Source of the DNA: a virus
Lineage: Duplodnaviria; Caudoviricetes
IMG/VR virus record: IMGVR_UViG_3300028072_000001
Coordinates: 4,203-68,202 of that record
Length of the DNA stretch: 64,000 nt
Direction: 5' to 3' (one strand)
This document shows positions 1 through 64,000 of this stretch, in pieces. Below the pieces are notes generated by a model. The model was not told the origin of the DNA, made no database searches, and saw only the letters and a program-made list of their open reading frames with translations. Position numbers and translations under genes: made by a program. Every line of letters begins with the position of its first letter. Positions within the stretch are counted from its first letter, which is position 1.

Positions 1-511
1 TTTTGTCGATCAGTACGTGCGAAAGCGTCATGTGATGGATGATTAGCTTCTGGTCCACGCGCTTCCTGACCGGAACGTTTTCCAAGATTCCGGTGCGCGG
101 GTTGAGCGAAGGAATCCATTCGGTGACTAGGCGCCCTTCGGTCATTTCCTGCCGCATCAGCGGTTGCACGATTTCGTATCGCCCTCTCCAGGGATACTCG
201 CCAAGAAAGTGCATTTTGCTGAAATCGTCCCAGGTATTTTGGTAATACAGTTCGGGAGAGCCGTACTGCGCCGGTTGTTTCCAGCGCATAATTACCCAAC
301 AGGGCATTCCGTGGCACTGATAAATATCCCTGTAAGCACGTCGCTCGTTTCCGAAGCGGTCCCGCCAGACGTTGCCCATGCGGATAAATTCCGACTGGCC
401 CCAAACAATTTTGAAAAGAGGAGTCCCAAATTGCGAGACGCCGAACATTCTCGTTAGGCGGTCCTGAAATTCCTTTGGGCATTGTCTGCGCTCATGCCTC
501 TCTGCCTTCAT
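1..511 (-). CDS. Hypothetical virion-region protein, 3'-truncated by the window edge (MKAERHERRQCPKEFQDRLTRMFGVSQFGTPLFKIVWGQ...)
   Basis: Not in the ORF track. Translated by hand: the ATG at 511 overlaps the groES TGA (ATGA coupling) and the frame stays open to position 1. Confidence 0.75.
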   Translation of the reverse strand, partial: MKAERHERRQCPKEFQDRLTRMFGVSQFGTPLFKIVWGQSEFIRMGNVWRDRFGNERRAYRDIYQCHGMPCWVIMRWKQPAQYGSPELYYQNTWDDFSKMHFLGEYPWRGRYEIVQPLMRQEMTEGRLVTEWIPSLNPRTGILENVPVRKRVDQKLIIHHMTLSHVLIDK

Positions 512-849
512 GCTTCTACGGCCTTGCCAAAGACCTCATCAGCTTGTACCAGTACCAGGTTGCTTTCGCCGGTCAACTCCTCGACAGCGGGAATGTCCAT
601 CGGGTAGTTGGTGAAGATCACCATATCGCCTACCTCAATGTCCCAAGGAATCGGTACGCCTTCGCTTGTCCTGCCAGCGCAACAGGAAAGTGCTACGACT
701 TCGCCGCGCTGCGAGCGATCATCCTTTGTTTCCGGAAGGATGATTCCATCATCCGTGACTTGCTCCCCGCGAATGAACTTTCGGATAATCACCCACTTTT
801 CGCGTGGAATGATGCTGTACTTCTTGGCAACGGCTGTTTCAGTCTGCAT
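508..849 (-). CDS. groES: GroES/Cpn10-like co-chaperonin
   Basis: 113 aa with Cpn10 hallmarks: mobile loop VTDDGIILPE, GEVVA, and IEVGDMVIF; directly downstream of the capsid gene. Confidence 0.85.
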   Translation of the reverse strand: MQTETAVAKKYSIIPREKWVIIRKFIRGEQVTDDGIILPETKDDRSQRGEVVALSCCAGRTSEGVPIPWDIEVGDMVIFTNYPMDIPAVEELTGESNLVLVQADEVFGKAVEA

Positions 850-871
850 ATTTCCCCCGATTTATTGGAAA

Positions 872-893
872 GGGGCGGCGGTTAAGCCGCCCC
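872..893 (-). terminator. GC-rich hairpin after the capsid gene; probable weak intrinsic terminator
   Basis: GGGGCGGC (872-879) / GCCGCCCC (886-893) inverted repeat between the capsid stop and groES; only a short TTT follows on the minus strand. Confidence 0.5.
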
Positions 894-900
894 CGTGGAA

Positions 901-2250
901 TTAGCTGGTGACCGAAGGCACCGCGCAGTTGGACAGAACCGCGCCAGCCTTCATGTTCGAATTGAACAGGTTCAAGAACGAGTGGTAGTAGAAGATCGAA
1001 CTGGTACGGTACGTTGTGGTTCCAGTACCGTCGTTCGCCGGAACCGGCATTGTGGTTACGCCATCGCCAAAATCGTAGAGCGAAGGCTCAACCGTTTCGC
1101 AGATTCCCCAAGTTTCGCTGCAAACCGCGTCGAGACGGCCCTGCTTGGCCTTGTAACTGACGTGGAGAGGACGGCCGCCATACGTCGGAGCCATGTACTC
1201 CATCGTCATATCCAGAGCCTTGTCGCCTGGAGGACGAATCTGCTGTTGCAGAACGTTGGTATAGAGTTGCGTTACCGCAAGTTCCTGGTCGGCATTGCAA
1301 ATCCATTCAAAGTTCTTGGCATGCTCGTTATCATCGCCCAAGCCGCGGCGAATGAGGATTTGCACTTTGTACGGGTCGGTAGTGTTGATCGGCTGATTGC
1401 CCTTGTTGATTGTCGGAGTGGACAACTGGCCTGGATAGGTTGCGCGGGAAAGGTTCAGCACCGTTCCAGTTGTCGCGGCCACCTGGTACGTGTAAATCCC
1501 GGCAATGCCGGAATTGAGTGCGCCGGACGAACCCTGAATCATCACAAAGTCGCCAGCAGCCGTTCCGTTCGGCAGAGCAGTCGAGAAATAGACTATATCG
1601 GCCGCGCCATCGACGTAGGAGACGATTGCGTTAGCAACGCCGCCGGTACGTGGCGAACCGCCTTCAGCAGCAAAGAATTGCACGACTTGCTGTTCCTGAA
1701 ACTGGTTTGCCTGTCCGCCAAGCCCGGAAATGGACGAAGTGGAGTTGCCTGTGCCGGTGTTGTTGTTGACGGTAGCGGTTGCGGGAATCTGGACGATTGC
1801 GCCGCTGCCATCGGAAAGGAACTGGGAATCAAGCCCCTGCATGTAGGAATCGAAAGAATTTTTCAACTCTTCCGCTTTGAGGGAGATGAGACCGCGCTTC
1901 GGCCCCTGTACCGCGATTCTGGCGAGATACGTTACTTCGTTCCCTGCGAATGTTCCGACAACCGTTTGGTCTCCGGAAACCCACAAAGAGCCAGTGCCGC
2001 GATTCAAGGCATCGCCGTCGCCGGTAGCCTGGAAGATTGCCGCACCAGATTGAATCCTGATCGGAATACGGAACGCTGGACGGGAAGTCCCGCCGGCGGC
2101 CGTAGTGACTGCGGTCGGATAAGTCTTTGCACCCTTCTTGAAGAAGTTGTAAAGAGTCCGGCCCTTAAAAACGTAATTCGGAATACCTTTTGCAAAGGCT
2201 TCGATTTCGACGCCTTGTACCGCGGCCTCTTGTAGAGGAGAAGTAGCCAT
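901..2250 (-). CDS. Major capsid protein (probable HK97 fold)
   Basis: 449 aa; position after portal and scaffold; own promoter and GAGG SD; size and composition typical of a major capsid protein. Confidence 0.8.
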   Translation of the reverse strand: MATSPLQEAAVQGVEIEAFAKGIPNYVFKGRTLYNFFKKGAKTYPTAVTTAAGGTSRPAFRIPIRIQSGAAIFQATGDGDALNRGTGSLWVSGDQTVVGTFAGNEVTYLARIAVQGPKRGLISLKAEELKNSFDSYMQGLDSQFLSDGSGAIVQIPATATVNNNTGTGNSTSSISGLGGQANQFQEQQVVQFFAAEGGSPRTGGVANAIVSYVDGAADIVYFSTALPNGTAAGDFVMIQGSSGALNSGIAGIYTYQVAATTGTVLNLSRATYPGQLSTPTINKGNQPINTTDPYKVQILIRRGLGDDNEHAKNFEWICNADQELAVTQLYTNVLQQQIRPPGDKALDMTMEYMAPTYGGRPLHVSYKAKQGRLDAVCSETWGICETVEPSLYDFGDGVTTMPVPANDGTGTTTYRTSSIFYYHSFLNLFNSNMKAGAVLSNCAVPSVTS

Positions 2251-2437
2251 ACACGTATACCTCAGATTCAGCTTGACGCCTGCGCTTTGACACCGCGCCG
2301 GTGAAGTTTAAGCGTCAGCGATCTACACGAACTCAATCGCGCAGATTCTTACAGCTACCCGATATACGTTTGGAGTGTTTCGCGAAGGTGTCTATTTTTT
2401 TCTGGGACTTGCGCCCAGTGCATCGCTCAACGCTAGG

Positions 2438-2467
2438 AGGCTACTAGGAAGGGGAATCGTGTGTCAA
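2438..2467 (-). promoter_or_regulatory. Sigma70-like promoter for the capsid gene
   Basis: TTGACA (2467-2462), 18 nt, TAGCCT (2443-2438) on the minus strand, about 180 nt upstream of the capsid ATG. Confidence 0.55.
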
Positions 2468-2469
2468 TC

Positions 2470-2519
2470 AAAAAACCGAAACCCACATCGGAGTCATAAC
2501 TTCCCATGCGGGTTTCGGC
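2470..2519 (-). terminator. Intrinsic terminator downstream of ORF 2536-3033
   Basis: 13-bp stem CCGAAACCCGCAU/AUGUGGGUUUCGG (one G-U pair, valid only on the minus strand) followed by 6 U. Confidence 0.75.
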
Positions 2520-2535
2520 ATTGGCTTTGGACAGT

Positions 2536-3033
2536 CTAGCTATCCTGGCCGAAGTCGATAGCGGTCAGCGGCGGCGCAGTGACAGTGATCGTATGAGTTT
2601 TGCTTACCGTTCCCACGCCAGAATCGGCGGAGACGGCGGAAAGGGTCAAATCAAAACTGGTTCCAGCGAATCCCGCGGGAACGGCGGCTTCGACTTTCAT
2701 TCCATCGGAAGTCGGTGAGAGCACTACGGAGCCGTCGCTTGCCGCCCACTGCGGGGTAGTTCCAGGCGCTTGCGCGCCGTTCGGCGGAGTAAGCACTGCT
2801 GAAAAAACTCCGCTGGTTCCTGCAACAATCGAGAAATCGGTTGGCATTTTCTTTTCTCCTACTGGCTTGAAATTGACTTTGCGAAGGGCTTTCTTTTTAG
2901 GCTTTTCGAGAGCCTTTTCTATTTCCTCTACTTCATGTTCCAGCCGCCCGATTTTCTTTAACTCTAAATCTTCTTTCTTCTCGATACGATCGAGTTGTTT
3001 CTTCCCCGATTTTTTCTTCCCCGGCTTTCGCAC
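2536..3033 (-). CDS. Protein with a Lys/Glu-rich N-terminal helix and a C-terminal Ig-like beta domain; possible head decoration protein
   Basis: 165-aa ORF from GTG; the C-terminal 103 aa is T/S/A/V-rich beta-type sequence; strong internal SD and ATG at 2847. Confidence 0.6.
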   Translation of the reverse strand: MRKPGKKKSGKKQLDRIEKKEDLELKKIGRLEHEVEEIEKALEKPKKKALRKVNFKPVGEKKMPTDFSIVAGTSGVFSAVLTPPNGAQAPGTTPQWAASDGSVVLSPTSDGMKVEAAVPAGFAGTSFDLTLSAVSADSGVGTVSKTHTITVTAPPLTAIDFGQDS

Positions 3034-3045
3034 GATAGCCCCGAT

Positions 3046-3213
3046 TTAGCCAAAGAAAGTTGAGAGAGTCAAGAAGAACATGCCCATCCACCCAATTTTT
3101 GCGCGATACGGTTCGACTGGCGCTGGCCAGCCGAAACCGGCTATGGCGAAAAGAACGAGCGCCAGAACCACACAGATAAGATGTAGCGGAGCCGAATTAT
3201 GTTGAGCAAACAT
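3046..3213 (-). CDS. Small two-TM membrane protein (MFAQHNSAPLHLICVVLALVLFAIAGFGWP...)
   Basis: 55 aa translated by hand (below the track cutoff); GGAGGG SD; two hydrophobic segments. Confidence 0.65.
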   Translation of the reverse strand: MFAQHNSAPLHLICVVLALVLFAIAGFGWPAPVEPYRAKIGWMGMFFLTLSTFFG

Positions 3214-3277
3214 TTAACCCTCCATGCCCGATATTCTTACAATCGGATTTGAACTCTGTCTGTGCAATAGGGAACAA

Positions 3278-4636
3278 CTAGTAGTAAGTAATGTACTTCC
3301 CGTTTTTTAGGTACGCTTTGCCGGAAAGCCATAGCGCGTCTGGAGTTTTGGTCCAGTCTACTTCGTCAAACGGCGGAGCATCGGTAACTCTGATCGGCTG
3401 TCCGGTTGCCGGAACTGCCGCTTTGGGTGTCGCTGGTTTTCCGTTTGTCGAGCCATTGGGTTTGATCGGTGTAACGCTCGCCGTGCGGGAGAGATTCGGA
3501 TAGAGCGTATTGCGATGAGCGCGGAAAACTTGCGGCAACAACTCGGCAAACTTGGCGCTGATAAACCTAGACGTTCTTTCGTTGTCGCCTTTGGCGCGAA
3601 TATCCTTGGCGTTGCGGAGATACCCCTTGTCCGCTTTCATCGCGTCCCAAACTTTGTGCATCACCTGTTGGGTAAATTCGCGGCGCCCTTCATTGGACAT
3701 TTTGATTTCTTTGAAAAACGGGTCGAGAGTTTTGGAAAGCGCTCCGTTGTTGAGGCGCGTCACTTCATTGCTCAACAGGCGTGTTTCGGTTTCCCGTTCC
3801 TGTTGCTGCAAGCGTTGTTCGCGTTGCGCGAACTCTTGTTCTCGCGGGTCTTTGGTAACACGGCTACTGGCCAGTTTTTCGGTTTCGCCTTTGAGTTTTC
3901 CGTACCACTCTCCAAGTTTCGCCAGAGTGTCGTAGGCTTCCTGTCCTTTTCCGGTCTCCAGCAATTTTGCGATCGTAACCAGCGTGCTCCCGAAACCTAC
4001 CGCGTCCATCCGTTCAACCATCGGCTTCATCAGTAAACGGTCAAGCCCTGCGGCATTGCGCGTTTCGGTCAGAATGTCGATTATGTTTTCAGCGGCTTTG
4101 ATAACGCTTTCTGGGTTCCCTCTGTGCAGTTGTTCAATCAGGTCGCGGTCACCATTCGCAAATTGCTCAATCTCGGTGTCATAGTCGCGAACCTTGTTTT
4201 GCAGTTCGGTGATGCCGTCTTCGCCGCCCAGAGCTTCGATTGTGGCTTTGGCTTGGCGAGCTTCCTGAACGGTCGGAAATTCTTTTTCGTAGGCTTGGCG
4301 CCCGAAGAACTGTTTGGCCAGAGCCTTAGCCGCGTTGTTCAGCGATTCTCTTTGTTTTGGGTCAGTCGCTTGCTTGGCAAGGTTTTTGAGCGAAGAGATG
4401 GAATCTTTGGTTTGCTGATCGAACTTTCGCGCATCGGTTTCAACGCTATCGCCTTCGCCGGGGTCTCCAGGTAACTCTTCCTCAACGCCAGCCTCTCCGC
4501 CTTCCGCACCATCGGCGGCAGTCTCCGTTTCAGGAGTAGCGACTTCAGTTGAGATTTCCGGAGTTTCTACTTCGGCGGTTTCCGTTACTGGAGCAATTTC
4601 AGTTGAAGGGGCTGCGATCGTTCCGATTTCTTCCAT
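3278..4636 (-). CDS. Capsid scaffolding protein (probable)
   Basis: 452 aa; very acidic disordered N-terminus, helical/coiled-coil body; lies between portal and capsid; GGAGG SD. Confidence 0.7.
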   Translation of the reverse strand: MEEIGTIAAPSTEIAPVTETAEVETPEISTEVATPETETAADGAEGGEAGVEEELPGDPGEGDSVETDARKFDQQTKDSISSLKNLAKQATDPKQRESLNNAAKALAKQFFGRQAYEKEFPTVQEARQAKATIEALGGEDGITELQNKVRDYDTEIEQFANGDRDLIEQLHRGNPESVIKAAENIIDILTETRNAAGLDRLLMKPMVERMDAVGFGSTLVTIAKLLETGKGQEAYDTLAKLGEWYGKLKGETEKLASSRVTKDPREQEFAQREQRLQQQERETETRLLSNEVTRLNNGALSKTLDPFFKEIKMSNEGRREFTQQVMHKVWDAMKADKGYLRNAKDIRAKGDNERTSRFISAKFAELLPQVFRAHRNTLYPNLSRTASVTPIKPNGSTNGKPATPKAAVPATGQPIRVTDAPPFDEVDWTKTPDALWLSGKAYLKNGKYITYY

Positions 4637-4684
4637 GCTGCGTTTCCTCCCGATTTAACCGATTGGCAGAGCATACAACAAAAT

Positions 4685-7147
4685 CTATTGAACTGGTACA
4701 GGCGGTTGTGGTTCAGGCAACATAGCGTGCGCGGCCGGAGTCAGAGCGTCCGGCGGTTTGGGCGTTACCGGAATACCGGCTCTAGACAGAATGGCGTCGG
4801 CTTCCTGCGCGTCGGCCACATCCTTGTAATTCAAAGACACGCTCACGGGCTTTTGCGGAGGAGGCGGAGCATTGGCCGCGGCCTTCTTTTGTGCGGCCTG
4901 TACGTGCTCTTGCCAGTGCAATTCGACGTTTTCAAATCCGTCTTTATTCGTTTGTTTCGCTTTGCGGCCTTCGGGAGAGTTCATGTACTTCCAGCAGCAC
5001 ATCGCTTCCGTGTCGTGGTCTTCGTAGTCGGCTACAGGCATAGAGCTTTGCAACTGTTGAGGAGCAGTGGCAATCTGTTGCTCTGCTTGAGCGAGTTCAG
5101 CAGGGTCAATGCGCGGGTCGGCCTTTAGCTGTTGAAGCTTTTGTTCTGCCTCAACCAGTTGCGGATTCGGGGCAGGCGTGCTCTTGAGCAGGATTTCAAG
5201 TTCGCCTTCTTGTTTCTCAAACGATGCCACTTGCGGAATATACAGTTCGTCGAGAGCCACCATCCGTTTGAGGAATACCAAGTTGGCCGCATTAAAGAAC
5301 ACTTCCTGCAATGCTGGATTCTTTGCTGAACCGTCCAAGAGTCCCATGAGCCGATTCTGTTTCTGCGTGTACGTTTCTGGGAAATTCTCGTTGGCTTCGG
5401 GGAAACACAGGATATTCGCTTTCAGATCGTTGATTTCTAGGCGTATAGCGTCGGCGCCGGGGATTCTTTCATTAATGCTCTTATCGCGGCAGCGCGCGCC
5501 CCACCGTACCGCTTGGCGCATGGAAGTCGCTTCCATGTTCTGCAAGACGTGCCAAGTAGGACCGATGCGCCCTAGAGCCTGGTCGCGCTGAATGGCGATA
5601 CCGCCCTTCGTATCGTTTGAGCCCGTGTCACCACCAGCGAGAGCCGGATACCCTCCGGTCACCAGTTCCGAAAATTCTCCCTTATAGGAATTGATAAATT
5701 CCGGCAGTACTTGCGGCATCGTCGCCGCAGGTTCGACGAATACCAACTGGTCGGCAGTCAGTCCAGGGATAGGCTTGTACGTCCCTGAATCGCCGGGGAT
5801 GTTCGTTTGCTGTCTTAGAGCTTCGATAGCAAACGCTTTATTGTGGAACCATTTCTTCGGGATTCCGCGAACCAGATAATCGTTGGCCAGGTCCAGCCAG
5901 TTATTGAGCCGTTTCTGCAAAGGCATCATCGACGTGCCCATTGCGTTGCGATTCTGGCCGTCCCCGGAGTACGCCTGTCCAAGAGCCCATGAATCGTCCA
6001 TCGACTCATCGCGAGCGAAGCACAGAGTTTCGCCGGCATACACGACCAGCGCACCGTTCGGGAATTTCGCAATCAGCCCATCACGAACGGTTTTGTCTTT
6101 CACGTCCATAAACGCATTCGGCCTAAACCAGTTGCGTTGAACGGTGCAATCGTCGGCAATCGAATCGGAAGTTACATAAGTAGACTGCATTCCCAACTTG
6201 ACGTTCTGGCGAGCGAGCTTGGCGATTTCGCCTTCGGTAATTCCATTCGAGCCGTTTTTGATTTCATCGGCGCACCAGGGAAACATTCCTTTGGCGCGGG
6301 ACATACTGATTTCAGTCTCGTACTGCAATACGTCCACTTCCTCCAGACAGTTGGCCATCATCGGCGTTAGTTTCACTTCCAGTTTGCCGTGTGCCGTTCT
6401 GACTTCCTGTCCTCGCGGAGTACGCTTCTGTGTTTCGGTCGATTCCGTTCCGCCAACTTCTTTTTCGGTTTCTTCGGAAACCATTTGGTCTACAACATCG
6501 GTCGGCGGCTCGGTCTCCGGAACAATCGAGTCGTCTTCGTCGTCCTCTTCCCATCCGAAGCGTTGGCCGTCCACGATAAACCGCGTGTAGTAGAGAGCGC
6601 GGCCATCGGTCCAGAAATAGCGGCACGCATCGGTCTGACTCATAATTAGATCGTTATTGCGAGCCACTACCTTTACAAACTTGTCGGCGGATTCAGTAGC
6701 CGTAATCTGCGCGTCGTTGTCGGCGTCTTGCGGCTCGAAGCGCACTCCAGGGACGGCGCGGGTAAGCGAAGAGATGATAATTTGCGCGTAACTCGAATAG
6801 ATGTTGGTCGGGAGCAGCGACAAGTCCATTTGCATCGATGGACCGTAGCCCGAAGATTCGCCGGGAATTTCCCAACCGCCGCCAACACGGGGAAGCAGGA
6901 ATTGAAACCCGCGGAAGAATAGCGCCGCTTCCCAGGCTTGAATGACTTCGATCAGCCGCGCAGGATAATCGCGCTTGCTGGCCTTAGTGACCAGTTCCTT
7001 GAAAGCATTCTCTTCGGCTGTGGATAGATCGACTTTGACAAATTCGCCTACTGCGGAAAATTCAACGCCAGCCAGCACGCCAGGTTGATACTGGTCCGCA
7101 GACTGGTCCGCAGCATCCGTTTTCTTTTCTAATTCCGCTGTTGGCAC
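4685..7147 (-). CDS. Portal protein
   Basis: 820 aa downstream of terL; helical composition, Q/P-rich C-terminal tail typical of P22-like portals. Confidence 0.8.
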   Translation of the reverse strand: MPTAELEKKTDAADQSADQYQPGVLAGVEFSAVGEFVKVDLSTAEENAFKELVTKASKRDYPARLIEVIQAWEAALFFRGFQFLLPRVGGGWEIPGESSGYGPSMQMDLSLLPTNIYSSYAQIIISSLTRAVPGVRFEPQDADNDAQITATESADKFVKVVARNNDLIMSQTDACRYFWTDGRALYYTRFIVDGQRFGWEEDDEDDSIVPETEPPTDVVDQMVSEETEKEVGGTESTETQKRTPRGQEVRTAHGKLEVKLTPMMANCLEEVDVLQYETEISMSRAKGMFPWCADEIKNGSNGITEGEIAKLARQNVKLGMQSTYVTSDSIADDCTVQRNWFRPNAFMDVKDKTVRDGLIAKFPNGALVVYAGETLCFARDESMDDSWALGQAYSGDGQNRNAMGTSMMPLQKRLNNWLDLANDYLVRGIPKKWFHNKAFAIEALRQQTNIPGDSGTYKPIPGLTADQLVFVEPAATMPQVLPEFINSYKGEFSELVTGGYPALAGGDTGSNDTKGGIAIQRDQALGRIGPTWHVLQNMEATSMRQAVRWGARCRDKSINERIPGADAIRLEINDLKANILCFPEANENFPETYTQKQNRLMGLLDGSAKNPALQEVFFNAANLVFLKRMVALDELYIPQVASFEKQEGELEILLKSTPAPNPQLVEAEQKLQQLKADPRIDPAELAQAEQQIATAPQQLQSSMPVADYEDHDTEAMCCWKYMNSPEGRKAKQTNKDGFENVELHWQEHVQAAQKKAAANAPPPPQKPVSVSLNYKDVADAQEADAILSRAGIPVTPKPPDALTPAAHAMLPEPQPPVPVQ

Positions 7148-7184
7148 TACTCCCCGCGATCACCCGATTTGTGACGCAAGAAAA

Positions 7185-7436
7185 TTATCCGAAAGAAACG
7201 GCGCCGCCAGCTAGACCAGCCGGCAATGGACTTTGACCGGGCTGCGAGTACTGCAACAGATCGGGAGCCACAACTCGCGTAATGGTGAATTGTCCATTTA
7301 GCGAAGAATGCCCCGCGCCGGTAACCTTGATTGCGTTCCCGACGTTGCCAGCGGTCAAACCGTGCCCGACCACCTTGAGCGTAGTCACTTCATTCAGTCT
7401 AATCGCTTCCGCGATGTAGAGCGGATTTCCGGCCAT
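7185..7436 (-). CDS. Small beta-domain protein (GHGLTAG...IKVTG...NGQFTIT motif)
   Basis: 83 aa; the motif resembles the FCCH-like beta domain seen in phage structural proteins and in ORFs 40196, 43635 and 59790. Confidence 0.6.
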   Translation of the reverse strand: MAGNPLYIAEAIRLNEVTTLKVVGHGLTAGNVGNAIKVTGAGHSSLNGQFTITRVVAPDLLQYSQPGQSPLPAGLAGGAVSFG

Positions 7437-7448
7437 AGATGTACCCTC

Positions 7449-7640
7449 CTATTTTCTTGCTTTCTCGAACATGATTGCCATGCGTGCGCGCTTACCAGTT
7501 TTTCCAGGCGCATGTTCTTTTTCGTGAGCATACTTGGAAGTGGACTCACCATGACGAGCGGCCGCAGCGGAAAAACTTCCTTTAGTGCCAGCTTTCTTTT
7601 CGCGTTGCGATTCTTTTTGCATCCACCGTTCACCCGCCAT
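7449..7640 (-). CDS. Small basic hypothetical protein (MAGERWMQK...)
   Basis: 63 aa; resembles small K/A/H-rich proteins often found near phage portal genes; in-operon spacing. Confidence 0.65.
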   Translation of the reverse strand: MAGERWMQKESQREKKAGTKGSFSAAAARHGESTSKYAHEKEHAPGKTGKRARMAIMFEKARK

Positions 7641-7815
7641 GAGTCACCACCTTTGCCAGAGAATGTTGAAGCACGTCATCCGTTCCGCCGTGCGCTTCTG
7701 GGCCTTTCGGCTTAGGTAAGCGCATGCACCCTATAGGTTTGCACGCGGCAGCATGATTGCTGCGTCCGCCGTCAGGACGTGCTCTGCCGGTTCTTCCAGC
7801 GGATAGAAGTCTCAT
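7630..7815 (-). CDS. Hypothetical protein
   Basis: 61 aa; ATG overlaps the upstream TGA and the stop overlaps the next gene. Confidence 0.4.
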   Translation of the reverse strand: MRLLSAGRTGRARPDGGRSNHAAACKPIGCMRLPKPKGPEAHGGTDDVLQHSLAKVVTHGG

Positions 7816-7976
7816 CGGTTCGCTTTCTTGAACGCAGTCACCATGCGCGGCTCTTTCTTCTTGTGCGCCAATTCAGGATTCGCGTGCAGTTCGCCCTTCA
7901 TCTTGTCTTTTTGTTCGTTGGACAAGGGACTGCCAGATGAAAGTAGATAGCGCGTCTGTCGGGGAGTCCAAGGCAT
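7812..7976 (-). CDS. Small hypothetical protein (MPWTPRQTRYLLSSGSPLS...)
   Basis: 54 aa translated by hand; starts 2 nt after the previous stop and ends in an ATGA overlap. Confidence 0.65.
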   Translation of the reverse strand: MPWTPRQTRYLLSSGSPLSNEQKDKMKGELHANPELAHKKKEPRMVTAFKKANR

Positions 7977-7977
7977 T

Positions 7978-8406
7978 TTAGAGACCGGGAATATGGTGCG
8001 AACCGCGTGAGGACTGTTGCATTATTTCCGGCATCTCTTCGCCGGCCTCTTCGCCCATCTCTTCGTCGGGACTCTCTTCTTCCTGTCCGGCGGCCTTGTG
8101 CATGTGGTCCATTGCATCCTCGGCGGTATCGTGCTCGGAGTTGTGTTCGTGGCCTTCCTCACCGTGCTTGGAGTGGACCTTATGCTTGTTGCTGGCCTTG
8201 TCGTGGGTGTAGTGGATTTCGTGCGCTGGCCCGTGGTTCGCTACCACATCCTGAATCGATTCGCTGGAAGATTCCTTTTGCGCGCCGTCGGTCGGTTTCT
8301 TGTCCGGCTCCGGCTTGGGTTTACTGCCGTGACTCTCTTCGTGCATGCGAGCGCGGCTAATCGAATGGTGAGGCGTTCCGTCGTTTGCATAAACTCCCAT
8401 GTTCAT
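7978..8406 (-). CDS. His/Glu-rich hypothetical protein
   Basis: 142 aa with 18 His and an acidic C-terminus; AGGAGA SD. Confidence 0.7.
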   Translation of the reverse strand: MNMGVYANDGTPHHSISRARMHEESHGSKPKPEPDKKPTDGAQKESSSESIQDVVANHGPAHEIHYTHDKASNKHKVHSKHGEEGHEHNSEHDTAEDAMDHMHKAAGQEEESPDEEMGEEAGEEMPEIMQQSSRGSHHIPGL

Positions 8407-8412
8407 TTTCTC

Positions 8413-8811
8413 CTAGGACGGCGCTGTAGCCGCCGCTGCTTCTCTTGCTGCTTCGAACCGAATCTTTTCTTCCGCTTTGGCTTTCTTGTACGCTTCCTCA
8501 ATTTCCTTTTGGCGTCTCGCGAGCATGATTTGATATGGCGTACCGTGTTCGACGACTTCAGTTTGAGCGGGAGTAGAGTCTGCTGGTTCTGGAGTTGCGC
8601 GGGTAGCTTGAGGCATGCCAGGTATCAGGAATTGCCGCAAGCGATCCGCTTCCGCCCATCCCCGATTGGCCTCTACGATACACCGATTCATTTCTTCGGC
8701 GTGAAGATTTTTTAAGGTTGCTACCTCTTCGGCATGTTTCGAGCGCAGCGTGTTCAGTTCCGCTTCGAGAAACCGGACATAACGCGAACGGAATAGATCA
8801 GTCCAACTCAT
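8413..8811 (-). CDS. Hypothetical coiled-coil protein
   Basis: 132 aa; ATGA-coupled to the upstream gene. Confidence 0.65.
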   Translation of the reverse strand: MSWTDLFRSRYVRFLEAELNTLRSKHAEEVATLKNLHAEEMNRCIVEANRGWAEADRLRQFLIPGMPQATRATPEPADSTPAQTEVVEHGTPYQIMLARRQKEIEEAYKKAKAEEKIRFEAAREAAAATAPS

Positions 8812-9023
8812 GCCTTAATCCTCATTTCTCGCAAAAAGCACTTGTCTTTCTCCGTCAGGTTCAGCACGGACAGGCGAGCACGCTCCCGCGCCCAGTCATA
8901 ATCTTTCTCTATCCGCGCAATTTCCATATCGGCAAACGCTTGCGCTTTTTGGCGTATCACTTCGCGCATTGCCTCTGCCATCTGGCGCGAGTTAGGGTAA
9001 ACGCTGCGTTTGTCGTCGTCCAC
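8808..9023 (-). CDS. Hypothetical protein
   Basis: 71 aa; GAGGAG SD; coupled in the operon. Confidence 0.6.
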   Translation of the reverse strand: MDDDKRSVYPNSRQMAEAMREVIRQKAQAFADMEIARIEKDYDWARERARLSVLNLTEKDKCFLREMRIKA

Positions 9024-9025
9024 GG

Positions 9026-9331
9026 CTACTCCTCAAATGCAAACGGAATAGGAATCGCTAAAGCTTCGATCACCGCAATTTTGTCCACATCCCCATGCAG
9101 AAACGCCCATACCTCAATCGTGCTTTTCGGAACTGTACTGCTAACCTGGAACGGGAAAGAGAAATACTTGTCCGATTCATTAGTACTCAGGGATTCGAGC
9201 AACGCCAAGTACGCAGCATGTTGCGCTTCATGCCCAACTAGGATAATCAGGTCCGCAGGGTTTCTCTCTTGCAGCGCTGCCGCCAAGATCATCATATTCA
9301 AACTAGAAGAAGAGCAGTAAATTTTCTTCAC
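9026..9331 (-). CDS. Hypothetical protein
   Basis: 101 aa; GTGA overlap with the terL stop. Confidence 0.55.
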   Translation of the reverse strand: MKKIYCSSSSLNMMILAAALQERNPADLIILVGHEAQHAAYLALLESLSTNESDKYFSFPFQVSSTVPKSTIEVWAFLHGDVDKIAVIEALAIPIPFAFEE

Positions 9332-11016
9332 TGCGGCCTCACTCTTCTATACCACGACGGAACCGAAATTGGCTTAGGCGGCCGTTTGAGTGCCGCTTGT
9401 TTCTGGTTGTAATCCTTGTACGCTACCACGGCGCGCGCCATCGGGTCTTTAATCGCCGCCAGTTTTTCCCGCAGCTTGACCGACTCCGGCACATCACTCG
9501 CGTCCAGCAACGTCCCTGCAATTCCGTACCGGCACGCATCCCCAATATCATCATTCAAACTCAACCCTTTCGGCTTAATCACATCCTCAGCCGAACACGT
9601 TATTCCATCGCCGCGAACCAGCAACGGTATAGCCTCTGCCAATGTGGGACACTCGTTTTGTAATACAAAGAACTCATCAGTGTCCAGCAAATCGTACATT
9701 TTCTGCCAGCCGGCCACACGATCTGTATTTGACCGCATAGGCATCGGCAAACCCGCACGCTGCAATAGTTCGCCTACTTCATCGGCCACCGTGCGATTGC
9801 TTACCGTCCGATTGAACCGCTCCCAAGAGAAATGGATTGCCTCAATGTTCCACTTGTAGCCGTACTCGTTGTCCCGCTCCTGCTCCTCGTACTGGTAAGT
9901 ATCGTCTGGGTCAAACGGTTCGCCAGGTTCGGGATACCGCATTTTCGCTCGCGGGATAGACGCAATCAGCGCCTTCGCTTGCTCCTCCGGAGTAGCGCCT
10001 TGCGACTGCCCATCGGCCGCACCGGACATAACCAATTCCTTAATCGCCACATTGACGCGCCGCGGCTTGTCCCATCCAAACTTTAGGTTAGGCTTGAGAA
10101 TCGCCTTGGTGAAAAACACAATCGTAGCGTAGTGGCCGAAACCGTAGTCCCATCCCACCCATACTGGCTGCCAATCCTCAAACGTGAAATCACTAGCAGC
10201 ACGGCAATGGCGCCGCGGTTCCCAGTTCTCGAAGAACTGACCAGAGACCGAATCGAGTCTTCCCCACCTAATCTTGTCCCGCAGCGGACTCTTTTCGAGT
10301 GTCGCAATATACTCCCGATCATTGGCGTAGAGCGGATTCTGGTCTACCGTCGAGTGGAAGTACTCGTAGTCCTCCGCGCTATACTTGTCCTGGTCCATTC
10401 CCTGAAATGGCTTGTGATCTACCCACAGTTTCTTAATCCACGACCAGCCAACACCCATCGGGTTCGTGGCGCCGCCCATTGTTGGACGCGCACCAGGCAA
10501 CGGGCACCGATTGCGGCCGGCCAGAGCATCCCAAATGGCAAACGAAAACTCTCCCAACTCTTCGAACCCGATAAACACATATTCAGTTGACAGGTACTTC
10601 CCAACGTCCGCTTCCCGCTCGCACGCCCCAAAGAATAGTTTGCTCTGCAACATCTTGCCCGTTTCTTTACCGGCGGCATCCAATTCTGGTTGAGGATGAA
10701 AATAAACAATGTGGTCTCCTTGGTGGTAGAACTGGTACATCCACCGCGGTACATCGGCCAGAAACTTGTCGATCACCGTTCGCTTTAGGTCGGGGATTGT
10801 CTTACGCAGGATGATGGTATTCGAGCCAGGATATTCTAAGCAGTGGAAGATTGCTTCCATCAGTAGCGGCCTGGACTTGCCAGAACCGAACCCGCCGACC
10901 TGCAACCGATACTTTGCTGGCGAAACATGGAACGCTATTTGATGTGGCCAAGGTTGATAGAACGAAGAAGTAGTACGGGGCTCACCAGCAGGTTCAGCGA
11001 TTGCGGCAGGACTCAC
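9328..11016 (-). CDS. terL: Terminase large subunit
   Basis: 562 aa; Q motif (PWPHQIAFH), Walker A GGFGSGKS, Walker B FIGFEE, coupling motif GATNP, RNase H-like nuclease with acidic residues (GWDYG, DDIGDACRY). Confidence 0.95.
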   Translation of the reverse strand: MSPAAIAEPAGEPRTTSSFYQPWPHQIAFHVSPAKYRLQVGGFGSGKSRPLLMEAIFHCLEYPGSNTIILRKTIPDLKRTVIDKFLADVPRWMYQFYHQGDHIVYFHPQPELDAAGKETGKMLQSKLFFGACEREADVGKYLSTEYVFIGFEELGEFSFAIWDALAGRNRCPLPGARPTMGGATNPMGVGWSWIKKLWVDHKPFQGMDQDKYSAEDYEYFHSTVDQNPLYANDREYIATLEKSPLRDKIRWGRLDSVSGQFFENWEPRRHCRAASDFTFEDWQPVWVGWDYGFGHYATIVFFTKAILKPNLKFGWDKPRRVNVAIKELVMSGAADGQSQGATPEEQAKALIASIPRAKMRYPEPGEPFDPDDTYQYEEQERDNEYGYKWNIEAIHFSWERFNRTVSNRTVADEVGELLQRAGLPMPMRSNTDRVAGWQKMYDLLDTDEFFVLQNECPTLAEAIPLLVRGDGITCSAEDVIKPKGLSLNDDIGDACRYGIAGTLLDASDVPESVKLREKLAAIKDPMARAVVAYKDYNQKQAALKRPPKPISVPSWYRRVRPQ

Positions 11017-11040
11017 GGGAAGGATACTACCAGAAAACCA

Positions 11041-11177
11041 TTCGGGAGATTAGCCCTCGAAGGAACATGGTGTCTCGCGATGGTCGAACCACCTATGGCG
11101 TGACGCAGTTCACAAAACCAATCCCCCGAACGTCTGTCTAACCCCGCAGTTCTGGAATATACCACAGGGTTAGACAG
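11041..11177 (-). ncRNA. Candidate structured RNA upstream of terL
   Basis: 13-bp helix (11041-11053 with 11118-11130) enclosing small hairpins, plus a 16-bp helix (11134-11149 with 11162-11177). Five pairs are G-U on the minus strand but A-C mismatches on the plus strand. Confidence 0.45.
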
Positions 11178-11841
11178 GAACCGGACCGGCATCCTTCACC
11201 GGCAACTCAATAGCTTGAGGTTTCCCACCCGCCTGACCAGCAGCAATTTGCTTCGCTTGGTGCTCCACAATCGCTTGCTGTACGCCGGAAGAGACCGCCA
11301 TGTTAAACGCTCGATCAGTTCCCTCGCGTATCTCATTCAATCCCAGACCGCACTTGGTACAGACTGTAATTGAATCCTGAACCGGCCCTTGCGGAGTAAT
11401 CCGCATGCCGCCAGGCATTGCCGCAATCGAATGCCCATGTTCAGCGCATACCCTCGCAGCAATCGCAGACGCTACCGCACTATCAGGACACGGATTCTTA
11501 GGCGCTTCGCTCATCTCTTTTTTCCCTTCGTAAATGAAGTTAAACATATTCGGTGCCAGTTCTACCATCCGAAACTCAATCGACGGAAAGCGTTTTTCTA
11601 AATGCTCTGCCACTTGGTCCAGCATCTTATCCAGGTCCGCAGCAGAGTACCCGCGGCGCGCCGGCGGATGCGACCGCCAGACAATATCCTTCATTCCAGG
11701 GATGCAGACTCGCACCCGCATCTCACGCCATAGCCGCTCGCCGCTTGCGCTTCGTTTCAATGCCGCTCCAGATATACAGCGAACCACATGCCGACACCCA
11801 CACCAAGAGAGAAGACCGCGAACATGCCGGCAGCTATCCAA
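11170..11841 (-). CDS. Hypothetical protein with a C-terminal Cys/His (zinc-ribbon-like) motif; start uncertain
   Basis: 223-aa ORF containing CAEHGH...CTKCG; the true start may be a later ATG. Confidence 0.55.
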   Translation of the reverse strand: MDSCRHVRGLLSWCGCRHVVRCISGAALKRSASGERLWREMRVRVCIPGMKDIVWRSHPPARRGYSAADLDKMLDQVAEHLEKRFPSIEFRMVELAPNMFNFIYEGKKEMSEAPKNPCPDSAVASAIAARVCAEHGHSIAAMPGGMRITPQGPVQDSITVCTKCGLGLNEIREGTDRAFNMAVSSGVQQAIVEHQAKQIAAGQAGGKPQAIELPVKDAGPVPV

Positions 11842-11851
11842 CGGTTACGCC

Positions 11852-12091
11852 TCATTGCTTTGTGACCAGTGCTTGCATGCGTGCCGTGTGGTCTTCGAGA
11901 ATCCTAACCCATTCCAGTAAACGCTCTGCATCCGGCAGCAGGTTATTAAGAACAGCCGGCGGATACCAGAACACCATTTCGCCTTTATCCTGCATCACTA
12001 CCATGATCGGCAGACGGCGCCCTTGCATGACTTCGAGCACTAGGCGACCCTCGGCAGTATGGATTAGCTGGTCTATGTCTAGGTCGCTCAA
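11852..12091 (-). CDS. Hypothetical protein
   Basis: 79 aa; TTG start overlaps the upstream TGA. Confidence 0.55.
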   Translation of the reverse strand: MSDLDIDQLIHTAEGRLVLEVMQGRRLPIMVVMQDKGEMVFWYPPAVLNNLLPDAERLLEWVRILEDHTARMQALVTKQ

Positions 12092-12222
12092 TTTCCCACC
12101 AGTTCAGAACCTAATAGAATCTGTTGTATAGCTTCCACGGCTAACTCGCGATCATCGACGAACCGGAGAGCTTCGTAAATCTCCTCCGCCAGTTTGCGCG
12201 TTGCTTCGGTTAGGTCACTCAT
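12088..12222 (-). CDS. Small hypothetical protein (MSDLTEATRKLAEEIYEALR...)
   Basis: 44 aa translated by hand; fills the gap with 4-nt overlaps at both ends. Confidence 0.6.
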   Translation of the reverse strand: MSDLTEATRKLAEEIYEALRFVDDRELAVEAIQQILLGSELVGN

Positions 12223-12578
12223 CGGCCGCGCTCCATCTCGCGAACAGCGTCATAGAGTTTATGCAACGCTTTGTAAGGTAACTCGCCGGCGCCACATGCC
12301 GTGCCAGCTTGCGCTAGTTCGCTCGCAGCGATCAGCACATCATTGACGCGCTTGGGAGACTCCTCGCTAACGCTTTCCCATCTCCCTGGCAGTAGCCGCA
12401 ACCAGAACGCAGCCTGATCGGTCATTCCCCTAGATTGTGCCAGCAGCGCCAGGGCCAAATACGGAACAGACTGCGCGGCTTGCTCTATGAACGGCCGCAG
12501 AACCTCATCTGTAAAGATTCGCGCTGGTTCATCATGCGCCAGGGCGCGTATGCGATTCTCTATGCACAGTTCGATCAT
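12219..12578 (-). CDS. Hypothetical protein
   Basis: 119 aa; ATGA-coupled. Confidence 0.6.
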   Translation of the reverse strand: MIELCIENRIRALAHDEPARIFTDEVLRPFIEQAAQSVPYLALALLAQSRGMTDQAAFWLRLLPGRWESVSEESPKRVNDVLIAASELAQAGTACGAGELPYKALHKLYDAVREMERGR

Positions 12579-13057
12579 TTCTTGAACCGACTTTCTTTCT
12601 TAGGCACTCCGCCCAAGGGAATATCGTTTGTCTTACGGTAGGACGTACACGTATTGCAGAGACACGTCAGCCGATTGGATGCGGCCGTGTGAATTACTGG
12701 AATCGTATTGGACTGCGAAGGCGTATCGGACGCCAGACTTTCTCCAACAATTCCTGTATCGACTGGCGGAATATCTGTTGCTCTATGTCCATCACTCGCA
12801 CTTCGCGAGCGTCCACGTCCGCCGGCAGCAACGCGCCGTCTAGGAACCGTAGTTCCGTTAGACCGTGACAGGTTTTTATCATTCGAACTTCCATTGCCTT
12901 GCTCACTCTCCAGAGTGGAGTGCTTTGCTGCATCCATCCCGACCCGTGCTAAACATGCTCTGCGAATCCATTCTGAAATTGACATACCGCGCAGGTTCGC
13001 AGCAGTTGTCCACTCTTTCAGGTCTGAATCGATAACCCGAATTGTCACAGTAGGCAT
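12575..13057 (-). CDS. Ribbon-helix-helix (Arc/CopG-like) DNA-binding protein with a C-terminal Cys motif
   Basis: N-terminal MPTVTIRVIDSDLKEWTTAANLRGMSISEWIRRAC fits the RHH strand-helix-helix pattern; ends with CLCNTC. Start placed at ATG 13057. Confidence 0.65.
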   Translation of the reverse strand: MPTVTIRVIDSDLKEWTTAANLRGMSISEWIRRACLARVGMDAAKHSTLESEQGNGSSNDKNLSRSNGTTVPRRRVAAGGRGRSRSASDGHRATDIPPVDTGIVGESLASDTPSQSNTIPVIHTAASNRLTCLCNTCTSYRKTNDIPLGGVPKKESRFKK

Positions 13058-13121
13058 GTAAGACACGCAGCTTACAATAGGACGGATAGGGTATGCAAGC
13101 GAATTGTCTTACAGGTGTAAG
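13057..13121. promoter_or_regulatory. Promoter with four TGTAAG/CTTACA boxes (putative RHH operator)
   Basis: TGTAAGACA (13057-13065) / TGTCTTACA (13105-13113) inverted pair plus CTTACA (13071) and TGTAAG (13116), overlapping TTGCAT-18-TAAGCT on the minus strand. Confidence 0.55.
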
Positions 13122-13727
13122 TCAGTCGTCAGACGGCTTGTGGCCGTTCCCATTGCCATTATGCCCGTTCTTATGGCCGTTACCGTTTGTAGGCGCCGGC
13201 AGCGCAGCAGCACCAGCACCGACCAGACGCGGCGGCCGCGGAGCATCCACCACAATCACGCGTATCCCCATATCAACCGGAGTCCGATCTTCCGCGAAGA
13301 GTTTGTGATAACGCGCCAGCAGTTCCAGCGCATGCAGTTGATTCGTTAGCTTGATCTTATCTGTACGCTTGCCAGTGTGTTCAATCGCATGGATACAGGC
13401 GGCGGTATCTTCGTCTAAATCCTCAATCCTCTTAATAGAGCCGTCAGAATTGAATAGGCGCCGAGGGTCAACAAAAGCATGCCGCGCAATCTGTAATAGT
13501 GTTCGTTGGACGCCAAAATCCATTTTTTTTTCGGCCGGCGCGGAAAACTGCTTAACCAGCGCCTTCACCTTATGATTCTTTAAGAGAGCCGACGCTTGGA
13601 AAGCAGCAGTCTTGCGGGAGTAGCCGGCAGCGATGGCAGCTTGTGTTCCGTTGAATTGAAGAATGACGTACTGGCGAGCGAAGGATTCAAGACGCGCCTG
13701 GACTTTGTGATTAGACTTGCGGCCCAT
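13122..13727 (-). CDS. terS: Terminase small subunit
   Basis: FARQYV...NGTQAAIAAGYSRKTAAFQASALLKN is the Terminase_2-type HTH signature. Confidence 0.9.
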   Translation of the reverse strand: MGRKSNHKVQARLESFARQYVILQFNGTQAAIAAGYSRKTAAFQASALLKNHKVKALVKQFSAPAEKKMDFGVQRTLLQIARHAFVDPRRLFNSDGSIKRIEDLDEDTAACIHAIEHTGKRTDKIKLTNQLHALELLARYHKLFAEDRTPVDMGIRVIVVDAPRPPRLVGAGAAALPAPTNGNGHKNGHNGNGNGHKPSDD

Positions 13728-13765
13728 GATGACCGGATTCTAGCACCAGTACTCACAAACTAGAA

Positions 13766-14179
13766 TTATTTTGTGCGCCGTGGTGTGAAGACTGGAACCG
13801 GAGAACGCCTACACTTGTTTTTCTTCCACCACGCGTCCCAATCCATTTTAACGTGCGCGTTGCGATGGCACGACCGGCAGAGATACATCAGATTTTTGGG
13901 ATTATTGAAGGTTTCGAGTTGAGTACAGGTTTTCTTTTTATGGTGAATGTGGCCCTCGCCGGTCCCTAAAAGTAACTGGCAAGACTCGCACATGCTATTA
14001 GCCCTTTCACGAACTAGATCGAATGTGGCAGCGTCAGGCCGGACTAATTGCTGTACCCGCTGTCTACTCACGCCCAATGCCCGACCAGCCGCAGCGTAAC
14101 TCATTCCCTCAATAACAAAGAGCCTAAACGCCTCTTGTTTTTCTACGCCAGGTTTAGGACCGCGCTTTTTATTTGCCAT
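13766..14179 (-). CDS. HTH (sigma70 region 4-like) plus HNH nuclease fusion protein
   Basis: GMSYAAAGRALGVSRQRVQQL HTH, then CESC...HIHH...N..NLMYLCRSCHRNAH. Start reassigned to ATG 14179. Confidence 0.75.
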   Translation of the reverse strand: MANKKRGPKPGVEKQEAFRLFVIEGMSYAAAGRALGVSRQRVQQLVRPDAATFDLVRERANSMCESCQLLLGTGEGHIHHKKKTCTQLETFNNPKNLMYLCRSCHRNAHVKMDWDAWWKKNKCRRSPVPVFTPRRTK

Positions 14180-14186
14180 GCTCAAG

Positions 14187-14230
14187 ATTTTACAAAATAA
14201 CTCTTGACAGACGCAAGGGTTTTTTATACT
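14187..14230. promoter_or_regulatory. Back-to-back promoters at the late/early divergence point
   Basis: Minus strand: TTGCGT-18-TAAAAT, 7 nt before ATG 14179. Plus strand: TTGACA (14204)-15-TATACT (14225), a short spacer. The -35 regions overlap in the quasi-palindrome TTGACAGACGCAA. Confidence 0.5.
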
Positions 14231-14286
14231 TTGGGGTTGCCACAGTTGCTCCGGACTAAAAAGAGCACGGTCGGCAGGAGAATCAG

Positions 14287-15015
14287 ATGGCCACTTCCTT
14301 AGCAATCCAGCAAGAAGCACTTAGCCGCGCAACCAGTTCGCAATCCCTAGCCAATTATGCCGCGATCATCCGCGGGTTTATGGCCAAGGGTTTGAGCGAA
14401 TCTGAAATCAAGCCACGCGAAAACGTATTTACGTTTAACGCTTGGAAAGCGCTTGGCCGTGTAGTCCGCAAGGGTGAGCATGGCGTGAAGTGCATCACGG
14501 TGATTACCACGAAGGACAAGCGCACCGGCCGAGAAGAACGCCGCCCCTGGACTACGACGGTTTTCCACGTATCGCAGACGCAGCCCGTAGGCACCGAATA
14601 CGTGCGCGTCCCGACACCGACCGCACCCCTAGAAATCAATTCTCTTGACCTGGACGCCACGCCGGAGAATATCCCGTACGCCGGAGAGGAAGAGACCAGC
14701 ACCGCGGAACTCTTGGAGCACTCCGCGGCCGTGCATGCAATTCAGAAGTTTTCCCCCGATGCCACTGTGGAGACTTTCACCCTGGACGAGAATTGCAAAC
14801 TGGTCCGCGAGACTCCCGAACCGCCGAAAGACTCCGCCAGTGTCCGCGCAATGCGTGGCGAGCAGGTCTCTATTATGGACATTATTGCAGAGCTTCCGAA
14901 TCGCGAGACCCGCGAAACCCTTGCACAGCACGACCGGAGAATTGACCGCGAGTACCGCGCAGCAAAGCGCAACGTGCAACAGGTCTACCAGAACAGCAAG
15001 ACGGTGAACTTCTAA
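14287..15015 (+). CDS. ArdC-like N-terminal ssDNA-binding domain protein (anti-restriction-like)
   Basis: FTFNAWKALGRVVRKGEHG matches the ArdC/DUF1738 N-domain motif; first early gene; AGGAG SD. Confidence 0.75.
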   Translation: MATSLAIQQEALSRATSSQSLANYAAIIRGFMAKGLSESEIKPRENVFTFNAWKALGRVVRKGEHGVKCITVITTKDKRTGREERRPWTTTVFHVSQTQPVGTEYVRVPTPTAPLEINSLDLDATPENIPYAGEEETSTAELLEHSAAVHAIQKFSPDATVETFTLDENCKLVRETPEPPKDSASVRAMRGEQVSIMDIIAELPNRETRETLAQHDRRIDREYRAAKRNVQQVYQNSKTVNF

Positions 15016-15185
15016 TGAATAACACCGTACTCGCCCTAGCTTTAGCTTTGACAAGTTTGGCGAACGCAAAGCAATCTAACCGTCCCTTCCGCGAAGTTTG
15101 GATTTGGGAATCCGCTTGCAAGCGTTTAGCGATTCGCGCACGCCGCCGCATCCTTCACTTTGCTATGGAAGGATTGCGCCCATGA
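15015..15185 (+). CDS. Small hypothetical protein with a hydrophobic N-terminus (MNNTVLALALALTSLANAK...)
   Basis: 56 aa translated by hand; TAATG and ATGA coupling at the two ends. Confidence 0.55.
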   Translation: MNNTVLALALALTSLANAKQSNRPFREVWIWESACKRLAIRARRRILHFAMEGLRP

Positions 15186-15301
15186 CCGAAGCGATCACAA
15201 CACTTGACGCGATCATCACGGCGAACGCAACCGGATTACTTGCGGCCGCCTTCGTTATCTCACTTGCACTATCTATAGCCGCAAGGCTAGGAAGAAGGTA
15301 A
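15182..15301 (+). CDS. Small single-TM protein
   Basis: 39 aa (MTEAITTLDAII...LAAAFVISLALSIAARLGRR) from ATG 15182. Confidence 0.5.
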   Translation: MTEAITTLDAIITANATGLLAAAFVISLALSIAARLGRR

Positions 15302-15303
15302 CA

Positions 15304-15483
15304 ATGAAGCCAAAAATAATTAACGTACAGCGCGATATGTCCGACTGGACCTGCGAAAAGTGTGGACAGGTAAACCAAGAATTTTTTCCTTGGCCAGTAA
15401 ACGCAGAGTGTGAGAAGTGCGGACACGCGCAGCAGTTCGGCAAGGCAGCATTGGAGCACGCAAAGCAGCAAATGGCACATTAG
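15304..15483 (+). CDS. Zinc-ribbon protein (WTCEKCGQVN...ECEKCG)
   Basis: 59 aa translated by hand; two CxxC motifs; GAAGG SD. Confidence 0.65.
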   Translation: MKPKIINVQRDMSDWTCEKCGQVNQEFFPWPVNAECEKCGHAQQFGKAALEHAKQQMAH

Positions 15484-15582
15484 ACAGTTCGCCCATGCTG
15501 CCCTGGTAGCATGGACCGATTGCCTAGCAATCGACGCCCACAGTGGAGAGCCAACTCACGGTAGGGCAGGAGAATAGAACAA

Positions 15583-16662
15583 ATGGAACTCTTTGCAGCT
15601 AACAAACAGTGGAGCACCAGGCCGGCAGATGAACGCTTCGCCAGTCTGCAAGCTCTGTACGACGCTACCAAGCACTACGCCGACATTGCCAAAGAAAAGC
15701 GCATGCCGTTCGCAGACTTGCGCGTCGAGAACGTGGACGGAGATGTGCAACTGGTCGGCAAGGCAGGAGTACCCGCCAAGCTAACGCATTGGGCCTTTGG
15801 CCAGCTTTGTGCGAGACTCGAAGCACCAGCGAGTTACCTACGCGACCTGCCGGCAACGCTCGCATGCCAAAACCTTAACTATGGACTCGCCGCACGCTTG
15901 CAGAATGGCGCAGCCAACGCCGTGGCCAATTTGATGTTTCACGAAAACGGCGGATTACTGCTCCGCTCGATTGTGACCGACGACTACTCGCGCATCTGGA
16001 ACTATGAAGTTGCCGAACGCTTGCTTGGATTGCAGGAGCAAGGATGGACGCCGGCAATGCCGGATATTCGTTGCACCGAAGACGACTTTCCAGCACTGTA
16101 CGCTTCGGACCATGATATGTTCGCCTTTCTCCGCAACTCCGATCTAACCGTAACCGAACGCGGCAGCGATGGCGCCGTCTACAAAGGCGTGATTGTGCAG
16201 AACTCCGAAGTAGGAGCCAGCGCACTCAAGCTAACCCGCTTCCTGTATCGCGAGATGTGCGGGAATCACATCATCTGGGGTGCTTCTAAGGTCGTCGAAA
16301 TCAGCGTCCGCCACGCTGGAAACGCTCGCAGCAAGTGGTCACAGTACTTCGCGGCCGTCCGCCGGTATGCGGAAGAATCCACATCCGACCTCGAAGCGCA
16401 AATTGCAGCGTCCAAGGTTCGCGTGATCGGCGCGACCAAAGAAGATGTACTTGACGCCCTTTTTGGCAAGCGCATACCAGGATTGACACGCAAAGCGATT
16501 GACGCGGGTTATGATGCCGTGGACGTTGCCCAAGACGGACCACGTAACACCGTTTGGGGAATGGTGCAAGGTCTCACGCGGTATTCTCAGACGATCAAGT
16601 ACGCCGACGGCCGCACCGAACTGGACCGCGCAGCCGGCAAGCTAATGGAGGCAACTTTCTAA
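15583..16662 (+). CDS. DUF932/DUF945-family phage/plasmid protein
   Basis: 359 aa; LTHWAFGQLC, SDHDMFAFL, GVIVQNSEVG, FLYREMCGNHIIWG and TVWGMVQGLT motifs typical of DUF932. Confidence 0.8.
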   Translation: MELFAANKQWSTRPADERFASLQALYDATKHYADIAKEKRMPFADLRVENVDGDVQLVGKAGVPAKLTHWAFGQLCARLEAPASYLRDLPATLACQNLNYGLAARLQNGAANAVANLMFHENGGLLLRSIVTDDYSRIWNYEVAERLLGLQEQGWTPAMPDIRCTEDDFPALYASDHDMFAFLRNSDLTVTERGSDGAVYKGVIVQNSEVGASALKLTRFLYREMCGNHIIWGASKVVEISVRHAGNARSKWSQYFAAVRRYAEESTSDLEAQIAASKVRVIGATKEDVLDALFGKRIPGLTRKAIDAGYDAVDVAQDGPRNTVWGMVQGLTRYSQTIKYADGRTELDRAAGKLMEATF

Positions 16663-16667
16663 GGAAC

Positions 16668-16688
16668 GGGGAGAGATTTTCTCTCCCC
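16668..16688 (+). terminator. Hairpin after the DUF932 gene
   Basis: GGGGAGAG-ATTTT-CTCTCCCC; no U-tract, so it could be a stabiliser or processing site instead. Confidence 0.4.
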
Positions 16689-16712
16689 AACTTCCAGCGA
16701 AGGGAAAACACC

Positions 16713-17102
16713 ATGAAAACCGTATACATTTGCCAAAACTGCGAGCAGCAATGGGAAAAGCGCGAACTCAGACCAACCAGCGGAGAAACCACAGCAGCCG
16801 GAGCATGCCCCGATTGTGGCATGCCTTGCCATGAAGGGACCGCGGCCGAACGGAGCGTAAACTTGCCGGCCGCCGAAGTCGTAGCGCAACTCCGCTCACA
16901 CCGTACCCAGATATTCGCGGAGTTTTTCGAAGACCGATGGCCGCCCGACGTTTCAGATACTTGTGACGCGGCCGAAGCTGGTACGGACTGCGTAGAGTTG
17001 AAACTGCCCGAAGATCAGTACTGTATCTGCTGCCAGACCTACGCCGCAATATGCCGCGAATGGTACGCCAAACCAGAGATTAGGGAAAGGATGCGCGCAT
17101 GA
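16713..17102 (+). CDS. Cys-rich hypothetical protein (several CxxC motifs)
   Basis: Start at ATG 16713 after AGGGA; contains CQNC, CPDC and CICC..C. Confidence 0.6.
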   Translation: MKTVYICQNCEQQWEKRELRPTSGETTAAGACPDCGMPCHEGTAAERSVNLPAAEVVAQLRSHRTQIFAEFFEDRWPPDVSDTCDAAEAGTDCVELKLPEDQYCICCQTYAAICREWYAKPEIRERMRA

Positions 17103-17341
17103 TACGCAGCCAGCCGGTACAGGTTCGCTACGCGAAAGGATACTTCTATGTTGCGCCGTTCATATACGACTCGCGCAAGTGGAGCCTGTACTCGCCGGAA
17201 GGAGTTTGCTTGTCAGTCAACGATTCGAAACGGGAAGCAGAGCAGGAGTTACGCAATCGGACGGATGCGCTTGTAGCCAACGACGCGCTCCAAGCCGAGA
17301 GCCGTAAGGATGGAGTCTGGAATTGGCCGCCGACCGCTTAG
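17099..17341 (+). CDS. Hypothetical protein
   Basis: 80 aa; ATGA-coupled. Confidence 0.5.
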   Translation: MIRSQPVQVRYAKGYFYVAPFIYDSRKWSLYSPEGVCLSVNDSKREAEQELRNRTDALVANDALQAESRKDGVWNWPPTA

Positions 17342-17452
17342 AATGTCCGCCAGGTAGCTTTTCGAGATGCCTAGTGCGGTGGCCGCTTCCCGAATGTTCT
17401 TAAACTTTTTCGAGTAACGTGTAAGGCGAACGATCACCTGGGAATCAGTCAT
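17249..17452 (-). CDS. Cro/CI-like XRE HTH regulator
   Basis: NIREAATALGISKSYLADILSGRRPIP is a classic XRE HTH; ATG at 17452; isolated antisense gene in the early region. Confidence 0.8.
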   Translation of the reverse strand: MTDSQVIVRLTRYSKKFKNIREAATALGISKSYLADILSGRRPIPDSILTALGLERVVGYKRIRPIA

Positions 17453-17504
17453 AGAGGAGTTAGTTATATACGCAAAATAGCGGACGCGCAAGCAAAGATT
17501 TTAC

Positions 17505-17533
17505 TTGACGTTGTCCGCAAACTTGCGTACACT
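17505..17533 (+). promoter_or_regulatory. Sigma70 promoter
   Basis: TTGACG (17505)-17-TACACT (17528); divergent from the XRE gene. Confidence 0.7.
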
Positions 17534-17552
17534 CCGCGAATCGAGGAAGGCA

Positions 17553-17846
17553 ATGGACTACGATAACGCAGTAGAAAGCGCACTGGAACGCCGCGAAAAC
17601 CCGACCGAGTATCTAAACTGGAAGACTCGCACGCCGGAGCCGATCAACTGTGAAGGATGCGGCCACCCGATTAGCTGGCACGAAAAACGCTATGGCTGCG
17701 ATCACGAATCGGACAAATGGGTGTCTGGTGACAACTGCGAAGCGCTAATGACCGTGCGATGCGGCTGCGTCGAACACGAAGCCGAGACCGACAAGTTACA
17801 GCTTGCCCTACGGCGAGCGTATGAAGAACTGAACAAAGAAAGGTAA
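17553..17846 (+). CDS. Cys/His-containing hypothetical protein
   Basis: ATG at 17553 after GAGGAAGG (the track's TTG start lies in the -35 box); contains CEGCGHPISWH. Confidence 0.6.
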   Translation: MDYDNAVESALERRENPTEYLNWKTRTPEPINCEGCGHPISWHEKRYGCDHESDKWVSGDNCEALMTVRCGCVEHEAETDKLQLALRRAYEELNKER

Positions 17847-17851
17847 GACCC

Positions 17852-18343
17852 ATGAAACACAAACTCACATTGGCAGCCGCGTTACTTTGTGCGGCCGCAG
17901 CCAACGCAGACGAAATTTACACGTACCAAGGAAACGCGCTGGACACTGGCGGCGCCGTCAGCGGTTCTTTCACTCTACCCGATGCACTTCCTGGTTTGCT
18001 GGACAATTCCCAGATCACACCACAGGACTTTTCTTTCACCTGGAACGGCTACAAATTTAACGAGAGCAACACAAAACTTGCTCAGTTCTTTATTGCCACC
18101 AACGAAGACGGCAGCATAGCCACCTGGAATATAACGCTGGTCCGCGGCGCCGCTGTCCTATTGACGGAATACTACGGAAGCGCCTTCGAAGCCACCGACG
18201 CCGTATTGACAGGACACGCGCTGGCATTGGAAGAAGGCAACCGCGGAAGCTGGACGTTTGCAGACCCGCCGGCCGCCACGCCTGAACCGTCTACACTCGC
18301 TTTTCTTTTTGTTGGTTTGTTGGCGATACTTCGCCGGAGATGA
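17852..18343 (+). CDS. PEP-CTERM sorting-domain surface protein
   Basis: N-terminal signal peptide (MKHKLTLAAALLCAAAANA|D) and C-terminal TPEPSTL + hydrophobic helix + RRR. Confidence 0.9.
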   Translation: MKHKLTLAAALLCAAAANADEIYTYQGNALDTGGAVSGSFTLPDALPGLLDNSQITPQDFSFTWNGYKFNESNTKLAQFFIATNEDGSIATWNITLVRGAAVLLTEYYGSAFEATDAVLTGHALALEEGNRGSWTFADPPAATPEPSTLAFLFVGLLAILRRR

Positions 18344-18346
18344 AAC

Positions 18347-18571
18347 GTGAAACCCAGTCTGAACACGCCTAGCCGTCAGGATGTGGAAGTAGCTATTCGC
18401 GCTTTGGAAATTGAAGACGAACGCGAAGCGGACGTTATGCGAGCATTCTACGCTCGCGAACGCAAGCAGGACCGTGCCGCAAATCTGAAACTGATTAAGG
18501 CCGTCGGATTCTTTCTGTTGAAGTGTATTGTCGCCGCCGTCGTAGTTTGGGCAATTCTGGCAGCGTCCTAA
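18347..18571 (+). CDS. Small protein with a C-terminal TM helix
   Basis: 74 aa from GTG; hydrophobic C-terminus. Confidence 0.55.
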   Translation: MKPSLNTPSRQDVEVAIRALEIEDEREADVMRAFYARERKQDRAANLKLIKAVGFFLLKCIVAAVVVWAILAAS

Positions 18572-19200
18572 TGGCGTCGAAGCCGACACAACGGAGCTTG
18601 AAGCGCGGACCTTCCCCAAAGCGGATTGATATGCTTGGGAGGCGTTTCGGCCGTCTAGTTGTGCTTCGCTTCGCACGGACCGGCGGTAAGAACTGGGACC
18701 TATATTGGCTTTGCCGGTGCGATTGTGGACAGGAAAAAGAAATCAACGGCCAGCACCTTAGAAGTGGGCACGTCATCAGTTGCCGATGCGCGAACTACGA
18801 ATTATGTGCCGCAGCTTGCCGACGAAATGCCGCTAAGAAATTTCAGCCAGAAGCAACTGGAACAAAAACAATGTACGCAATCTATCGCCAAAGTGCGCGG
18901 ACAAGGAGACTAGAATTCTCAATTCCGTTTGACGAATTTTCGGTCATCATAAAACAGAACTGTCGATATTGCGGGGCAACACCAAGTAACGAGTATTTCA
19001 ATCGGTCAGAGGTTCGTCCCTACCGATTCAAATATAGTGGGCTAGACAGAACCGACAATGCCAAAGGATATATCAGCACGAACGTAGTTCCGTGCTGTGA
19101 TACGTGCAATAGCGCGAAGCAGGATTTGACTGTCACAGAGTTCAGAGAATGGGTTACGCGACTTTATTGGAGATTTGAAAGGATTGCCCGTGGCGAGTAA
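18571..19200 (+). CDS. HNH-type free-standing homing endonuclease
   Basis: GRRFGRLVV...WLCRCDCG...SCRC N-domain and CRYCG...GLDRTDNAKGYISTNVVPCCDTCNSAK nuclease core. Start at ATG 18571. Confidence 0.85.
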   Translation: MASKPTQRSLKRGPSPKRIDMLGRRFGRLVVLRFARTGGKNWDLYWLCRCDCGQEKEINGQHLRSGHVISCRCANYELCAAACRRNAAKKFQPEATGTKTMYAIYRQSARTRRLEFSIPFDEFSVIIKQNCRYCGATPSNEYFNRSEVRPYRFKYSGLDRTDNAKGYISTNVVPCCDTCNSAKQDLTVTEFREWVTRLYWRFERIARGE

Positions 19201-19555
19201 GCCAGTGCAGAGGTCGCTCAAATTTCTCAGGGATAACGGGTGGACCGTGTGCATAGTCGAGAAATTTATCAAGCATCCGAATATGCCATTCGGGAAAAGG
19301 ATTGACGCCTTTGGAATTGGGGATTTACTGGCGTGCAGACCGCGAGATATGTACGACGGCTTTTACTGTGACAGGGCAATCGCGTTAGTCCAATGTTGCA
19401 GTACAGATTTCGCGAAGCACAAGGCCAAACTGTTAGCGATACCGGAGTTGCAAATCTGGAAAGACTCAGGCGGCGAAGTAATCATTCACAGTTGGACGAA
19501 ACGCGGACCACGCGGGAAGCGCAAGACGTACCAGTTACGGGAAGAGTTTTTATAA
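19190..19555 (+). CDS. PD-(D/E)XK nuclease, Holliday-junction resolvase/VRR-NUC-like
   Basis: FLRDNGWTVCIVE...DAFGIGDLLAC...LVQ motif order typical of small phage resolvases; GTG at 19190. Confidence 0.7.
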   Translation: MASKPVQRSLKFLRDNGWTVCIVEKFIKHPNMPFGKRIDAFGIGDLLACRPRDMYDGFYCDRAIALVQCCSTDFAKHKAKLLAIPELQIWKDSGGEVIIHSWTKRGPRGKRKTYQLREEFL

Positions 19556-19570
19556 ATCGGGAGGCAACAC

Positions 19571-20377
19571 ATGGAAACGCAAATCGCACCAACGGAGACG
19601 CAGCCGCTTGAAAACGCGCTAGTCACACTCCGCAACGAAGCGAAAGGAATCGTAGTCAAGACGCCGGCAGACTATGAAAAGGCTGGTCACTTGCTCACCA
19701 CGATCAGCAACTACCAGAAAGACGTGAAGAATAAACTCAACCCATTTGTTGAGTTTGCGCGTCGTAACCTGGAATCGGTTCGCCAAGAGATGCAGAAGTA
19801 TTTGAACGGCGCGGAAGAAATCCGCGGCATGGTAAGCACTCCGATGGCGGACTTTAAGCGCCAGGAACGGCTCGCAGCCGAAGCCGAAGAACGCCGGATA
19901 AACGAAGAACGCCGACGCCAAGCCGAAGCCGATGCAGCCACACTCCGCAAGCAGCAGGAAGAACAGGCAGCCGCCGAGTATAAACGTCGCCAGCAGGAAA
20001 TCAAGGCCGCACAGAAGGACGGCGACCTGAATAAGCGCGAAGCAGAAAAGATGCGGAAGGAAGCCGAGCAGCGCGAGAAAGATCAGCGCGAACAAGCAGC
20101 CAGAGACGCCGCTGCAATGGCCGCCAATGTCCAAGATGTAAAGGTTCAACCGAATACGCCCAAGGTAGCCGGAACTCGCGGACGTGTTCAGTACTTCGCG
20201 GAGTTTACGGACTTCGACGCACTACTGAAAGCATGGGCAGCCGGCCGGACCGACTTGCGGAAGTACATCATGGGCAACGATCAGGAATTAAGCCGGCAAG
20301 CACGGGATACCAAAAACTCGAAAGCCATGCAGTTGACCGTTCCAGGGATTCGCGCATGGGATGAGGACCGGATATGA
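19571..20377 (+). CDS. Coiled-coil protein of the recombination module
   Basis: 268 aa; long E/R/A/K helical tract and C-terminal PKVAG...PGIRAWDE; GGAGG SD. Confidence 0.7.
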   Translation: METQIAPTETQPLENALVTLRNEAKGIVVKTPADYEKAGHLLTTISNYQKDVKNKLNPFVEFARRNLESVRQEMQKYLNGAEEIRGMVSTPMADFKRQERLAAEAEERRINEERRRQAEADAATLRKQQEEQAAAEYKRRQQEIKAAQKDGDLNKREAEKMRKEAEQREKDQREQAARDAAAMAANVQDVKVQPNTPKVAGTRGRVQYFAEFTDFDALLKAWAAGRTDLRKYIMGNDQELSRQARDTKNSKAMQLTVPGIRAWDEDRI

Positions 20378-20682
20378 AACGCGCACCGATCACCAGCAAG
20401 ACCGGAATGTGTGGAGTAGCCTACGACCAGGCGACAGAAACCCTTGAGCTTGCGTTTAGTCCGCGCAAGGCCGGAGAGAAAGAGAAAGTCTACCAGTACA
20501 CGCCATTCACGCCGGAAGACTGGAGCCAGTTCCAAGCCGCACAGTCAAAAGGAAGCCACTTTCTAAAGTTTATTCGCCCCTGTTTCCGATGCACACGAAT
20601 TGAGGAAAAAGATGCCGAAGACAAAGCGCAAGACCGTAAGGCGTTCGATACCGAGACGCCGGACGAAAATCTCCCGTTCTAG
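20374..20682 (+). CDS. KTSC domain protein
   Basis: VAYDQATETLELAF...YQY...WSQFQAAQSKGSHFLKFIRP is the KTSC pattern. Confidence 0.85.
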   Translation: MKRAPITSKTGMCGVAYDQATETLELAFSPRKAGEKEKVYQYTPFTPEDWSQFQAAQSKGSHFLKFIRPCFRCTRIEEKDAEDKAQDRKAFDTETPDENLPF

Positions 20683-22291
20683 TTCGACTGCAATCGTTCC
20701 GGTAACGCCGCGGCCGATCATCGTCCAGAAGAACCGTGAGCGCCAGTTAAGCAGCGAAGAAATTGAACTACTCAAGCGAACGGTTTGCAAAGGCGCCGAC
20801 AACGACGAGTTTGCGCTGTTCCTATGGACCTGCAAGAAGCACAAGCTAGACCCGATCACTAAACAGATTTACGCAGTGTTCCGAAACGTCACGAAACACC
20901 ACCAGGACGAAAAAGGTATCTGGGTTTCCGGCCGACAAATGACAATTCAGATGGGGATTGACGGACTACGCGCACTCGCCGGCAGACACCACAAGGACTT
21001 TGGCGGAGCCGATGAGCCTACGTTTGTAATGTCCGGCAAGGTAACGCCAGCCGGCCGGCCAATACCGGACAGCGCGACCGTTCGCCTTTGGAAGAAGGGA
21101 TTGGAGCATCCTATCGTTGGCGTGGCGTACTGGGATGAGTTTGCGCCACGCGATCTAGCCGAAGCGAAGGCCGACTTCTACAACCGGATGCCGCGACACA
21201 TGCTCGCCAAGTGTGCCGAAGCGCTGGCAATTCGCAAGGGCTATCCCGACCTGTCCGATATATACACCGACGCCGAAATGGTTCAGGCCGATGAGGAGTA
21301 CACGCCAGAAGGCCGAATCATCACCGACGCCAACGGATTTACAGTATCCGGCCGCGCAGTCACCTACGAAGCCAACCGGCAGCTTGGCAAGGCACGCCAA
21401 CAGGAAGTATTGGACGAGAAGCTAGGTCACGGTCACGAACCAGGAAGCGACAAAGCAAAGATGGCCGAGGCAGCGCTTGCTCGCGTCGAAGCCGCCGACA
21501 AGGAACTGAAAGAAAAAAAGATTCCAGGTTCGAATCCTGGGCGTGACGCGGCACACGTAGATTCGGGGAGCACCGAGTCAGAAGGTTTGAAACCTTCAGC
21601 CGCAGATAAACCACGGGGAACGATTGAGTTGACCATGACCGAGCGCGAAGGTGTAATCGTGCGCGGGGATATTGGCGATCTGGTGGAACTCATTCAGAAG
21701 CATTGCACCGCGAGATGGGTTAACGACTGGTGGCACATCCTGCCGACCGACGTTCCGACCATTCACGCGATGGGCAAACAGTTGAATTACCGCGTCGTAG
21801 AGATTCTTCCCAAAGAGTTTCCTTCCACACCACAGGAAGGGAAAAGGGTTGCCACTAGCCAAGAAGAGAAGGGGAACGGGACCCCCTCCGCCTCTTCTAA
21901 GAGTAGCAACCCTCCAAGTTCAAGAAAGGAGCAGACTAAACCAACGGCCAGCGCCGGGAAACCACAGAGCCCCGGCGCCGAGCCGTTCATTGTCACTGGC
22001 ACGATTGAGCGCGTGTTCGTCACGATCAAAGGAAACAAATCCTTCGCGATGGTGACTATCAAAACTCCCGAAGGAGCGAAACGCGAGGCCGGATGTTGGG
22101 ATAAGGACGTTTACGGCTACCTGGACAAAGGGAAAGGCAAAGACGCCGAAGTATTCTTTCAGACCAAAGGCAACTATACCAACATCACCGGACTGAAACG
22201 CATCGGCCGAGTTGAGTTTGAACACAACAAGGTGCCGATACTCAACAGAGACCGCGAACCAGGCGCCGCAGGGAACCTATTCCAGCCATGA
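20612..22291 (+). CDS. bet: RecT/Red-beta family single-strand annealing protein with a long C-terminal extension
   Basis: EFALFLWTCKKHKLDPITKQIYAV, IQMGIDGLRALA and MPRHMLAKCAEALAIRKGYP are Bet/RecT motifs; ATG 20612 follows GAGGA. Confidence 0.88.
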   Translation: MPKTKRKTVRRSIPRRRTKISRSSSTAIVPVTPRPIIVQKNRERQLSSEEIELLKRTVCKGADNDEFALFLWTCKKHKLDPITKQIYAVFRNVTKHHQDEKGIWVSGRQMTIQMGIDGLRALAGRHHKDFGGADEPTFVMSGKVTPAGRPIPDSATVRLWKKGLEHPIVGVAYWDEFAPRDLAEAKADFYNRMPRHMLAKCAEALAIRKGYPDLSDIYTDAEMVQADEEYTPEGRIITDANGFTVSGRAVTYEANRQLGKARQQEVLDEKLGHGHEPGSDKAKMAEAALARVEAADKELKEKKIPGSNPGRDAAHVDSGSTESEGLKPSAADKPRGTIELTMTEREGVIVRGDIGDLVELIQKHCTARWVNDWWHILPTDVPTIHAMGKQLNYRVVEILPKEFPSTPQEGKRVATSQEEKGNGTPSASSKSSNPPSSRKEQTKPTASAGKPQSPGAEPFIVTGTIERVFVTIKGNKSFAMVTIKTPEGAKREAGCWDKDVYGYLDKGKGKDAEVFFQTKGNYTNITGLKRIGRVEFEHNKVPILNRDREPGAAGNLFQP

Positions 22292-22746
22292 CGCCTAACT
22301 CAATGGCCGCCTACGTTGCCGCGCACGGTAGCGCGTGGTCCGCTATCGTCTCAGTCGCCTATGGCTGCAAACCGGAGCACGTAGACCGCGAAGCGGAAAT
22401 ACTCGCCAGAGCCACGGCAGCCACGAAAGCGGTACTCAAGCGGAAGATCGAAGCCATCCACCACAAGCGCGAGCAGGGATGGACCGAAGAAGCGATCACG
22501 AAGATGGGCCAGGGACCTACGCTTTCAGCATACGCAGCCTCTAGGAAGGCGAAATCAGAGGAACCGGATACAATCCTCAGGTATCGGGTAAGTCGTTCGC
22601 TGGCTGACTCCTGGTGCATAACAGTAGGCCGTCTAGCGAAGGCCGGGAACCTGAAAACCAGCGACGACCTAATAGAGTTTCTGAATGCTCACTTCGCAGA
22701 TATGCCGCTAGAAGAAATACGGCATCAGGCCGGCAAGGGTGAATAA
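22288..22746 (+). CDS. Hypothetical protein
   Basis: 152 aa; ATGA-coupled. Confidence 0.6.
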   Translation: MTPNSMAAYVAAHGSAWSAIVSVAYGCKPEHVDREAEILARATAATKAVLKRKIEAIHHKREQGWTEEAITKMGQGPTLSAYAASRKAKSEEPDTILRYRVSRSLADSWCITVGRLAKAGNLKTSDDLIEFLNAHFADMPLEEIRHQAGKGE

Positions 22747-23132
22747 TGGACGGACTCTACTTCCCGAAACCTGTCAAGGTGAAGCGACCGCGGAAACCGC
22801 TTCGCGCTCGCCGGCATACCGAAACGCGCATGGATAAAGCCGGCCACGAATTTCTCTATGGCGTTCAGGCACACGCGCAGCGCCGCATTGAAGTCTTCGA
22901 GAAGCAAGGCGGAAAGGTTTGTGTAACCAGGGACGCGGACGGAAACATTGAATCGGTACATACCGAGCAGCCGGCACTATGCGGAGTCTGCGAGAACGGT
23001 CATTCAGTTTCTTTCGAAGATGGCCACTGGATTCACCTGGAGAAACGTCACTGTGATTGCCTAAGCTGTACGACATTCGGTTGCAAGCCAGGACACGCAG
23101 AACTGCATCACAACCGGATTAAATGGAATTGA
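22746..23132 (+). CDS. Cys/His-rich protein, possibly a degenerate HNH/NinG-like nuclease
   Basis: RRIEVFEKQGGKVC...CGVC...HWIH...C...HAELH. Confidence 0.5.
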   Translation: MDGLYFPKPVKVKRPRKPLRARRHTETRMDKAGHEFLYGVQAHAQRRIEVFEKQGGKVCVTRDADGNIESVHTEQPALCGVCENGHSVSFEDGHWIHLEKRHCDCLSCTTFGCKPGHAELHHNRIKWN

Positions 23133-23139
23133 GGAACCA

Positions 23140-23304
23140 ATGAGCAAGCCGAAGCTCACCAAGAAAGAGAAACGCGAGTTGTGGCTCCATGCCGTCGATT
23201 GCGCGAATGAAGCCCTGAGCGGCAAGAACAAGGGCCGCACAGCCTATGAGGATGTGTACAAGCTGGTGGTGAAGCAGTATCTGAAGTGGAGGGGGAAGCT
23301 GTGA
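23140..23304 (+). CDS. Small hypothetical protein (MSKPKLTKKEKRELWLHA...)
   Basis: 54 aa translated by hand; GAGGA SD; GTGA overlap with the next gene. Confidence 0.6.
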   Translation: MSKPKLTKKEKRELWLHAVDCANEALSGKNKGRTAYEDVYKLVVKQYLKWRGKL

Positions 23305-23564
23305 GCGACTGGTATCGATTGAATTATGCGGGAGAAGTGAGCCGCAGTGAAGTGTTGCGCGAAACTCCACAATTCGTGGTTATCAAGCAATGGGGAAAAG
23401 ATCGTCGAGTCAATAAGGTTGGCGAGTTCTTTCCTACATTTGCCGAAATGAAACAGTATCTTGTGGAGAAGCGGAAGCGCCAAGTCGAGCACTTTAAGGA
23501 GCAATTGCGATATGCAGAGAGCCAGCTCGCCAAGGCTGAATCAATGGAAGAGGAACAGCCATGA
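23301..23564 (+). CDS. Hypothetical protein with a C-terminal coiled coil
   Basis: GTG 23301 after GGAGGGGG; ATGA-coupled downstream. Confidence 0.6.
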   Translation: MSDWYRLNYAGEVSRSEVLRETPQFVVIKQWGKDRRVNKVGEFFPTFAEMKQYLVEKRKRQVEHFKEQLRYAESQLAKAESMEEEQP

Positions 23565-23788
23565 GCGGCGCAGACGAGAAGATCGCTAAACGAGTTTGGA
23601 ATCGCTTGAGCAAGACTGACCGTAAAACCATTTTGCTTGACCGACGAGTGTGGCGCGAAGGCTCCGGCATTCCAGATTACGAGTGCGGTTTGAAGTGGGA
23701 TAAGTTGCTGCCGAGCACGCAAGACCGATTGGTAGGGATTGACTTTTCGATGATTCTCGGAAAAGAAGTCTCGCCAGAAACGGAGTGA
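23561..23788 (+). CDS. Hypothetical protein
   Basis: 75 aa; coupled at both ends. Confidence 0.55.
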   Translation: MSGADEKIAKRVWNRLSKTDRKTILLDRRVWREGSGIPDYECGLKWDKLLPSTQDRLVGIDFSMILGKEVSPETE

Positions 23789-24087
23789 ATAAAGTGGGCG
23801 CAGACGAGAAGATGCGAGCGGTGAGCCAAAATGAATCAGTAGCGATGTGTGCTCACTTGAATGTGAAATATAACCCGTCTGATGTAGGCAGCGGGAGAAA
23901 GCGAGATCGTTGGACTTGCGCGATGTGTGGTGCAGATTTCTGGCCGCGATTCTGGCTGTTCCCGGCACCGTGGCTATCACAGGAATATATCCGCAATGCA
24001 GTAACGGAGAAGTTGGAACGTGAGCGCCAACTTACCGCTGCCCTAGCAGCAGCGCAGGGCCAGCCAGAGAAAGAGAGCGGACGATGA
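23785..24087 (+). CDS. Hypothetical protein with a CxH/CxxC zinc motif
   Basis: 100 aa; MCAH...WTCAMCG. Confidence 0.55.
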   Translation: MNKVGADEKMRAVSQNESVAMCAHLNVKYNPSDVGSGRKRDRWTCAMCGADFWPRFWLFPAPWLSQEYIRNAVTEKLERERQLTAALAAAQGQPEKESGR

Positions 24088-24896
24088 GTGGATTTGAGCG
24101 ACCATTAATTGTGAATTGGGGATTCGGAGTTAATTCTACTGCCCTAATAGTGGAGCTATGTAATCGCGCTATCGTTCCTGATTTGGTCATCGCTGCTGAC
24201 ACGCTAGGCGAGAAGCCGGAAACTTATGAGTACAAAACTCTTTTCGAGGAGTGGTTGATTCAGGAGCATAAACTTGCCATCGCGACGGTGACTCGCGGGA
24301 TTACCAATGTTCGCAAGACAGGCCGGAAGGTGGCAACAGATGTTGAGTCTTATTCCTCGCTTGAGCAGAACTGCATTGTGAATAAGACGCTACCTTCACT
24401 GGCATTTGGCATGAAAGGCTGTAGCCAGAAGTGGAAGCGGGAGCCGATTGACTGGTACGCGGATATTTGGCCGCCAGCAGTGCGAGCATGGGCAGAGGGA
24501 AGAAAGGTGACGAAGGCTCTAGGCTATGACGCCGGAGAATCGCGCCGAGCGGGAATCACCGACGATGAAAAATATCATTACGTTTATCCATTGATTGACT
24601 GGGGAATGACTCGTGAGGATTGCGTTAAAGTCCTAGAAATAGCTGGTTTGCCTGTCCCGCCAAAATCGGCTTGTTTCTATTGTCCTGCATCGAAGAAATC
24701 CGAAATTGTCCAGTTGTCAATAGAGCACCCTGAATTGTACGCACGCGCCTTAGCGATGGAGGAAAACGCGGTGAACTTGGGCAGTACAAAGGGATTAGGC
24801 CGCTCATTCGCATGGTCAGAAGTTCAGAGCACAGCAGCACCAGAAGTGATTGAACAGATTTGCATGTGCTATGACGGTGAGGAGAGCACCCGATGA
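24084..24896 (+). CDS. PAPS-reductase-like (PP-loop) protein with C-terminal Cys clusters
   Basis: N-terminal WGFGVNSTAL PP-loop variant, CSQKWK, GYDAGESRR, YPLIDWG and PPKSACFYCP. Confidence 0.75.
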   Translation: MSGFERPLIVNWGFGVNSTALIVELCNRAIVPDLVIAADTLGEKPETYEYKTLFEEWLIQEHKLAIATVTRGITNVRKTGRKVATDVESYSSLEQNCIVNKTLPSLAFGMKGCSQKWKREPIDWYADIWPPAVRAWAEGRKVTKALGYDAGESRRAGITDDEKYHYVYPLIDWGMTREDCVKVLEIAGLPVPPKSACFYCPASKKSEIVQLSIEHPELYARALAMEENAVNLGSTKGLGRSFAWSEVQSTAAPEVIEQICMCYDGEESTR

Positions 24897-25040
24897 AGCG
24901 GAGCGAGAAAGCCAAAGCGGGGTCGAAGTTTCACACTTGCGGAACCGGTTGCGCCAGTCTGCCTTCTCCGTTATCTGCGCCGAAGAAAACTTTCTGACCG
25001 GTCCCGCGAATTGATAGTATGCGAAAGATGGGGGCTTTGA

Positions 25041-25301
25041 ATGAGCCAACAAAAAGTGAACGCCGAATATAGGGCGGGTGATGTTGTTTTGGTGATGAGT
25101 GAATACACCGGACATTTGGAAAAACTACGTCTTATTGGGCGGACAAACTGGTTCCAAGGAAACAAAATTATAGGCCACTACGGTTTTAGTGCTATCGGTT
25201 TTGACGGTTTGATTTGGAGAGGAGTCAGTTGGCGCACCATCATCAGAAAAGTGAAACCAACAGAAAATATTAATTGCCCGCACTGCACAAGCAGACCCTA
25301 A
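25041..25301 (+). CDS. Hypothetical protein
   Basis: 86 aa with C-terminal CPHC. Confidence 0.5.
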   Translation: MSQQKVNAEYRAGDVVLVMSEYTGHLEKLRLIGRTNWFQGNKIIGHYGFSAIGFDGLIWRGVSWRTIIRKVKPTENINCPHCTSRP

Positions 25302-25480
25302 AAATGGGCCAGCCAAAACATAGCGGGCTCCTGTACCTTCGGTCAGGTTCGTATCTACGTCAACAGATTGGACTTATTTCTTGCGTAAATACCAAGAATG
25401 CCGTACAAATTCACACAGAGCAGTTTCCCCCTGCTGGCTATAGCAGGCCGCCAGAAGCGCCAAGCCAAGGGAGAACAGCG

Positions 25481-25741
25481 ATGAGCGAGCGATGTGTAAT
25501 TCATGGATGGGCGCATGCCTATGAACGCTGCCCGAAGTGCCAGCCGATGAGCGAGGGGAAGCTACAACCTTGGATTGAAACTAGTCTACGCGCTGGAGTT
25601 AGCGAGATTCAACGGCGTCAGCGCGAACGCGGCCATGTAATACAAGACTATCGCGGCAACAAAGAACCAGTAATGACAACCGAGGAAATGCTCAAGGTGC
25701 TTAGGCAATTCCTTGAATCGTCAAAGGAAGGTTTGGGATGA
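25481..25741 (+). CDS. Hypothetical protein (start could extend to 25304)
   Basis: ATG 25481 after GGGAGA; contains CVIH...CPKC. Confidence 0.5.
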   Translation: MSERCVIHGWAHAYERCPKCQPMSEGKLQPWIETSLRAGVSEIQRRQRERGHVIQDYRGNKEPVMTTEEMLKVLRQFLESSKEGLG

Positions 25742-26106
25742 GCGAGGGGAAGCAGGAAGCACGCATACGACGCTGGGAGTGGGAAGGGAAGGGCAATGAG
25801 CGACTGGATGAAACTTGCAACGCTATGGCTCATTTTCGGCCTAATCATCCTTTCGATTGGGCTGAGGATGGAATACTTGGCTTGGCAGTTGCGGCGCAGG
25901 ACGGAAAGGAAAAGCAAGTGAGCGAGCAAATTGAGCATGGCTGGCACTGCGAGTGGTGTTATCCCAGTGAAATACCGGCACGTGACCCAAAGTCCTGCAT
26001 GATTGCCAATTGCCCTAAGCATGGCAAGGTATGGGCGTGGTACGGACCAAGAGAGCGCCCTAGCAACCATGTGAGCGTACAACGGGCAGTGACCGGCGAG
26101 GACTAA
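25738..26106 (+). CDS. Hypothetical Cys/His-rich protein
   Basis: 122 aa; ATGA-coupled; HCEWC...CPKH. Confidence 0.55.
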   Translation: MSEGKQEARIRRWEWEGKGNERLDETCNAMAHFRPNHPFDWAEDGILGLAVAAQDGKEKQVSEQIEHGWHCEWCYPSEIPARDPKSCMIANCPKHGKVWAWYGPRERPSNHVSVQRAVTGED

Positions 26107-26107
26107 G

Positions 26108-26317
26108 ATGAACGAGAAGCGATCAGAGGACTTGGCGGACCTAATCTACGAGACTCCGAATCCTAAGATGTGCCGCAAGCACCCACGGCTGGTATTCTTC
26201 GATACCCACTATTGCCCTGCATGCACAATCGAAAAGGAAGTCCCGCGCCGGCAGCTTCGAGGTTCCGAAAAACAATTCCTTGCTCAAGTTGGCCGCAAGG
26301 ATGTAAATTTATCCTAG
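26108..26317 (+). CDS. Small hypothetical protein (CxxH...CxxC)
   Basis: 69 aa; GAGGA SD. Confidence 0.5.
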   Translation: MNEKRSEDLADLIYETPNPKMCRKHPRLVFFDTHYCPACTIEKEVPRRQLRGSEKQFLAQVGRKDVNLS

Positions 26318-26335
26318 TTCCAGGTAATCCATTCG

Positions 26336-26392
26336 AGGGGCCGGATGCCGCTACATCTGGCCTTTCCCTCTTAGCGGAGAGGAAAACATTTG
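26336..26392 (+). promoter_or_regulatory. Two-hairpin leader sequestering the SD of the replication-initiator gene
   Basis: Hairpin 1 GGCCGGAUG-CCGCUA-CAUCUGGCC (26339-26362); hairpin 2 UUUCCCUCU-UAGCGG-AGAGGAAA (26363-26385) contains the SD; the loops are perfectly complementary. Confidence 0.55.
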
Positions 26393-26851
26393 AGCGTTCA
26401 AGCGATTTCTTGGGTTATAGATTGTTCAAGGCACAAAGGTAATCCTCTCGTAGTTCTGCTAATGATCGGAAACCATGCCCGTTCTGACGGAACTGGAGCA
26501 TGGCCGTCTATCCATACGCTCGCCAAGGAATCCCGTTTGAGTGATCGTACCGTTCAGCGGTGCATTGCAGTTCTGGCCAAGAGCGGAGAACTGCGAGTCT
26601 CCAAATCCGCTGGTCCTTACGGCGCAAATCTCTATGCCATACCGGGTGTCAAACTGTCACCGGGGGGTGTCAAACTGTCCGAGAGGGGGTGTCAAACTGA
26701 CGCCCTAGGGGTGTCACAGGTGTCACCCAATCCGTCCTTAACCGTCCCTAAAGATAAAGAGCGTATTTTGTGGGCTATTCAGGAAAGCCAAAGAACCGGA
26801 ATCGACGCTGATACCTTGCTTGCACAAAAGAAAGACTTGACTATGGGCTAA
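26390..26851 (+). CDS. Phage replication initiator-like protein with an N-terminal winged HTH (HTH_36-type)
   Basis: MSVQAISWV...LVVLLMIGNHARSDG..AWPSIHTLAKESRLSDRTVQRCIAVL; internal iteron array; TTG start. Confidence 0.8.
   Translation: MSVQAISWVIDCSRHKGNPLVVLLMIGNHARSDGTGAWPSIHTLAKESRLSDRTVQRCIAVLAKSGELRVSKSAGPYGANLYAIPGVKLSPGGVKLSERGCQTDALGVSQVSPNPSLTVPKDKERILWAIQESQRTGIDADTLLAQKKDLTMG
26644..26725 (+). repeat. Iteron array, probable replication origin
   Basis: GGGTGTCAAACTG at 26644, 26665 and 26687, partial GGGTGTCA at 26709 and GGTGTCA at 26719. The 21-22 bp period is about two helical turns, and the array is inside the initiator gene as in lambda O. Confidence 0.8.
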
Positions 26852-26916
26852 GTCGTACGCTAATTTGCGGACTTCGTTCCACATCTCGCAGTTCACTAAA
26901 TCGGGAGGAACTACCA

Positions 26917-27300
26917 TTGGTAAGAAAACCGGAAGACACGCTACCAAAACACAAACCAAAGCAGACCGGGAAAAAAGGTATCGGACCGAAAGAAGACGAG
27001 GAAGCGCCGAAGCACAAACCAGAACTACTCTCCGACGCGAACAAGAAGCGCGGGAAGACCAGCCGGCTCCCAGGAATGGAAGACCCGGAAATCGAGGAGT
27101 TGGAAGACGCCGCTAGAGAATACGCGAATATCCGAGACGACCGCATGAAGTTGACCACAGCCGAAGTGGACACAAAGGGAACTCTCCTGGTGCTTATGAA
27201 GAAGCACAAAAAAGAGACCTACAACCACGATGGCGTTGAAGTGAAGATCACCCACGAAAAAGAAAACGTGAAAGTCCGGATAAAGAAGGAAAAAGACTAG
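26917..27300 (+). CDS. Hypothetical charged protein
   Basis: 127 aa; TTG after GGAGGA. Confidence 0.65.
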   Translation: MVRKPEDTLPKHKPKQTGKKGIGPKEDEEAPKHKPELLSDANKKRGKTSRLPGMEDPEIEELEDAAREYANIRDDRMKLTTAEVDTKGTLLVLMKKHKKETYNHDGVEVKITHEKENVKVRIKKEKD

Positions 27301-27524
27301 TGGCCGTTCCAGACACCCGCGACGGATTGGAGAGCCTAGGGTACAAGTACACAGGTTCGTCCGCATGCCGAGGGTGTGGCGCCGAGATGCAGTGGTTTGA
27401 AACGCCACGCGGCAAGAAAATGCCAATGTCCGCAGTATCAGGGACCGAGGACGACGAGTCCCAGAAGCTAGAAGCACATTGGACCGTCTGCCCGAACGCC
27501 AAAGACTTCCGCAAAAAGAAATGA
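27300..27524 (+). CDS. Small zinc-binding phage protein (CRGCGAEMQWF...HWTVCP)
   Basis: 74 aa; CxxC...H..C; coupled. Confidence 0.65.
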   Translation: MAVPDTRDGLESLGYKYTGSSACRGCGAEMQWFETPRGKKMPMSAVSGTEDDESQKLEAHWTVCPNAKDFRKKK

Positions 27525-27811
27525 AAGTCGAAGACTACAAACCGCTCGCCACGCTGGTCAAAGGTTACGAATTAAAGCCCGACCACTCCTACCTGTTTGT
27601 TTGCGACGGCAAGAAATTCAGTTACGAACTGGCCAACGCGCTACTGAAAGACGTTCGTGACCACCATCCCAACATTGGCGTGTTTATCATTGCTACGCCG
27701 AGGTCCAAAGGAATCGAGGTAAGAGAAAAACATGGCGAGCCAACCGAGTCTATTTCCAATATCGACGTACAGAAAGAAACCGGCGGTAGTTCTGGGACAC
27801 CAGAAGCATGA
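27521..27811 (+). CDS. Hypothetical protein
   Basis: ATG 27521 in an ATGA overlap. Confidence 0.55.
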   Translation: MKVEDYKPLATLVKGYELKPDHSYLFVCDGKKFSYELANALLKDVRDHHPNIGVFIIATPRSKGIEVREKHGEPTESISNIDVQKETGGSSGTPEA

Positions 27812-28058
27812 AGCCGTTGACAAGAAACTGGACGTGCCGCGGCTGACCGTCCAGTACGGCCGCATCCTGAACGTTCTGGCCGATCTTGACTGGCACACGT
27901 TGCAAGAGATTGCGGAAAAGACCAACACCCCGCATGGCAGCGTTGGCTCCCAGATTCGCAATGCCCGTGTCGCCGGCTACGTGATCGACAAGCGCCGTTC
28001 ACGACCAGGCTCCGGCCTATGGGAATACCGCTTTACAGGACAGAAGAAAGAAGTCTGA
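27732..28058 (+). CDS. Winged-HTH DNA-binding protein
   Basis: ILNVLADLDWHTLQEIAEKTNTPHGSVGSQIRNARVAGYVIDKRR...WEYR. Confidence 0.7.
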   Translation: MASQPSLFPISTYRKKPAVVLGHQKHEAVDKKLDVPRLTVQYGRILNVLADLDWHTLQEIAEKTNTPHGSVGSQIRNARVAGYVIDKRRSRPGSGLWEYRFTGQKKEV

Positions 28059-28101
28059 AATTGTGATACGCTTCCCGCGACCAAGGGAAAAAGGAGAATC
28101 A

Positions 28102-28713
28102 ATGAATCGACGCACGTTTACCGCACGCATAGCCTCATTTGTTTTGTTTCTCGCCGCTGGTGGTAGCTCGCTTTTGATTTCCGGCTGCAATGTGTTCTCC
28201 GACATACTATCTTGGGTTCCGGTCGGGGAGGCCGCGCTTAATTCGATTCTGGCTGTGTTGACCGGCAATGGTGTGGTTATCAGTCCGGCGGTTCAGTCCA
28301 TCATTGCCTTGATCGAATCTGGTTTCACCGCGCTCACCGCAGCCGTGAAGGAATACCAGAGCACCACACCACCGCCAGTTGGCGCACTGGCCAAAGTAGA
28401 AGCCGCGTTCAAGGCTATCGTGGACAACTTTTCTACTTTCCTTGCGGCTCTCAATGTCTCCGGCAGTCTGCTAGGAATTATCACCGGACTGGCGCAAGTC
28501 GTTCTATCCACCATCGCCGCATTCGTGAATCGTTTGCCGGCATCTACGGCCATGAAAGGCGTGCGAACCACAATTTCCAGCGTTAAGGTAGCAAACACCG
28601 CTGTAACCGTTACGCCAAAAGAACGAAATGCCAGCGCGTTCAAGAAAGACTTTGACGCAATCCTCAAATCCGCACCGGCAGATGTGAAAGTTCCACCGAC
28701 GGCGATTCTCTAG
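28102..28713 (+). CDS. Predicted Tat-exported lipoprotein with amphipathic helices
   Basis: MNRRTF twin-arginine motif, hydrophobic stretch, lipobox ISG|C; AAGGAG SD before ATG 28102. Confidence 0.7.
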   Translation: MNRRTFTARIASFVLFLAAGGSSLLISGCNVFSDILSWVPVGEAALNSILAVLTGNGVVISPAVQSIIALIESGFTALTAAVKEYQSTTPPPVGALAKVEAAFKAIVDNFSTFLAALNVSGSLLGIITGLAQVVLSTIAAFVNRLPASTAMKGVRTTISSVKVANTAVTVTPKERNASAFKKDFDAILKSAPADVKVPPTAIL

Positions 28714-28723
28714 GAGCTAATTC

Positions 28724-29524
28724 ATGGCACTGCAACTGTCACCAGCAGGAAGGCGTTACGGCTACAAACACGACTTGCCCGACTTCAGGGATTTAGGCGT
28801 TGGCCGCGCGCCACTCCAAGCGGCTACCACTACCGCTATGGACAATCTGGACTTTATGGGACCAGTGCTGGACCAAGGCAATGAAGGCTCTTGCACGGCG
28901 CACGCAGCCGCAGCCGACCGCGAATTTCTTCACTGGAAAGAAATCGACAATCGCGGCCAGGTCGTAGCGCCAGGCACGGAAGGAATGTATTCGCCGTCTT
29001 TCATCTACTATCTCGAACGGCAACTCGACGGAACACTTTCAGAAGGAGACTCCGGCAGTTATGGGCGAACCTCTTGCATGGCACTCAACAAATTCGGTTG
29101 TGCGCTGCGCTCCGAGATGCCTTACATTGCCGGAGACTTCACCACGGCGCCGACACAGGCGCAACTGGACTCCGCAAAGCAGTGGGCAACCGGCCAGTAT
29201 CACCGGCTCACTACCGTAGACGATATGAAGTCGTGTATCGCTTCGGGCTACAACTTCCGCATTGGTTTTACAGTCTACGAGTCCTTTGAGGCAATAGGAG
29301 CAAATGGCTTGTGGAGTCCAAACACTATGGAAAATGTGCTTGGAGGCCATGAAGTTTTGGCAATCGGATTCGACGACGCTGTAAACGGTGGGAGTTTCCT
29401 GGTTCGCAATTCGTGGGGACCGAAGTGGGGGAACTACGGTAACTTCTGGCTCCGGTATTCGGACGCAGCAAACTCCGATATTCTCTTGGACTCTTGGATT
29501 CAGCACTTGGGTATCTGGAAGTAA
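28724..29524 (+). CDS. Papain-family (C1A) cysteine peptidase
   Basis: DQGNEGSCTAHA (Gln/Cys), GGHEVLAIG (His) and VRNSWG (Asn): the catalytic residues are intact; no signal peptide. Confidence 0.9.
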   Translation: MALQLSPAGRRYGYKHDLPDFRDLGVGRAPLQAATTTAMDNLDFMGPVLDQGNEGSCTAHAAAADREFLHWKEIDNRGQVVAPGTEGMYSPSFIYYLERQLDGTLSEGDSGSYGRTSCMALNKFGCALRSEMPYIAGDFTTAPTQAQLDSAKQWATGQYHRLTTVDDMKSCIASGYNFRIGFTVYESFEAIGANGLWSPNTMENVLGGHEVLAIGFDDAVNGGSFLVRNSWGPKWGNYGNFWLRYSDAANSDILLDSWIQHLGIWK

Positions 29525-29551
29525 GAGTTTCCCCAGTAGTGCCGCACCGCC

Positions 29552-29590
29552 AAAGGCATGCGCTTACCCAACCCCGGCGCATGCCTTTTT
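29552..29590 (+). terminator. Intrinsic terminator after the peptidase gene
   Basis: AAAGGCATGCGC...GCGCATGCCTTT followed by a T tract. Confidence 0.7.
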
Positions 29591-29605
29591 AATTGGGAGG
29601 ACGTT

Positions 29606-29989
29606 ATGCACGACCCAGAAAAGAAAAAAGCAAGATGGAAGAGATGGTGGCTCCGCAACCTAGATCAGATTCGTCAAATGAGACGCAAAAACAGCTATAA
29701 GGACAGGAAGGTAAGAAGGCGATGGGAAGAGAATAACAGAGAGAAACGACAGAAGATTGCGGCAAAATATGCGGCAAAAAATCCTGAGAAACCGAGAGCC
29801 TACGCCATCCTCTACTATGCCCTGAAAACTGGCAAACTGACTCGGTCTGCTTTTTGCCAACATTGCGGACTTGTAGAAAAAACACAGGGCCATCACCACA
29901 AAGGCTACTCGAAAGAAAATCAGTTGAATGTAGTTTGGCTGTGCAAGATGTGTCACAAATTTGAACATAGGAAACAAAATGGAAAGTAA
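29606..29989 (+). CDS. HNH endonuclease
   Basis: CQHCG...QGHHHKGYS...NVVWLCKMCHKFEH; ATG 29606 after GGAGG. Confidence 0.8.
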   Translation: MHDPEKKKARWKRWWLRNLDQIRQMRRKNSYKDRKVRRRWEENNREKRQKIAAKYAAKNPEKPRAYAILYYALKTGKLTRSAFCQHCGLVEKTQGHHHKGYSKENQLNVVWLCKMCHKFEHRKQNGK

Positions 29990-30401
29990 ACCCTATGGCG
30001 AATTGAGTGACCTCTCGCTCATGGCATTATGCGTATACCGGGAAGCCAGAGGAGAGACTATTTTTGCAAAAAGAGCAGTCGCGCACGTTATAAAAAATCG
30101 CGCATCGCAGCCGGGATGGTGGGGCCACGATATTCAAAGTGTCGTACTCAAGCCTTGGCAATTTTCGTCTTTTAACGCTAACGACCCAAACTCTACCGTG
30201 TGGCCAGCAGACGATAGTCCGTCGTGGACAGATTGCCTTTCAGCGGCAGCGGCAGTCCTAGTAGGGGAAGACCCAGACTCAACCGACGGCGCCACCTTCT
30301 ACCACGACCTAAGCATGGACTGGCCGAAAGCATGGGGAAAAGAAACGGACTTCGTGAACACCCTAAACATCGGCCGCCTAAGATTCTATCGGCCTGTCTA
30401 A
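29979..30401 (+). CDS. Cell-wall hydrolase (SleB/Hydrolase_2 family); probable endolysin
   Basis: MALCVYREARGE...AVAHVIKNR...PWQFS...TDGATFYH...IGRLRFY; catalytic Glu in EARGE. Confidence 0.85.
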   Translation: MESKPYGELSDLSLMALCVYREARGETIFAKRAVAHVIKNRASQPGWWGHDIQSVVLKPWQFSSFNANDPNSTVWPADDSPSWTDCLSAAAAVLVGEDPDSTDGATFYHDLSMDWPKAWGKETDFVNTLNIGRLRFYRPV

Positions 30402-30643
30402 TCCTCTTTGAGTTGTCCAGCTATCTTGAATCTGGTTTTCCGGTCGTTTTCGCACGCTACCTGTAAAAGACTGCTATTGAAATGCCTACGGAGCGCGGCT
30501 CTTTCTTCATCTCGAATCTTTTGTCCCATGCGGTTCAGGTCTATTTTGGCTTGGTCGATTTCCGCTTTGTTGTTCGACAAGACTCTGCCGGCTGCATAAA
30601 TTGCTCCAACGACGAAGATAGCCGCAGTAATCCACTCGCTCAC
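30398..30643 (-). CDS. N-terminal TM plus coiled-coil protein; holin/spanin candidate
   Basis: 81 aa with one N-terminal TM; last gene of the late operon. Confidence 0.45.
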   Translation of the reverse strand: MSEWITAAIFVVGAIYAAGRVLSNNKAEIDQAKIDLNRMGQKIRDEERAALRRHFNSSLLQVACENDRKTRFKIAGQLKED

Positions 30644-30945
30644 AGAAGCAGTTCCTTCCGCAGTTCTTTCGGAATTTGCGCTTCGTAAACATAGAACTGT
30701 CTAATCAGGTGGGCTCGCCGTTCGGCTTTCTGGTCTAGCGAGTGTGAGGCTTCGTCCAAGCGTGCATGAATTATTTCTCGTTGGACAAATGGCCTAAGAA
30801 TTTCTCTTAGGTCGGCAATGTCGGGCTTACTCGGTCCAGTGCCGGTCCGCGCAAACTCATCTTCCATTTTAGCCGCCACCATAACTACGATGGCGGCCAA
30901 ACGTCCTTCGGGCGTATTTTCGTGCTTGAAGCTGCTTCCGTTCAC
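30640..30945 (-). CDS. Hypothetical protein
   Basis: 101 aa from GTG; coupled. Confidence 0.55.
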   Translation of the reverse strand: MNGSSFKHENTPEGRLAAIVVMVAAKMEDEFARTGTGPSKPDIADLREILRPFVQREIIHARLDEASHSLDQKAERRAHLIRQFYVYEAQIPKELRKELLL

Positions 30946-30966
30946 GGTACGGAGAGCCCCCCAGGT

Positions 30967-31299
30967 CTACGACTTCGGTTTATCTTCTACCTGCGTTTGC
31001 GCCGATGCAATAGCCTCCCCTGCTCTTTGTGTCGCGTCCTGTGCGGTCTGCAATGTCTGCTGTAGCTTATCTGGAGCGCCGTGCAGCGTCAGAAACTCAC
31101 CAAGACGGTACAAGCCCATCGAAATAAAACTGGCGCCCATCATAATGTACTGCTGCTTGGCTGTGATTCCAGCGATGGCGCCGCCACTGCCAGAGACGAG
31201 CGCGGCCGCTCCACCGCTCAAAAACGACCGCATGATTCCGATTAGCCAATCATTCCAAGCGTACTGCTTCGCGTTCGCTACGGCTGTTGAACCGATCAT
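30967..31299 (-). CDS. Small membrane protein; holin candidate
   Basis: 110 aa; two hydrophobic segments and a hydrophilic helical C-terminus. Confidence 0.5.
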   Translation of the reverse strand: MIGSTAVANAKQYAWNDWLIGIMRSFLSGGAAALVSGSGGAIAGITAKQQYIMMGASFISMGLYRLGEFLTLHGAPDKLQQTLQTAQDATQRAGEAIASAQTQVEDKPKS

Positions 31300-31315
31300 C
31301 TGGGCTGGTCTCCCT

Positions 31316-34300
31316 CTAGTTTAGTAACGAAAAACTATAGTCCGTCGGCGTCGCCGGCAAAGTGAAAAGCGTGACAGGGATACTAACCGTCACCACCCCT
31401 TTTGAGTACGACTGACTTACCTGTGTTCCGTTGAATCGTACTGTAGTTTGCCTTCCGCAATTTCCGCAAGTGATTGCGAATCGGCATGGGTTCTGGAAGT
31501 TAACTCCGTCTTGGCTGCAACCGCCGAGAGACACCTGAAAATTTTTTGGCGATACTCCTCCCGCATTCTCATTCACTAACACGCTCCCGACCGGAAAAGC
31601 GCGAACAATCACAATCGCCGGCGCCGGAGTGCTTGGAGGCGTAGGAGTCCTTCCCGTTCCGGTCAGCGGGATATTGTCTGGACTGGTAGACGCGCTGGTA
31701 GTGACTGTCACGTTTGCCGTGTCGCTTTGGACCACGTTCGGAGAAAAACTCACGTTCCATGAGCAGGAAGCCGAAGCCGCCAGTGTCGCGCCACAGGTGT
31801 TTGTGTCGATCAGGAATTGATTTGCGTTTGTTCCGGTTAGCGCGATGCTGGTAATCGTCAGCGTAGACCCGCCGATATTCACCAGAACGACCGACCGCGG
31901 ATTGCTGGTCGTTCCGCTGTCCTGGTTGCCGAATGCGATGCTGGTCGGGGTTAGGGATACCGCACCAGTCGGTTGACCGATGCCAGTCAGCGGATTGCTT
32001 CCGTTCACTGTGCCCTGAATCGTCAAGGTTCCAGACCGTGTTCCGATAGCCGAAGGCGTAAAGGTCATTATGACCGTGCAAGAAGAACTCGCCGCGATGG
32101 TTCCCCCGTTGGCGCAAGTGCCGGTCAACGAATTGGCGAAATTCGTTCCGTTCGTTCCGCCGATTACAAAATACGGCGTGCTCAAGACTTCCGGCGCCGT
32201 GCCCGTATTGGTGACCGTGATCGTCAACGGTGGTCCCGTTGTGGCTTGTGTCTGAGAGCCAAAGTCCGCCGGCGTAGGCGAAAAACTAAGCGCGGGAGTG
32301 CCGGCAGAAACGCCAGTTCCGGTAAGAGTAACGTTATCGGGAGTGGAAGCTGCGCTTGTCGAAAATGTCAAACTGGCCGACTTCGCTCCAATCGTCGTGG
32401 GAGAGAAGACCACATTGAGCGTGCAGGATGCGGCCGCAGCGAGTGTCGCTCCGCAGGTACTTCCGTTCGTCGAGAACTGATTGCTGTTCGTTCCGGTCAG
32501 GGCGATGCTCGAAATGGTGAGTGTTGCCGTGCCGGTATTCGTCAGCGTGACCAGCGTATTCCCGCTGGACGTTGAGGTTGTCTGGTTCCCGAAAGCGATA
32601 CTCGTTGGATTGAGGGACACGACGGCAGCGATACCAGTACCAGACAGATTCGTTGTGGCGTTCACCGTCCCGAAAACGTTCAATGTCGCCGTTCGGCTGC
32701 CCGTGGCCGATGGAGTAAACGTCAGGTTGATAGTGCAAGAGGAGCTTGCGGCCACCGTCCCACCGTTCGCGCACGTCCCAGTACCCGCATTCGCGAAGTT
32801 CGTGCTATTCGTTCCCGTGATCGTGAAGTAGGGAGTTGCCAAGACTTCGGAAGCTGTACCCGTATTGGACAAGGTGACCGTAACCGGCGAACTGGTAGTG
32901 TTCACATTCTGATTGCCGAAGGCCATAGGATTAGGCGCCAGCGCAACAGCAGGGAACGTGCCTGTGCCTGTCAGCGAGTCCGTAGCGTTTACCGTCCCTT
33001 GTATCGTTAAAGTCGCTGTGCGCGCCCCTGTAGCGGAAGGAGTGAAGGTCAGGATGATGGTGCAGGAGGCAGACGGCGCAATCGTGCCGGCATTAACGCA
33101 GGTTCCACCGCTCTGCGCGAAGTTCGAAGCGTTGGTTCCCGTGATAGTGAAGAATGGCGTCCCTAGAGTCTCTGTGCCTGTACCAGTGTTGGAGACCGTC
33201 ACCGTGAGGCCACCGCTAGTCGTTCCTTGCAACTGATTGCCAAAGGCTGCCGGACTTGGCGAGAGCCCGATAATCGGCTGAATCCCCGTTCCGGTCAGCA
33301 CGTTCGAACCGTTGGCCGTCCCTGAAATGTTGAGTGTCCCAGTCCTGCTACCCGTTCCCAGTGGAGTGAAAGTCAGAATGACCGTACAAGAGCCGGAGAC
33401 CGCGATAGTCCCACCATTGGCGCACGTCCCGCCAGATCGGGCAAAATCCGTGCCATTGGCTCCGGTAATCGTGAAGAAAGGAGTTGAAAGGACCTCGGCG
33501 CCAGTCCCGATGTTCGAGACCGTGACCGTCAACCCCGCGCTGGTGGTGTTCTGTAACTGGTTCCCAAAGGCACCAGGACTAGGCGAGAAGCTAAGTACTG
33601 GAACGGCCGGAACGACGCCTGTACCCGTCAGCGCCACATTGTCAGGGCTTGTCGCTGCGCTCGTTGTAAACGTCAAATTAGCTGTTTTGCTGGCCGCTGT
33701 CGTGGGAGTGAAAACCACATTCAAGGAGCACGAAGCACCCGCAACAAGGCTGGCGCCGCATGTACTGCTGTTGGTGCTGAACTCCGCGGCGTTAGCTCCG
33801 GTCAGGGTAATGCTGGTGATCGTGAGCGTGGACGTTCCGGTATTGGTGAGGGTTACCGCCTGGTTCCCGCTCGACGTATTTATGGTCTGATTCCCGAAGG
33901 CGATGCTTGTCGGGCTCAAAGAGACTACCGGAGCGACACCTGTGCCTGTCAGCGAATCGCTTCCATTCACCGTTCCCAGGATATTAAGAGTGCCAGAGCG
34001 CGCGCCGGCCGCCGATGGCGTGAAGGTCAGATTGACCGTGCACGTTGCGCTAGGCGCAATCGTTCCACCGTTCGCGCACGTACCCGTTCCAGCATTCGCA
34101 AAATTGCTGGAGTTGGTTCCGGTAATGGTGAAGTACGGCGTCGAGAGCGTTTCCGTGGCCGTGCCGGTGTTCGTCACGGTCAGGGTCAAAGGTCCGCTGG
34201 TCGTATTGACGTTCTGGTTTCCGAACGCTCCAGGGCTAGGCGTTACGCTGATAGCCGCTTGCGTACCCGTTCCGGTCAGGGAGTCCGAAGCATTGACCGT

Positions 34301-36589
34301 TCCCAGAAGGTTCAGAGTCGCGCTACGGGCTCCAGCGGCTGCCGGCGTGAACCGTAGATTAATAGTGCAAGAACCGCTTGCGGTGATTAAGCCCCCGTTC
34401 GCGCACGTTCCCGTTCCGAGATTCGTAAAGTCAGTGGAATTGGTTCCGGTAATCGTAAAATATGGACTGGCGAGCGTTTCCGTGGCCGTTCCAGTATTTG
34501 TGACGGTCACAGTCAGCGGCGAGCTTGGCGTGCTTACCACCTGGTTTCCAAAAGCCGCAGGGCTTGGCGAAAGACCGATGACAGGGAGAGTGCCCGTTCC
34601 CGTCAATCCTTCCGTCGCGAAGATCGTGCCTTGAATCGTCAGCGTGGCCGTTCTGGAGCCCGTTGCGGACGGAGTGAATGTCAGGTTCACCGTGCAAGAG
34701 CCGCTTACCGGAATGCTTCCCCCGTTGGTGCAGGTTCCCGTGCCGGCATTGGCGAAGTTATTCGCGTTCGTTCCGGTGATTGTCCAGTAGGGCGTTGAAA
34801 GCGTCTGCGCGGCTGTCCCGCTGTTGGATACGGTGATTGTCAGCGGAGCGCTGGTCGTCGCTTGCAGTTGATTCCCGAAAGCTGCCGGATTCGGAGAAAA
34901 ACTAAGTACCGGACTGCCAGCGCTTCCCGATTGATATGCGCCAGGGTCCCAACTGCCGGTTGCCGGTCTCGCCACTCCATTGAAGTCTGTGCAAAGAGGA
35001 GTGAGATTCCCGACGCACAAAGCGGTAAGGTTCGTGCCTTTCCCGAAAAGAGTCGAACCCGCGCCAGGGATGCCGGTCGTGGTATTGACATTGAAAGCCG
35101 ATGGCAGCGAAGCAAGAGAATTTGCTTCTTGTCCGCTGGACGGAGCGAATAACGGCTTCCAAGTCGGGAAGTCCACGAAAGCGCAAGCACCGCCGCAAGT
35201 CTTAACAAAATACTGCCCTGTCGTCGGGCTGATTCCATAGAAGTTGAAATCAAGTCCGCCAGTCACGAACGTTGGAGGCGTGTTGCCGTACTGATTGACC
35301 GCAGGACCACCACCGCCAGGACTATTCAAAACAATCACGTTGTTCCTGAAGTCTGAGTTCGTTCCTTCCATCTTGGCGAGCGATGCCGCCTGTCCGCTGA
35401 TCGTGACCACGGTATTGTTGTAGGCGTGGCCAGAGCCGAGACTGCCGACGGTCAGACACAGCGAGCCGTTATTCCAGCTTCGTCCCGCCGGCGACGTGAA
35501 AACGTTGTTGAATACCCAAATCGAAGTCGCGGCCGTCGAGCCTTCATTGAAAATATGCGCGGTATTGTTTACGCCCTGGTCGCCTTCGAACAGGTTGTTG
35601 TAGATATAGACGTGGCTGAACGTGCCGCCGCCAGCCTGAAAATTGTGAACTCCGTCATGGTGATATTTATTGGTCGTGGTATCCCAGTTGGACCAGTCGC
35701 GCAAAATGTTGTGGTGGATAAACACTGAATCCATCGTTTGAGTTGTGACCGATGGCGCAAGGTCGTGGTCGGAATTATAAATGTCGTTGAAACTGACGGT
35801 GATATTTGAGCTTTGCAGCCCGAAATAAAGCGCCCACAGCGCATCGTGAATCTGATTGTTGGTGATCGTGAGATTGCTGGCGCCTTGCGCGTGGACCGCA
35901 GAAGGGTCAGGCTGCGTTGGAGCCAAGTCGGAAGGAGAAGAATGGACATAGGCATTCTGCAAAACTAGGTTCTGAATCGTTACCCGATTCGTGTTGTCGA
36001 TATTGATTAATTCCGATGCGGCAATTTGGTTTGCCAAAGCAGAACCGTTCTGCGTGGATTCGATAATTCCATTCGGAACAAAAGTCCCGAACCACGGATT
36101 GCCAGTTCCAAGGCCGTCCAAAGCAAAGTCAGTTTTGCCGTTGCCGTTGAAACATCCAGTTACAGGGCAGACGGTTTGAGAAAGTTTTGCGCCAGGTTCA
36201 AAGAGAATGCCGACCGGACTGCCGACTCCGCCGCTTCCTTGCATGGTTAAACTGGTCGAGATGCTTCCGCAAAGGTGGACGCCTGTCCCTGGACCGATCT
36301 GAATGCCCGTAGGACTTCCAGCCGTCCAGTTCGCCACGTTGTTGAAGTAGGTGACTGGCTTGGCGTTGTTGCAGTCCGCTCCTGTTTGGCCACCGGCACC
36401 GGATTGAGAAATGTAGACGTTGTTTACAAAGGTCAGCGTCAGCAGTTTGCGTTTGAGCAGTTCCTTTTTCAGAACCGCATGGTAGACGGGAGGCTTAGGT
36501 TTCGGCTTGTGGCTCTGATAGAAGAAAAAAGACAAAGCAATGCCGATGCCTACACCGACTGCCGTCGCAATTTTTAGAGGTCGTCTCAC
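31316..36589 (-). CDS. Giant adhesin/tailspike-like protein: N-terminal TM anchor, pectin-lyase-like beta-helix and 10 ASH/choice-of-anchor D Ig-like repeats
   Basis: 1757 aa; N-terminal KIATAVGVGIGIALSFFFY; Asn-rich beta-helix rungs (ITNNQIH, SFNDIY, IYNNLF, AYNNTV); ten ~109-aa AFGNQ...C...C...FTP...LTGTG repeats. Confidence 0.8.
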   Translation of the reverse strand: MRRPLKIATAVGVGIGIALSFFFYQSHKPKPKPPVYHAVLKKELLKRKLLTLTFVNNVYISQSGAGGQTGADCNNAKPVTYFNNVANWTAGSPTGIQIGPGTGVHLCGSISTSLTMQGSGGVGSPVGILFEPGAKLSQTVCPVTGCFNGNGKTDFALDGLGTGNPWFGTFVPNGIIESTQNGSALANQIAASELINIDNTNRVTIQNLVLQNAYVHSSPSDLAPTQPDPSAVHAQGASNLTITNNQIHDALWALYFGLQSSNITVSFNDIYNSDHDLAPSVTTQTMDSVFIHHNILRDWSNWDTTTNKYHHDGVHNFQAGGGTFSHVYIYNNLFEGDQGVNNTAHIFNEGSTAATSIWVFNNVFTSPAGRSWNNGSLCLTVGSLGSGHAYNNTVVTISGQAASLAKMEGTNSDFRNNVIVLNSPGGGGPAVNQYGNTPPTFVTGGLDFNFYGISPTTGQYFVKTCGGACAFVDFPTWKPLFAPSSGQEANSLASLPSAFNVNTTTGIPGAGSTLFGKGTNLTALCVGNLTPLCTDFNGVARPATGSWDPGAYQSGSAGSPVLSFSPNPAAFGNQLQATTSAPLTITVSNSGTAAQTLSTPYWTITGTNANNFANAGTGTCTNGGSIPVSGSCTVNLTFTPSATGSRTATLTIQGTIFATEGLTGTGTLPVIGLSPSPAAFGNQVVSTPSSPLTVTVTNTGTATETLASPYFTITGTNSTDFTNLGTGTCANGGLITASGSCTINLRFTPAAAGARSATLNLLGTVNASDSLTGTGTQAAISVTPSPGAFGNQNVNTTSGPLTLTVTNTGTATETLSTPYFTITGTNSSNFANAGTGTCANGGTIAPSATCTVNLTFTPSAAGARSGTLNILGTVNGSDSLTGTGVAPVVSLSPTSIAFGNQTINTSSGNQAVTLTNTGTSTLTITSITLTGANAAEFSTNSSTCGASLVAGASCSLNVVFTPTTAASKTANLTFTTSAATSPDNVALTGTGVVPAVPVLSFSPSPGAFGNQLQNTTSAGLTVTVSNIGTGAEVLSTPFFTITGANGTDFARSGGTCANGGTIAVSGSCTVILTFTPLGTGSRTGTLNISGTANGSNVLTGTGIQPIIGLSPSPAAFGNQLQGTTSGGLTVTVSNTGTGTETLGTPFFTITGTNASNFAQSGGTCVNAGTIAPSASCTIILTFTPSATGARTATLTIQGTVNATDSLTGTGTFPAVALAPNPMAFGNQNVNTTSSPVTVTLSNTGTASEVLATPYFTITGTNSTNFANAGTGTCANGGTVAASSSCTINLTFTPSATGSRTATLNVFGTVNATTNLSGTGIAAVVSLNPTSIAFGNQTTSTSSGNTLVTLTNTGTATLTISSIALTGTNSNQFSTNGSTCGATLAAAASCTLNVVFSPTTIGAKSASLTFSTSAASTPDNVTLTGTGVSAGTPALSFSPTPADFGSQTQATTGPPLTITVTNTGTAPEVLSTPYFVIGGTNGTNFANSLTGTCANGGTIAASSSCTVIMTFTPSAIGTRSGTLTIQGTVNGSNPLTGIGQPTGAVSLTPTSIAFGNQDSGTTSNPRSVVLVNIGGSTLTITSIALTGTNANQFLIDTNTCGATLAASASCSWNVSFSPNVVQSDTANVTVTTSASTSPDNIPLTGTGRTPTPPSTPAPAIVIVRAFPVGSVLVNENAGGVSPKNFQVSLGGCSQDGVNFQNPCRFAITCGNCGRQTTVRFNGTQVSQSYSKGVVTVSIPVTLFTLPATPTDYSFSLLN
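31650..34915 (-). repeat. Ten tandem ~327-nt Ig-domain coding repeats in an AAAB-AAAB-AB arrangement
   Basis: Protein-level comparison: repeats 1/5/9, 2/6, 3/7 and 4/8/10 resemble each other most. Confidence 0.8.
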
Positions 36590-37455
36590 AGTCTCACAAT
36601 TTCCAATCTATGTTTGCGATTGTCCCAAGGAATCTTTTTTTGCGGCACGTTTCGATACTTTATGACCATCGGGAATCCGGTGTTTAGCCCAGAAGTGGAA
36701 GGCACTGCTACTACAAGCGCGGCCCAACAAACCCGGTTCGTAGCACCGCCGCAAGTGAAAGTTGAGCCAGTGGTGGCGTTAATCGTCCAAGCCCCGGCAT
36801 AACTACCTATCGCGGCGAATCTGTCTTCTAACTCGTTGGTTCCCACGCATCCCCCTATACCCGATGCGTTGAACTGATCGGAAATTTGTTTCGTGTACCC
36901 AGAACCTGCGCTGTTGACGGTTGTATCGCTAAGAGTGCATGTGAAAATCGAACTGATAATTCTGTCATTTTGCGTTGTCACGCCGATGGTCCCGGCAGAC
37001 ACGCCGACCACGCCCGAAGTGTTACCGTGAGAACTTGCTGTTAGCCCACTATCGAGGGAACACGATGTTAAATTGGCATATTCCGCAACTGTAATAGCGA
37101 CGCTGGTAGCCGGCTGATTCATCGAAACGCTGAAAGTCTGTGCGCTGGTTGTATTGATTTGCGTACAAGACATTAAAATTATTTGCGCTGCGCCACCGCT
37201 GGTATCGGATTCGGCCAACTGTGACCATGAAGTTCCCGCCGTATCGCTGAAGGTAAATACTATTGTGGCTGGATTTCCGAAAGTGTACGCAGTAGCGACG
37301 AAGCGATGGCCGGAAGCCGTTGGCGTTATCGTGGTGCTGCAAGTTGCCGAGGTTCCAGTGCCGGTGCCAGTATCCCCTTTGCAGGTATTCACTGGGTCCG
37401 TTGCGCGAGCAGGAATCGCACAAAATAAAACGATCAATAGTGTTAATACTTTCAT
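36586..37455 (-). CDS. Ser/Thr-rich beta-sandwich protein with a signal peptide; tail-region accessory protein
   Basis: MKVLTLLIVLFCAIPARA|T signal peptide; basic C-terminal tail. Confidence 0.7.
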   Translation of the reverse strand: MKVLTLLIVLFCAIPARATDPVNTCKGDTGTGTGTSATCSTTITPTASGHRFVATAYTFGNPATIVFTFSDTAGTSWSQLAESDTSGGAAQIILMSCTQINTTSAQTFSVSMNQPATSVAITVAEYANLTSCSLDSGLTASSHGNTSGVVGVSAGTIGVTTQNDRIISSIFTCTLSDTTVNSAGSGYTKQISDQFNASGIGGCVGTNELEDRFAAIGSYAGAWTINATTGSTFTCGGATNRVCWAALVVAVPSTSGLNTGFPMVIKYRNVPQKKIPWDNRKHRLEIVRL

Positions 37456-40187
37456 TAGTTTGCCTGTACTACAATCAATCTTGGGAAAGTGATCGTCGCT
37501 CCATAAAATTCTGCGTTAGTGGCGGTATCGGTCGCCCTTCCAACCGTGATCTGCATAAGCGCCCCGGCCACGCATCCGGTTACGTCGGTGGAGTTCATTT
37601 GAACATTTGAACTCGACCAGAACCTATTCGCGTTTCCGTTTAGCGTAGTCGTTGAAAGCGAATGCGCTGCGTTCGCCGCCACATCATCCGTGGTGCTTCC
37701 GTCGCCTTTGTAGCAAGCAACCTGAATCGACGGAATAATCGTATGGCCGTTCGTCGCGTCGGTCGAGGCGAGTTGAAACCGGATATACGGATTGCTTGAC
37801 GTGTCCCAATCTTCGGGAATTGGAACTTGGAAAGTGGCGAACGTGCTCGCCGTGTCGGTTATCGAAATGTAGCCGCCGAGGTTGTTTGTTCCGGCGCGGC
37901 ACGTCACTGTCCCGCCAGAGCCGATGCTCCAGCCATTTCCGCCCGTAGCGTTATTGCAATTCGCCGCAGGGATGAATTTCACGTCGGGAAAATCTATGTA
38001 TGCGGGGTCAGCAGTTGTCGTAGCTCGCAGAATTTGTCCAGTCGTTCCGGCGCCAACCCCAGTGAGAGCAGAGCCATTGCCTTGATTGATTGCTACGCTG
38101 TGCGCTGTCGCTCCAGTGTTGACATTACAGGTTGAACCGAGCGTGCAGGTTTGTCCGTTGGCCGTAGTCGCTGAATTGGCGAGCATGGCGTTTGCAACGG
38201 TCGAGCATGTTCCCGCAGACGTGCTCTGACTGATTGCAGTAACGACCTGATTGGTGCAGGCCGTTCCATTCGCGAGCGTCGGGTTAGGATACGTCCCTGC
38301 CAATGCACCACCAGCAGCGCCGGACGGAGGAGCGCCAACTGCCGTCGCTTTGCAAGTCGAAATAGTAGTTCCGGCAGCCACCGTGCAGGACCAAGTTACG
38401 CTGGCGTTGTCCGCCAAGTTTGTCGTCTGCTGCGTGTTCTGCCCGTTTACCTGCAACTGAAAGGAAGACGAACCGCTGCCGGAGAGCGTGCTCTGAATCT
38501 GAATCCAGTCGAGATAGAAGCCGATGGAGCCGCCAGTGCCGAGGACTTGGAAGCGCACGCGATCGGCAACCGTAGTGCCAAGCGCAAAGACAGAAAGCGG
38601 AATCACGATTTGCTGGTAACTGGTAATGTTGGTCTGGTTGAATCCGAACACGCCATTCTTGAAAGCCACGCAGTTGCCTACCACCGTCGCGCTATTCAAG
38701 AAACAGATTTGCAGCGATTTGGCGCTTGGCCAACTGGCTTTATTCCTAATGTTGAAAGAGAGCGTGCTATAAGTCGAGAAATTCACTGTGCCGCTGTTTA
38801 TAAGCGATACGCCGTTTGTGGCGACCGCCGTCGTCGCTTCTATGTCATGGGTCAGATGGAAAGGATTGTTGGTCGAATTGCAGTTGAAATTCGCCGTGGG
38901 CGTGCAAGTGTATTCGGTCGGCGGAGTGGAGTTTTCATCGTAGACCAAAATACTTGATAGCGTCGGTGTCGTGGCAGTCGCCGCGATGGTAACAAATGTC
39001 AAGGACAACTGACTGGTAGGGTCAACAGTAGGAGCCGCGGGACTTCCCGCCGGCGTTCCGGTAATCGCCACGCAAGCCCCAGAACTGTTTACCGCGATCA
39101 CGTCAATGCGCGGGTTCGTCGGGTCGGCCGCCGAAAGCGTAATGTTGGTTTGAGCCGAGTTGTAAACCGTACCGCCGATGGCATACGTCGCAGCGGAGCA
39201 GGTAAAATTCAGCAGTCCTGTCCAGACCACTCCACCACCGGAAATCAATCCATTCACTACGGGCGGCTGTGAAATCGGCTGTGTGCTCGCCACACGCGCA
39301 ATCCAGTTTGAAGTAGTGGGCGAAGACCAGGTAGCGTACTGCCCTTTCTGCAAGGTCAGCGAAGGCTGCCCGTCGAAACAGTTTGAGCCGTCGCAATAGG
39401 TTATGACTGCCGTAGTCTGCGGAGTGAATGTGTACGGCCCTAAGCCTTCCGCGATCGTCACAAAAGACGGATTCCCATTGAAACCAGTGCTGGCAGGGTC
39501 GGGAACTGTAATTGCCGTAGGACTGTTGCTCGTATATTCGATTGTTTGCGGAGTCCGGTCAGCAGCAACGATTGTGTCTGTGGTTCCCGAAACTACGCGG
39601 CCAGGAAGTCCCGCAAGCGCCCATTGCGGCAGCGTCGCGCCACCGGACGGAGTAGAAATCAACGTCTGAGTAACTGTATCTGGAGTTGTCGGCGCCGGCA
39701 GACGCGCCACTGAATTACTTCCATTTCCAACGAGCAAGTCTGCCAGAACCCATCCCGTAGGCATCGCCCAAGTCAGCGTTCCAGAAGTCGTAACCGGAGA
39801 GCCGGAAACGACCATTCCAGTTGGAGCCGCCAAGCCTACGCTGTTTACGTTTCCACCACCACCGCCACCGCCCCCAGAAAGACAACTTGCGCCCGTAGAA
39901 GTGAGGCAAGCCATTTGACCAGTTCCAGAGTCGCAGTAGAAGCGCGCATTGCCGCTAGGAGGATTCGAAGGCGTAGTCGTGCATTGGAAATCGAAAATTC
40001 CCGCCTTCTGAATCTGGACGTGCGCTTGTGGGTCTGGAGCCGCTTCAGACTTTTCTAGGTCTGCTGCGCGAAAGTCAACGTAGTCGATCTTTCCTTCGGC
40101 ATTGGTGTGTGTAGTGACAGGTTGACGATACTGGCCGAATGCCGGAATCGCAGCCAGCAAGAGCAACGCAAGAAACGTCTTTTTCAT
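37455..40187 (-). CDS. Tail fibre/receptor-binding-like protein with a signal peptide and a CBM-like domain
   Basis: MKKTFLALLLLAAIPAFG|Q from ATG 40187 (GAGG SD); G/T/S-rich fibre segments; central lectin/CBM-like domain ending YLDWIQI. Confidence 0.7.
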   Translation of the reverse strand: MKKTFLALLLLAAIPAFGQYRQPVTTHTNAEGKIDYVDFRAADLEKSEAAPDPQAHVQIQKAGIFDFQCTTTPSNPPSGNARFYCDSGTGQMACLTSTGASCLSGGGGGGGGNVNSVGLAAPTGMVVSGSPVTTSGTLTWAMPTGWVLADLLVGNGSNSVARLPAPTTPDTVTQTLISTPSGGATLPQWALAGLPGRVVSGTTDTIVAADRTPQTIEYTSNSPTAITVPDPASTGFNGNPSFVTIAEGLGPYTFTPQTTAVITYCDGSNCFDGQPSLTLQKGQYATWSSPTTSNWIARVASTQPISQPPVVNGLISGGGVVWTGLLNFTCSAATYAIGGTVYNSAQTNITLSAADPTNPRIDVIAVNSSGACVAITGTPAGSPAAPTVDPTSQLSLTFVTIAATATTPTLSSILVYDENSTPPTEYTCTPTANFNCNSTNNPFHLTHDIEATTAVATNGVSLINSGTVNFSTYSTLSFNIRNKASWPSAKSLQICFLNSATVVGNCVAFKNGVFGFNQTNITSYQQIVIPLSVFALGTTVADRVRFQVLGTGGSIGFYLDWIQIQSTLSGSGSSSFQLQVNGQNTQQTTNLADNASVTWSCTVAAGTTISTCKATAVGAPPSGAAGGALAGTYPNPTLANGTACTNQVVTAISQSTSAGTCSTVANAMLANSATTANGQTCTLGSTCNVNTGATAHSVAINQGNGSALTGVGAGTTGQILRATTTADPAYIDFPDVKFIPAANCNNATGGNGWSIGSGGTVTCRAGTNNLGGYISITDTASTFATFQVPIPEDWDTSSNPYIRFQLASTDATNGHTIIPSIQVACYKGDGSTTDDVAANAAHSLSTTTLNGNANRFWSSSNVQMNSTDVTGCVAGALMQITVGRATDTATNAEFYGATITFPRLIVVQAN

Positions 40188-40195
40188 CGTGAACC

Positions 40196-40876
40196 TCAAA
40201 TGTTGATACGAACAATTCCCGTGGGAAGAGTTCCACCTGCAAGGTCCTGCCAGAGAACGCGGAGAAACTTAAACCTGGTCTGCGTGCTGGAACGGCTGTC
40301 CGACGGCAACTGCGTGCTTCGATCGATTTCGATATATTGGCTGTCCACGTCAAAGTCAGCGCCTTGCAGGATTGCGGTTATCACCGCTGGCGAAGAAGGA
40401 TAAAAAGTGCTCCACTGAACCGTGAGTCCGTTTTCGTTGTGGCCAGCAATATCCTGAATCGCAAATGCTTGGCTCGCTCCGTTCGCGCACGTTTCCCCTA
40501 TTTCCGGCATGGGCACATAGCCCATACCAGTGTCGGCCACAGCCACAACATCAGCATGCACCAGTTGAAAGGTAATCAAGCCGATGCCAGTCACGGAGTC
40601 GAACAGGACCGTAGCAATCGCCACATTCAGGATGTTGAAAGAACCGCCGGCGGCACTCGTACCGCGAATGGTAATCAGACTTCCGACCGTGGGAATTTTG
40701 CCTTCGCGAATCGTTACCGTGACCGTGGCGACGTTGCTTGAAATAGCGACGGTTAAAATCTGGAGTAGCGTGGTGGGAAATTTGGAGTCGAGAGAACCAA
40801 AAGCGTAGCCGGTCACTCCAGGTTGCAGCACCTTGGGAAAAGTGTTGACGCCTGGAGAAGAATTGTACGGTGGCAT
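40196..40876 (-). CDS. Tail-region adaptor-like protein, paralog B
   Basis: 226 aa; clearly paralogous to 43635-44321 (LQPG.GYAFGSLD...TLLQI...SQAFAIQD). Confidence 0.7.
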   Translation of the reverse strand: MPPYNSSPGVNTFPKVLQPGVTGYAFGSLDSKFPTTLLQILTVAISSNVATVTVTIREGKIPTVGSLITIRGTSAAGGSFNILNVAIATVLFDSVTGIGLITFQLVHADVVAVADTGMGYVPMPEIGETCANGASQAFAIQDIAGHNENGLTVQWSTFYPSSPAVITAILQGADFDVDSQYIEIDRSTQLPSDSRSSTQTRFKFLRVLWQDLAGGTLPTGIVRINI

Positions 40877-40942
40877 CGGGCGTGCCTTTCAGCAATGGAT
40901 TCGTTGCGGCCCGATTCCGCTTCGTCGAACTATATCACGCTT

Positions 40943-43630
40943 TCAGAATCCATAAGTAAACTTGAATCCGAAGTCTCCGCCACCTGCGATAACATAAGTG
41001 GCCGACGCAATCGCGCTGTTGGCGTAACCAGTGGCCACCGCCAAAACCTTTATGGTTTCCGAATTGTGGACCGTAATCGGTCCGCTGTAGGGCGTTGAGC
41101 CCGTTGTCGGCACGCTTCCATCGATCGTGTAGTACATCGCAAAACCGGCCAATCCAGAATCCGTGTCTAACACTGTGACCGTCTGCGTAGAGTTGTACCT
41201 TCCAGCAACGGGAGAAAATGTCGGAGTTGCTACGGCAACTTGAGTCGCTGTGAAATTAATTCCACCTACATTCAACCCACTAATAGGCACCGTCTGGTTT
41301 GAAGGAGAAAAAGAGTACCCGGTCTTACTAGGCGTGACCGTATACGTCCCGTCCTGGGCGCCAGATATGGAGTAGTTGCCAGAGGAATCGGCGGTAACTG
41401 AACCGCTGGTAGGCCCGGTATATGAGACGGTGGCTCCGGCTATCCCCGCATTCCCTGAAATCAGTACTGTCGAAACCGCTCCTCCAGCCCATCCCGTAAT
41501 CTGCGCGTTGGTAACCGCCACTGGAGCGAACAGACAAACTCCCGCTGCTCCAGTTGCAATGTCGGTATCGACAACCGTCGTGACCAAGTTTCCGTTAATG
41601 TAGGCGGAAAGCGTGGTTCCTTCGACCACTCCGGTCAGAACGTCTCCCACAAATACAGTTCCGTAGCTGGCGTAAGTTGCAAGGGTTGTAAGGACTCCCG
41701 CTAGGTATTTATCGAAACGGACACTGCAAGTTCCTCCAAGCGCTCCGACAACCGAGATTACATAGCACGTGGCGACGCCACTGGTATTTCCGCGCAGAAT
41801 GACTCCGTTTCTGGCGGTAGCCCCTACGCTGGCTCCTAATGGCGTTTGCGACCACTGATTTGCTGGCCATGCAAGCGCATTCCAATAAGAGGCTCCCTGA
41901 ATCGTTCCGTCAGCGGATGCTGGCTCCATCTTGTTCGAAGCAAGTTGCATCGCTCCAAAAGCAGCGCTGGAAGCGAGTGTTGACCAGTTCCCGCCAATGG
42001 GATTGGCGTTGCCTCCGCTGAATGTATCGGAAGCCAAAAGAGTGAGTTGAACGACCAAACTGATATTGGAAGGAATAGGAACGTTCTGAATGCCTTCAGT
42101 GGTCGTAACCAGTTGAGAAAAGGGGATGGACGCAACAGCGCAGCTAATGGAAAAATTGGCTCCGCTGCTCCCGTCAAAAGTGATCGTCATATACATGTAA
42201 ACGCTGCCGTTTACTTCGATCAGAGAGGGGTCAGCGACTTGTCCAGCTTGCTCGCCTACGCCTTCACCGCTGGTGCTGCGGTAGAACGTGGATACGGACA
42301 GTAAATTGAATGGTCCTGCGGGACCGGAGCCGATATACCGCGTAATATCTGACGGAAGCGAGCCATTTCCGCGTGCTGGTAATCCAGGCTGAACTATTTG
42401 CGACCAGCCGTAATAGCTTCCCCCGATAAGGTGAAAATCCATGTTGCTTGGAAATTCTTCGATTAGTACCGGGTTTGCCGAATCCTTCGTCCAATTGATT
42501 AGATCGGTCGAAGTTGCATGGCCCATGATGTAGTTAGTGTTGTAATTTGCGAGGTTTATGGAAGTGTAGTATCCATGCCACGTACCGCCGCCATCCTGAC
42601 CGGCGACACAAAGCTGTCCAAAGAAAGTAGCGCCTTCCCAGAACTGCGTAATGGTGAGAGCCGTGGCGTTCTGCAACGTCCAAGGCCCGACTAAATCTGT
42701 GGCCGTGTAAACCTTGATCGGTCCCGATTGCACTCCGGTATACAAGTAGTAGGTAGAACCATTCTTGAACACCTTGGGATAGGGTTTTGCGCCAGCGATG
42801 ATCGGATTGCTTCCGTATCTTGTCCAGCCGGTAATTCCATCGATACTCTCTGCGTAGCAAAGTCCCGCCGTGGTGCTGAAAATCATCTTGAATACGGTCC
42901 CAGAAAATATCTTTGAGCCGGATTCGTAGAACACATTCGGCTGGCCGGGACTGTCCGCAGCAATCGGAGAAATGATTGCACCCTTGTTTACCCAAACTCC
43001 ATTCGATACTGAAAGTGAAGCTGTGGACGGAGAGCGGGTAAACGCCGCAGCCATTGCCACCCAAGAAACCGCAGAACTGTAAGTACCTGAAAATGTCTCT
43101 GTGGTGTTGCTGTCGTTGAGGATACGAAACAAACCCACGTTTCCGTTTGCCAGAGCATCCTGAACAAAGGAGCCAGTCGAACTGATAGTCAGGCTGTTTG
43201 CTGTTCCGTTTCCCACCCCTCCGATGATTATGTTGTTGGTGCTAGGGGTGAAATTGATTACCGGAGCGGCAAAATTCGTTCCAGTTCCAGAAGCTATTTT
43301 GGCGATTCTGAATGTGTTGAGGATATTCACGCCGGGAACATCGTTGGCGTACTCCCCATAAGACCATGTGTAAAAGCTGATGTTCCCGTTCGCGGTGATC
43401 GTGTTGGCTCCGCCTACGCAGTTCAGGCAAACCATCATTTGATAAATAGATGACCCAGAGTTATCAGGTGTCTTTATGACCTCAATCCACGCATTCCTTT
43501 GCGTGTCTTGAAGGATTGCGGGACCGGCATTGGTGGCCCGCATTATCACCACCAACATATTTCCTGCCGTGTTGGATTTGACCAACGTTTTGGCGGTGGA
43601 AGTAGCCGACGTTACAAGTGAATATGCCAC
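40943..43630 (-). CDS. Multidomain tailspike-like protein: five-bladed beta-propeller glycoside hydrolase-like, lectin-like, Cna-B/CarboxypepD-like and CHB_HEX_C/Fn3-associated domains
   Basis: W.R..SNPII, YPKVFK, STDLINWTK..NPVL and GQVADPSLI propeller motifs; GTYTVTPSKTGYSFSP; VATPTFSP...YYTIDGS.PT. Confidence 0.75.
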   Translation of the reverse strand: MAYSLVTSATSTAKTLVKSNTAGNMLVVIMRATNAGPAILQDTQRNAWIEVIKTPDNSGSSIYQMMVCLNCVGGANTITANGNISFYTWSYGEYANDVPGVNILNTFRIAKIASGTGTNFAAPVINFTPSTNNIIIGGVGNGTANSLTISSTGSFVQDALANGNVGLFRILNDSNTTETFSGTYSSAVSWVAMAAAFTRSPSTASLSVSNGVWVNKGAIISPIAADSPGQPNVFYESGSKIFSGTVFKMIFSTTAGLCYAESIDGITGWTRYGSNPIIAGAKPYPKVFKNGSTYYLYTGVQSGPIKVYTATDLVGPWTLQNATALTITQFWEGATFFGQLCVAGQDGGGTWHGYYTSINLANYNTNYIMGHATSTDLINWTKDSANPVLIEEFPSNMDFHLIGGSYYGWSQIVQPGLPARGNGSLPSDITRYIGSGPAGPFNLLSVSTFYRSTSGEGVGEQAGQVADPSLIEVNGSVYMYMTITFDGSSGANFSISCAVASIPFSQLVTTTEGIQNVPIPSNISLVVQLTLLASDTFSGGNANPIGGNWSTLASSAAFGAMQLASNKMEPASADGTIQGASYWNALAWPANQWSQTPLGASVGATARNGVILRGNTSGVATCYVISVVGALGGTCSVRFDKYLAGVLTTLATYASYGTVFVGDVLTGVVEGTTLSAYINGNLVTTVVDTDIATGAAGVCLFAPVAVTNAQITGWAGGAVSTVLISGNAGIAGATVSYTGPTSGSVTADSSGNYSISGAQDGTYTVTPSKTGYSFSPSNQTVPISGLNVGGINFTATQVAVATPTFSPVAGRYNSTQTVTVLDTDSGLAGFAMYYTIDGSVPTTGSTPYSGPITVHNSETIKVLAVATGYANSAIASATYVIAGGGDFGFKFTYGF

Positions 43631-43634
43631 TTAT

Positions 43635-44321
43635 TTAGCTTCCCAAAGCGATTTTCCCGATAATTGATGGAGCGCTTCCTCCGGTAGTGGCGGTCACCTT
43701 CAAGCGAACGAAGTTTACAAGGTTAGGAACCTGCGCTACGGTTTCGACGTATCCGGTTGTCGTGGTCACCGCAGAACCGATAGCCGTGTACTCGCTGTCG
43801 TTGTTGTTTACCGCACCCTCAAGCTGAATGGAAATTGTGGAAGGCGCCGACGGGCAGCTATAGGCCCACGTAATTCCATAGCCGCGCCCGATCGAATCTT
43901 GGATTGCAAACGCTTGACTTTTCTGGACGGCCAGCGTTTCAGGGACTTCCGGAACTGGAACATACCCTTGTCCGGCATCCGGAGCGCTCACCACATCGGC
44001 ATGAGTCAACGGGAAAGTAATCGTTCCGATGCCGGTCACTGCATCGATCGACACCGTGGAAATCGTGGCGTTTGAAACGTTGAATGCGCCGCTGGCTCCA
44101 GCCGTGCCGGTGATCGAAATTAGACTGCCAGCCGCAGGGACTTTCCCTCTTCTGACTGTTACGGTGACTGTAGCGACGTTGCTGGTGAGAGCTACGTTGG
44201 TGATTTGCAGGAGAGTGTTCGGGAAACTCTTGTCAAGCGAGCCGAAAGCGTAACCTGGAACGCCAGGTTGCAGAAGTGGAACAGGAGTATTTCCGCCTGT
44301 TCCTGTAGGGTAAGTCGGCAT
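43635..44321 (-). CDS. Tail-region adaptor-like protein, paralog A
   Basis: 228 aa; paralog of 40196-40876 with a duplicated upstream sequence. Confidence 0.7.
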   Translation of the reverse strand: MPTYPTGTGGNTPVPLLQPGVPGYAFGSLDKSFPNTLLQITNVALTSNVATVTVTVRRGKVPAAGSLISITGTAGASGAFNVSNATISTVSIDAVTGIGTITFPLTHADVVSAPDAGQGYVPVPEVPETLAVQKSQAFAIQDSIGRGYGITWAYSCPSAPSTISIQLEGAVNNNDSEYTAIGSAVTTTTGYVETVAQVPNLVNFVRLKVTATTGGSAPSIIGKIALGS

Positions 44322-44372
44322 CGGGCTTGCCTCTCAAAATAGTTTCTTGCGGCCCGATTCCGCGATTGCTGC

Positions 44373-45335
44373 CTACTCTACCACTATTTCAGCTTGTTCC
44401 GGAATGGAAACTGAATTTATGCGCTTCGGAAGAAACGCCTTGCTCATCTCGGACTTGAAATTGCTTTCCCATCCACCAGGCAAGGAGATGTGATAGTTAA
44501 ACTCCCGTTTCGGTAGTCCGCGGCCGACTTCCCTTTCAACAAGTTTCCGTCCGAAAGCCAGAATGCGCCAGTAAGGGTCGTCAATAAATTGCTCTACCTT
44601 TTTCACCCTGTCGGCAAACCCCAACTGTCCGAACCCGAAAAATTCTTCGTAAGTCTGTGGACCACCTTCGCCATAACTGCGAACCGCTCCAACGTGGGAG
44701 CACTTGGCAATTCCAGGCGCTACGGTTTGGCTTTTGTCTTCATTCAGGATTCTTTGCAAAAGACCGTCTTGCTCCCAGTGCGACACCGCAAACTCATCCG
44801 TCATTGGGTCGGTATTGAATCTTTTAGAGATGTACCCAGGCATATCGCCGTAGTACTTTGGCGTCGAGTGTTCCACAACTAGTTCCAGTTTCTTAGCGGA
44901 GAAACAGACTCCGATACTGTAGAACCACGGCTGAAAAAGAATGTCGTCCTCAATCGGAGCTTCGCGGTTGAATATCCAGCCCATCGAACAGAAAATGTCG
45001 GGATACTCTTCTTGCTGCTCCCGATGCCATGAGAAAAAGTCAGGATGCACCATCACGTCCGATTCGACGTAGTACACGCGGTCATAGCCCGTGTTGTACG
45101 CCCACAAGTAGGCGTTCATCACATTCGCCGTGTTCCCGTAGAAATCGTTGTCAGGAACGAAATGAACATGCGCTTTGAAGAGTTCACATACTGCTTGAAC
45201 CTGTCGATTCTTGTGCGTGCCGCGATCTGGGAAGACGTGAATGGGAATGTGCGGCTCGTACTCGCGGATTCGTTTTAAGCAGCAGGCAAGCAACTCCTCA
45301 CGGCGGTAGGTCGGTACGATCACCACTTCATTCAT
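44373..45335 (-). CDS. GT-A fold (GT2-like) glycosyltransferase
   Basis: VVIVPTYRREELLACCL N-terminus; YYVESDV DxD-like motif. Confidence 0.75.
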   Translation of the reverse strand: MNEVVIVPTYRREELLACCLKRIREYEPHIPIHVFPDRGTHKNRQVQAVCELFKAHVHFVPDNDFYGNTANVMNAYLWAYNTGYDRVYYVESDVMVHPDFFSWHREQQEEYPDIFCSMGWIFNREAPIEDDILFQPWFYSIGVCFSAKKLELVVEHSTPKYYGDMPGYISKRFNTDPMTDEFAVSHWEQDGLLQRILNEDKSQTVAPGIAKCSHVGAVRSYGEGGPQTYEEFFGFGQLGFADRVKKVEQFIDDPYWRILAFGRKLVEREVGRGLPKREFNYHISLPGGWESNFKSEMSKAFLPKRINSVSIPEQAEIVVE

Positions 45336-45990
45336 AGTGCCCCCAACAAAACAGCTTGCAAGCCGATTCAGTCGGCAACCCTTCGAAATACTGCTTTACT
45401 TCGGTCACCTTCGGAAACTCTTTTTGCATTCGCAGCACCAGCGATCTATTTTGTTCCCGCGTCAGAACGTCATTATGCAATTCCATCGTCAGGTAGGCAA
45501 TCTGCCGGAAACTTTCCGGCTTGGCGGTAAGGAATATCTGCGCTTCGGCGCCTTCCACGTCCACCTTTACGCAGTCCCATCGGTTGCCGCAAAGCGCTTC
45601 GGACAGGCTTACAGTCTTCACCATGATAGAGAAATCGGACAGCGACCGAAGCATGGAATTGGCTCCAGAGTTGGCCGGGTCTCGCCATAGCAGTTTTTCT
45701 CCGGCTTCGCTCCACACCGCTGCCTGTATTGCCGTGAACGGCGGAGCATTCATATTCTTGGCAATGGCGATCTTTTGCTCCAGTTGAATGAAGTTGTCAG
45801 GGTCGGGCTCATAGGCGCGCACCATCGCGCCCCGCGCCGCACAGTACATCGAGAAAAAGCCGTGGTGAGCGCCAAGGTCTAAAACGCGGTCACCTGGTTT
45901 CGGAGTGTAGTTCTGCTCGTTGACGATCACATCCCACATCAGGCATTCAGGGGAGTCGGCTCTCATTTTCTTGCGGTCACCCATATCCAA
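45328..45990 (-). CDS. FkbM-family SAM-dependent methyltransferase
   Basis: VLDLGAHHG, AYEPDPDNF and VKVDVEGAE. Confidence 0.88.
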   Translation of the reverse strand: MDMGDRKKMRADSPECLMWDVIVNEQNYTPKPGDRVLDLGAHHGFFSMYCAARGAMVRAYEPDPDNFIQLEQKIAIAKNMNAPPFTAIQAAVWSEAGEKLLWRDPANSGANSMLRSLSDFSIMVKTVSLSEALCGNRWDCVKVDVEGAEAQIFLTAKPESFRQIAYLTMELHNDVLTREQNRSLVLRMQKEFPKVTEVKQYFEGLPTESACKLFCWGHYE

Positions 45991-46547
45991 AGGTCTTCCG
46001 TGTGAGCGTCAATAACCGTGAATCCCACATCGGTAAACTCTTTTGCGAACGCTTCCGGAGAAGGGAATACCCAACCGTCGAAATAGTCTGGGTCAGGCGT
46101 CCCTTTCACGGTTTGAATGCGGCACAAGCCGCCAGGAGCCAGTACGCGGTAGGCTTCGCGTAAATTGGCTTGCACCATTTCTAGCGTTGGCATGTGCTGA
46201 AAGCAGGTGAAGGAAAACACGAAGTCGAATAGCCCATCCGTAAAGGGAATATGGGTTCCGTCGGTATAGACAAACTCTTTGACTCCAATATGGTCGTTGA
46301 GACGAGCGTAGGAAAGAATACTTTCCGAACTGTCTATCCCTACGTACAGGTCGAAATGCCAAACAGCGAACCGGGCGAACCTGCCAGCGCCACAGCCAAT
46401 TTCCAAGCAAGCCCCGTCAGTGGGAATGCCGTCCAGTATCTTGCTGAATTGAAGAGTTGTTTCCGTGCGGTCTTCTTGCTCTTTTCCGATCACCTTCAGC
46501 CACATATCCCGCTCGTCGGTTACGTCCCAGTGTTCTTTGCTGGCCAT
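45963..46547 (-). CDS. Class I SAM-dependent methyltransferase (Methyltransf_11/25-like)
   Basis: CLEIGCGAGR, VGIDSS, FDFVFS and LAPGG; ATG at 46547. Confidence 0.88.
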   Translation of the reverse strand: MASKEHWDVTDERDMWLKVIGKEQEDRTETTLQFSKILDGIPTDGACLEIGCGAGRFARFAVWHFDLYVGIDSSESILSYARLNDHIGVKEFVYTDGTHIPFTDGLFDFVFSFTCFQHMPTLEMVQANLREAYRVLAPGGLCRIQTVKGTPDPDYFDGWVFPSPEAFAKEFTDVGFTVIDAHTEDLWIWVTARK

Positions 46548-47644
46548 TAGGACTCCATCAACCGATAGGCTTTGTGCAGCGAGCGAGAGGCCCAGGTGGA
46601 ATGAATCACGGCACATTTCCTAGCTCTCAAAGCCCACACTTTTGGAGATGCTAGGTTGTCCGCGATTGACTTTGCTTCACGGGACCGGATAACCGCCCAA
46701 GCAGCTTCGGTAATCATTTCCCCAACTTCCGAAATTCTGCCATGCCCTTCATTGGCGATGGTTCGTTGCGCCACGAATGTTGTATCTGGGTGTAAATCCC
46801 CCTGCTGCCAATGTTGTTGTGCCCAGTCGTCGTATGTCTTCCCCAGTCCTCGCATCAGCCCTTTGGATATGAGTTCGTCCACATCCAAAAAGGATACGTA
46901 CGCCCATTCTGGACTGCCGATATTCGCCAGGGGTTGTCGTTTCCCTTCGTCAATATCCATCGTGAGAATGCGAATGAGTGACCGATTCGCGTATCCAGTC
47001 GTCGGCTCAAACTTGGTTCGTTCGTGCCATTGGTGCGCGCAGAGCGCGGAGTCAACGTATTCGATCTTCCAACCATTTTTTCTAAGGATGTAGAAAAAGA
47101 AATCATCCTCATGGCCGTAACCGTAGAACAACTCTTCGTACCCGCCAATTTCCAGCATCTCTTTGCGGCGAAAGGCATGCGGACCGGCTCCGGAAACCCA
47201 TCCAGGTCGCGAACCTGCCGTCGGATGGTTATACCAGCCAGCGAATGAGCCATCCTCCGCCAAGTCTTCGATCAGCGGAGTGGCCAGAATCTTTTCTCCT
47301 CCCAGGACACGCACAACCAGATTCTCTATCACATTGTTTTTGTGGAGCACTTCGGCGCACTGCAAAATGACAATATCGTTGGTAGCCGCGCTCAGGCACA
47401 TATTCCACAATCTAGTAATGGACTGGAAAACCGGAAACGGCTCCGCTCTCTCGTTGCGGATATACGTCGCTCCATACTCCGCCGCTAGTTGTTCTGTCAG
47501 CCCGTCGTTCTCTTCCTCTACCACGATCAATTCCAGTTCCCCAGGATAGTTCTGCTTGCGAATGCTTTCGAGTGTATTCCGCAGGAGCGCGCCGCGGCGC
47601 CAGCAGGGGAATGCGATTGAAACGCTTGGCCAGTTCATAGTCAC
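46547..47644 (-). CDS. GT2-family glycosyltransferase
   Basis: VSIAFPCWRRGALLRNTLESI, ELIVVEE and EIGGYEELFYGYGHEDDFF (GT2/GT7C-type C-terminal motif). Confidence 0.85.
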   Translation of the reverse strand: MTMNWPSVSIAFPCWRRGALLRNTLESIRKQNYPGELELIVVEEENDGLTEQLAAEYGATYIRNERAEPFPVFQSITRLWNMCLSAATNDIVILQCAEVLHKNNVIENLVVRVLGGEKILATPLIEDLAEDGSFAGWYNHPTAGSRPGWVSGAGPHAFRRKEMLEIGGYEELFYGYGHEDDFFFYILRKNGWKIEYVDSALCAHQWHERTKFEPTTGYANRSLIRILTMDIDEGKRQPLANIGSPEWAYVSFLDVDELISKGLMRGLGKTYDDWAQQHWQQGDLHPDTTFVAQRTIANEGHGRISEVGEMITEAAWAVIRSREAKSIADNLASPKVWALRARKCAVIHSTWASRSLHKAYRLMES

Positions 47645-48360
47645 TCCGGTTTGTAGAAAACGTGTATTTCGTGGTCGAATCCAAGAAACTCAGCGGTGTA
47701 GCCAAAACCTTTCACCCAGTCGTGAATGTCGGCTACCACCATTCCGTAGTGCCGCATCATCAGTTCAGGATGGAAACTGGTCCAAATCAAAGGCCGATGT
47801 TCGAAGAGTGTCTTCGCGCATCCACGCAATACTTTGCCTTCGGCACCTTCCACGTCAATCGTCAGCGCATGGGGAATAATTCCAGTCTCCGAAATAAACT
47901 GGTCGATCGTTACTTGCGGAACGCGGTGAGTGTCTTCGTGAATGTGGCGGTGCGAAGCAGAAGTCCATATTTTCCCAGTCAGCGCAGGAACCGGCCAACA
48001 GCCTTGATAGCCTTCATCGTAATCCGGATAGGCTTTAGTGTTTTCGTCGCTCACCAAAGCAATCCAACAAGCCAGCGGGTCGGCATATCCTTCGGCATCC
48101 CAAGTCGCTTTGATATTCTGCCAGTTGGCATAATTCGGCTCGAAGAGAACCATTGCTTTCGGACCAACGAATTTCGCGTAAATCGCGGAAGCCCATCCGG
48201 TCTCCGCTCCAATATCAAACAGAACATCGTCTTTGCATAGATTGTCTTCCATGCTCAAGCAGCGTGCCCGTTCCCAGTCTTCCCAGTTTGCCAGGTCCGC
48301 AATATGCTCAGGCATCTTGACCTTGTAGCGTCCGTTCACAAGACGCTCAACAAAACTCAT
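47641..48360 (-). CDS. FkbM-family methyltransferase
   Basis: LFDIGAETG, LFEPN and TIDVEGAEGKVLRG; ATG 48360 overlaps the upstream stop. Confidence 0.85.
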   Translation of the reverse strand: MSFVERLVNGRYKVKMPEHIADLANWEDWERARCLSMEDNLCKDDVLFDIGAETGWASAIYAKFVGPKAMVLFEPNYANWQNIKATWDAEGYADPLACWIALVSDENTKAYPDYDEGYQGCWPVPALTGKIWTSASHRHIHEDTHRVPQVTIDQFISETGIIPHALTIDVEGAEGKVLRGCAKTLFEHRPLIWTSFHPELMMRHYGMVVADIHDWVKGFGYTAEFLGFDHEIHVFYKPE

Positions 48361-48914
48361 ACACGGGTGTACCAAATGCTCGAACCGCCGGCGGCCTGGT
48401 TCGGTGTCGGAGAAATAAGCTCGCGAACCGCATGCACGACGCCAGGATAGCCCCAATCGTAATCGTGACCGGCTAGGATTCCACCGCGTTCGACCAGCGG
48501 CCGCCAAGCGAGAATATCCGCCTTCACCGATTCGTAATCGTGCGCGGCATCTATGAACACAAACCGGAATTGCGTCCCTATATTCAAAAAATACTTGGCC
48601 GCAGAAAGAGACGGAAGGCGCATCGGGACAATCATTCCGCTGGCAATGTGGTCGGACACGTTCCCGCAGAACTCCGTGAACAGATAGTCATGCGGCTTGT
48701 CTTTCAGAAAGTCCTGGTTCTCTTCGCTGCCCTGCCATGTATCCACGGCGAAGATGTGCCCATCGCGCTTGTTGTCCGCCATCGCTCGCGTGGTTCGCCC
48801 CATCCAAGAGCCAATCTCGACGACTAGGCCGTGCTTGGCTTGTTCGGCCAGCCACTCCATCTCAGGCGTGCTCATCCATCCCGTTACTTTTTCTGCGCGC
48901 TCAAGATTCACCAT
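48357..48914 (-). CDS. Class I SAM methyltransferase (Methyltransf_24-like)
   Basis: VEIGSWMGRT, AVDTW and FIDAAHDYE...LAGHDY. Confidence 0.88.
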   Translation of the reverse strand: MVNLERAEKVTGWMSTPEMEWLAEQAKHGLVVEIGSWMGRTTRAMADNKRDGHIFAVDTWQGSEENQDFLKDKPHDYLFTEFCGNVSDHIASGMIVPMRLPSLSAAKYFLNIGTQFRFVFIDAAHDYESVKADILAWRPLVERGGILAGHDYDWGYPGVVHAVRELISPTPNQAAGGSSIWYTRV

Positions 48915-49687
48915 GTCATCGGCCTCTTGGGGTCGTCCTTATCGTGGCCGCGACCGCCTAAATGTTGGCTGCGTTGTATGGACGGCTCCGAAGGAGCGTA
49001 GACCATAACCTTGTAGTCTTCCCAGGGATGATAAGAAATCGGCCCGTAAATGACCGGCTCAATCTCGCAGTAAGTGTTTTCGGTGAATAGCGTTTCGTCT
49101 TCCATCATTCCGCGCAACCACTTCGTTGTCGTCAGGAATGGACAGCACCAGAACTGTCTGGTGCGAATCATCGGCACTCCACAGACTAGCGGAGGTTCAG
49201 ATACTTTCGTTCCACCATGCTCCCCATCCGCGCCTTCGTAGCAGTCAAGCATTAGGTGTTGGTGCAACGGATGAATGTCCGGAGTGTTGTGGAAGCGCAC
49301 CACTCGCGCACGATCTTGCTGAATGGCGTTAACGATGCCGGCCCAGTCGATCGGGTCAAGCGTCAGAGCGTAGTCATGCTCCTGCCACAGCACCAGAGGA
49401 GTTGTGACGCGCCGCAAGCCTTCGCGGACCATGAATCCCTGCTGAACCGAATCAGCCCATTCGAAGATTCGTAAATTGGGACGGCGGCGCAGCGAGTCTT
49501 TGTAAAGTTCGTAGCCGGCTCGCCGGCTTTCGTGTTCAGGGACGCGAATACCATCGCAGAGCAGGAACGTTTGCACGCCTGGTAAATGGAATTGCGTGCT
49601 CTGCTGAACCTTATCGAATATCTCCGATGAAGGATGCGAAGCGAGCGGAGACGTGCTGGTAATGACGGTTATCAGATTCTCGTACAT
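48908..49687 (-). CDS. Divergent GT-A-like glycosyltransferase
   Basis: ITVITSTSP...HPS...LLCDG and LVLWQEHDY; located within the glycan cluster. Confidence 0.55.
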   Translation of the reverse strand: MYENLITVITSTSPLASHPSSEIFDKVQQSTQFHLPGVQTFLLCDGIRVPEHESRRAGYELYKDSLRRRPNLRIFEWADSVQQGFMVREGLRRVTTPLVLWQEHDYALTLDPIDWAGIVNAIQQDRARVVRFHNTPDIHPLHQHLMLDCYEGADGEHGGTKVSEPPLVCGVPMIRTRQFWCCPFLTTTKWLRGMMEDETLFTENTYCEIEPVIYGPISYHPWEDYKVMVYAPSEPSIQRSQHLGGRGHDKDDPKRPMTW

Positions 49688-50571
49688 AGTTCCCCTGTCA
49701 GTTGCTCAATGTCTTCGCCAAGCCAAAGATTGAAGTCCCGCTTGTATTCTTGCCACCATGCTAAACATTCCACAGCCCGAAGTTTCGTGTCCTTTAGGAA
49801 TCCGACCATCGCGGGAAGGAATTTCCAATCGCTGATCGTGGGCAGAGGATGGCCAGGTCCTAGAACATAATCCCAGAATCCAGGTTCGCTCCGCGTTGGG
49901 CTGAAATTATCGAGTATTGGAATCGCTCCACATTCCAGAGCATCCCATGCTCTTGCTGCGTCGGGAGAAAAAAGACCGGATGGGCACGGAACGATCTTCG
50001 CACGGCAGAGGCAGCGATAGTACTCAGGCAAGGAAATTCCCTGGTGATACCCGCGAGTCTCTATGATGAAGCCGCCCCAATCTAGCGTTCGCAGAGCGTC
50101 CACCACGGCACGGCGCCGTTCGTGAGTGACCTGTCCACCGAAAAACCAATCTAAGTCTCTTTGTACGTTGTAGACAGAATTTTCTAAATGTCTCAAGTGG
50201 TCGTGACCGTAGCCGTTGACCATGAAACGTTTTGCAAAGTCGTGCTTACCTGGTAGCGGCTCCTGAACCCAAGCGAGCATGTTTTCGTGCTCGATCATTT
50301 CCGAAGGAAAACTTGCCTCTTCGTCGCCAAGGTAAATCAGCAGACACCATTTCAGGCTCTTAATGTCGTTCTGCAATTTAGCGAGTCCGCCAATCTCGCG
50401 GCCGCCGTGGACCACCACAACCGCGCCGTCCAGTCCTGTCGGCATCTTGCTCGCTCCGCCGTGATGCTCGCAAGGGTACAGGTCCAGCATATCGTTGAGC
50501 ATGGCCGTACAGTTGAATCGGCCCCGGCCATACTCTTGAGCATGCCAGACGACGTTTATAGTCCGAGCCAA
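49672..50571 (-). CDS. Exostosin/GT47-like glycosyltransferase
   Basis: WFFGGQVTHERR and YYRCLCRAKIVPCPSG...RAWDALECGAIPI. Confidence 0.7.
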   Translation of the reverse strand: MARTINVVWHAQEYGRGRFNCTAMLNDMLDLYPCEHHGGASKMPTGLDGAVVVVHGGREIGGLAKLQNDIKSLKWCLLIYLGDEEASFPSEMIEHENMLAWVQEPLPGKHDFAKRFMVNGYGHDHLRHLENSVYNVQRDLDWFFGGQVTHERRRAVVDALRTLDWGGFIIETRGYHQGISLPEYYRCLCRAKIVPCPSGLFSPDAARAWDALECGAIPILDNFSPTRSEPGFWDYVLGPGHPLPTISDWKFLPAMVGFLKDTKLRAVECLAWWQEYKRDFNLWLGEDIEQLTGELCTRI

Positions 50572-51407
50572 TGCCTATTCTCCTCTTGAGCCATCCAACG
50601 CGCTGTTTCGGTTACAGATTCCACTATCGGCCTACGTTCCCATCCAAACTGCATGAGTTTTCTGCCATCCAATCCATGTTCCAAAAAAAATCCAGGGCGA
50701 ACGTCTTTCGCGTCTCGATAAACAGTTTTTATCTTCACATCCAGCGCCAGAGAAACCAGTCTCACTAAGTATTCAAGGGAATAGGACACACTGTCTGAGA
50801 TATTGTATTTCTGTCCAACCAGTCCACCTTTGAGAAGCGTCACGATGGCCGAGCAAGCGTCCTTCACATGCAAAAAATCTCTTTTCCCTTCATGGAGATT
50901 GACATAGATCGGAACTGGTTCACCGTTTAGCGCACAGCGCACTATGGTCGGAACAAACTTGTTTGCTGGCTGTCTCTCGCCGAAAAGATTCTGGCAGTGA
51001 GTAATCATAGTCGGAACGCCGTAAGTGCCTCTCCATGCCATACACATGGATTCGCAAGCTGCTTTTCCTGCCGCATACGGGCTTATTGGGTTGTAGCGAT
51101 CAGAAGGAACGAAATCCGAGATGACTTCTTTTGGTCCAAAAACTTCATCGCTCGAAAAGTACAGAAAGGCTTCCAGTTGTTTCTGTTCCGCAGCCCAATC
51201 CAATAACCCTATCGTCGTAGTAATATCATTAAGAACCAAATCAGAGTCCACGATCGACTTATCAATTTGCGAATGTCCCGCCAAGTGAACCACGTAATCT
51301 GGGGAATCATCTTGGGAAACAATCTCCCAATCCGTAGTTTCCCGCACGTATTCCTGCAAGTGTGAGCCGATAAATCCTTCCTCGCCAGCGATGTAGAGTT
51401 TGGTCAT
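50556..51407 (-). CDS. NAD-dependent NDP-sugar epimerase/dehydratase (RmlB-like SDR)
   Basis: IAGEEGFIGSHL, HLAG, SSDEVFG, YAAGK (YxxxK) and NLFGERQ. Confidence 0.85.
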   Translation of the reverse strand: MTKLYIAGEEGFIGSHLQEYVRETTDWEIVSQDDSPDYVVHLAGHSQIDKSIVDSDLVLNDITTTIGLLDWAAEQKQLEAFLYFSSDEVFGPKEVISDFVPSDRYNPISPYAAGKAACESMCMAWRGTYGVPTMITHCQNLFGERQPANKFVPTIVRCALNGEPVPIYVNLHEGKRDFLHVKDACSAIVTLLKGGLVGQKYNISDSVSYSLEYLVRLVSLALDVKIKTVYRDAKDVRPGFFLEHGLDGRKLMQFGWERRPIVESVTETARWMAQEENRHWLGL

Positions 51408-53269
51408 TGGTTCACCGTCTCAAAAATCTCACGCATGCGAACTGTCCAAGTATCGTGCTTGCAAACGTAATCCACTCCATCTATGACAACTTGTTTTACC
51501 CCTCTAGGATTTTGGGAAATATCCGAAAGCAAGACTTCGATGGAATATCGCAGGCTTTGCAAATCTTGAGCCTCATAACATGCCATCGGTACTTCCAACC
51601 CCTTGATCGAAGGATGAGCGAGTAATCCATGCCGTCCGATAGTTTCCGGAACACGGTCACTCCAGTAGTTAGGAATCCCCGCACCAAAACAATCTCCGAC
51701 CACCACTTTCATCGAAGCGTATACGTCATTGAGCAGATGGCCGCGGACTCCCTCTATGTGCTTGAACCGCTCGCCGTAGGTCTCTTGCAGAAATTCCACC
51801 ATCTTTTTCCGGAAAGGATATTCCGCGTGGTATTCCTTCGCTCCCACAAATCCCACATCGCAGCGGTACTCATCTCTTGGCGTCCCAGGATGGCAATAGA
51901 CTTCCGAGACCGCTGGTTTCATCCAGAAATGATTTACTCCCCGTTTGGCGAAGTCTTCTTGCCTTGAACCGTCGGCCGTAAACACGTACTGCGTTTTCCA
52001 AAACGGAATCTTCCCAATTAGGGATTCGCGGGTAGGAATATCCCAGAATTTATCCAGGTGAACGGAAAGCGTTTTTACGCCTTCGTTCTTGCACCACTCC
52101 AGTAGCTCGAACATATCTTCATCCGGCACCTGCAACCAGCCAGGAGTGCGAACCCAGATAAGCGTTTGTGCGTGCTCACAGGCTTCGTAAATTTCCCTTG
52201 TCCCGACTTTGTTTTCTTGGAGTTTTTCTACTTCGTAGCCTAGCCCTTGCTCCAAGGCCCATAGAATCTGGTTCTCTGTCGAGTGTTCGGCCGTGAAGTT
52301 ACCAATGAAAGCGACGGACGATGCCGTGCCGCTGCGTGCGCGTGGAGCATGCACCGTAGGAACTGGGATTGTGAAATGCTCCGTGAGAGCCGCTTTGAAC
52401 GCTTCATTGCCTTCGAGAAATTCCTTGCGTGGCGCACCGGACTGCGAGAATCCGCGCTTGCCAAGCACCAGCAAATCCTTGACAGCCTTGTGAACGTCCA
52501 GCGCCGAGACTTCGTACATTTTCACGGAATTGAAAGAAGATTGCCCAGTAGCGGGAATCCGGTAGGCCGATTCAATCTCGTTCATCGGCGGAGCGTCCAC
52601 TGTACAGATATTGGCGTTCACCGACATTGCTTCGTGCAGGACGTGCGACCATCCTTCGGTAGCCGACGGCTGCAAATGAAACTGGCAGGAGTTTTGCAAT
52701 CGCACCAATTCATCGTTTCCAATCTTGCTGAAAACGGTGACATTCTCCGGAATGTTCTCTACTGGAAAGTCGGTCACTACGAATAAGTGAGCGCCTATCC
52801 CCTTGCCGTTTTTCTTCCAGCGCCAAGCGTCGATCACCGCTTCGGTATTCTTTGCCCTACTCTGTCCGGCAATGTGCAGGAAATTGGGAGCGCGTTCTAC
52901 AGACGGGTCGAACCTGTCTTCGGAAAGAAAGCCTACGTAGTGCGCTATGTCGCCAAACAGTTCCCGGCAGACTCTATGCGATTCGTGAGTTTTGCAAAGG
53001 ACTTTCGCGAAGTGGCGGCGAACCAGTTTGATTCGCTCGCTGTCCAGAAATTCAGGATTGGTGATGAGCCACGGCGGAGCTTCGGAAAGGTCCACTAGTC
53101 CGCGATAGACCACTTCCAGGCAAATCAGCAGGTCATAGCGCTCTGCATGCGGTTGATTGAATTGGACGAAACTGACTTCGTGTCCAAGAGATTCGATAAT
53201 TGGCTTGATTAGGCGATAGTCTTTTTCCAGACCCCGCCCGTTTTCGTTTCCCGCAATCCCGATTTTCAT
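51404..53269 (-). CDS. Two-domain GT-B glycosyltransferase (GT4-like plus CgeB/Glyco_trans_1_2-like)
   Basis: First domain EGWSHVLHEAM (ExxxxxxxE); second domain DVGFVG...YWSDRVPETIG; ATG at 53269. Confidence 0.85.
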   Translation of the reverse strand: MKIGIAGNENGRGLEKDYRLIKPIIESLGHEVSFVQFNQPHAERYDLLICLEVVYRGLVDLSEAPPWLITNPEFLDSERIKLVRRHFAKVLCKTHESHRVCRELFGDIAHYVGFLSEDRFDPSVERAPNFLHIAGQSRAKNTEAVIDAWRWKKNGKGIGAHLFVVTDFPVENIPENVTVFSKIGNDELVRLQNSCQFHLQPSATEGWSHVLHEAMSVNANICTVDAPPMNEIESAYRIPATGQSSFNSVKMYEVSALDVHKAVKDLLVLGKRGFSQSGAPRKEFLEGNEAFKAALTEHFTIPVPTVHAPRARSGTASSVAFIGNFTAEHSTENQILWALEQGLGYEVEKLQENKVGTREIYEACEHAQTLIWVRTPGWLQVPDEDMFELLEWCKNEGVKTLSVHLDKFWDIPTRESLIGKIPFWKTQYVFTADGSRQEDFAKRGVNHFWMKPAVSEVYCHPGTPRDEYRCDVGFVGAKEYHAEYPFRKKMVEFLQETYGERFKHIEGVRGHLLNDVYASMKVVVGDCFGAGIPNYWSDRVPETIGRHGLLAHPSIKGLEVPMACYEAQDLQSLRYSIEVLLSDISQNPRGVKQVVIDGVDYVCKHDTWTVRMREIFETVNQ

Positions 53270-53278
53270 TGAGGGGAG

Positions 53279-53308
53279 AGTGTATACGCAGTTTTGCGTT
53301 CTTTGCAA
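53279..53308 (-). promoter_or_regulatory. Internal promoter for the glycan cluster
   Basis: TTGCAA (53308-53303)-18-TACACT (53284-53279), 9 nt before the ATG; no SD. Confidence 0.5.
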
Positions 53309-53311
53309 GCC

Positions 53312-56290
53312 CTAGAAATTCACGGCGCCTTTTCCGCCCTTTTCTTTTGGCGTGCCGTACTGCTTTTCTTTGGCAAGAATCTGCCGGCGAATGAACTCTG
53401 GTTCCAGTTGCCGTTCGAATAGGTGAATCCGCACATCCGTACCAGGCATGCGGATAGTGTACTGGCCGAGAGCGTTGCGGCCTTCGTAGTCCCAACCCGC
53501 TTCCTTAATGACTGGCGCGATCGTTGCCGGAGGCTCGTTGGCCGCCGGAGGAGCGTTTCCGAATATCTCCCGTTGCGGACTGGCTTCCGTGCCGCGGAAT
53601 AGCGGCGAGAGAGTTTCCATACGGCCAGCGGCGGCGGAAATATCCTTTGGCTTGTTGGCTTCGGCTGTCAGGTTCTCACCGGAAACCTTTGCGGCACCTT
53701 CGCGCTGTTTCGCTACGTTTTCTTCCATGCCTGGAATGATGCCTGTCTGCCCTTTGGCAATCTCAGGAATGCGCGGCGCGGGAGTTGCCTCTTCCTCTGG
53801 GGGATTGAATACATCGGCACCAGGTTCGATCGTTTCCGGCTCCGCATCGGGATTATCGAGCGACTTTAGGAAGTCCATTGCGCCCATCCCTGGAGCTTTT
53901 GCGTAGTTCCCCTTTAGAAAGTCGTCGGCTCGCGTTATGAGCTTGTTGTATGCCGCGCTGTCCTTGTTGCGGAGAGCTTTCAGTACCGCTTGCGGGTTAA
54001 CGTCGGGATTCTCCCGCATGAATGGATACATGCTGCGACCGCTCTTTACTCCGCGCCAGGTTCCCCCGGCACGCGCCCCTTTGGTATTGCGTCGTCCAAA
54101 AGCGGTCAATGGCTGGTCGGTCTGACTAACCTCATCGAAATAAGCCCCTGGACGGTCGCCAGTGGCCATCGCTCCAGCTTCCGAAGCGAGCAATCCCTCT
54201 GCATTGGCAATATCCTCATGGCTCAAGCGTTCGGCTACCGGCTGAATCTTCTTTTTCGCCGTCTTGTCCAGTTTGGGTTTGATTTCCCTAAGCGAAGCCG
54301 CTTGCTGCGCTTCCGGAGTGACCGTAGGCGTAACCTTGCCGATTTCTGGAATCTTCGCAGCGCCTTCCATGATCGGCTTCGTCGGAGCGTTCACGTCCAG
54401 CGGACCTTTGAACGGAATCTTAGGAACCGGAACAGCACCGGCGACTTCCGGCAACAATCCCTTTGGCGCGGGAGTACGTGTACCTTGCTCGCCGCGCATT
54501 CCGACACGGCCTTCATCCGTTGGCGCACCAATGGGCTCAATCCGGAACTGGCCGGGAACGGACGGCGGAGCAACCGGACCTTCTGGCGGAACTGGACCAG
54601 GGAGCAATCCGCGCACAAATCTTCCACCAGGCACAGGAACGACCGGCTGGCCTTCTGGAACGGTTAGCTTCACTGGACCGCTGGTATCAGGGCCATTCCC
54701 CAAAGGCTCAGGAATTGGCGGAAGTAATCCAGCCGTCGGTGGCCGCGGCGTCGGCGGAGTGATTTCCAGATTGGACCGCGAAAGGTCTTCCAAGCCTTTT
54801 TGCGCCAAACGTCCCGGCGAAGCCTTTAGGTGCAACCGTTCAAACAGGTTGACGTTGCGTCCAAGTCCGCCAGTAGCGCGCACGCTGTCCAGCACCCGTT
54901 CCGCTTCCACTGGATTCATTTTGTTGCGAAGGGCATCACGCACTTCCGACAATGCGCCATAGCGACGATTGAACTCTTTGATTCCTGGTTCGTTCACACG
55001 TTCGAGCAAGTCTCCGATGCTCTTGTGAAGTTCGCCCTTCATCTCGTTAAATTTTTGCAGGTCCGGACTCAGTTCGAGAGCCAGCGCCCTAGCTTCCGGA
55101 GTCATACCCTCAGCGCGCCGGAGACGGGCATTCACTTTGACCAGCATCTTATCCGCATCGCCAAGATTGATTTGCTCAGGAATATCCATCTTGAACGTCT
55201 TTTCAATTCTTTTCAGTTGGTCGATTGTGGCGTCACCAAGCAACTGTTCCCGCGAGAGCGCAGGCAATTCGGCATTTCGGTCGATTTGCGGCTGCCGTTC
55301 TTTCTTCCAAATATCGTCCAGCCGGTTGTCAATGTTTTCAACCGTCTGCCGCAGTCTCATATCTGGCCTGGAGATGCCACCTTGTTTTCCAGATTCTCCA
55401 AGAGGTTGCTTGCGTTCGATTTCTGCAAGGTCCGGAGCAGCGAGCGAAAATGCTTCGCGCAATCCAGGTTGTCCCGAAGGCATCCCAGAAGACCGTAGGA
55501 CTTTTTCAACTCCCCGCCTCGCAAGAGGTTCCTGAAGATTGGCGAGCGCCGGTCCTTTAATACCTGGTGCAACCGCCGGGGTTGTGAATCTGTCTGCCAG
55601 AGCGTCAGTTATCGGACGAATTACGCCAGCATGCAACCCGCGTCCGGCAGCTTCCACCGCTGGCCCTACAAATGGAGCCGCAGCAGCAACCGCAGCCGGA
55701 GCAGCGGCCTCTCCGATGATCTTTCCACCTTCACCGCGTTCCGCTTGCTCCTCTTCCGCTTTGTTGCTCACTCCTAGAAAAGAGCCAGCGCCAACGACTC
55801 CCGCCGTGCCGATAGATGGAATAATTCCGCTTCCAGCCTTGCGTGCGCGCTCGTATTCGTGGGCAGCTTCCCCGCCAGCTTGCGCTAAACCGCCCTCGGA
55901 AGGATTGATACTCGGATGCCCAAAAAGAAAACCAGATACGGAGCTAGTGTCTGGTCCTTCGGGAGCCATGCTTTTCAATTTATCCCAGAACGCAGAGCCA
56001 GCACCCTTTAGCGAGATGCCCTCGCCAGGGCGTTGCTTTTCAAAATCAGTCAATTCTGGTTTAGGAGCTTTACCAGACTCTACCGCTTTCCGTAACCGCG
56101 GACTGGCGCCGGGAAGTTCGTCGCGCTGCGATTCTTCAGCACCACCAGGAACATACTGCTTACCTAGATAGTCTTCGAGACTTCCAGCCTCCGAAACTGC
56201 CGGCTTATGGGCGTACTTCTCTAATTCGTCGTCGTCGGACGCAGGTTTCGCCGCATACTTTTTCAGTTCGTCGTCAACTTCAGTCGGCAT
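53312..56290 (-). CDS. Large internal virion/DNA-ejection protein (P22 gp16-like position)
   Basis: 992 aa; DDEL.KYA N-terminal repeats, A/G-rich hydrophobic segment, helical core, Pro-rich linker. Confidence 0.65.
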   Translation of the reverse strand: MPTEVDDELKKYAAKPASDDDELEKYAHKPAVSEAGSLEDYLGKQYVPGGAEESQRDELPGASPRLRKAVESGKAPKPELTDFEKQRPGEGISLKGAGSAFWDKLKSMAPEGPDTSSVSGFLFGHPSINPSEGGLAQAGGEAAHEYERARKAGSGIIPSIGTAGVVGAGSFLGVSNKAEEEQAERGEGGKIIGEAAAPAAVAAAAPFVGPAVEAAGRGLHAGVIRPITDALADRFTTPAVAPGIKGPALANLQEPLARRGVEKVLRSSGMPSGQPGLREAFSLAAPDLAEIERKQPLGESGKQGGISRPDMRLRQTVENIDNRLDDIWKKERQPQIDRNAELPALSREQLLGDATIDQLKRIEKTFKMDIPEQINLGDADKMLVKVNARLRRAEGMTPEARALALELSPDLQKFNEMKGELHKSIGDLLERVNEPGIKEFNRRYGALSEVRDALRNKMNPVEAERVLDSVRATGGLGRNVNLFERLHLKASPGRLAQKGLEDLSRSNLEITPPTPRPPTAGLLPPIPEPLGNGPDTSGPVKLTVPEGQPVVPVPGGRFVRGLLPGPVPPEGPVAPPSVPGQFRIEPIGAPTDEGRVGMRGEQGTRTPAPKGLLPEVAGAVPVPKIPFKGPLDVNAPTKPIMEGAAKIPEIGKVTPTVTPEAQQAASLREIKPKLDKTAKKKIQPVAERLSHEDIANAEGLLASEAGAMATGDRPGAYFDEVSQTDQPLTAFGRRNTKGARAGGTWRGVKSGRSMYPFMRENPDVNPQAVLKALRNKDSAAYNKLITRADDFLKGNYAKAPGMGAMDFLKSLDNPDAEPETIEPGADVFNPPEEEATPAPRIPEIAKGQTGIIPGMEENVAKQREGAAKVSGENLTAEANKPKDISAAAGRMETLSPLFRGTEASPQREIFGNAPPAANEPPATIAPVIKEAGWDYEGRNALGQYTIRMPGTDVRIHLFERQLEPEFIRRQILAKEKQYGTPKEKGGKGAVNF

Positions 56291-56292
56291 CG

Positions 56293-58098
56293 CTACTCTT
56301 TGAATCCGGGCTTTTTCTTTGCCCGTTCGTAAACATCATTCGGAACGTTTTCGTACCGCTGGCCGTTGATAGAGAAACTATGGCCGCTGGACTTTTCTCC
56401 GCCACTTACGGCCGCTCCAGCACGGGGTTTTTCGGCGTTACGGTCCATGTAGCGCAATTCGGTGTCTACGGCCGCACGCAGAGTATCCGCGTTCAGTTTT
56501 CCGGCATTCGCCAAATCCTCAAAATGTTCCAGCATGAACGCGCCGCCGCGGTTTCCAACGTGCGCTTGCATCATCTTTGTTTGTGCCAAGTCTAGCTTGG
56601 TGCGTAGCTTGGTAAACAACTGTCCTTTGGTTTGGTCGGCTCCAACCTTGCGTACCATGAAATCGTTCCAGCGTGAAGCCACTGCCCCCAAATCTCCGTT
56701 CTTTCCAAGTTCGTCGATCAACTGCAAAACTCCAAGGTCAGTCTTGTCGGTGTTATACAGCATGGGAACCACGACGCGCGCCGCCAGCACCTTATTGACG
56801 TGATCGGCATTCGCTTCGGCTTGGTTCTCCAGGTTCATCGCTTTAGCTTGCGAGAATGGAACCGTAACCGTCTGGTGCGTTCCAGGGACTTCGCCAGTCA
56901 CCCATTTGAGCCCCTGTTTTTCTTCGCGTTCTTCTTTTCGCTCTGCGCGGTCAGCAGCAGTTGCCGCCATGCGAGCTTGAGCATCAGCCAGTCGCGCCAT
57001 GCCTTCAGGGTCAGTCGCGTTCAATTCGTTTTGCAACTGTCTCGCTCCAGCAACGTCGCCAGATTCCATCGCTGTAACGATACGGTGTTTCAGGTCCTCA
57101 ACCGTTTTTACGTCGGTGTCCTTCGAAGGTTTGTAGTCCTTTATGGCTTGCGCCCATCCCTGAACTTTGGCATCAGTCTTCGGGTCACGGCCATTGTCGA
57201 GAGCATCTTGCAAAGCGCCGGCCAGCCCTTGTTCGAGATTTTCCTTTTGCGGTTTCGCGGCCGCTTTGCCCTCCCATTTTTCGGCAATGCCTTTGATGGA
57301 TGCCGGAGTTCCCTCTTCGTCAAGAGAATGCAAAGCGCCTTTTTCGTCGCGCCAGCCCACGGCGTTACCCGAAGCATCCTGCACAATGTCCGGAGCGCCT
57401 TCGGCTCCTAGTTTCTTAGCACGCGCTTCCGCTTCAGTTGTTTCCGCCGCACGCAATTTCTGCTCCGATTCCGCTTCGGTAGCTTTCGCGGCTTTCCCTT
57501 CCGCTGCGTTCAACTCTTCCTGCTTGTTCAATTCCGTTCCAGGGATGTTAGCCATCGTCGCCGGAGCCACGATATTTCCAGCGATATTTCCGATTTTCGC
57601 CGCAACATGCCCAATCTTGCCAAGTAAGCCAGGATGGTTTTCAGCGCTTCCCCACGGATTATTCCTTTGGTCTTCTAACCGTGCAGCTTGTGCGCGGAAG
57701 TATTCAGGACTTCCAGGCGCTACGCCTTCGGAACTAAGCGGCAATGCTTGACGTTCCTTGAAACCCAGTTTCGGAAGTTCGGGAATCTTGCCTGTCGCCG
57801 CTGCTTGTACTCCGGAAGTGTCTTCAGGAATCCCCGTTCCCAAATCAGGAGCACCGAAAGCGGTAGGATTTACCGGAGGCATTTCCGGAACAGTTGGAGC
57901 AGTATGCGGAGCCGTCGCTGCAACTTTTGCTTTCCAGTCCACCGCAGGACGCGGAGTCACGCTAGGCGTAGGAATAGGTCCGCCAGGAGCAGGAACGACC
58001 GACGGCAGAGGTTGAGGCTTTGGCAACAGTCCGACCGCTACCTTGTGCTCATCGGTAGGGTTGTTCGGGAGATTGAGAATGTCCTCTAGTGTGAGCAT
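56293..58098 (-). CDS. Internal virion/ejection protein (P22 gp20-like position)
   Basis: 601 aa; Pro-rich N-terminus, GLLGKIGHVAAKIG motif, helical body. Confidence 0.6.
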   Translation of the reverse strand: MLTLEDILNLPNNPTDEHKVAVGLLPKPQPLPSVVPAPGGPIPTPSVTPRPAVDWKAKVAATAPHTAPTVPEMPPVNPTAFGAPDLGTGIPEDTSGVQAAATGKIPELPKLGFKERQALPLSSEGVAPGSPEYFRAQAARLEDQRNNPWGSAENHPGLLGKIGHVAAKIGNIAGNIVAPATMANIPGTELNKQEELNAAEGKAAKATEAESEQKLRAAETTEAEARAKKLGAEGAPDIVQDASGNAVGWRDEKGALHSLDEEGTPASIKGIAEKWEGKAAAKPQKENLEQGLAGALQDALDNGRDPKTDAKVQGWAQAIKDYKPSKDTDVKTVEDLKHRIVTAMESGDVAGARQLQNELNATDPEGMARLADAQARMAATAADRAERKEEREEKQGLKWVTGEVPGTHQTVTVPFSQAKAMNLENQAEANADHVNKVLAARVVVPMLYNTDKTDLGVLQLIDELGKNGDLGAVASRWNDFMVRKVGADQTKGQLFTKLRTKLDLAQTKMMQAHVGNRGGAFMLEHFEDLANAGKLNADTLRAAVDTELRYMDRNAEKPRAGAAVSGGEKSSGHSFSINGQRYENVPNDVYERAKKKPGFKE

Positions 58099-58742
58099 TA
58101 GGGTTTGTACGCTTTAGCCGCACCAGCGAGAGTATCGATAACGCCTTCAGTGTTTTGCAGCCAGCCCGTTTTACCGGCATTGAGCGCAGTATTCAAATCC
58201 TGGTTTTCCAGGCCCATCGCTTCCAGTTGCCGCGAAGTGTCCGTACCGTAGAGACCGGCGAGCATTTTCTGTGCTTGCATCTGTTTTTCTTGCGCCAGCC
58301 GAGCCGATTCGTTTTCGACGTTTTGAGCGCCAGTTGCAAGTTGCCGCCCTTTGATTCTGGCCGCCTCGTCAAGCACCCTTCCAAATCCCCCGGCGTTGCG
58401 CGTTCTCGCGGCAGCCAGATTCGCTTCGCCAGTCACGCCAGAACTAGCGCCACCCAGTGCTTCCTGGTTTTGCACCAGCATCTCGTTTTTCGTTGTAGGG
58501 TCGTACCCAGTAGGATGCGTAGCTTCTGACTCAAGACCAGGAATGAGCGAAGAACCAATTTGCGAAGCCGTAGAACCGTAGCCCGTCCCAACATCTCCGG
58601 CAGTTCCAGCATTCTTTTTAGCTTTACCTTGAATGTCGCGATCGAATTTTACAGGAAAGGTTTCAACAAACGATTCGCCATCATGGGAAAGGAGTTTTCC
58701 GGTAGCGAAGTCAAATGTCGGGTTTTCAAGCACTCGGAACAT
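58098..58742 (-). CDS. Small internal virion/ejection protein (P22 gp7-like position)
   Basis: A/G/Q-rich; ATG 58742 after GAGGG. Confidence 0.6.
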   Translation of the reverse strand: MFRVLENPTFDFATGKLLSHDGESFVETFPVKFDRDIQGKAKKNAGTAGDVGTGYGSTASQIGSSLIPGLESEATHPTGYDPTTKNEMLVQNQEALGGASSGVTGEANLAAARTRNAGGFGRVLDEAARIKGRQLATGAQNVENESARLAQEKQMQAQKMLAGLYGTDTSRQLEAMGLENQDLNTALNAGKTGWLQNTEGVIDTLAGAAKAYKP

Positions 58743-58781
58743 CTTGCATCCCTCGCGATTCAACCCGATTGCGGAATACTA

Positions 58782-59180
58782 TCACGGAATTTCGATATTT
58801 AGGGTATAGCTCTGCCAGGTAGAGCGCTGAAAGCCTAACTCTTCCAGGCGTTTACTGAAACTCTTGTCAATCTCCGGTGGTATCCAGGCCGTCATTTGAT
58901 CTAGCCCAAGCGACCATGCTTCGCGGCAAAGATGATCTTTCAATTCTTGCAGCAGTTGCCAACGAGCTTCGGGAGTGCTGTGACGATGGTCCACCAGAAG
59001 ATAAATCTCCGAAGCGCCGCGCAGGAATGCCGCCATCACCGTTTTTCCGTTTTCCTCTACGACGGCCTTGACCAGCATTAGCGGGTCTCTGTGATTAGGC
59101 ATGCAATTTTCGGGAAGACTGCTTTGCGCGTGCATTTCCGTCAAAGCCGAAAGGTCTTTTAGCTCGAAAGTGCGAATCAT
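58782..59180 (-). CDS. GNAT-fold virion-assembly protein (P22 gp14/T7 gp13-like)
   Basis: MIRTFELKDL start and KRLEELGF end typical of GNAT folds; synteny with podovirus tail/ejection genes. Confidence 0.65.
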   Translation of the reverse strand: MIRTFELKDLSALTEMHAQSSLPENCMPNHRDPLMLVKAVVEENGKTVMAAFLRGASEIYLLVDHRHSTPEARWQLLQELKDHLCREAWSLGLDQMTAWIPPEIDKSFSKRLEELGFQRSTWQSYTLNIEIP

Positions 59181-59788
59181 GCCTTGATTGCCCTTTTAGG
59201 TCCGGCTTGCGGCCGATTGATAATCCTTCCGAAGCCGCTGCCGCCTTGTTGCCCTGAATTTTGCGCCGTTCCGCTTCCCGTGCTTGGGATTAAAGTCATT
59301 TGCTGTGTTCCACCAGGAGCAACCGGCGCAGGAGTTTCGCCGCCAAAATGTACAACCTCTCCAGGCGCCCCGCCAGGGTATTGAGAGTATGCACGAAAAT
59401 AAAAGTTTTGTGGGTTACCGTCGTCGTCCGTCGCCGGAAGCGTTATCGGAGCCATTTGCCGCGAAGGGCCTAAATGCTCGACGTGAGGCACCTTAAAGTC
59501 AGGGTCGGTAGCGTACTCCACAAAATAGTGCAGATTCTTGTCGATCGGGTTCGCATCGCTAATGACCGCATGCACCAAACCGTTTCCATTCGTTTTTACG
59601 GTGAGTGCCTGAACCGTCGGAGGAGGAGGAAGAATCCCTTTCGCTGGAATCGCTCCATTCTTGGCGATATTGTTTACCGCGTCTTCGATTCGCTGCAAAG
59701 CGGACTCAATCCACTGGCCGCCATCCTGTTTACGAAGAAAGGCGATTTCTTTCTGAATATCGAGCGCCGATGGATTTGTTTTCGCCAC
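59177..59788 (-). CDS. Hypothetical structural protein
   Basis: 203 aa between the nozzle and GNAT genes; Fn3-like beta content. Confidence 0.6.
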   Translation of the reverse strand: MAKTNPSALDIQKEIAFLRKQDGGQWIESALQRIEDAVNNIAKNGAIPAKGILPPPPTVQALTVKTNGNGLVHAVISDANPIDKNLHYFVEYATDPDFKVPHVEHLGPSRQMAPITLPATDDDGNPQNFYFRAYSQYPGGAPGEVVHFGGETPAPVAPGGTQQMTLIPSTGSGTAQNSGQQGGSGFGRIINRPQAGPKRAIKA

Positions 59789-59789
59789 T

Positions 59790-62700
59790 TTAGTAATTTC
59801 TTCCGCGCACGGGACTCCACGGGTCTTGCTGGCACATCACCACCAACCGGCTCAAGTTGAAACCAGATCCGATTTCATCCGTTTTGTACTCAAAAAACAA
59901 GCGATTCGCCGTTTCATTCAGCGGAACCTCAATATCCCCGTCCGTCATAAGCGGCAAGGGAATCCGCGGCAACAGATCGTGAGCAAATTGCGAAGTCAGC
60001 GTGTTCGGGTACACTTTCAGGTTCAAATTCCCAGTTCCGTCCACCAAAGTAATCGCGTATGTATAGACTTGGCGAAGCGAACCAATTTTCATCGCTTGGC
60101 CCTGGTCGTCGCTCACGAATCCATAGGTAATGTAAATCTGCTGGATAGCCGAGCAGTCGTCTTGCCCAAGATCGTCAACCAGTTCGAAGATTTTGCCGTT
60201 GCCGTCGGAATTGCCAAGGAAAAGTTCGTCGGTATTGTCCGGTCTCCGCAAGAAAGCCGCAGCGGGAGCTTTAATGGTCCAGATAGACCACTTCCTTGTT
60301 TGTTCCGAAGCGATCAGGCGGCCAGAATACGACACATGGACGCCTACTTTATCTTCTAACTGCGAGCCAGTGTTCAACTGGCGGTAGTTGCACATCAGAA
60401 TGACGTTTGGCGTGGTCGGATTCTGGTCGTCGGGAATAATTCCTGTCGGCAACCACTGATTAGGCGTTTTCAGCGGCACGCCAAAGAGCACGCGCCGATT
60501 CTTTACGTCGTTTTTCACCCAAAGCGTATGTCCATACTTCCAGTTAATCAAGTCCCAGAGCCGTTGAATCTCTTCGGTCATTTTAACTGGTTCGCCACCG
60601 TTAAAAACGTAGCCGCCAGACTGTCCGGCAATGATAGCCCAAGCCTCTCCGGTATTTGGTTCGTCGATTCCAGTCGTCACGCCGTAGAGAGATGGCGTTC
60701 CAACCGAAGCGGACACATTCCGAATGCTCCAGCCGGAAGGTTCGGTAAGAGAGTTGTCCTGCGTTGAAAGCAGCGAACCGCTTTTGACGATATACAGCGT
60801 GTCGAACATCACAAAAGCGCTGCGAACGGGTTGCTGGTTTTCGCCAGCCGTATCCACAATTCCGCCTTCGCCGCTTTCGTCAAACGCTTCGAAATTGTTG
60901 ACGTAGCTTCCGGTAATCTGCGTTGTCAGTACGGGTTTCTCTGTGGGGAAAGGCTCCAAGCGGTCTATGGTGATTGCCGCACCATTCAAAACCGCAGTGG
61001 CGTACACCCGCAGTTTCAAATCATTCGGCACTGGCGCGAGAACATTCGTCAGGAGCGTCCCAGTGAATATCTGCATGGTCGTGCCGAGTGAAGCCAGCGG
61101 AACGGAGAACGTTCCAAGCGCCGTTCCGCTACTGGGACTGTAAAGGTCTACGACCAGATTGCCGGTCGTTGGCGCAGCGACCGCCGCGGTGATTCGCACG
61201 CTGTACTTTGTCGAAGCATTGATAATCGGCACCAGGAACTCATCCTGAAATGCCGGCTGCGTAATCATTCCATACGTGGCTTGTGTGCTGCCCGACGTAT
61301 TGGAAATCTGATAAGCGAATCCGAAGATTGGCGAATTGACCAAACTCCCGCCGCCGCCAAAGGTCGGGTCAACCGTCCAGCCAAGCGGTTTCCCTGGGGC
61401 GGCGGGAGGAATTTCCAGATACCCACCATCGAACGACCAGTTTAGGAAATTGGGAACCTTATTTTGCTCACCGATAGCGAAAGCGCGCGAAGCATATTCG
61501 ATAATTCCCAAACTGCTTCCCAGTTCGAGAGTTGCGAAAAGATTGTTACCTTGCGTATCGATCGAAGTCGCGGCCAGCAAAACTCCATCCGAAAAACTTA
61601 AATTAATGCTGCGCGAAGTGTTGTCCTTCAGATAGGTCGAAGTGTTGGTAACGGGAAGTCCGTTGCTTATCACAATCACATCGATTGGAATGTTGTAGAA
61701 ATTCCCGCCATTGGCGGCCGTCAAATGCACGACGCGAGCCACCACATCAGCCGGCCCAGAAGCCAGATTGCCTATCGTCAGCGTAGAAGCGCCGGAAGGA
61801 ACGTCAAAGGTCAGAATCGGTGAAGGAGCCGTCATGTAACCGTTCCGTGTCAGGAACGAATAGCAGACTTTGCGGACTCCAGCGGAAATGATTCCGATGG
61901 TGACCAGCGCACCGCCTGTTTTGTTGCCTACCACTTTCAGCGGGTCAAAGACAAAGATCGTTCCGAAGATAATGCCAGCTCCGTTTTCCGACGAACTTGG
62001 AACATCTGGACTGGTGAGATTGATCGAAAAGACTCCTGCTGAAGTCGAAGAAATGACTCCATTCACTACGTTAAAAATGCCGTTGCCGTTGAGCGTACCG
62101 GAAACGGTGACGGCTTGCCCTACGACCGGATTCGTTCCAGTAATCAGGTTGAATCCAAACGTCGCCACATTGCCAGTAAGCGAAGTGGAAGTAATTTGAA
62201 GCTGCGCGGCATTCGGAGTTTTCTGGACTACCCAAGTCCCATCGTATCCTGCCGGCGGAGCGCCACCCGTTCCAGAGATGCCCAAAGAATTGCCCACTTC
62301 GAGATTAGGCACTTGCGCGGAAGTCGTGAGCGTGGCGGTCGTTACCTGATAGGTTCCAAAAGGTCCGTGTCCTTCCTCATGGTTTGCCTGATTGACGCTT
62401 TGCGTTGACGGCATGGTAACCGTGAAGTACCAGCGTTCAAATTCAGCGCCAGGCGGAACGCCCTGCCCGATACTGACCACAATGTAATCCCCGTCTACCG
62501 TCTGCCCGTTGAAATCATTGTTCGGCCCTGGAACGTCGATTCCAGCCAGTTCTACGCCCACTCCAGGTTGCAAGTCAGGGTCGGCAACAGGCTGCGCGCT
62601 CACACGGGCGTAGTAGACGGTCAGAACATTTCCCGGTGCGGTAGAACCTGGACCGTTAGACCACAAGATTCCTGAAAGCTGGCCAGGTTGTTCAGGGTCA

Positions 62701-64000
62701 CTTTTGGCCGTCGGCTGCGTGATGCTCACAATGTCAATCGTTGTCGTGGACGTGGAAGCCGTTGGCGGAGCCCCAGGACCGACTTGCGATAGCCTGTCGA
62801 AGTTTTCTCCGTCATAGGTGTAAGGAATGTCCGTACCGTTCAGGAGATTCGACAAGGCAATAAATTCGCGGTCATCGATAGTAGCCGATTCCGCAAAGGT
62901 GTCTGGTTCGATTGCCGAGTAGACCGGAGTGAGCACATTCGGATTGTTGTTCACATCCTCCTGGTACATCACGCCATCGCTGCCAAGAAATAGCGAGAAC
63001 AGGTCTCCGTCAACCTGCGCGAAAGTTTTCAGGTAATTAATATCCGGCGGCGGATTAGGAGTTGTGAAAACTTTCAGTTGTACCGAAGCAGTGAAGGTTA
63101 CCGTCTCTCCGCCGGTTGTGGACGCAACGATATTCACCTGAAAATTGGGGTCACTGATAAGCGAAGCCGAAAGAGTCAATCCCCACAGTTCCGTTGGACT
63201 TCCGACAACGACCGTTCCAGGGCTTGAAGGAAGCTGAATCGTGAACGTCGTTGGCGAAAGCGTTCCATCCGGCAGTTGCAGTTGCACAGTAAGAACAGCA
63301 TCGGGAGAAAGATCGGTTTGACTTCCGGTAATCAAAACTTCCAAACCAAAGACAGGCAATTCTCCGCTGGTGCTACAGCCGCACCCGCAATTTTCTGTGT
63401 GGCCTGTATTGGCGGGAATTGGGGGCGAGAAATTCAAAGACTGCAAAGTTTGTGAAACTGGACCAGTGCCACCGCCGCCACCGCAGCCCCCTTGCGTCGC
63501 GTACACAGCATTGATTATTCCCGCTGTGACGCTGCCCCCAGGATTCCATTGCGGCGTGTACGTTCCCACAGGTCCGGCGTACACGTTCAAGATGGAATCG
63601 TGATACGCGGACGCGCTCACGTAACCAGTGCCCAAGGTAAAGAACGGACTTAGCGTTTGAATGTTGCTTAAGCTAGCGGAAGTAAAAAAGCTAATGATGA
63701 AATTTCTGTTTGCTGCTCCGGTTACCGATGGACCAGTAGGAGTGGAACTTGTTTCTACATCTCCTGCAACCTGGTGAAACGCGCCAAGATTGGAAGACAC
63801 GAACGTGCCGAAGGTTGCGTGATTATGCGCCGTTCCAGAGTAGGAGATTAGTAAGGTCACGTTCCCGAAAAAATCAACTGGAGCAATGGCCGTGAAAAGT
63901 TGAAAGTTTACAGTACTTGCAGGGCCAGGAATGCCACCCGCTTGAAAGGTTTGCGTCGAGCCTAATTGGGACCAGATTGCACCGTAGGTCTGATCTACGA
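59790..64000 (-). CDS. Tail nozzle/tubular-B (P22 gp10-like) protein with inserted accessory domains; 5'-truncated by the window edge
   Basis: At least 1356 aa. The frame is open upstream of the track's GTG (63860) to the window end (checked by hand). C-terminal beta-propeller-type sequence and podovirus synteny. Confidence 0.7.
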   Translation of the reverse strand, partial: VDQTYGAIWSQLGSTQTFQAGGIPGPASTVNFQLFTAIAPVDFFGNVTLLISYSGTAHNHATFGTFVSSNLGAFHQVAGDVETSSTPTGPSVTGAANRNFIISFFTSASLSNIQTLSPFFTLGTGYVSASAYHDSILNVYAGPVGTYTPQWNPGGSVTAGIINAVYATQGGCGGGGGTGPVSQTLQSLNFSPPIPANTGHTENCGCGCSTSGELPVFGLEVLITGSQTDLSPDAVLTVQLQLPDGTLSPTTFTIQLPSSPGTVVVGSPTELWGLTLSASLISDPNFQVNIVASTTGGETVTFTASVQLKVFTTPNPPPDINYLKTFAQVDGDLFSLFLGSDGVMYQEDVNNNPNVLTPVYSAIEPDTFAESATIDDREFIALSNLLNGTDIPYTYDGENFDRLSQVGPGAPPTASTSTTTIDIVSITQPTAKSDPEQPGQLSGILWSNGPGSTAPGNVLTVYYARVSAQPVADPDLQPGVGVELAGIDVPGPNNDFNGQTVDGDYIVVSIGQGVPPGAEFERWYFTVTMPSTQSVNQANHEEGHGPFGTYQVTTATLTTSAQVPNLEVGNSLGISGTGGAPPAGYDGTWVVQKTPNAAQLQITSTSLTGNVATFGFNLITGTNPVVGQAVTVSGTLNGNGIFNVVNGVISSTSAGVFSINLTSPDVPSSSENGAGIIFGTIFVFDPLKVVGNKTGGALVTIGIISAGVRKVCYSFLTRNGYMTAPSPILTFDVPSGASTLTIGNLASGPADVVARVVHLTAANGGNFYNIPIDVIVISNGLPVTNTSTYLKDNTSRSINLSFSDGVLLAATSIDTQGNNLFATLELGSSLGIIEYASRAFAIGEQNKVPNFLNWSFDGGYLEIPPAAPGKPLGWTVDPTFGGGGSLVNSPIFGFAYQISNTSGSTQATYGMITQPAFQDEFLVPIINASTKYSVRITAAVAAPTTGNLVVDLYSPSSGTALGTFSVPLASLGTTMQIFTGTLLTNVLAPVPNDLKLRVYATAVLNGAAITIDRLEPFPTEKPVLTTQITGSYVNNFEAFDESGEGGIVDTAGENQQPVRSAFVMFDTLYIVKSGSLLSTQDNSLTEPSGWSIRNVSASVGTPSLYGVTTGIDEPNTGEAWAIIAGQSGGYVFNGGEPVKMTEEIQRLWDLINWKYGHTLWVKNDVKNRRVLFGVPLKTPNQWLPTGIIPDDQNPTTPNVILMCNYRQLNTGSQLEDKVGVHVSYSGRLIASEQTRKWSIWTIKAPAAAFLRRPDNTDELFLGNSDGNGKIFELVDDLGQDDCSAIQQIYITYGFVSDDQGQAMKIGSLRQVYTYAITLVDGTGNLNLKVYPNTLTSQFAHDLLPRIPLPLMTDGDIEVPLNETANRLFFEYKTDEIGSGFNLSRLVVMCQQDPWSPVRGRNY

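Follow-up and report, generated by a model that had tools for sequence, protein, structure and literature searches.

A phage leader motif of two hairpins with complementary loops, a proposed pseudoknot-type control of translation

Described systems and the phage leader

In plasmids of the IncI-alpha/IncB/IncL-M groups, translation of the replication initiator (ColIb-P9 repZ, pMU720 repA) is activated by a pseudoknot and inhibited by an antisense RNA (PMC4705826). In ColIb-P9 repZ the activating pseudoknot forms between an upstream loop and the hairpin that masks the Shine-Dalgarno sequence (SD) (PMC4705826). In enterobacteria the timP mRNA, which belongs to the type I toxin-antitoxin system timPR, likewise cannot be translated without a pseudoknot (PMC11228461). 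Phages carry hairpins of the T4 type that sequester the ribosome-binding site (RBS) of homing-endonuclease and late genes (I-TevI/II/III, segB, mobE; PMC2988022).

The leader that we describe here lies in a window of 64,000 nucleotides, bases 4203–68202 of a 68.2-kb IMG/VR phage record of soil origin with direct terminal repeats, where it precedes the gene of an HTH_36 protein, plausibly a replication initiator. An earlier note on this DNA had likened it to the IncI-alpha/IncB plasmids, and in outline the likeness stands: a probable replication initiator would have its translation controlled, a hairpin masks the SD ahead of a weak start codon, and an upstream stem-loop has a loop complementary to the SD region, so that pseudoknot and inhibitory hairpin would be mutually exclusive. 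It does not extend to the parts. The 3' partner in the plasmids is a 4-nt CGCC stem tract just upstream of the SD, whereas here it is the whole loop of the second hairpin, including two bases of the SD; the stem-loops, about 100 nt apart in IncI-alpha plasmids, abut here. Unlike those plasmids, the phage leader has no peptide of the repY/repB/RLP type that would open the hairpin on termination, a sequence scan turned up no gene for an antisense RNA, the initiator belongs to an unrelated family, and the module also serves genes with no part in replication. The leader is not an IncI-alpha-type system, though alike in outline.

Functionally it stands closest to timP and to the T4-type hairpins. 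In timP, as here, a stem-loop that sequesters the RBS is complementary to an upstream stem-loop, the complementarity covaries and the conformations exclude each other (timP forms a 7-bp pseudoknot; PMC11228461). However, timP encodes a toxin in the chromosome, has an antisense sRNA of its own (TimR) and keeps its stem-loops apart (PMC11228461), whereas the phage hairpins lie side by side, are complementary over their entire loops, have no known sRNA and bear no sequence relationship to timP. With the T4-type hairpins the leader shares a place ahead of phage genes, many of them homing endonucleases, and an SD held in a stable hairpin, which in T4 keeps translation low on long transcripts. T4-type hairpins are single and are relieved by a late promoter inside the structure (PMC2988022); here, by contrast, a second hairpin with a complementary loop is obligatory and covarying, and recognisable promoters lie upstream of the whole module. 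Because this second hairpin is obligatory and its fully complementary loop varies freely, we regard the module as distinct from both.

Fully complementary loops of 6–7 nt are known from kissing complexes such as ColE1 RNAI/RNAII, R1 CopA/CopT and HIV TAR/TAR*, and in P1/P7 c4 RNA and P4 CI RNA one transcript carries both the regulator hairpin and the RBS that it targets, the two covarying among related phages. The phage leader resembles the kissing complexes in its loops of 6–7 nt, paired at every position by Watson-Crick pairs only. However, all these systems depend on two distinct RNA molecules or on prior cutting of the transcript by RNase P.

To our knowledge, the combination of a split SD with two fully complementary, reprogrammable loops has not been described in bacterial or phage leaders. 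No paper describing the module was found in the literature, though an automated catalogue of structured RNAs from IMG/VR (PMC10690425) may list it as DNAVirus_X. Rfam 15, which includes a model of c4 RNA (named in PMC8546580), has no match on the element, in the window at E<=10, at 10 homologous loci at E<=1 or at 6 endonuclease-associated loci at E<=0.1. The module is a real and strongly supported phage leader motif, apparently undescribed, which we take for a form of SD-sequestering translational control of the pseudoknot type. It is a compact element of unusually clean covariation, common in uncultured phages (dozens) and absent from Rfam. The genes that it would control are dosage-sensitive, a likely initiator with the putative origin inside its gene and many homing endonucleases, and its natural orthogonal loop pairs could become a toolkit for synthetic translational control.

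The leader in the window and the gene that it precedes

The minimum-free-energy fold (ViennaRNA) of the plus strand places hairpin 1 (HP1) at 26335–26366, with a 13-bp stem of 26335–26347 with 26354–26366 whose arms are G-rich on the 5' side and C/U-rich on the 3' side, and with CCGCUA in its loop (loop 1, 26348–26353). The upper part of this stem, 26340–26347 with 26354–26361 (8 bp including one G.U), is the first hairpin of the earlier note. Hairpin 2 (HP2) follows on the same strand at 26367–26382, where fold, alignment and RNAalifold agree in pairing CCUCU (26367–71) with AGAGG (26378–82). As read from the sequence, its arms TTTCCCTCT and AGAGGAAA flank the loop TAGCGG at 26372–26377, and the minimum-free-energy fold trims the hairpin to 26367–72 with 26377–82 (6 bp). 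Loop 2, UAGCGG (plus strand, 26372–26377), is exactly the reverse complement of CCGCTA. The 5' arm of HP2 is an anti-SD and its 3' arm the 3' half of the SD, so that the SD region GGAGAGG (26376–26382, plus strand) straddles the junction of loop 2 and 3' arm; GAGG stands at 26379–26382, 7 nt ahead of the TTG at 26390. Two hairpins, exactly complementary loops and a GAGG at this distance from the start are what the earlier note had read at these positions.

As a single sequence the plus strand of the leader folds with −31.7 kcal/mol, at a z of −2.16 that is modest (ViennaRNA); for the minus strand z is −0.65, no gain over shuffled sequences. A candidate promoter, TTGCTC-N18-TAAATT, lies at 26280–26309 on the plus strand, about 25 nt upstream of HP1; it is a weak match that the consensus scan missed, and we place it there tentatively from the position of the promoters of homologues. 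Covariance model R1, built as described below, found in the window the known copy only and no further copies of the module. Extra hairpins with the same loop, at 44888–44907 of the window and near 15.45 kb of G001, are attributable to chance, lying on the opposite strand at non-homologous genes.

The gene behind the leader (26390–26851, plus strand) codes for a protein of 153 aa from a TTG start and is likely a lambda-O-like replication initiator. TTG 26390 is fixed as the start by an in-frame TAG at 26372–74 in loop 2, which rules out any start farther upstream, and by residues S2 to A5, invariant across 36 homologues. This explains errors of annotation, in which gene callers extend the N-terminus falsely through the leader or start at Met25. 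Among the leaders, a TGA overlapping the start codon occurs only where Ser2 is encoded by AGY. The protein matches Pfam HTH_36 at 8e-9 and, from residue 1, PHROGs 8540, 1032 and 391 ('replication initiation O-like') at 1e-11 to 1e-14; its recognition region, RTVQR, is nearly invariant among homologues. In the PDB the protein-family profile has no sequence match, and NCBIfam gave none.

The gene contains an iteron-like array at 26644–26728 on the plus strand, made of three copies of GGGTGTCAAACTG... spaced 21–22 bp plus a fourth, degenerate copy, with the repeat sequence TGTCAAA and followed by an A/T-richer stretch. Arrays occupy the equivalent position in eight homologues (L001, L026, L071, L072, L093, L094, L097 and L077), that of L077 being built of a different repeat unit. 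In lambda the iterons of the origin lie inside the O gene. The resemblance comprises an N-terminal winged-HTH with O-like PHROG matches and, just after the DNA-binding domain, three or four dyad-containing repeats about two helical turns apart and then the A/T-richer stretch; unlike lambda O, however, the protein has only 153 aa, and no P/DnaC-like partner or helicase is recognised nearby. Among the neighbouring ORFs, many of which have no match at all, no helicase, helicase loader or P/DnaC-like gene was recognised. The repeats are candidate initiator-binding sites, and because the internal array matches the O/ori layout it supports the label of initiator. The earlier note had called the gene a replication initiator, and the HTH_36 domain, the O-like PHROGs and the internal iteron-like repeats make this plausible at the level of sequence.

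Covariation, anatomy and spread of the module

Homologous genes taken from viral contigs, metagenomes and assemblies gave 26 distinct leaders, the window's own included. All 26 have the twin-hairpin architecture, with 19 different loop sequences of 6–7 nt that are exactly complementary, such as CCGCUA with UAGCGG, CCACCA with UGGUGG, CCUCAUA with UAUGAGG, CUUAACC with GGUUAAG, and GUGCGAU with AUCGCAC. As a control, the same parser passed none of 26 upstream regions of distant HTH_36 homologues. The 18 sequences with 6-nt loops make up alignment A3; the 7-nt-loop subset (MAFFT alignment A4) was poorly aligned on its 3' side and was scored with a parser of our own instead of by columns.

In A3, 97% of the cells of the whole structure are paired, against 75.6% in shuffled alignments and about 50% in slid controls, and 18 of its 22 pairs change on both sides. 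This holds for all 11 tested stem pairs of HP1 (88.9–99.2% of cells paired), for three of the five pairs of HP2 (96.6%) and for four of the six positions of the loop-loop helix. The latter is paired in 100% of cells (shuffled, 69.8%; slid, 29–57%) and has a covariation score of 0.754 against 0.128 in shuffled alignments, none of 500 shuffles reaching either the observed loop-loop pairing or the observed score. The RNAalifold consensus independently recovers HP1 and HP2. Even the closest relatives, L001 and L100, differ by about 0.43 at third codon positions; synonymous sites are near saturation, so that in nucleotide terms the leaders are almost independent of one another and only selection can have kept their loops complementary. 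Faster-than-neutral change of the loops is not demonstrable, synonymous sites being already near saturation. The pairing of loop 1 with loop 2, which the earlier note had proposed, is thus borne out as a selected RNA feature by covariation among 26 homologous leaders with 19 loop sequences. The same note had seen an anti-anti-SD in the pairing of GAGGG (26335–39) with CCCUC (CCCTC in the DNA, 26366–70). Both motifs are present, and in the 13-bp HP1 of the minimum-free-energy fold GAGGG pairs with CUUUC; their proposed pairing does not covary (69.7% paired, with 67.8% after shuffling and no gain over slid registers), and we discard it.

Pair types bear on whether the element works as RNA or as DNA. 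Across the 26 leaders all 164 loop-loop pairs are Watson-Crick, with no G.U, whereas the stems hold 386 Watson-Crick and 83 G.U pairs (17.7% G.U). Like a DNA palindrome, the loops thus make a perfect inverted repeat of Watson-Crick pairs, and the origin-like iteron array lies some 250 bp downstream, so that the module might be an inverted-repeat operator for the HTH protein or a part of the origin, with the RNA hairpins incidental. We consider this highly improbable. Read from the opposite strand, the 83 stem G.U pairs would turn into A.C mismatches, and mean fold energy is 5.5 kcal/mol better on the plus strand (−29.3 against −23.8 kcal/mol). Besides, the half-sites always lie exactly within hairpin loops, the repeats take 19 sequences while RTVQR is nearly invariant, the iterons have a different sequence (TGTCAAA), and the module also precedes genes without an HTH product. 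Because the stem G.U pairs can be read on the plus strand only, the element is an RNA of that strand. Loop-loop pairing is under selection, and the structure over the ribosome-binding site is a real plus-strand RNA structure.

The anatomy of this module of about 50 nt is well conserved. HP1 is a stable, G/C-rich hairpin of 11–13 bp, and HP2 a short one of 4–7 bp with CYCU as its 5' arm; the linker between them measures 0–1 nt in most members, and loop 1 is 17–19 nt from loop 2. The loop consensus is CC-NNN(N)-A for loop 1 and U-NNN(N)-GG for loop 2. Every member has the AG(R)G of its SD paired in HP2, and the start codon follows 3–8 nt after HP2 and mostly 7–8 nt after the GG of loop 2. This spacing suggests a split SD, a canonical GGAG/GGAGG spanning the junction of loop 2 and HP2 arm with its first two G's in loop 2. 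The burial of the SD in HP2 that the earlier note had proposed thus applies to AGRG, masked in every member, but not to the first two G's of the SD, which lie inside the loop. One leader, L129, is an exception in having a working SD downstream of HP2; it still keeps GG/AG at the loop/arm junction.

Start codons in the 26 leaders are TTG (15), GTG (2), ATG (7) and apparently ACG (2), and the use of TTG or GTG in 17 of 26 points to translation that is low by design. At about 20 of the 26 loci a strong sigma-70-like promoter, TTGAC(A/T/G)-N16-18-TAnnAT, lies 25–65 nt upstream of HP1, as would suit a dedicated leader, and a consensus scan showed no −10-like element inside the G/C-rich module. Upstream ORFs end 17–107 nt before HP1.

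The module extends well beyond the initiator gene. With R1, a covariance model made from A3, a further copy (loops CCAGUA and UACUGG) came to light in the genome of homologue L077, ahead of an Endonuclease_7 gene. Scanning viral contigs for the pattern GGGGUGCC-N4-5-CACCCC brought up 119 hairpins; 16 of the 119 have the exact complement of their loop within about 25 nt downstream, against one with it upstream. In all 16 the complement stands between CYCU and AGRG arms, and the SD and a start codon then follow. When a general parser was applied to 1.81 Mb of fetched phage DNA it yielded 48 distinct instances, against one in shuffled DNA, with loop 2 ending in GG in 43 of the 48. In 151 sampled genomes of Acidobacteriota and two MAGs, R1 gave terminator-like or unrelated matches only, and the module was not found there.

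Downstream of the module we found Endonuclease_7 genes at four loci (L120, L194, L198, L246), GIY-YIG genes with NUMOD3 at two (L151, L168), T5orf172/MUG113 at L163, a weak HNH match at L206, a D5-type primase-helicase at L148, an HTH_23 protein at L213 and small zinc-finger proteins at several others. The module thus recurs in many phages ahead of genes for homing endonucleases and other proteins of DNA metabolism, and the copy-number switch of the earlier note is too narrow a description of it.

That the module travels with such unrelated genes (Endonuclease_7, GIY-YIG, T5orf172, D5 primase-helicase, HTH proteins) would also suit a structured RNA that is bound or cut, a platform for a protein or RNase or a 5' stabiliser, in which loop complementarity builds a shape read by protein. 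Candidate readers are a phage translational repressor, a Rom-like binder of kissing complexes or an RNase acting at GG/AG like T4 RegB. The GG/AG kept at the loop/arm junction even in L129, whose gene uses another SD, fits this idea, as does the timP pseudoknot, which also raises mRNA stability (PMC11228461). Nevertheless, we judge it quite unlikely: at the loci examined the module is not accompanied by any candidate protein, the freely varying loop letters would let a reader recognise shape only, and the constant spacing from the start codon suggests that what is controlled is the access of ribosomes.

Pairing in cis and between transcripts

We favour a cis-regulatory RNA in the 5' leader of the HTH_36 mRNA in which the pseudoknot is permissive and the two hairpins are the closed form, and we give this reading a probability of about one half. 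The module would set the frequency of ribosome initiation on the initiator mRNA. Since abutting hairpins bar loop pairing in cis while both stems stand, the leader should have two mutually exclusive forms. Kissing in cis with both stems intact seems impossible, as a linker of 0–1 nt would have to span about 22 bp, and an H-type pseudoknot with HP2 melted would be the sole route to loop pairing in cis. In the two-hairpin form the AG(R)G of the SD would be buried and translation low. In the pseudoknot form loop 1 would capture the sequence of loop 2 and HP2 could not form; AGRG, the 3' part of the SD, would then be unpaired together with the start codon, and the form would be permissive. The pseudoknot may form first on the nascent transcript and relax later to the closed form; driven by a strong promoter, initiator would come as one small, timed burst. 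The leader would thus probably act as a kinetic or equilibrium throttle on a strongly promoted gene.

A crude estimate in the style of Dirks and Pierce puts the pseudoknot at +0.8 +/- 1.7 kcal/mol relative to the two hairpins, and such near-equal energies fit a two-state device. We rank the pseudoknot first as the permissive form because experiments have established activating pseudoknots of this kind, between an upstream loop and a hairpin over the SD, in ColIb-P9 repZ (PMC4705826) and timP (PMC11228461). It may also hinder ribosome binding, because the first two G's of the SD are paired in it and because in many members the 3' arm ends 2–4 nt from the start codon. The claim of the earlier note that loop pairing frees the SD is correct in that the pseudoknot would exclude HP2, but the partner in loop 2 contains the GG of the SD, so that there is no simple freeing. 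The fit would also be tight, the connecting strand of 6–7 nt barely spanning an HP1 of 11–13 bp unless the lower stem opens. As a trigger of the switch, neither a leader peptide nor an antisense RNA nor a ligand pocket was found in the leader module. A leader peptide or translational coupling was rejected for lack of a conserved uORF, the RUG at the top of HP1 standing in frames 0/1/2 in 10/8/8 leaders. A sequence scan for antisense RNA detected neither promoter-like nor terminator-like sites around 26330–26450 of the minus strand, whose hairpin has no U-run after it.

The same loops could also pair between molecules. Loop 1 of one leader, or a processed HP1 fragment, might kiss loop 2 of another mRNA and repress it; with both stems intact the whole SD would be buried, its GG by loop 1 and its AGRG by the 5' arm of HP2, and translation would fall as mRNA, and hence genome, copy number rises. 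The 3–5 variable letters of the loops would then be an address against cross-talk between leaders in one phage. The complementarity of all 6–7 loop nucleotides, without a G.U in 164 pairs against 17.7% in the stems, resembles that of kissing complexes, natural or engineered (ColE1 RNAI/RNAII, TAR/TAR*), and speaks for such a lock, as do the 0–1 nt linker of most members and the location of the GG of the SD in loop 2. P1/P7 c4 RNA and P4 CI RNA offer a precedent, their hairpins acting on a downstream RBS from the same strand and the same transcript. Several genomes hold more than one instance: L194 has five between tRNA genes, with five different loops, G005 has two with different loops, and L246 has two. 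The differing loops within L194 and G005 speak for addresses; L163 speaks against them, two of its three instances sharing the loop CCCUAAU. Repression between molecules is further weakened by loop change that is not demonstrably faster than change at synonymous sites, by extra same-loop genomic hairpins (44888–44907; G001) that look like chance, and by the fact that neither processing nor a free HP1 RNA is evidenced. We hold it to be the main rival of the permissive pseudoknot, possible but doubtful.

A module that addresses itself, its loops held apart in cis and pairing from one mRNA copy to another, or from a freed HP1 to the HP2 of a different copy, strikes us as unlikely. If true, it would provide shut-off in proportion to transcript or genome dosage, an antisense-style copy control without an antisense gene, and the 3–5 free loop letters would be orthogonal addresses giving several independent channels per phage (as for the five endonuclease genes of L194).

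Two smaller observations bear on the pseudoknot that we prefer. All loop positions covary, the terminal ones too, as is typical of true kissing complexes, and this counts against it. So does L129, whose working SD lies downstream of HP2, with regard to a pseudoknot model in which the SD is masked.

Gene starts in the probable initiator family

The gene downstream of the twin hairpin (the pair of hairpins with complementary loops, window 26335-26382, plus strand) codes for a 153-aa HTH_36 protein, likely a lambda-O-like replication initiator (window 26390-26851, plus strand). Because the true start in this family is a TTG located behind a structured SD, starts have been miscalled, as seen by comparing the public gene calls (proteins P0001, P0005, P0007, P0012, P0016 and others). 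The window's own public call begins at Met25 and is 129 aa long; in others the leader is translated as a false N-terminal extension of 30–80 aa. In two homologues, the invariant N-terminal residues SVQAIS are preceded by ACG (L075:2498-2500 and L101:1109-1111), with no in-frame ATG, GTG or TTG found nearby; this ACG could be either a sequencing error or a start of non-canonical type.

Other leader architectures

Many homologous loci (L001, L100, L076, L073, L093, L096 and L101) possess a further conserved element, ...GGCGCGGC...GCUUCGGUC(C)G..., located between the promoter and hairpin 1 (L001:2910-2945). The window leader lacks this element, which could represent an operator or one more hairpin, the third. 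The twin hairpin itself is missing from a 65% identical homologue (L074:2440-2500), being replaced there by a 10-bp long-range stem, GCCGGUUACU...AGUAACCGGC, which reaches its end at the start codon and is an alternative means of enclosing the ribosome-binding site.

A repeat array within the probable initiator gene

The HTH_36 gene contains an iteron-like array composed of three 21–22-nt repeats and a degenerate fourth one (window 26644-26728), translated into the repeated peptide GVKLSPG/GVKLSER. Homologues keep this array at the matching position, and this conservation suggests a lambda-type origin within the initiator gene itself.

Same-loop hairpins and twin-hairpin leaders elsewhere

A perfect 6-bp hairpin, GUUUCU-UAGCGG-AGAAAC, occurs at window 44888-44907 (plus strand), within a minus-strand ORF of 320 aa. 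Its loop is identical to that of hairpin 2 and, on the minus strand, to loop 1. A comparable extra hairpin lies near 15.45 kb in the relative G001; the genes containing the two are non-homologous, and these same-loop hairpins probably reflect chance. Twin-hairpin leaders also precede each of the small endonuclease genes scattered between the ~24 tRNA genes of another phage region (L194, IMGVR_UViG_3300044981_000038, 1200-9000, above all 4115-4423), which also holds a possible bacterial RNase P RNA (92 bits, against a gathering score of 100). In a further phage contig, L129, where one twin-hairpin leader lies close to head genes, there is a weak group I intron match (L129:3189-3329, minus strand; 29 bits against a gathering score of 50).

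Follow-up and report, generated by a model that had tools for sequence, protein, structure and literature searches.

A complete 68-kb genome of an uncultured soil phage carries a cassette of ten co-directional, overlapping ORFs on the minus strand, which fill positions 44373–53308 of the 64,000-nucleotide stretch analyzed here (the window). Five of the encoded proteins are glycosyltransferases with six domains between them, four are SAM methyltransferases, and the tenth is a compact RmlB-like sugar dehydratase. The best reading of the cassette, which we regard as on balance probable, is that it decorates virion proteins with a methylated oligosaccharide.

Enzymes of the cassette

The original prediction had described a ten-gene cluster with this set of enzymes, and both the cluster and its composition were confirmed by ORF calls and domain checks. 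When sensible start codons were used, the overlaps of 1–28 nt between neighboring genes were also borne out, several of them in the form of ATGA. The predicted internal promoter was not supported, as a scan of the region 40–58 kb gave 5 promoter-like sites vs. 10.9 expected by chance. Membrane helix prediction found no helix in any of the ten proteins, all of which are predicted to be soluble.

Features of the cassette and its surroundings (positions in the window)
Feature	Length (aa)	Position	Strand	Characteristics
992-aa upstream neighbor	992	53312..56290	-	low Ser/Thr; hypervariable
Two-domain glycosyltransferase	634 (ORF)	51404..53308	-	N-half GT-B/GT4-like; C-half Glyco_trans_1_2 (CgeB-like)
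Compact extended-SDR NDP-sugar 4,6-dehydratase-like enzyme	283	50556..51407	-	GxxGxxG, SDE, and YxxxK motifs
Exostosin/RXYLT1-like glycosyltransferase	299	49672..50571	-	weak assignment
GT-A fold glycosyltransferase	259	48908..49687	-	invariant CDG (44–46) and EHD (103–105)
Methyltransf_24 (TylF/CmcI-type) SAM methyltransferase	185	48357..48914	-	Pfam cut-off passed
FkbM-family methyltransferase	288 (longest ORF)	47641..48507	-	Pfam cut-off passed
GT2-family glycosyltransferase	365	46547..47644	-	above Pfam cut-off; Glyco_transf_7C-like HEDD region
Methyltransf_11 class I SAM methyltransferase		45963..46616	-	Pfam cut-off passed
Second FkbM-family methyltransferase	220 (ORF)	45328..45990	-	Pfam cut-off passed
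GT-A glycosyltransferase	320	44373..45335	-	N-terminal half GnT-I/GT13-like
ad228, downstream neighbor	228	43635..44321	-	conserved; jellyroll with inserted beta-barrel
Fibre/tailspike-like protein	895	40943..43630	-	weak sub-threshold GH43-like matches; CHB_HEX_C-type domain
ad228 paralogue		40196-40876

Homologues of the 634-aa ORF all begin to align at its residue 14, and its true start is therefore probably the ATG at 53269, giving a protein of 621 aa. Its N-terminal half scored 25.0 bits with Glycos_transf_1 of Pfam, slightly below the cut-off of 26.4, and its C-terminal half matched the glycosyltransferase family phrog_28745 (E 5e-49). The label 'CgeB-like' that had been given to the C-terminal half stands by way of homologues of 32–41% identity that contain PF13524 (Glyco_trans_1_2); a direct search of the window protein with PF13524 gave no match. 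The 299-aa protein, the gene of which is kept in all cassette-bearing relatives, displayed weak exostosin-type signals only (RXYLT1_C, E 9e-4; EXT1 profile, E 0.7). The AF2 model of the 259-aa protein (pLDDT 89) was similar to B4GALNT1, SpsA, and ppGalNAc-T2 in Foldseek (E 3e-9 to 1e-7), and on this model the protein has a GT-A fold. The 320-aa protein matched the GnT-I profile (E 5e-4).

All four methyltransferases contain the glycine-rich SAM-binding loop. The likely start of the 288-aa FkbM ORF is the ATG at 48360, which gives a 4-nt overlap with the upstream stop, and that of the Methyltransf_11 gene is the ATG at 46547. No homologue of the latter gene turned up in the five fully compared relative genomes (G001–G005); one with 46% identity is present in the relative locus L005/L016. 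The 283-aa SDR scored 129 bits with Epimerase; its top NCBIfam match was dTDP-glucose 4,6-dehydratase (156 bits vs. a cut-off of 365), and its N-terminal region is shorter than usual by about 40 residues.

Position in the genome and recurrence in other phages

As had been predicted, the cassette lies within the virion gene block: the same long minus-strand block contains TerS, TerL, a portal-sized protein, a highly conserved capsid candidate, and fibre-like genes. The names 'ejection proteins' and 'tail adaptors' proposed for the flanking genes were too firm; synteny and weak leads from fold or embedding comparisons point to virion roles for these neighbors, and the 992-aa protein could be an internal protein of the virion or an ejection protein. 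On the other side of the cassette, ad228 is in every case followed by a fibre or spike gene.

In the relative loci L003/L021, L004/L013, L005/L016, L009, L010, L011, L012, and L014, a variant of the cassette fills the interval bounded by the 992-like gene and ad228, and complete relatives of 67–68 kb carry such variants. G001 and G002, two 48-kb relatives with terminal repeats (CheckV completeness 74% and 100%, respectively), keep the order of the structural backbone, but the ten genes have no homologues there. The block of G001 is contiguous and consists of TerL, portal, the capsid candidate, genes of 1356, 203, 132, and 221 aa, a 601-aa homologue (matched in the locus search), ad228, and the fibre gene. 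The cassette is an accessory element that occupies one constant site among the virion genes, a position that associates it with virion function but is short of proof.

The CgeB-like family has a similar placement in unrelated phages, as it adjoins a capsid gene or sits upstream of tape-measure-sized tail genes in 5/5 carrier contigs, i.e. all those of at least 8 kb that were examined. The CgeB-like domain is fused to an FkbM domain in L037, L040, and L042, and an 889-aa protein of L039 joins homologues of the 634-aa C-terminal half, the 299-aa protein, and the 259-aa protein, with a homologue of the 288-aa FkbM enzyme encoded immediately upstream. These fusions of the CgeB-like domain with other cassette enzymes suggest that the parts work as one pathway. 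Since the module recurs in many phages, its description as an undescribed system was too strong.

Comparison with known systems

To our knowledge, glycosylation of phage virions has so far been demonstrated only in the mycobacteriophages Che8, Corndog, and Myrna. Glycosyltransferases encoded by these phages are reported to glycosylate the capsid and the tail tube (PMC12363180, PMC12619734, citing Freeman 2023), and glycosylation of the Corndog capsid is reported to require gp38 (PMC12363180, citing Freeman 2023). The analogy with mycobacteriophages made in the original prediction is apt: soluble glycosyltransferases occur together with an O-methyltransferase, and the Corndog genes are likewise in the virion operon, in the order portal (gp34), TylF/Methyltransf_24 enzyme (gp35), gp36, glycosyltransferases (gp37 and gp38), and capsid protease. 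The Methyltransf_24 enzyme of the cassette is distantly homologous to the Corndog gp35 O-methyltransferase (25% identity, E 5e-4), and this was the sole match, since BLAST detected no homology between the cassette glycosyltransferases and Corndog gp36–38. Compared with Corndog, the cassette has ten genes instead of approximately four, adding a sugar dehydratase and the FkbM and Methyltransf_11 methyltransferases. No Ser/Thr-rich acceptor tails were found in this phage, which has a backbone that is not actinophage-like and probably infects a Gram-negative host.

True homologues are present in the structural modules of Streptomyces phages of the JustBecause/Satis type (gp47–48) and the Wentworth type (gp32–34). 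JustBecause gp47, annotated as a glycosyltransferase, is 32% identical to the N-terminal half of the 634-aa protein, gp48 is 30% identical to the 320-aa GT-A enzyme, and both genes are flanked by the capsid gene on one side and the tail chaperone/tape-measure genes on the other. In Wentworth, a homologue of the C-terminal half (gp32, 32%) accompanies an FkbM methyltransferase (gp34), and the two come after a receptor-binding protein with BppL_N repeats. Unlike the cassette, these sets comprise only two to three genes, lack an SDR, and belong to phages of Gram-positive hosts; a literature search found no paper on the function of such glycosyltransferase/methyltransferase pairs.

CgeB itself is presumably a member of PF13524. 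In Bacillus subtilis, this enzyme glycosylates the spore-crust protein CgeA at Thr112 (PMC13577073). A soluble Glyco_trans_1_2-type enzyme acting on a threonine of a self-assembled shell protein may serve as a mechanistic model for the C-terminal domain of the 634-aa protein, although the latter is tied to PF13524 only through the homologues described above. Chlorovirus PBCV-1 (A064R, A111/114R) provides a viral example of cytoplasmic multidomain glycosyltransferases with methyltransferases: A064R has two rhamnosyltransferase domains and a 2-O-methyltransferase and acts on capsid glycans, and the PBCV-1 enzymes cap a capsid glycan with a 2-O-methyl sugar (PMC7826918). Glycosyltransferase–methyltransferase fusions are shared by the CgeB-like family, but PBCV-1 is a eukaryotic giant virus with N-linked glycans, and the likeness is one of enzyme architecture, with no sequence kinship claimed.

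Target of the glycan and proposed pathway

The possibility exists, though we consider it unlikely, that the enzymes instead remodel the host envelope, acting at the inner membrane face on undecaprenyl-linked intermediates or another host glycan. The host priming enzyme, exporter, and ligase would then be borrowed and the cell surface altered during infection, e.g. blocking superinfection or keeping progeny off debris. ABC-transporter-dependent O-antigen and S-layer glycan pathways typically use peripheral cytoplasmic enzymes to make methyl-capped glycans, and these pathways resemble the cassette in their peripheral glycosyltransferases, terminal methyltransferases, and deoxysugar enzymes. The host is likely Gram-negative, because the phage encodes a PEP-CTERM protein, and solubility alone is compatible with an envelope target, because peripheral soluble glycosyltransferases can act on lipid-linked acceptors. 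Aquatic phages rich in glycosyltransferases, e.g. the cyanomyovirus S-SCSM2R with 13, have also been interpreted as surface modifiers (PMC12801897). However, a search of the complete genome found no Bac_transf (priming phosphoglycosyltransferase), Glycos_transf_4, Wzx, or Wzy_C (polymerase/ligase), so that priming transferase, flippase, exporter, polymerase, and ligase are all absent, in agreement with the earlier argument against O-antigen conversion. Furthermore, none of the cassette proteins has membrane segments, the host export machinery would need to accept a foreign glycan, and enzymes of the same families are encoded beside capsid or tail genes by unrelated phages, among them Streptomyces phages, the Gram-positive hosts of which have very different envelopes.

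It is less probable still that non-virion phage or host proteins are glycosylated in the cytoplasm before export, in the manner of serine-rich adhesins or autotransporters. Candidates would be, for example, the 914-, 289-, and 1757-aa proteins encoded downstream of the cassette, which are the most Ser/Thr-rich of the genome (24–28%) and have hydrophobic N-termini (signal peptide or N-terminal anchor); the only dense Ser/Thr stretches genome-wide are in the 289- and 1757-aa proteins. In the comparison with G001–G005, homologues of the 914- and 1757-aa proteins were found only in the closest relative, G003, and none of the 289-aa protein. Since all three are absent from the cassette-bearing G004 and G005, the cassette does not co-occur with them. 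For the same reason, and because they are not mucin-like and carry signal peptides or an anchor, the Ser/Thr-rich 'fibres' originally proposed as acceptors are not supported.

That the product is a methylated oligosaccharide left free in the infected cell, or a small molecule that is glycosylated there, e.g. a signalling, protective, or anti-defence metabolite, appears very improbable. Deoxysugar tailoring of natural products commonly involves FkbM, TylF, and Methyltransf_11 enzymes and RmlB-like dehydratases, and no acceptor protein could be pinpointed in our analysis, but the genome has no aglycone-forming or scaffold enzyme, and such a product leaves the constant placement among virion genes of many phages unexplained. 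Glycosylation of modified bases to evade restriction is the classical role of phage glycosyltransferases, and diverse DNA glycans are now known (Pyle 2024, as cited in PMC12619734), but this reading is hardly credible here, as was originally argued, since a six-frame search of the complete genome found neither Thymidylat_synt (thymidylate-synthase-type hydroxymethylase) nor Tet_JBP (TET/JBP dioxygenase), the replication/recombination module lies apart from the cassette, and six glycosyltransferase domains with four methyltransferases far exceed the needs of known DNA sugar modifications.

The analysis establishes the gene content, the predicted solubility, the genomic position, the accessory status, and the domain fusions; for the preferred reading, decoration of virion proteins, we infer both the target and each chemical step. 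The ten genes would form a single late-expressed cytoplasmic pathway that assembles, directly on virion proteins of the phage, a short oligosaccharide containing O-methylated sugars; candidate acceptors are a capsid, decoration, or tail/fibre protein. The capsid and tail candidates showed neither Ser/Thr-rich tails at the C-terminus nor mucin-like tracts, and the capsid-candidate alignment showed no feature specific to cassette-bearing genomes. The SDR would convert a host NDP-hexose to NDP-4-keto-6-deoxyhexose, supplying a deoxy-sugar donor, and one glycosyltransferase would put the first sugar on a folded or assembling structural protein; by analogy with CgeB and CgeA, the best candidate for this step may be the CgeB-like domain. 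The GT4-like, exostosin-like, and three GT-A enzymes would extend the chain, and the FkbM, Methyltransf_24, and Methyltransf_11 enzymes would methylate sugar hydroxyls, thereby capping and diversifying the glycan. As an accessory and fast-changing module that keeps to one site among the virion genes, the cassette would serve as a locus for a variable surface coat.

Enzymes encoded by the cassette

Ten ORFs were found to occupy positions 44373-53308 on the minus strand, as had been proposed from the sequence, and the proposed overlaps of 1-28 nt between neighbours held once sensible start codons were chosen, several of the junctions being ATGA. The start of the first gene, which encodes a 634-aa protein, is most likely at 53269. 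The original prediction also included an internal promoter; this element found no support, as promoter-like sites were rarer than expected by chance.

The N-terminal half of the 634-aa protein was GT-B/GT4-like, with a Glycos_transf_1 score of 25.0 bits (slightly under the cut-off of 26.4) and 32% identity to gp47 of the Streptomyces phage JustBecause. The C-terminal half matched phrog_28745 (E 5e-49). When the genome was searched directly with PF13524 (CgeB-type Glyco_trans_1_2), this half was not matched; the same family was precomputed on eight of its homologues, which showed 32-41% identity to it (tblastn E 2e-45 to 2e-66). The 299-aa protein gave weak exostosin-type signals, i.e. RXYLT1_C at 19.1 bits, under the cut-off of 27 (E 9e-4), and the EXT1 profile at E 0.7, and a weak RXYLT1_C match was also obtained for its fused homologue in the related contig L039. 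The 365-aa protein scored over the Pfam cut-off as a GT2 enzyme, and the 320-aa protein is a GT-A enzyme that matched the GnT-I profile (E 5e-4) and was 30% identical to JustBecause gp48. No family match by sequence was obtained for the 259-aa protein. Its AlphaFold2 model (pLDDT 89) displayed a GT-A fold, with Foldseek E values of 3e-9 to 1e-7 against B4GALNT1, SpsA, and ppGalNAc-T2, and the residues E103-H104-D105 (EHD) and C44-D45-G46 (CDG) were invariant in 20 homologues, which identifies it as a GT-A enzyme with an acidic DxD-type metal/nucleotide motif. When PDB sequences were searched with the 634-, 299-, and 259-aa proteins by phmmer and by profile, no significant match was obtained.

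The four methyltransferases (two FkbM, one Methyltransf_24, and one Methyltransf_11) scored over the Pfam cut-offs, and each contained a SAM loop. The 288-aa and 220-aa ORFs reached 45.6 and 34.3 bits, respectively, with PF05050 (cut-off 22.7), and 65.6 and 72.1 bits with TIGR01444 (cut-off 37.7), and their glycine-rich SAM loops read DIGAETG and DLGAHHG. By score and loop, both belong to the FkbM family.

The 283-aa protein is an extended SDR (PF01370, 129 bits), which had been described as RmlB-like. Its best NCBIfam match was dTDP-glucose 4,6-dehydratase (TIGR01181), but at 156 bits this match was below the cut-off of 365, and the protein was ruled out as an RmlB equivalog. Since it retains the NAD-binding GxxGxxG, the catalytic S/T-D-E (SDE), and YxxxK motifs, we regard it as a dehydratase-like extended SDR acting on a nucleotide sugar. 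Compared with the 326-aa versions in the related loci L003 and L009, approximately 40 residues are missing at its N-terminal Rossmann region; the short form is kept in the closest relatives (288 aa in L010 and L011).

Genomic setting and variation among relatives

The 68,202-bp IMG/VR phage record, of which the window covers bases 4203-68202, has direct terminal repeats and was rated 100% complete by CheckV; the ten genes make up approximately 13% of it. The record is found in soil metagenomes, and the sequencing runs listed as containing it were all soil metagenome DNA, with no RNA run among them. No isolated phage matched the cluster by megablast, and the phage has no near isolated relative. 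Apart from the two terminase genes, a RecT fusion, a papain-like peptidase, and a SleB-type hydrolase were recognisable, and no tRNAs were found in the window. The highly conserved capsid candidate matched no Pfam or PHROG family; its own family comprised more than 400 clusters at 90% identity, with homologues 70-93% identical and many of them on 65-68 kb contigs, which indicates that the phage lineage is abundant in public metagenomes. A search for relatives of the capsid candidate in GTDB genomes returned none. The phage encodes a PEP-CTERM protein that scored over the Pfam cut-off, suggesting that the host is probably a Gram-negative bacterium with exosortase. A separate observation concerned a 270-aa protein that matched PHROG 424 ('PAPS reductase'; E 1e-28), matched no Pfam family at E <= 0.01, and had a homologue in none of the five relatives compared in full.

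The cassette lies within one long minus-strand block running from TerL through portal and capsid to fibre genes, at a site conserved across relatives. In the relative G001 the block is contiguous and contains TerL, a portal-sized protein, the capsid candidate, three small proteins, genes for 1356-, 203-, 132-, and 221-aa proteins, a variable gene, the 228-aa protein, and the fibre; a weak 601-aa homologue (E 7e-5) was found in the same stretch. Thus the proposed embedding among virion genes was supported, whereas the more precise placement 'between ejection proteins and tail adaptors' is a plausible label only. Most structural proteins of the phage resembled no PHROG or Pfam family; of the ten flanking ones that were compared, only the 895-aa fibre-like protein gave matches.

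The upstream neighbour of the cassette, encoding 992 aa, was hypervariable, ranging from approximately 450 to 1533 aa among relatives with often undetectable similarity, and both genes flanking it were conserved. In the atlas embedding its nearest named cluster was the P22 gp16 DNA-transfer protein (score 0.91, 127 shared features), which we take as a lead only. The downstream neighbour, a 228-aa protein, has a paralogue, and each of the two is immediately followed by a large fibre/spike-like gene. Conservation of the family extended to 14 IMG/VR loci, in which it always precedes a fibre or spike gene. The AlphaFold2 model of the 228-aa protein was a jellyroll with an inserted EF-Tu-domain-2-like barrel. 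Foldseek against the PDB gave nothing at E <= 0.001 (the best match was the Sf11 tail chain, E 1.2e-3, TM 0.29), the BFVD search gave weak tail-protein look-alikes, and VIA-align gave Z values of approximately 10 for XepA/YomS and 9.2 for the BPP-1 cement protein, near the background range. As these structural matches were middling, the name 'tail adaptor' was not confirmed and 'decoration protein' is not proposed. The 895-aa protein gave weak, sub-threshold matches of the GH43/GH32 beta-propeller-like type at residues ~275-383, together with carboxypeptidase-regulatory-like domains and a chitobiase/hexosaminidase C-terminal domain. We consider the protein a likely glycan-degrading tailspike, encoded directly after the glycan-building cassette.

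Features of the phage genome discussed in the text
Feature	Coordinates in the window	Strand	Remark
449-aa capsid candidate	901-2250	minus	highly conserved
165-aa ORF	2536-3033		structural region; tracks cassette
128-aa ORF	outside window, first 4.2 kb of genome		structural region; tracks cassette
333-aa protein	just outside window, first 4.2 kb of genome		
TerL	9328-11016		recognised gene
TerS	13122-13727		recognised gene
Early gene	19175-19555		tracks cassette
Early gene	20374-20682		tracks cassette
recT			early gene; tracks cassette
270-aa protein	24084-24896	plus	PHROG 424 match
1757-aa protein	31316-36589	minus	Ser/Thr-rich
289-aa protein	36586-37455	minus	Ser/Thr-rich
914-aa protein	37455-40199	minus	Ser/Thr-rich
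Paralogue of 228-aa protein	40196-40876	minus	~227 aa each, 50% identical
895-aa protein	40943-43630	minus	fibre/tailspike-like
228-aa protein	43635-44321	minus	downstream neighbour of cassette
283-aa SDR	50556-51407	minus	cassette gene
992-aa protein	53312-56290	minus	upstream neighbour of cassette

A synteny survey across relatives, as suggested with the original prediction, showed cassette variants at one fixed slot in eight related genomes (L003/L021, L004/L013, L005/L016, L009, L010, L011, L012, and L014). The 634-, 299-, and 320-aa genes were present in every variant and the 259-aa gene in most; the SDR occurred in 0, 1, or 2 copies, and the methyltransferases and GT2 came and went. Two further genomes, G001 (CheckV 74%) and G002 (CheckV 100%), 48.4 kb and with terminal repeats, kept the structural backbone and had homologues of none of the ten genes; most early genes and the 914-, 289-, and 1757-aa proteins were also without detectable homologues there. 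In both, the 228-aa homologue was directly followed by a sequence homologous to the N-terminal part of the 333-aa protein, and in G001 this sequence formed the start of the large fibre gene. The cassette is thus accessory and modular. Presence and absence over the five relatives showed that five other genes or ORFs track the cassette, but since the two genomes without the cassette are also those most distantly related to the phage, we draw no inference from this.

Domain fusions, recurrence, and known systems

The C-terminal domain family of the 634-aa protein had 684 representatives at E <= 1e-3 among 1.84 billion cluster representatives, in three architectures: (i) alone (~310 aa), (ii) followed by a second domain (~530-570 aa), and (iii) at the C-terminus of ~620-630 aa proteins, as in the window. 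All five inspected contigs of at least 8 kb carrying the domain were phage-like, and the gene adjoined a capsid gene or lay upstream of tape-measure-sized tail genes, in the company of GT4, FkbM, CmcI/Methyltransf_24, Methyltransf_11, and SDR genes. Homologues in isolated phages came from Streptomyces phages only, again within structural modules: in JustBecause, gp47-48 are flanked by the capsid gene on one side and the tail chaperone/tape-measure genes on the other, and in Wentworth a receptor-binding protein with BppL_N repeats precedes gp32 and the FkbM methyltransferase gp34.

Fusions of CgeB-like and FkbM domains were found in L037, L040, and L042. In L039, a 61-kb JGI 3300063058 contig from a siphovirus-like phage, an 889-aa protein (10001-12670) fuses homologues of three separate window genes, namely the C-terminal half of the 634-aa protein (37% identity), the 299-aa protein (33%, E 1e-38), and the 259-aa protein (32%, E 2e-31). 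Its gene lies between head-side and tape-measure-sized tail genes, with a homologue of the 288-aa FkbM enzyme just upstream. From these fusions, we conclude that the enzymes concerned act in one pathway.

According to accounts in PMC12363180 and PMC12619734, which cite Freeman et al. 2023, virion glycosylation by phage glycosyltransferases has been reported for the mycobacteriophages Che8, Corndog, and Myrna, where capsid and tail-tube proteins are modified and shielded from antibodies. We checked the gene order of Corndog, which is portal gp34, TylF/Methyltransf_24 gp35, gp36, GT2-like gp37, GT25-like gp38, and capsid protease; both the type of cassette and its location correspond to those found here. 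The window thus shares with the Che8/Corndog type the location of glycosyltransferases and an O-methyltransferase with virion structural genes, here judged by position. The glycosyltransferases implicated by experiment are Corndog gp38 and Che8 gp110. In the comparison, which was made with Corndog, no homology of the glycosyltransferases was found: the sole detectable relation among gp35-38 was between the Methyltransf_24 enzyme and gp35 (25% identity, E 5e-4), and BLASTP of gp36-38 against all proteins of the genome gave nothing better than E 0.2. Mechanistic analogues are Bacillus CgeB, which adds sugar to Thr112 of the crust protein CgeA (PMC13577073), and Chlorovirus A064R, in which two rhamnosyltransferase domains and a 2-O-methyltransferase act on the capsid glycan (PMC7826918). 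Although put forward as the best candidate for an undescribed system, the cassette is a larger form of a known kind of system and not categorically new.

Target of the predicted glycan

The best explanation, towards which we lean with modest confidence, is a late, cytoplasmic pathway by which proteins of the virion would receive a methylated oligosaccharide. In its favour are the position and accessory behaviour of the cassette, its recurrence among the virion genes of unrelated phages, the domain fusions, and the mycobacteriophage precedent; the promoter and the Ser/Thr-rich acceptors that belonged to the proposal did not stand.

It is also conceivable, if unlikely, that the enzymes remodel the host envelope by using host export machinery. 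None of the ten cassette proteins had a predicted membrane helix, and hydrophobic segments elsewhere in the genome were confined to short ORFs and a few tail-region proteins. In agreement with the earlier claim that flippase and polymerase are missing, a six-frame search of the complete genome, in which control genomes were positive, found none of PF02397, PF00953, PF01943, and PF04932 (Bac_transf/WecA-type priming, Wzx, and Wzy/ligase). The absence of these enzymes and the solubility of the proteins argue against O-antigen/EPS conversion via a self-contained pathway.

Acceptors were also sought among the proteins of the phage. A Ser/Thr-window scan of all proteins revealed neither mucin-like tracts nor tails rich in Ser/Thr on the capsid and tail candidates, whereas acceptor regions of the Che8/Corndog type are Ser/Thr-rich and C-terminal. 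The most Ser/Thr-rich proteins of the genome are of 914, 289, and 1757 aa; the first two have a signal-peptide-like start, and the third has a hydrophobic N-terminal anchor and HYDIN/ASH/Cep192-type Ig repeats. Homologues of the 914- and 1757-aa proteins were found only in the closest relative, G003, and those of the 289-aa protein in none. The relatives G004 and G005 carry the cassette and lack all three, which speaks against these proteins as targets and, together with the scan, against the Ser/Thr-rich fibres suggested as acceptors. Alignment of the capsid candidates from cassette-bearing and cassette-free genomes showed nothing specific to the former, and neither approach yielded a convincing acceptor candidate.

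Glycosylation of non-virion proteins appears improbable, and the synthesis of a free glycoside or small molecule is more doubtful still. DNA glycosylation is very improbable, as the complete genome, searched in six frames with positive controls, lacks PF00303 (thymidylate-synthase-type hydroxymethylase) and PF12851 (TET/JBP).

Returning to the virion as the target, we tentatively propose a joint reading, to which we give a somewhat less than even chance: virion self-glycosylation with methyl-capped glycans may be widespread beyond actinobacteriophages. It would draw on a portable toolkit in which a CgeB-like enzyme serves as protein O-glycosyltransferase, exostosin-like and GT-A enzymes act as extenders, and methyltransferases are of the FkbM or TylF kind. 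The soil lineage studied here, the host of which is probably Gram-negative, would have enlarged this toolkit into a ten-gene, fast-reshuffled 'virion serotype' locus beside the tailspike genes, with the chain initiated by the CgeB-like domain on a folded structural protein and not on a Ser/Thr-rich tag.

If the cassette coats the virion, self-glycosylation reaches well past a few mycobacteriophages into an abundant soil phage lineage, and on a greater scale, with ten genes. From the domain fusions, a minimal enzyme set emerges that is common to cultured Streptomyces phages. A variable glycan coat would affect adsorption, environmental stability, and predator or immune recognition, and would bear on how therapeutic or tracer phages are designed.
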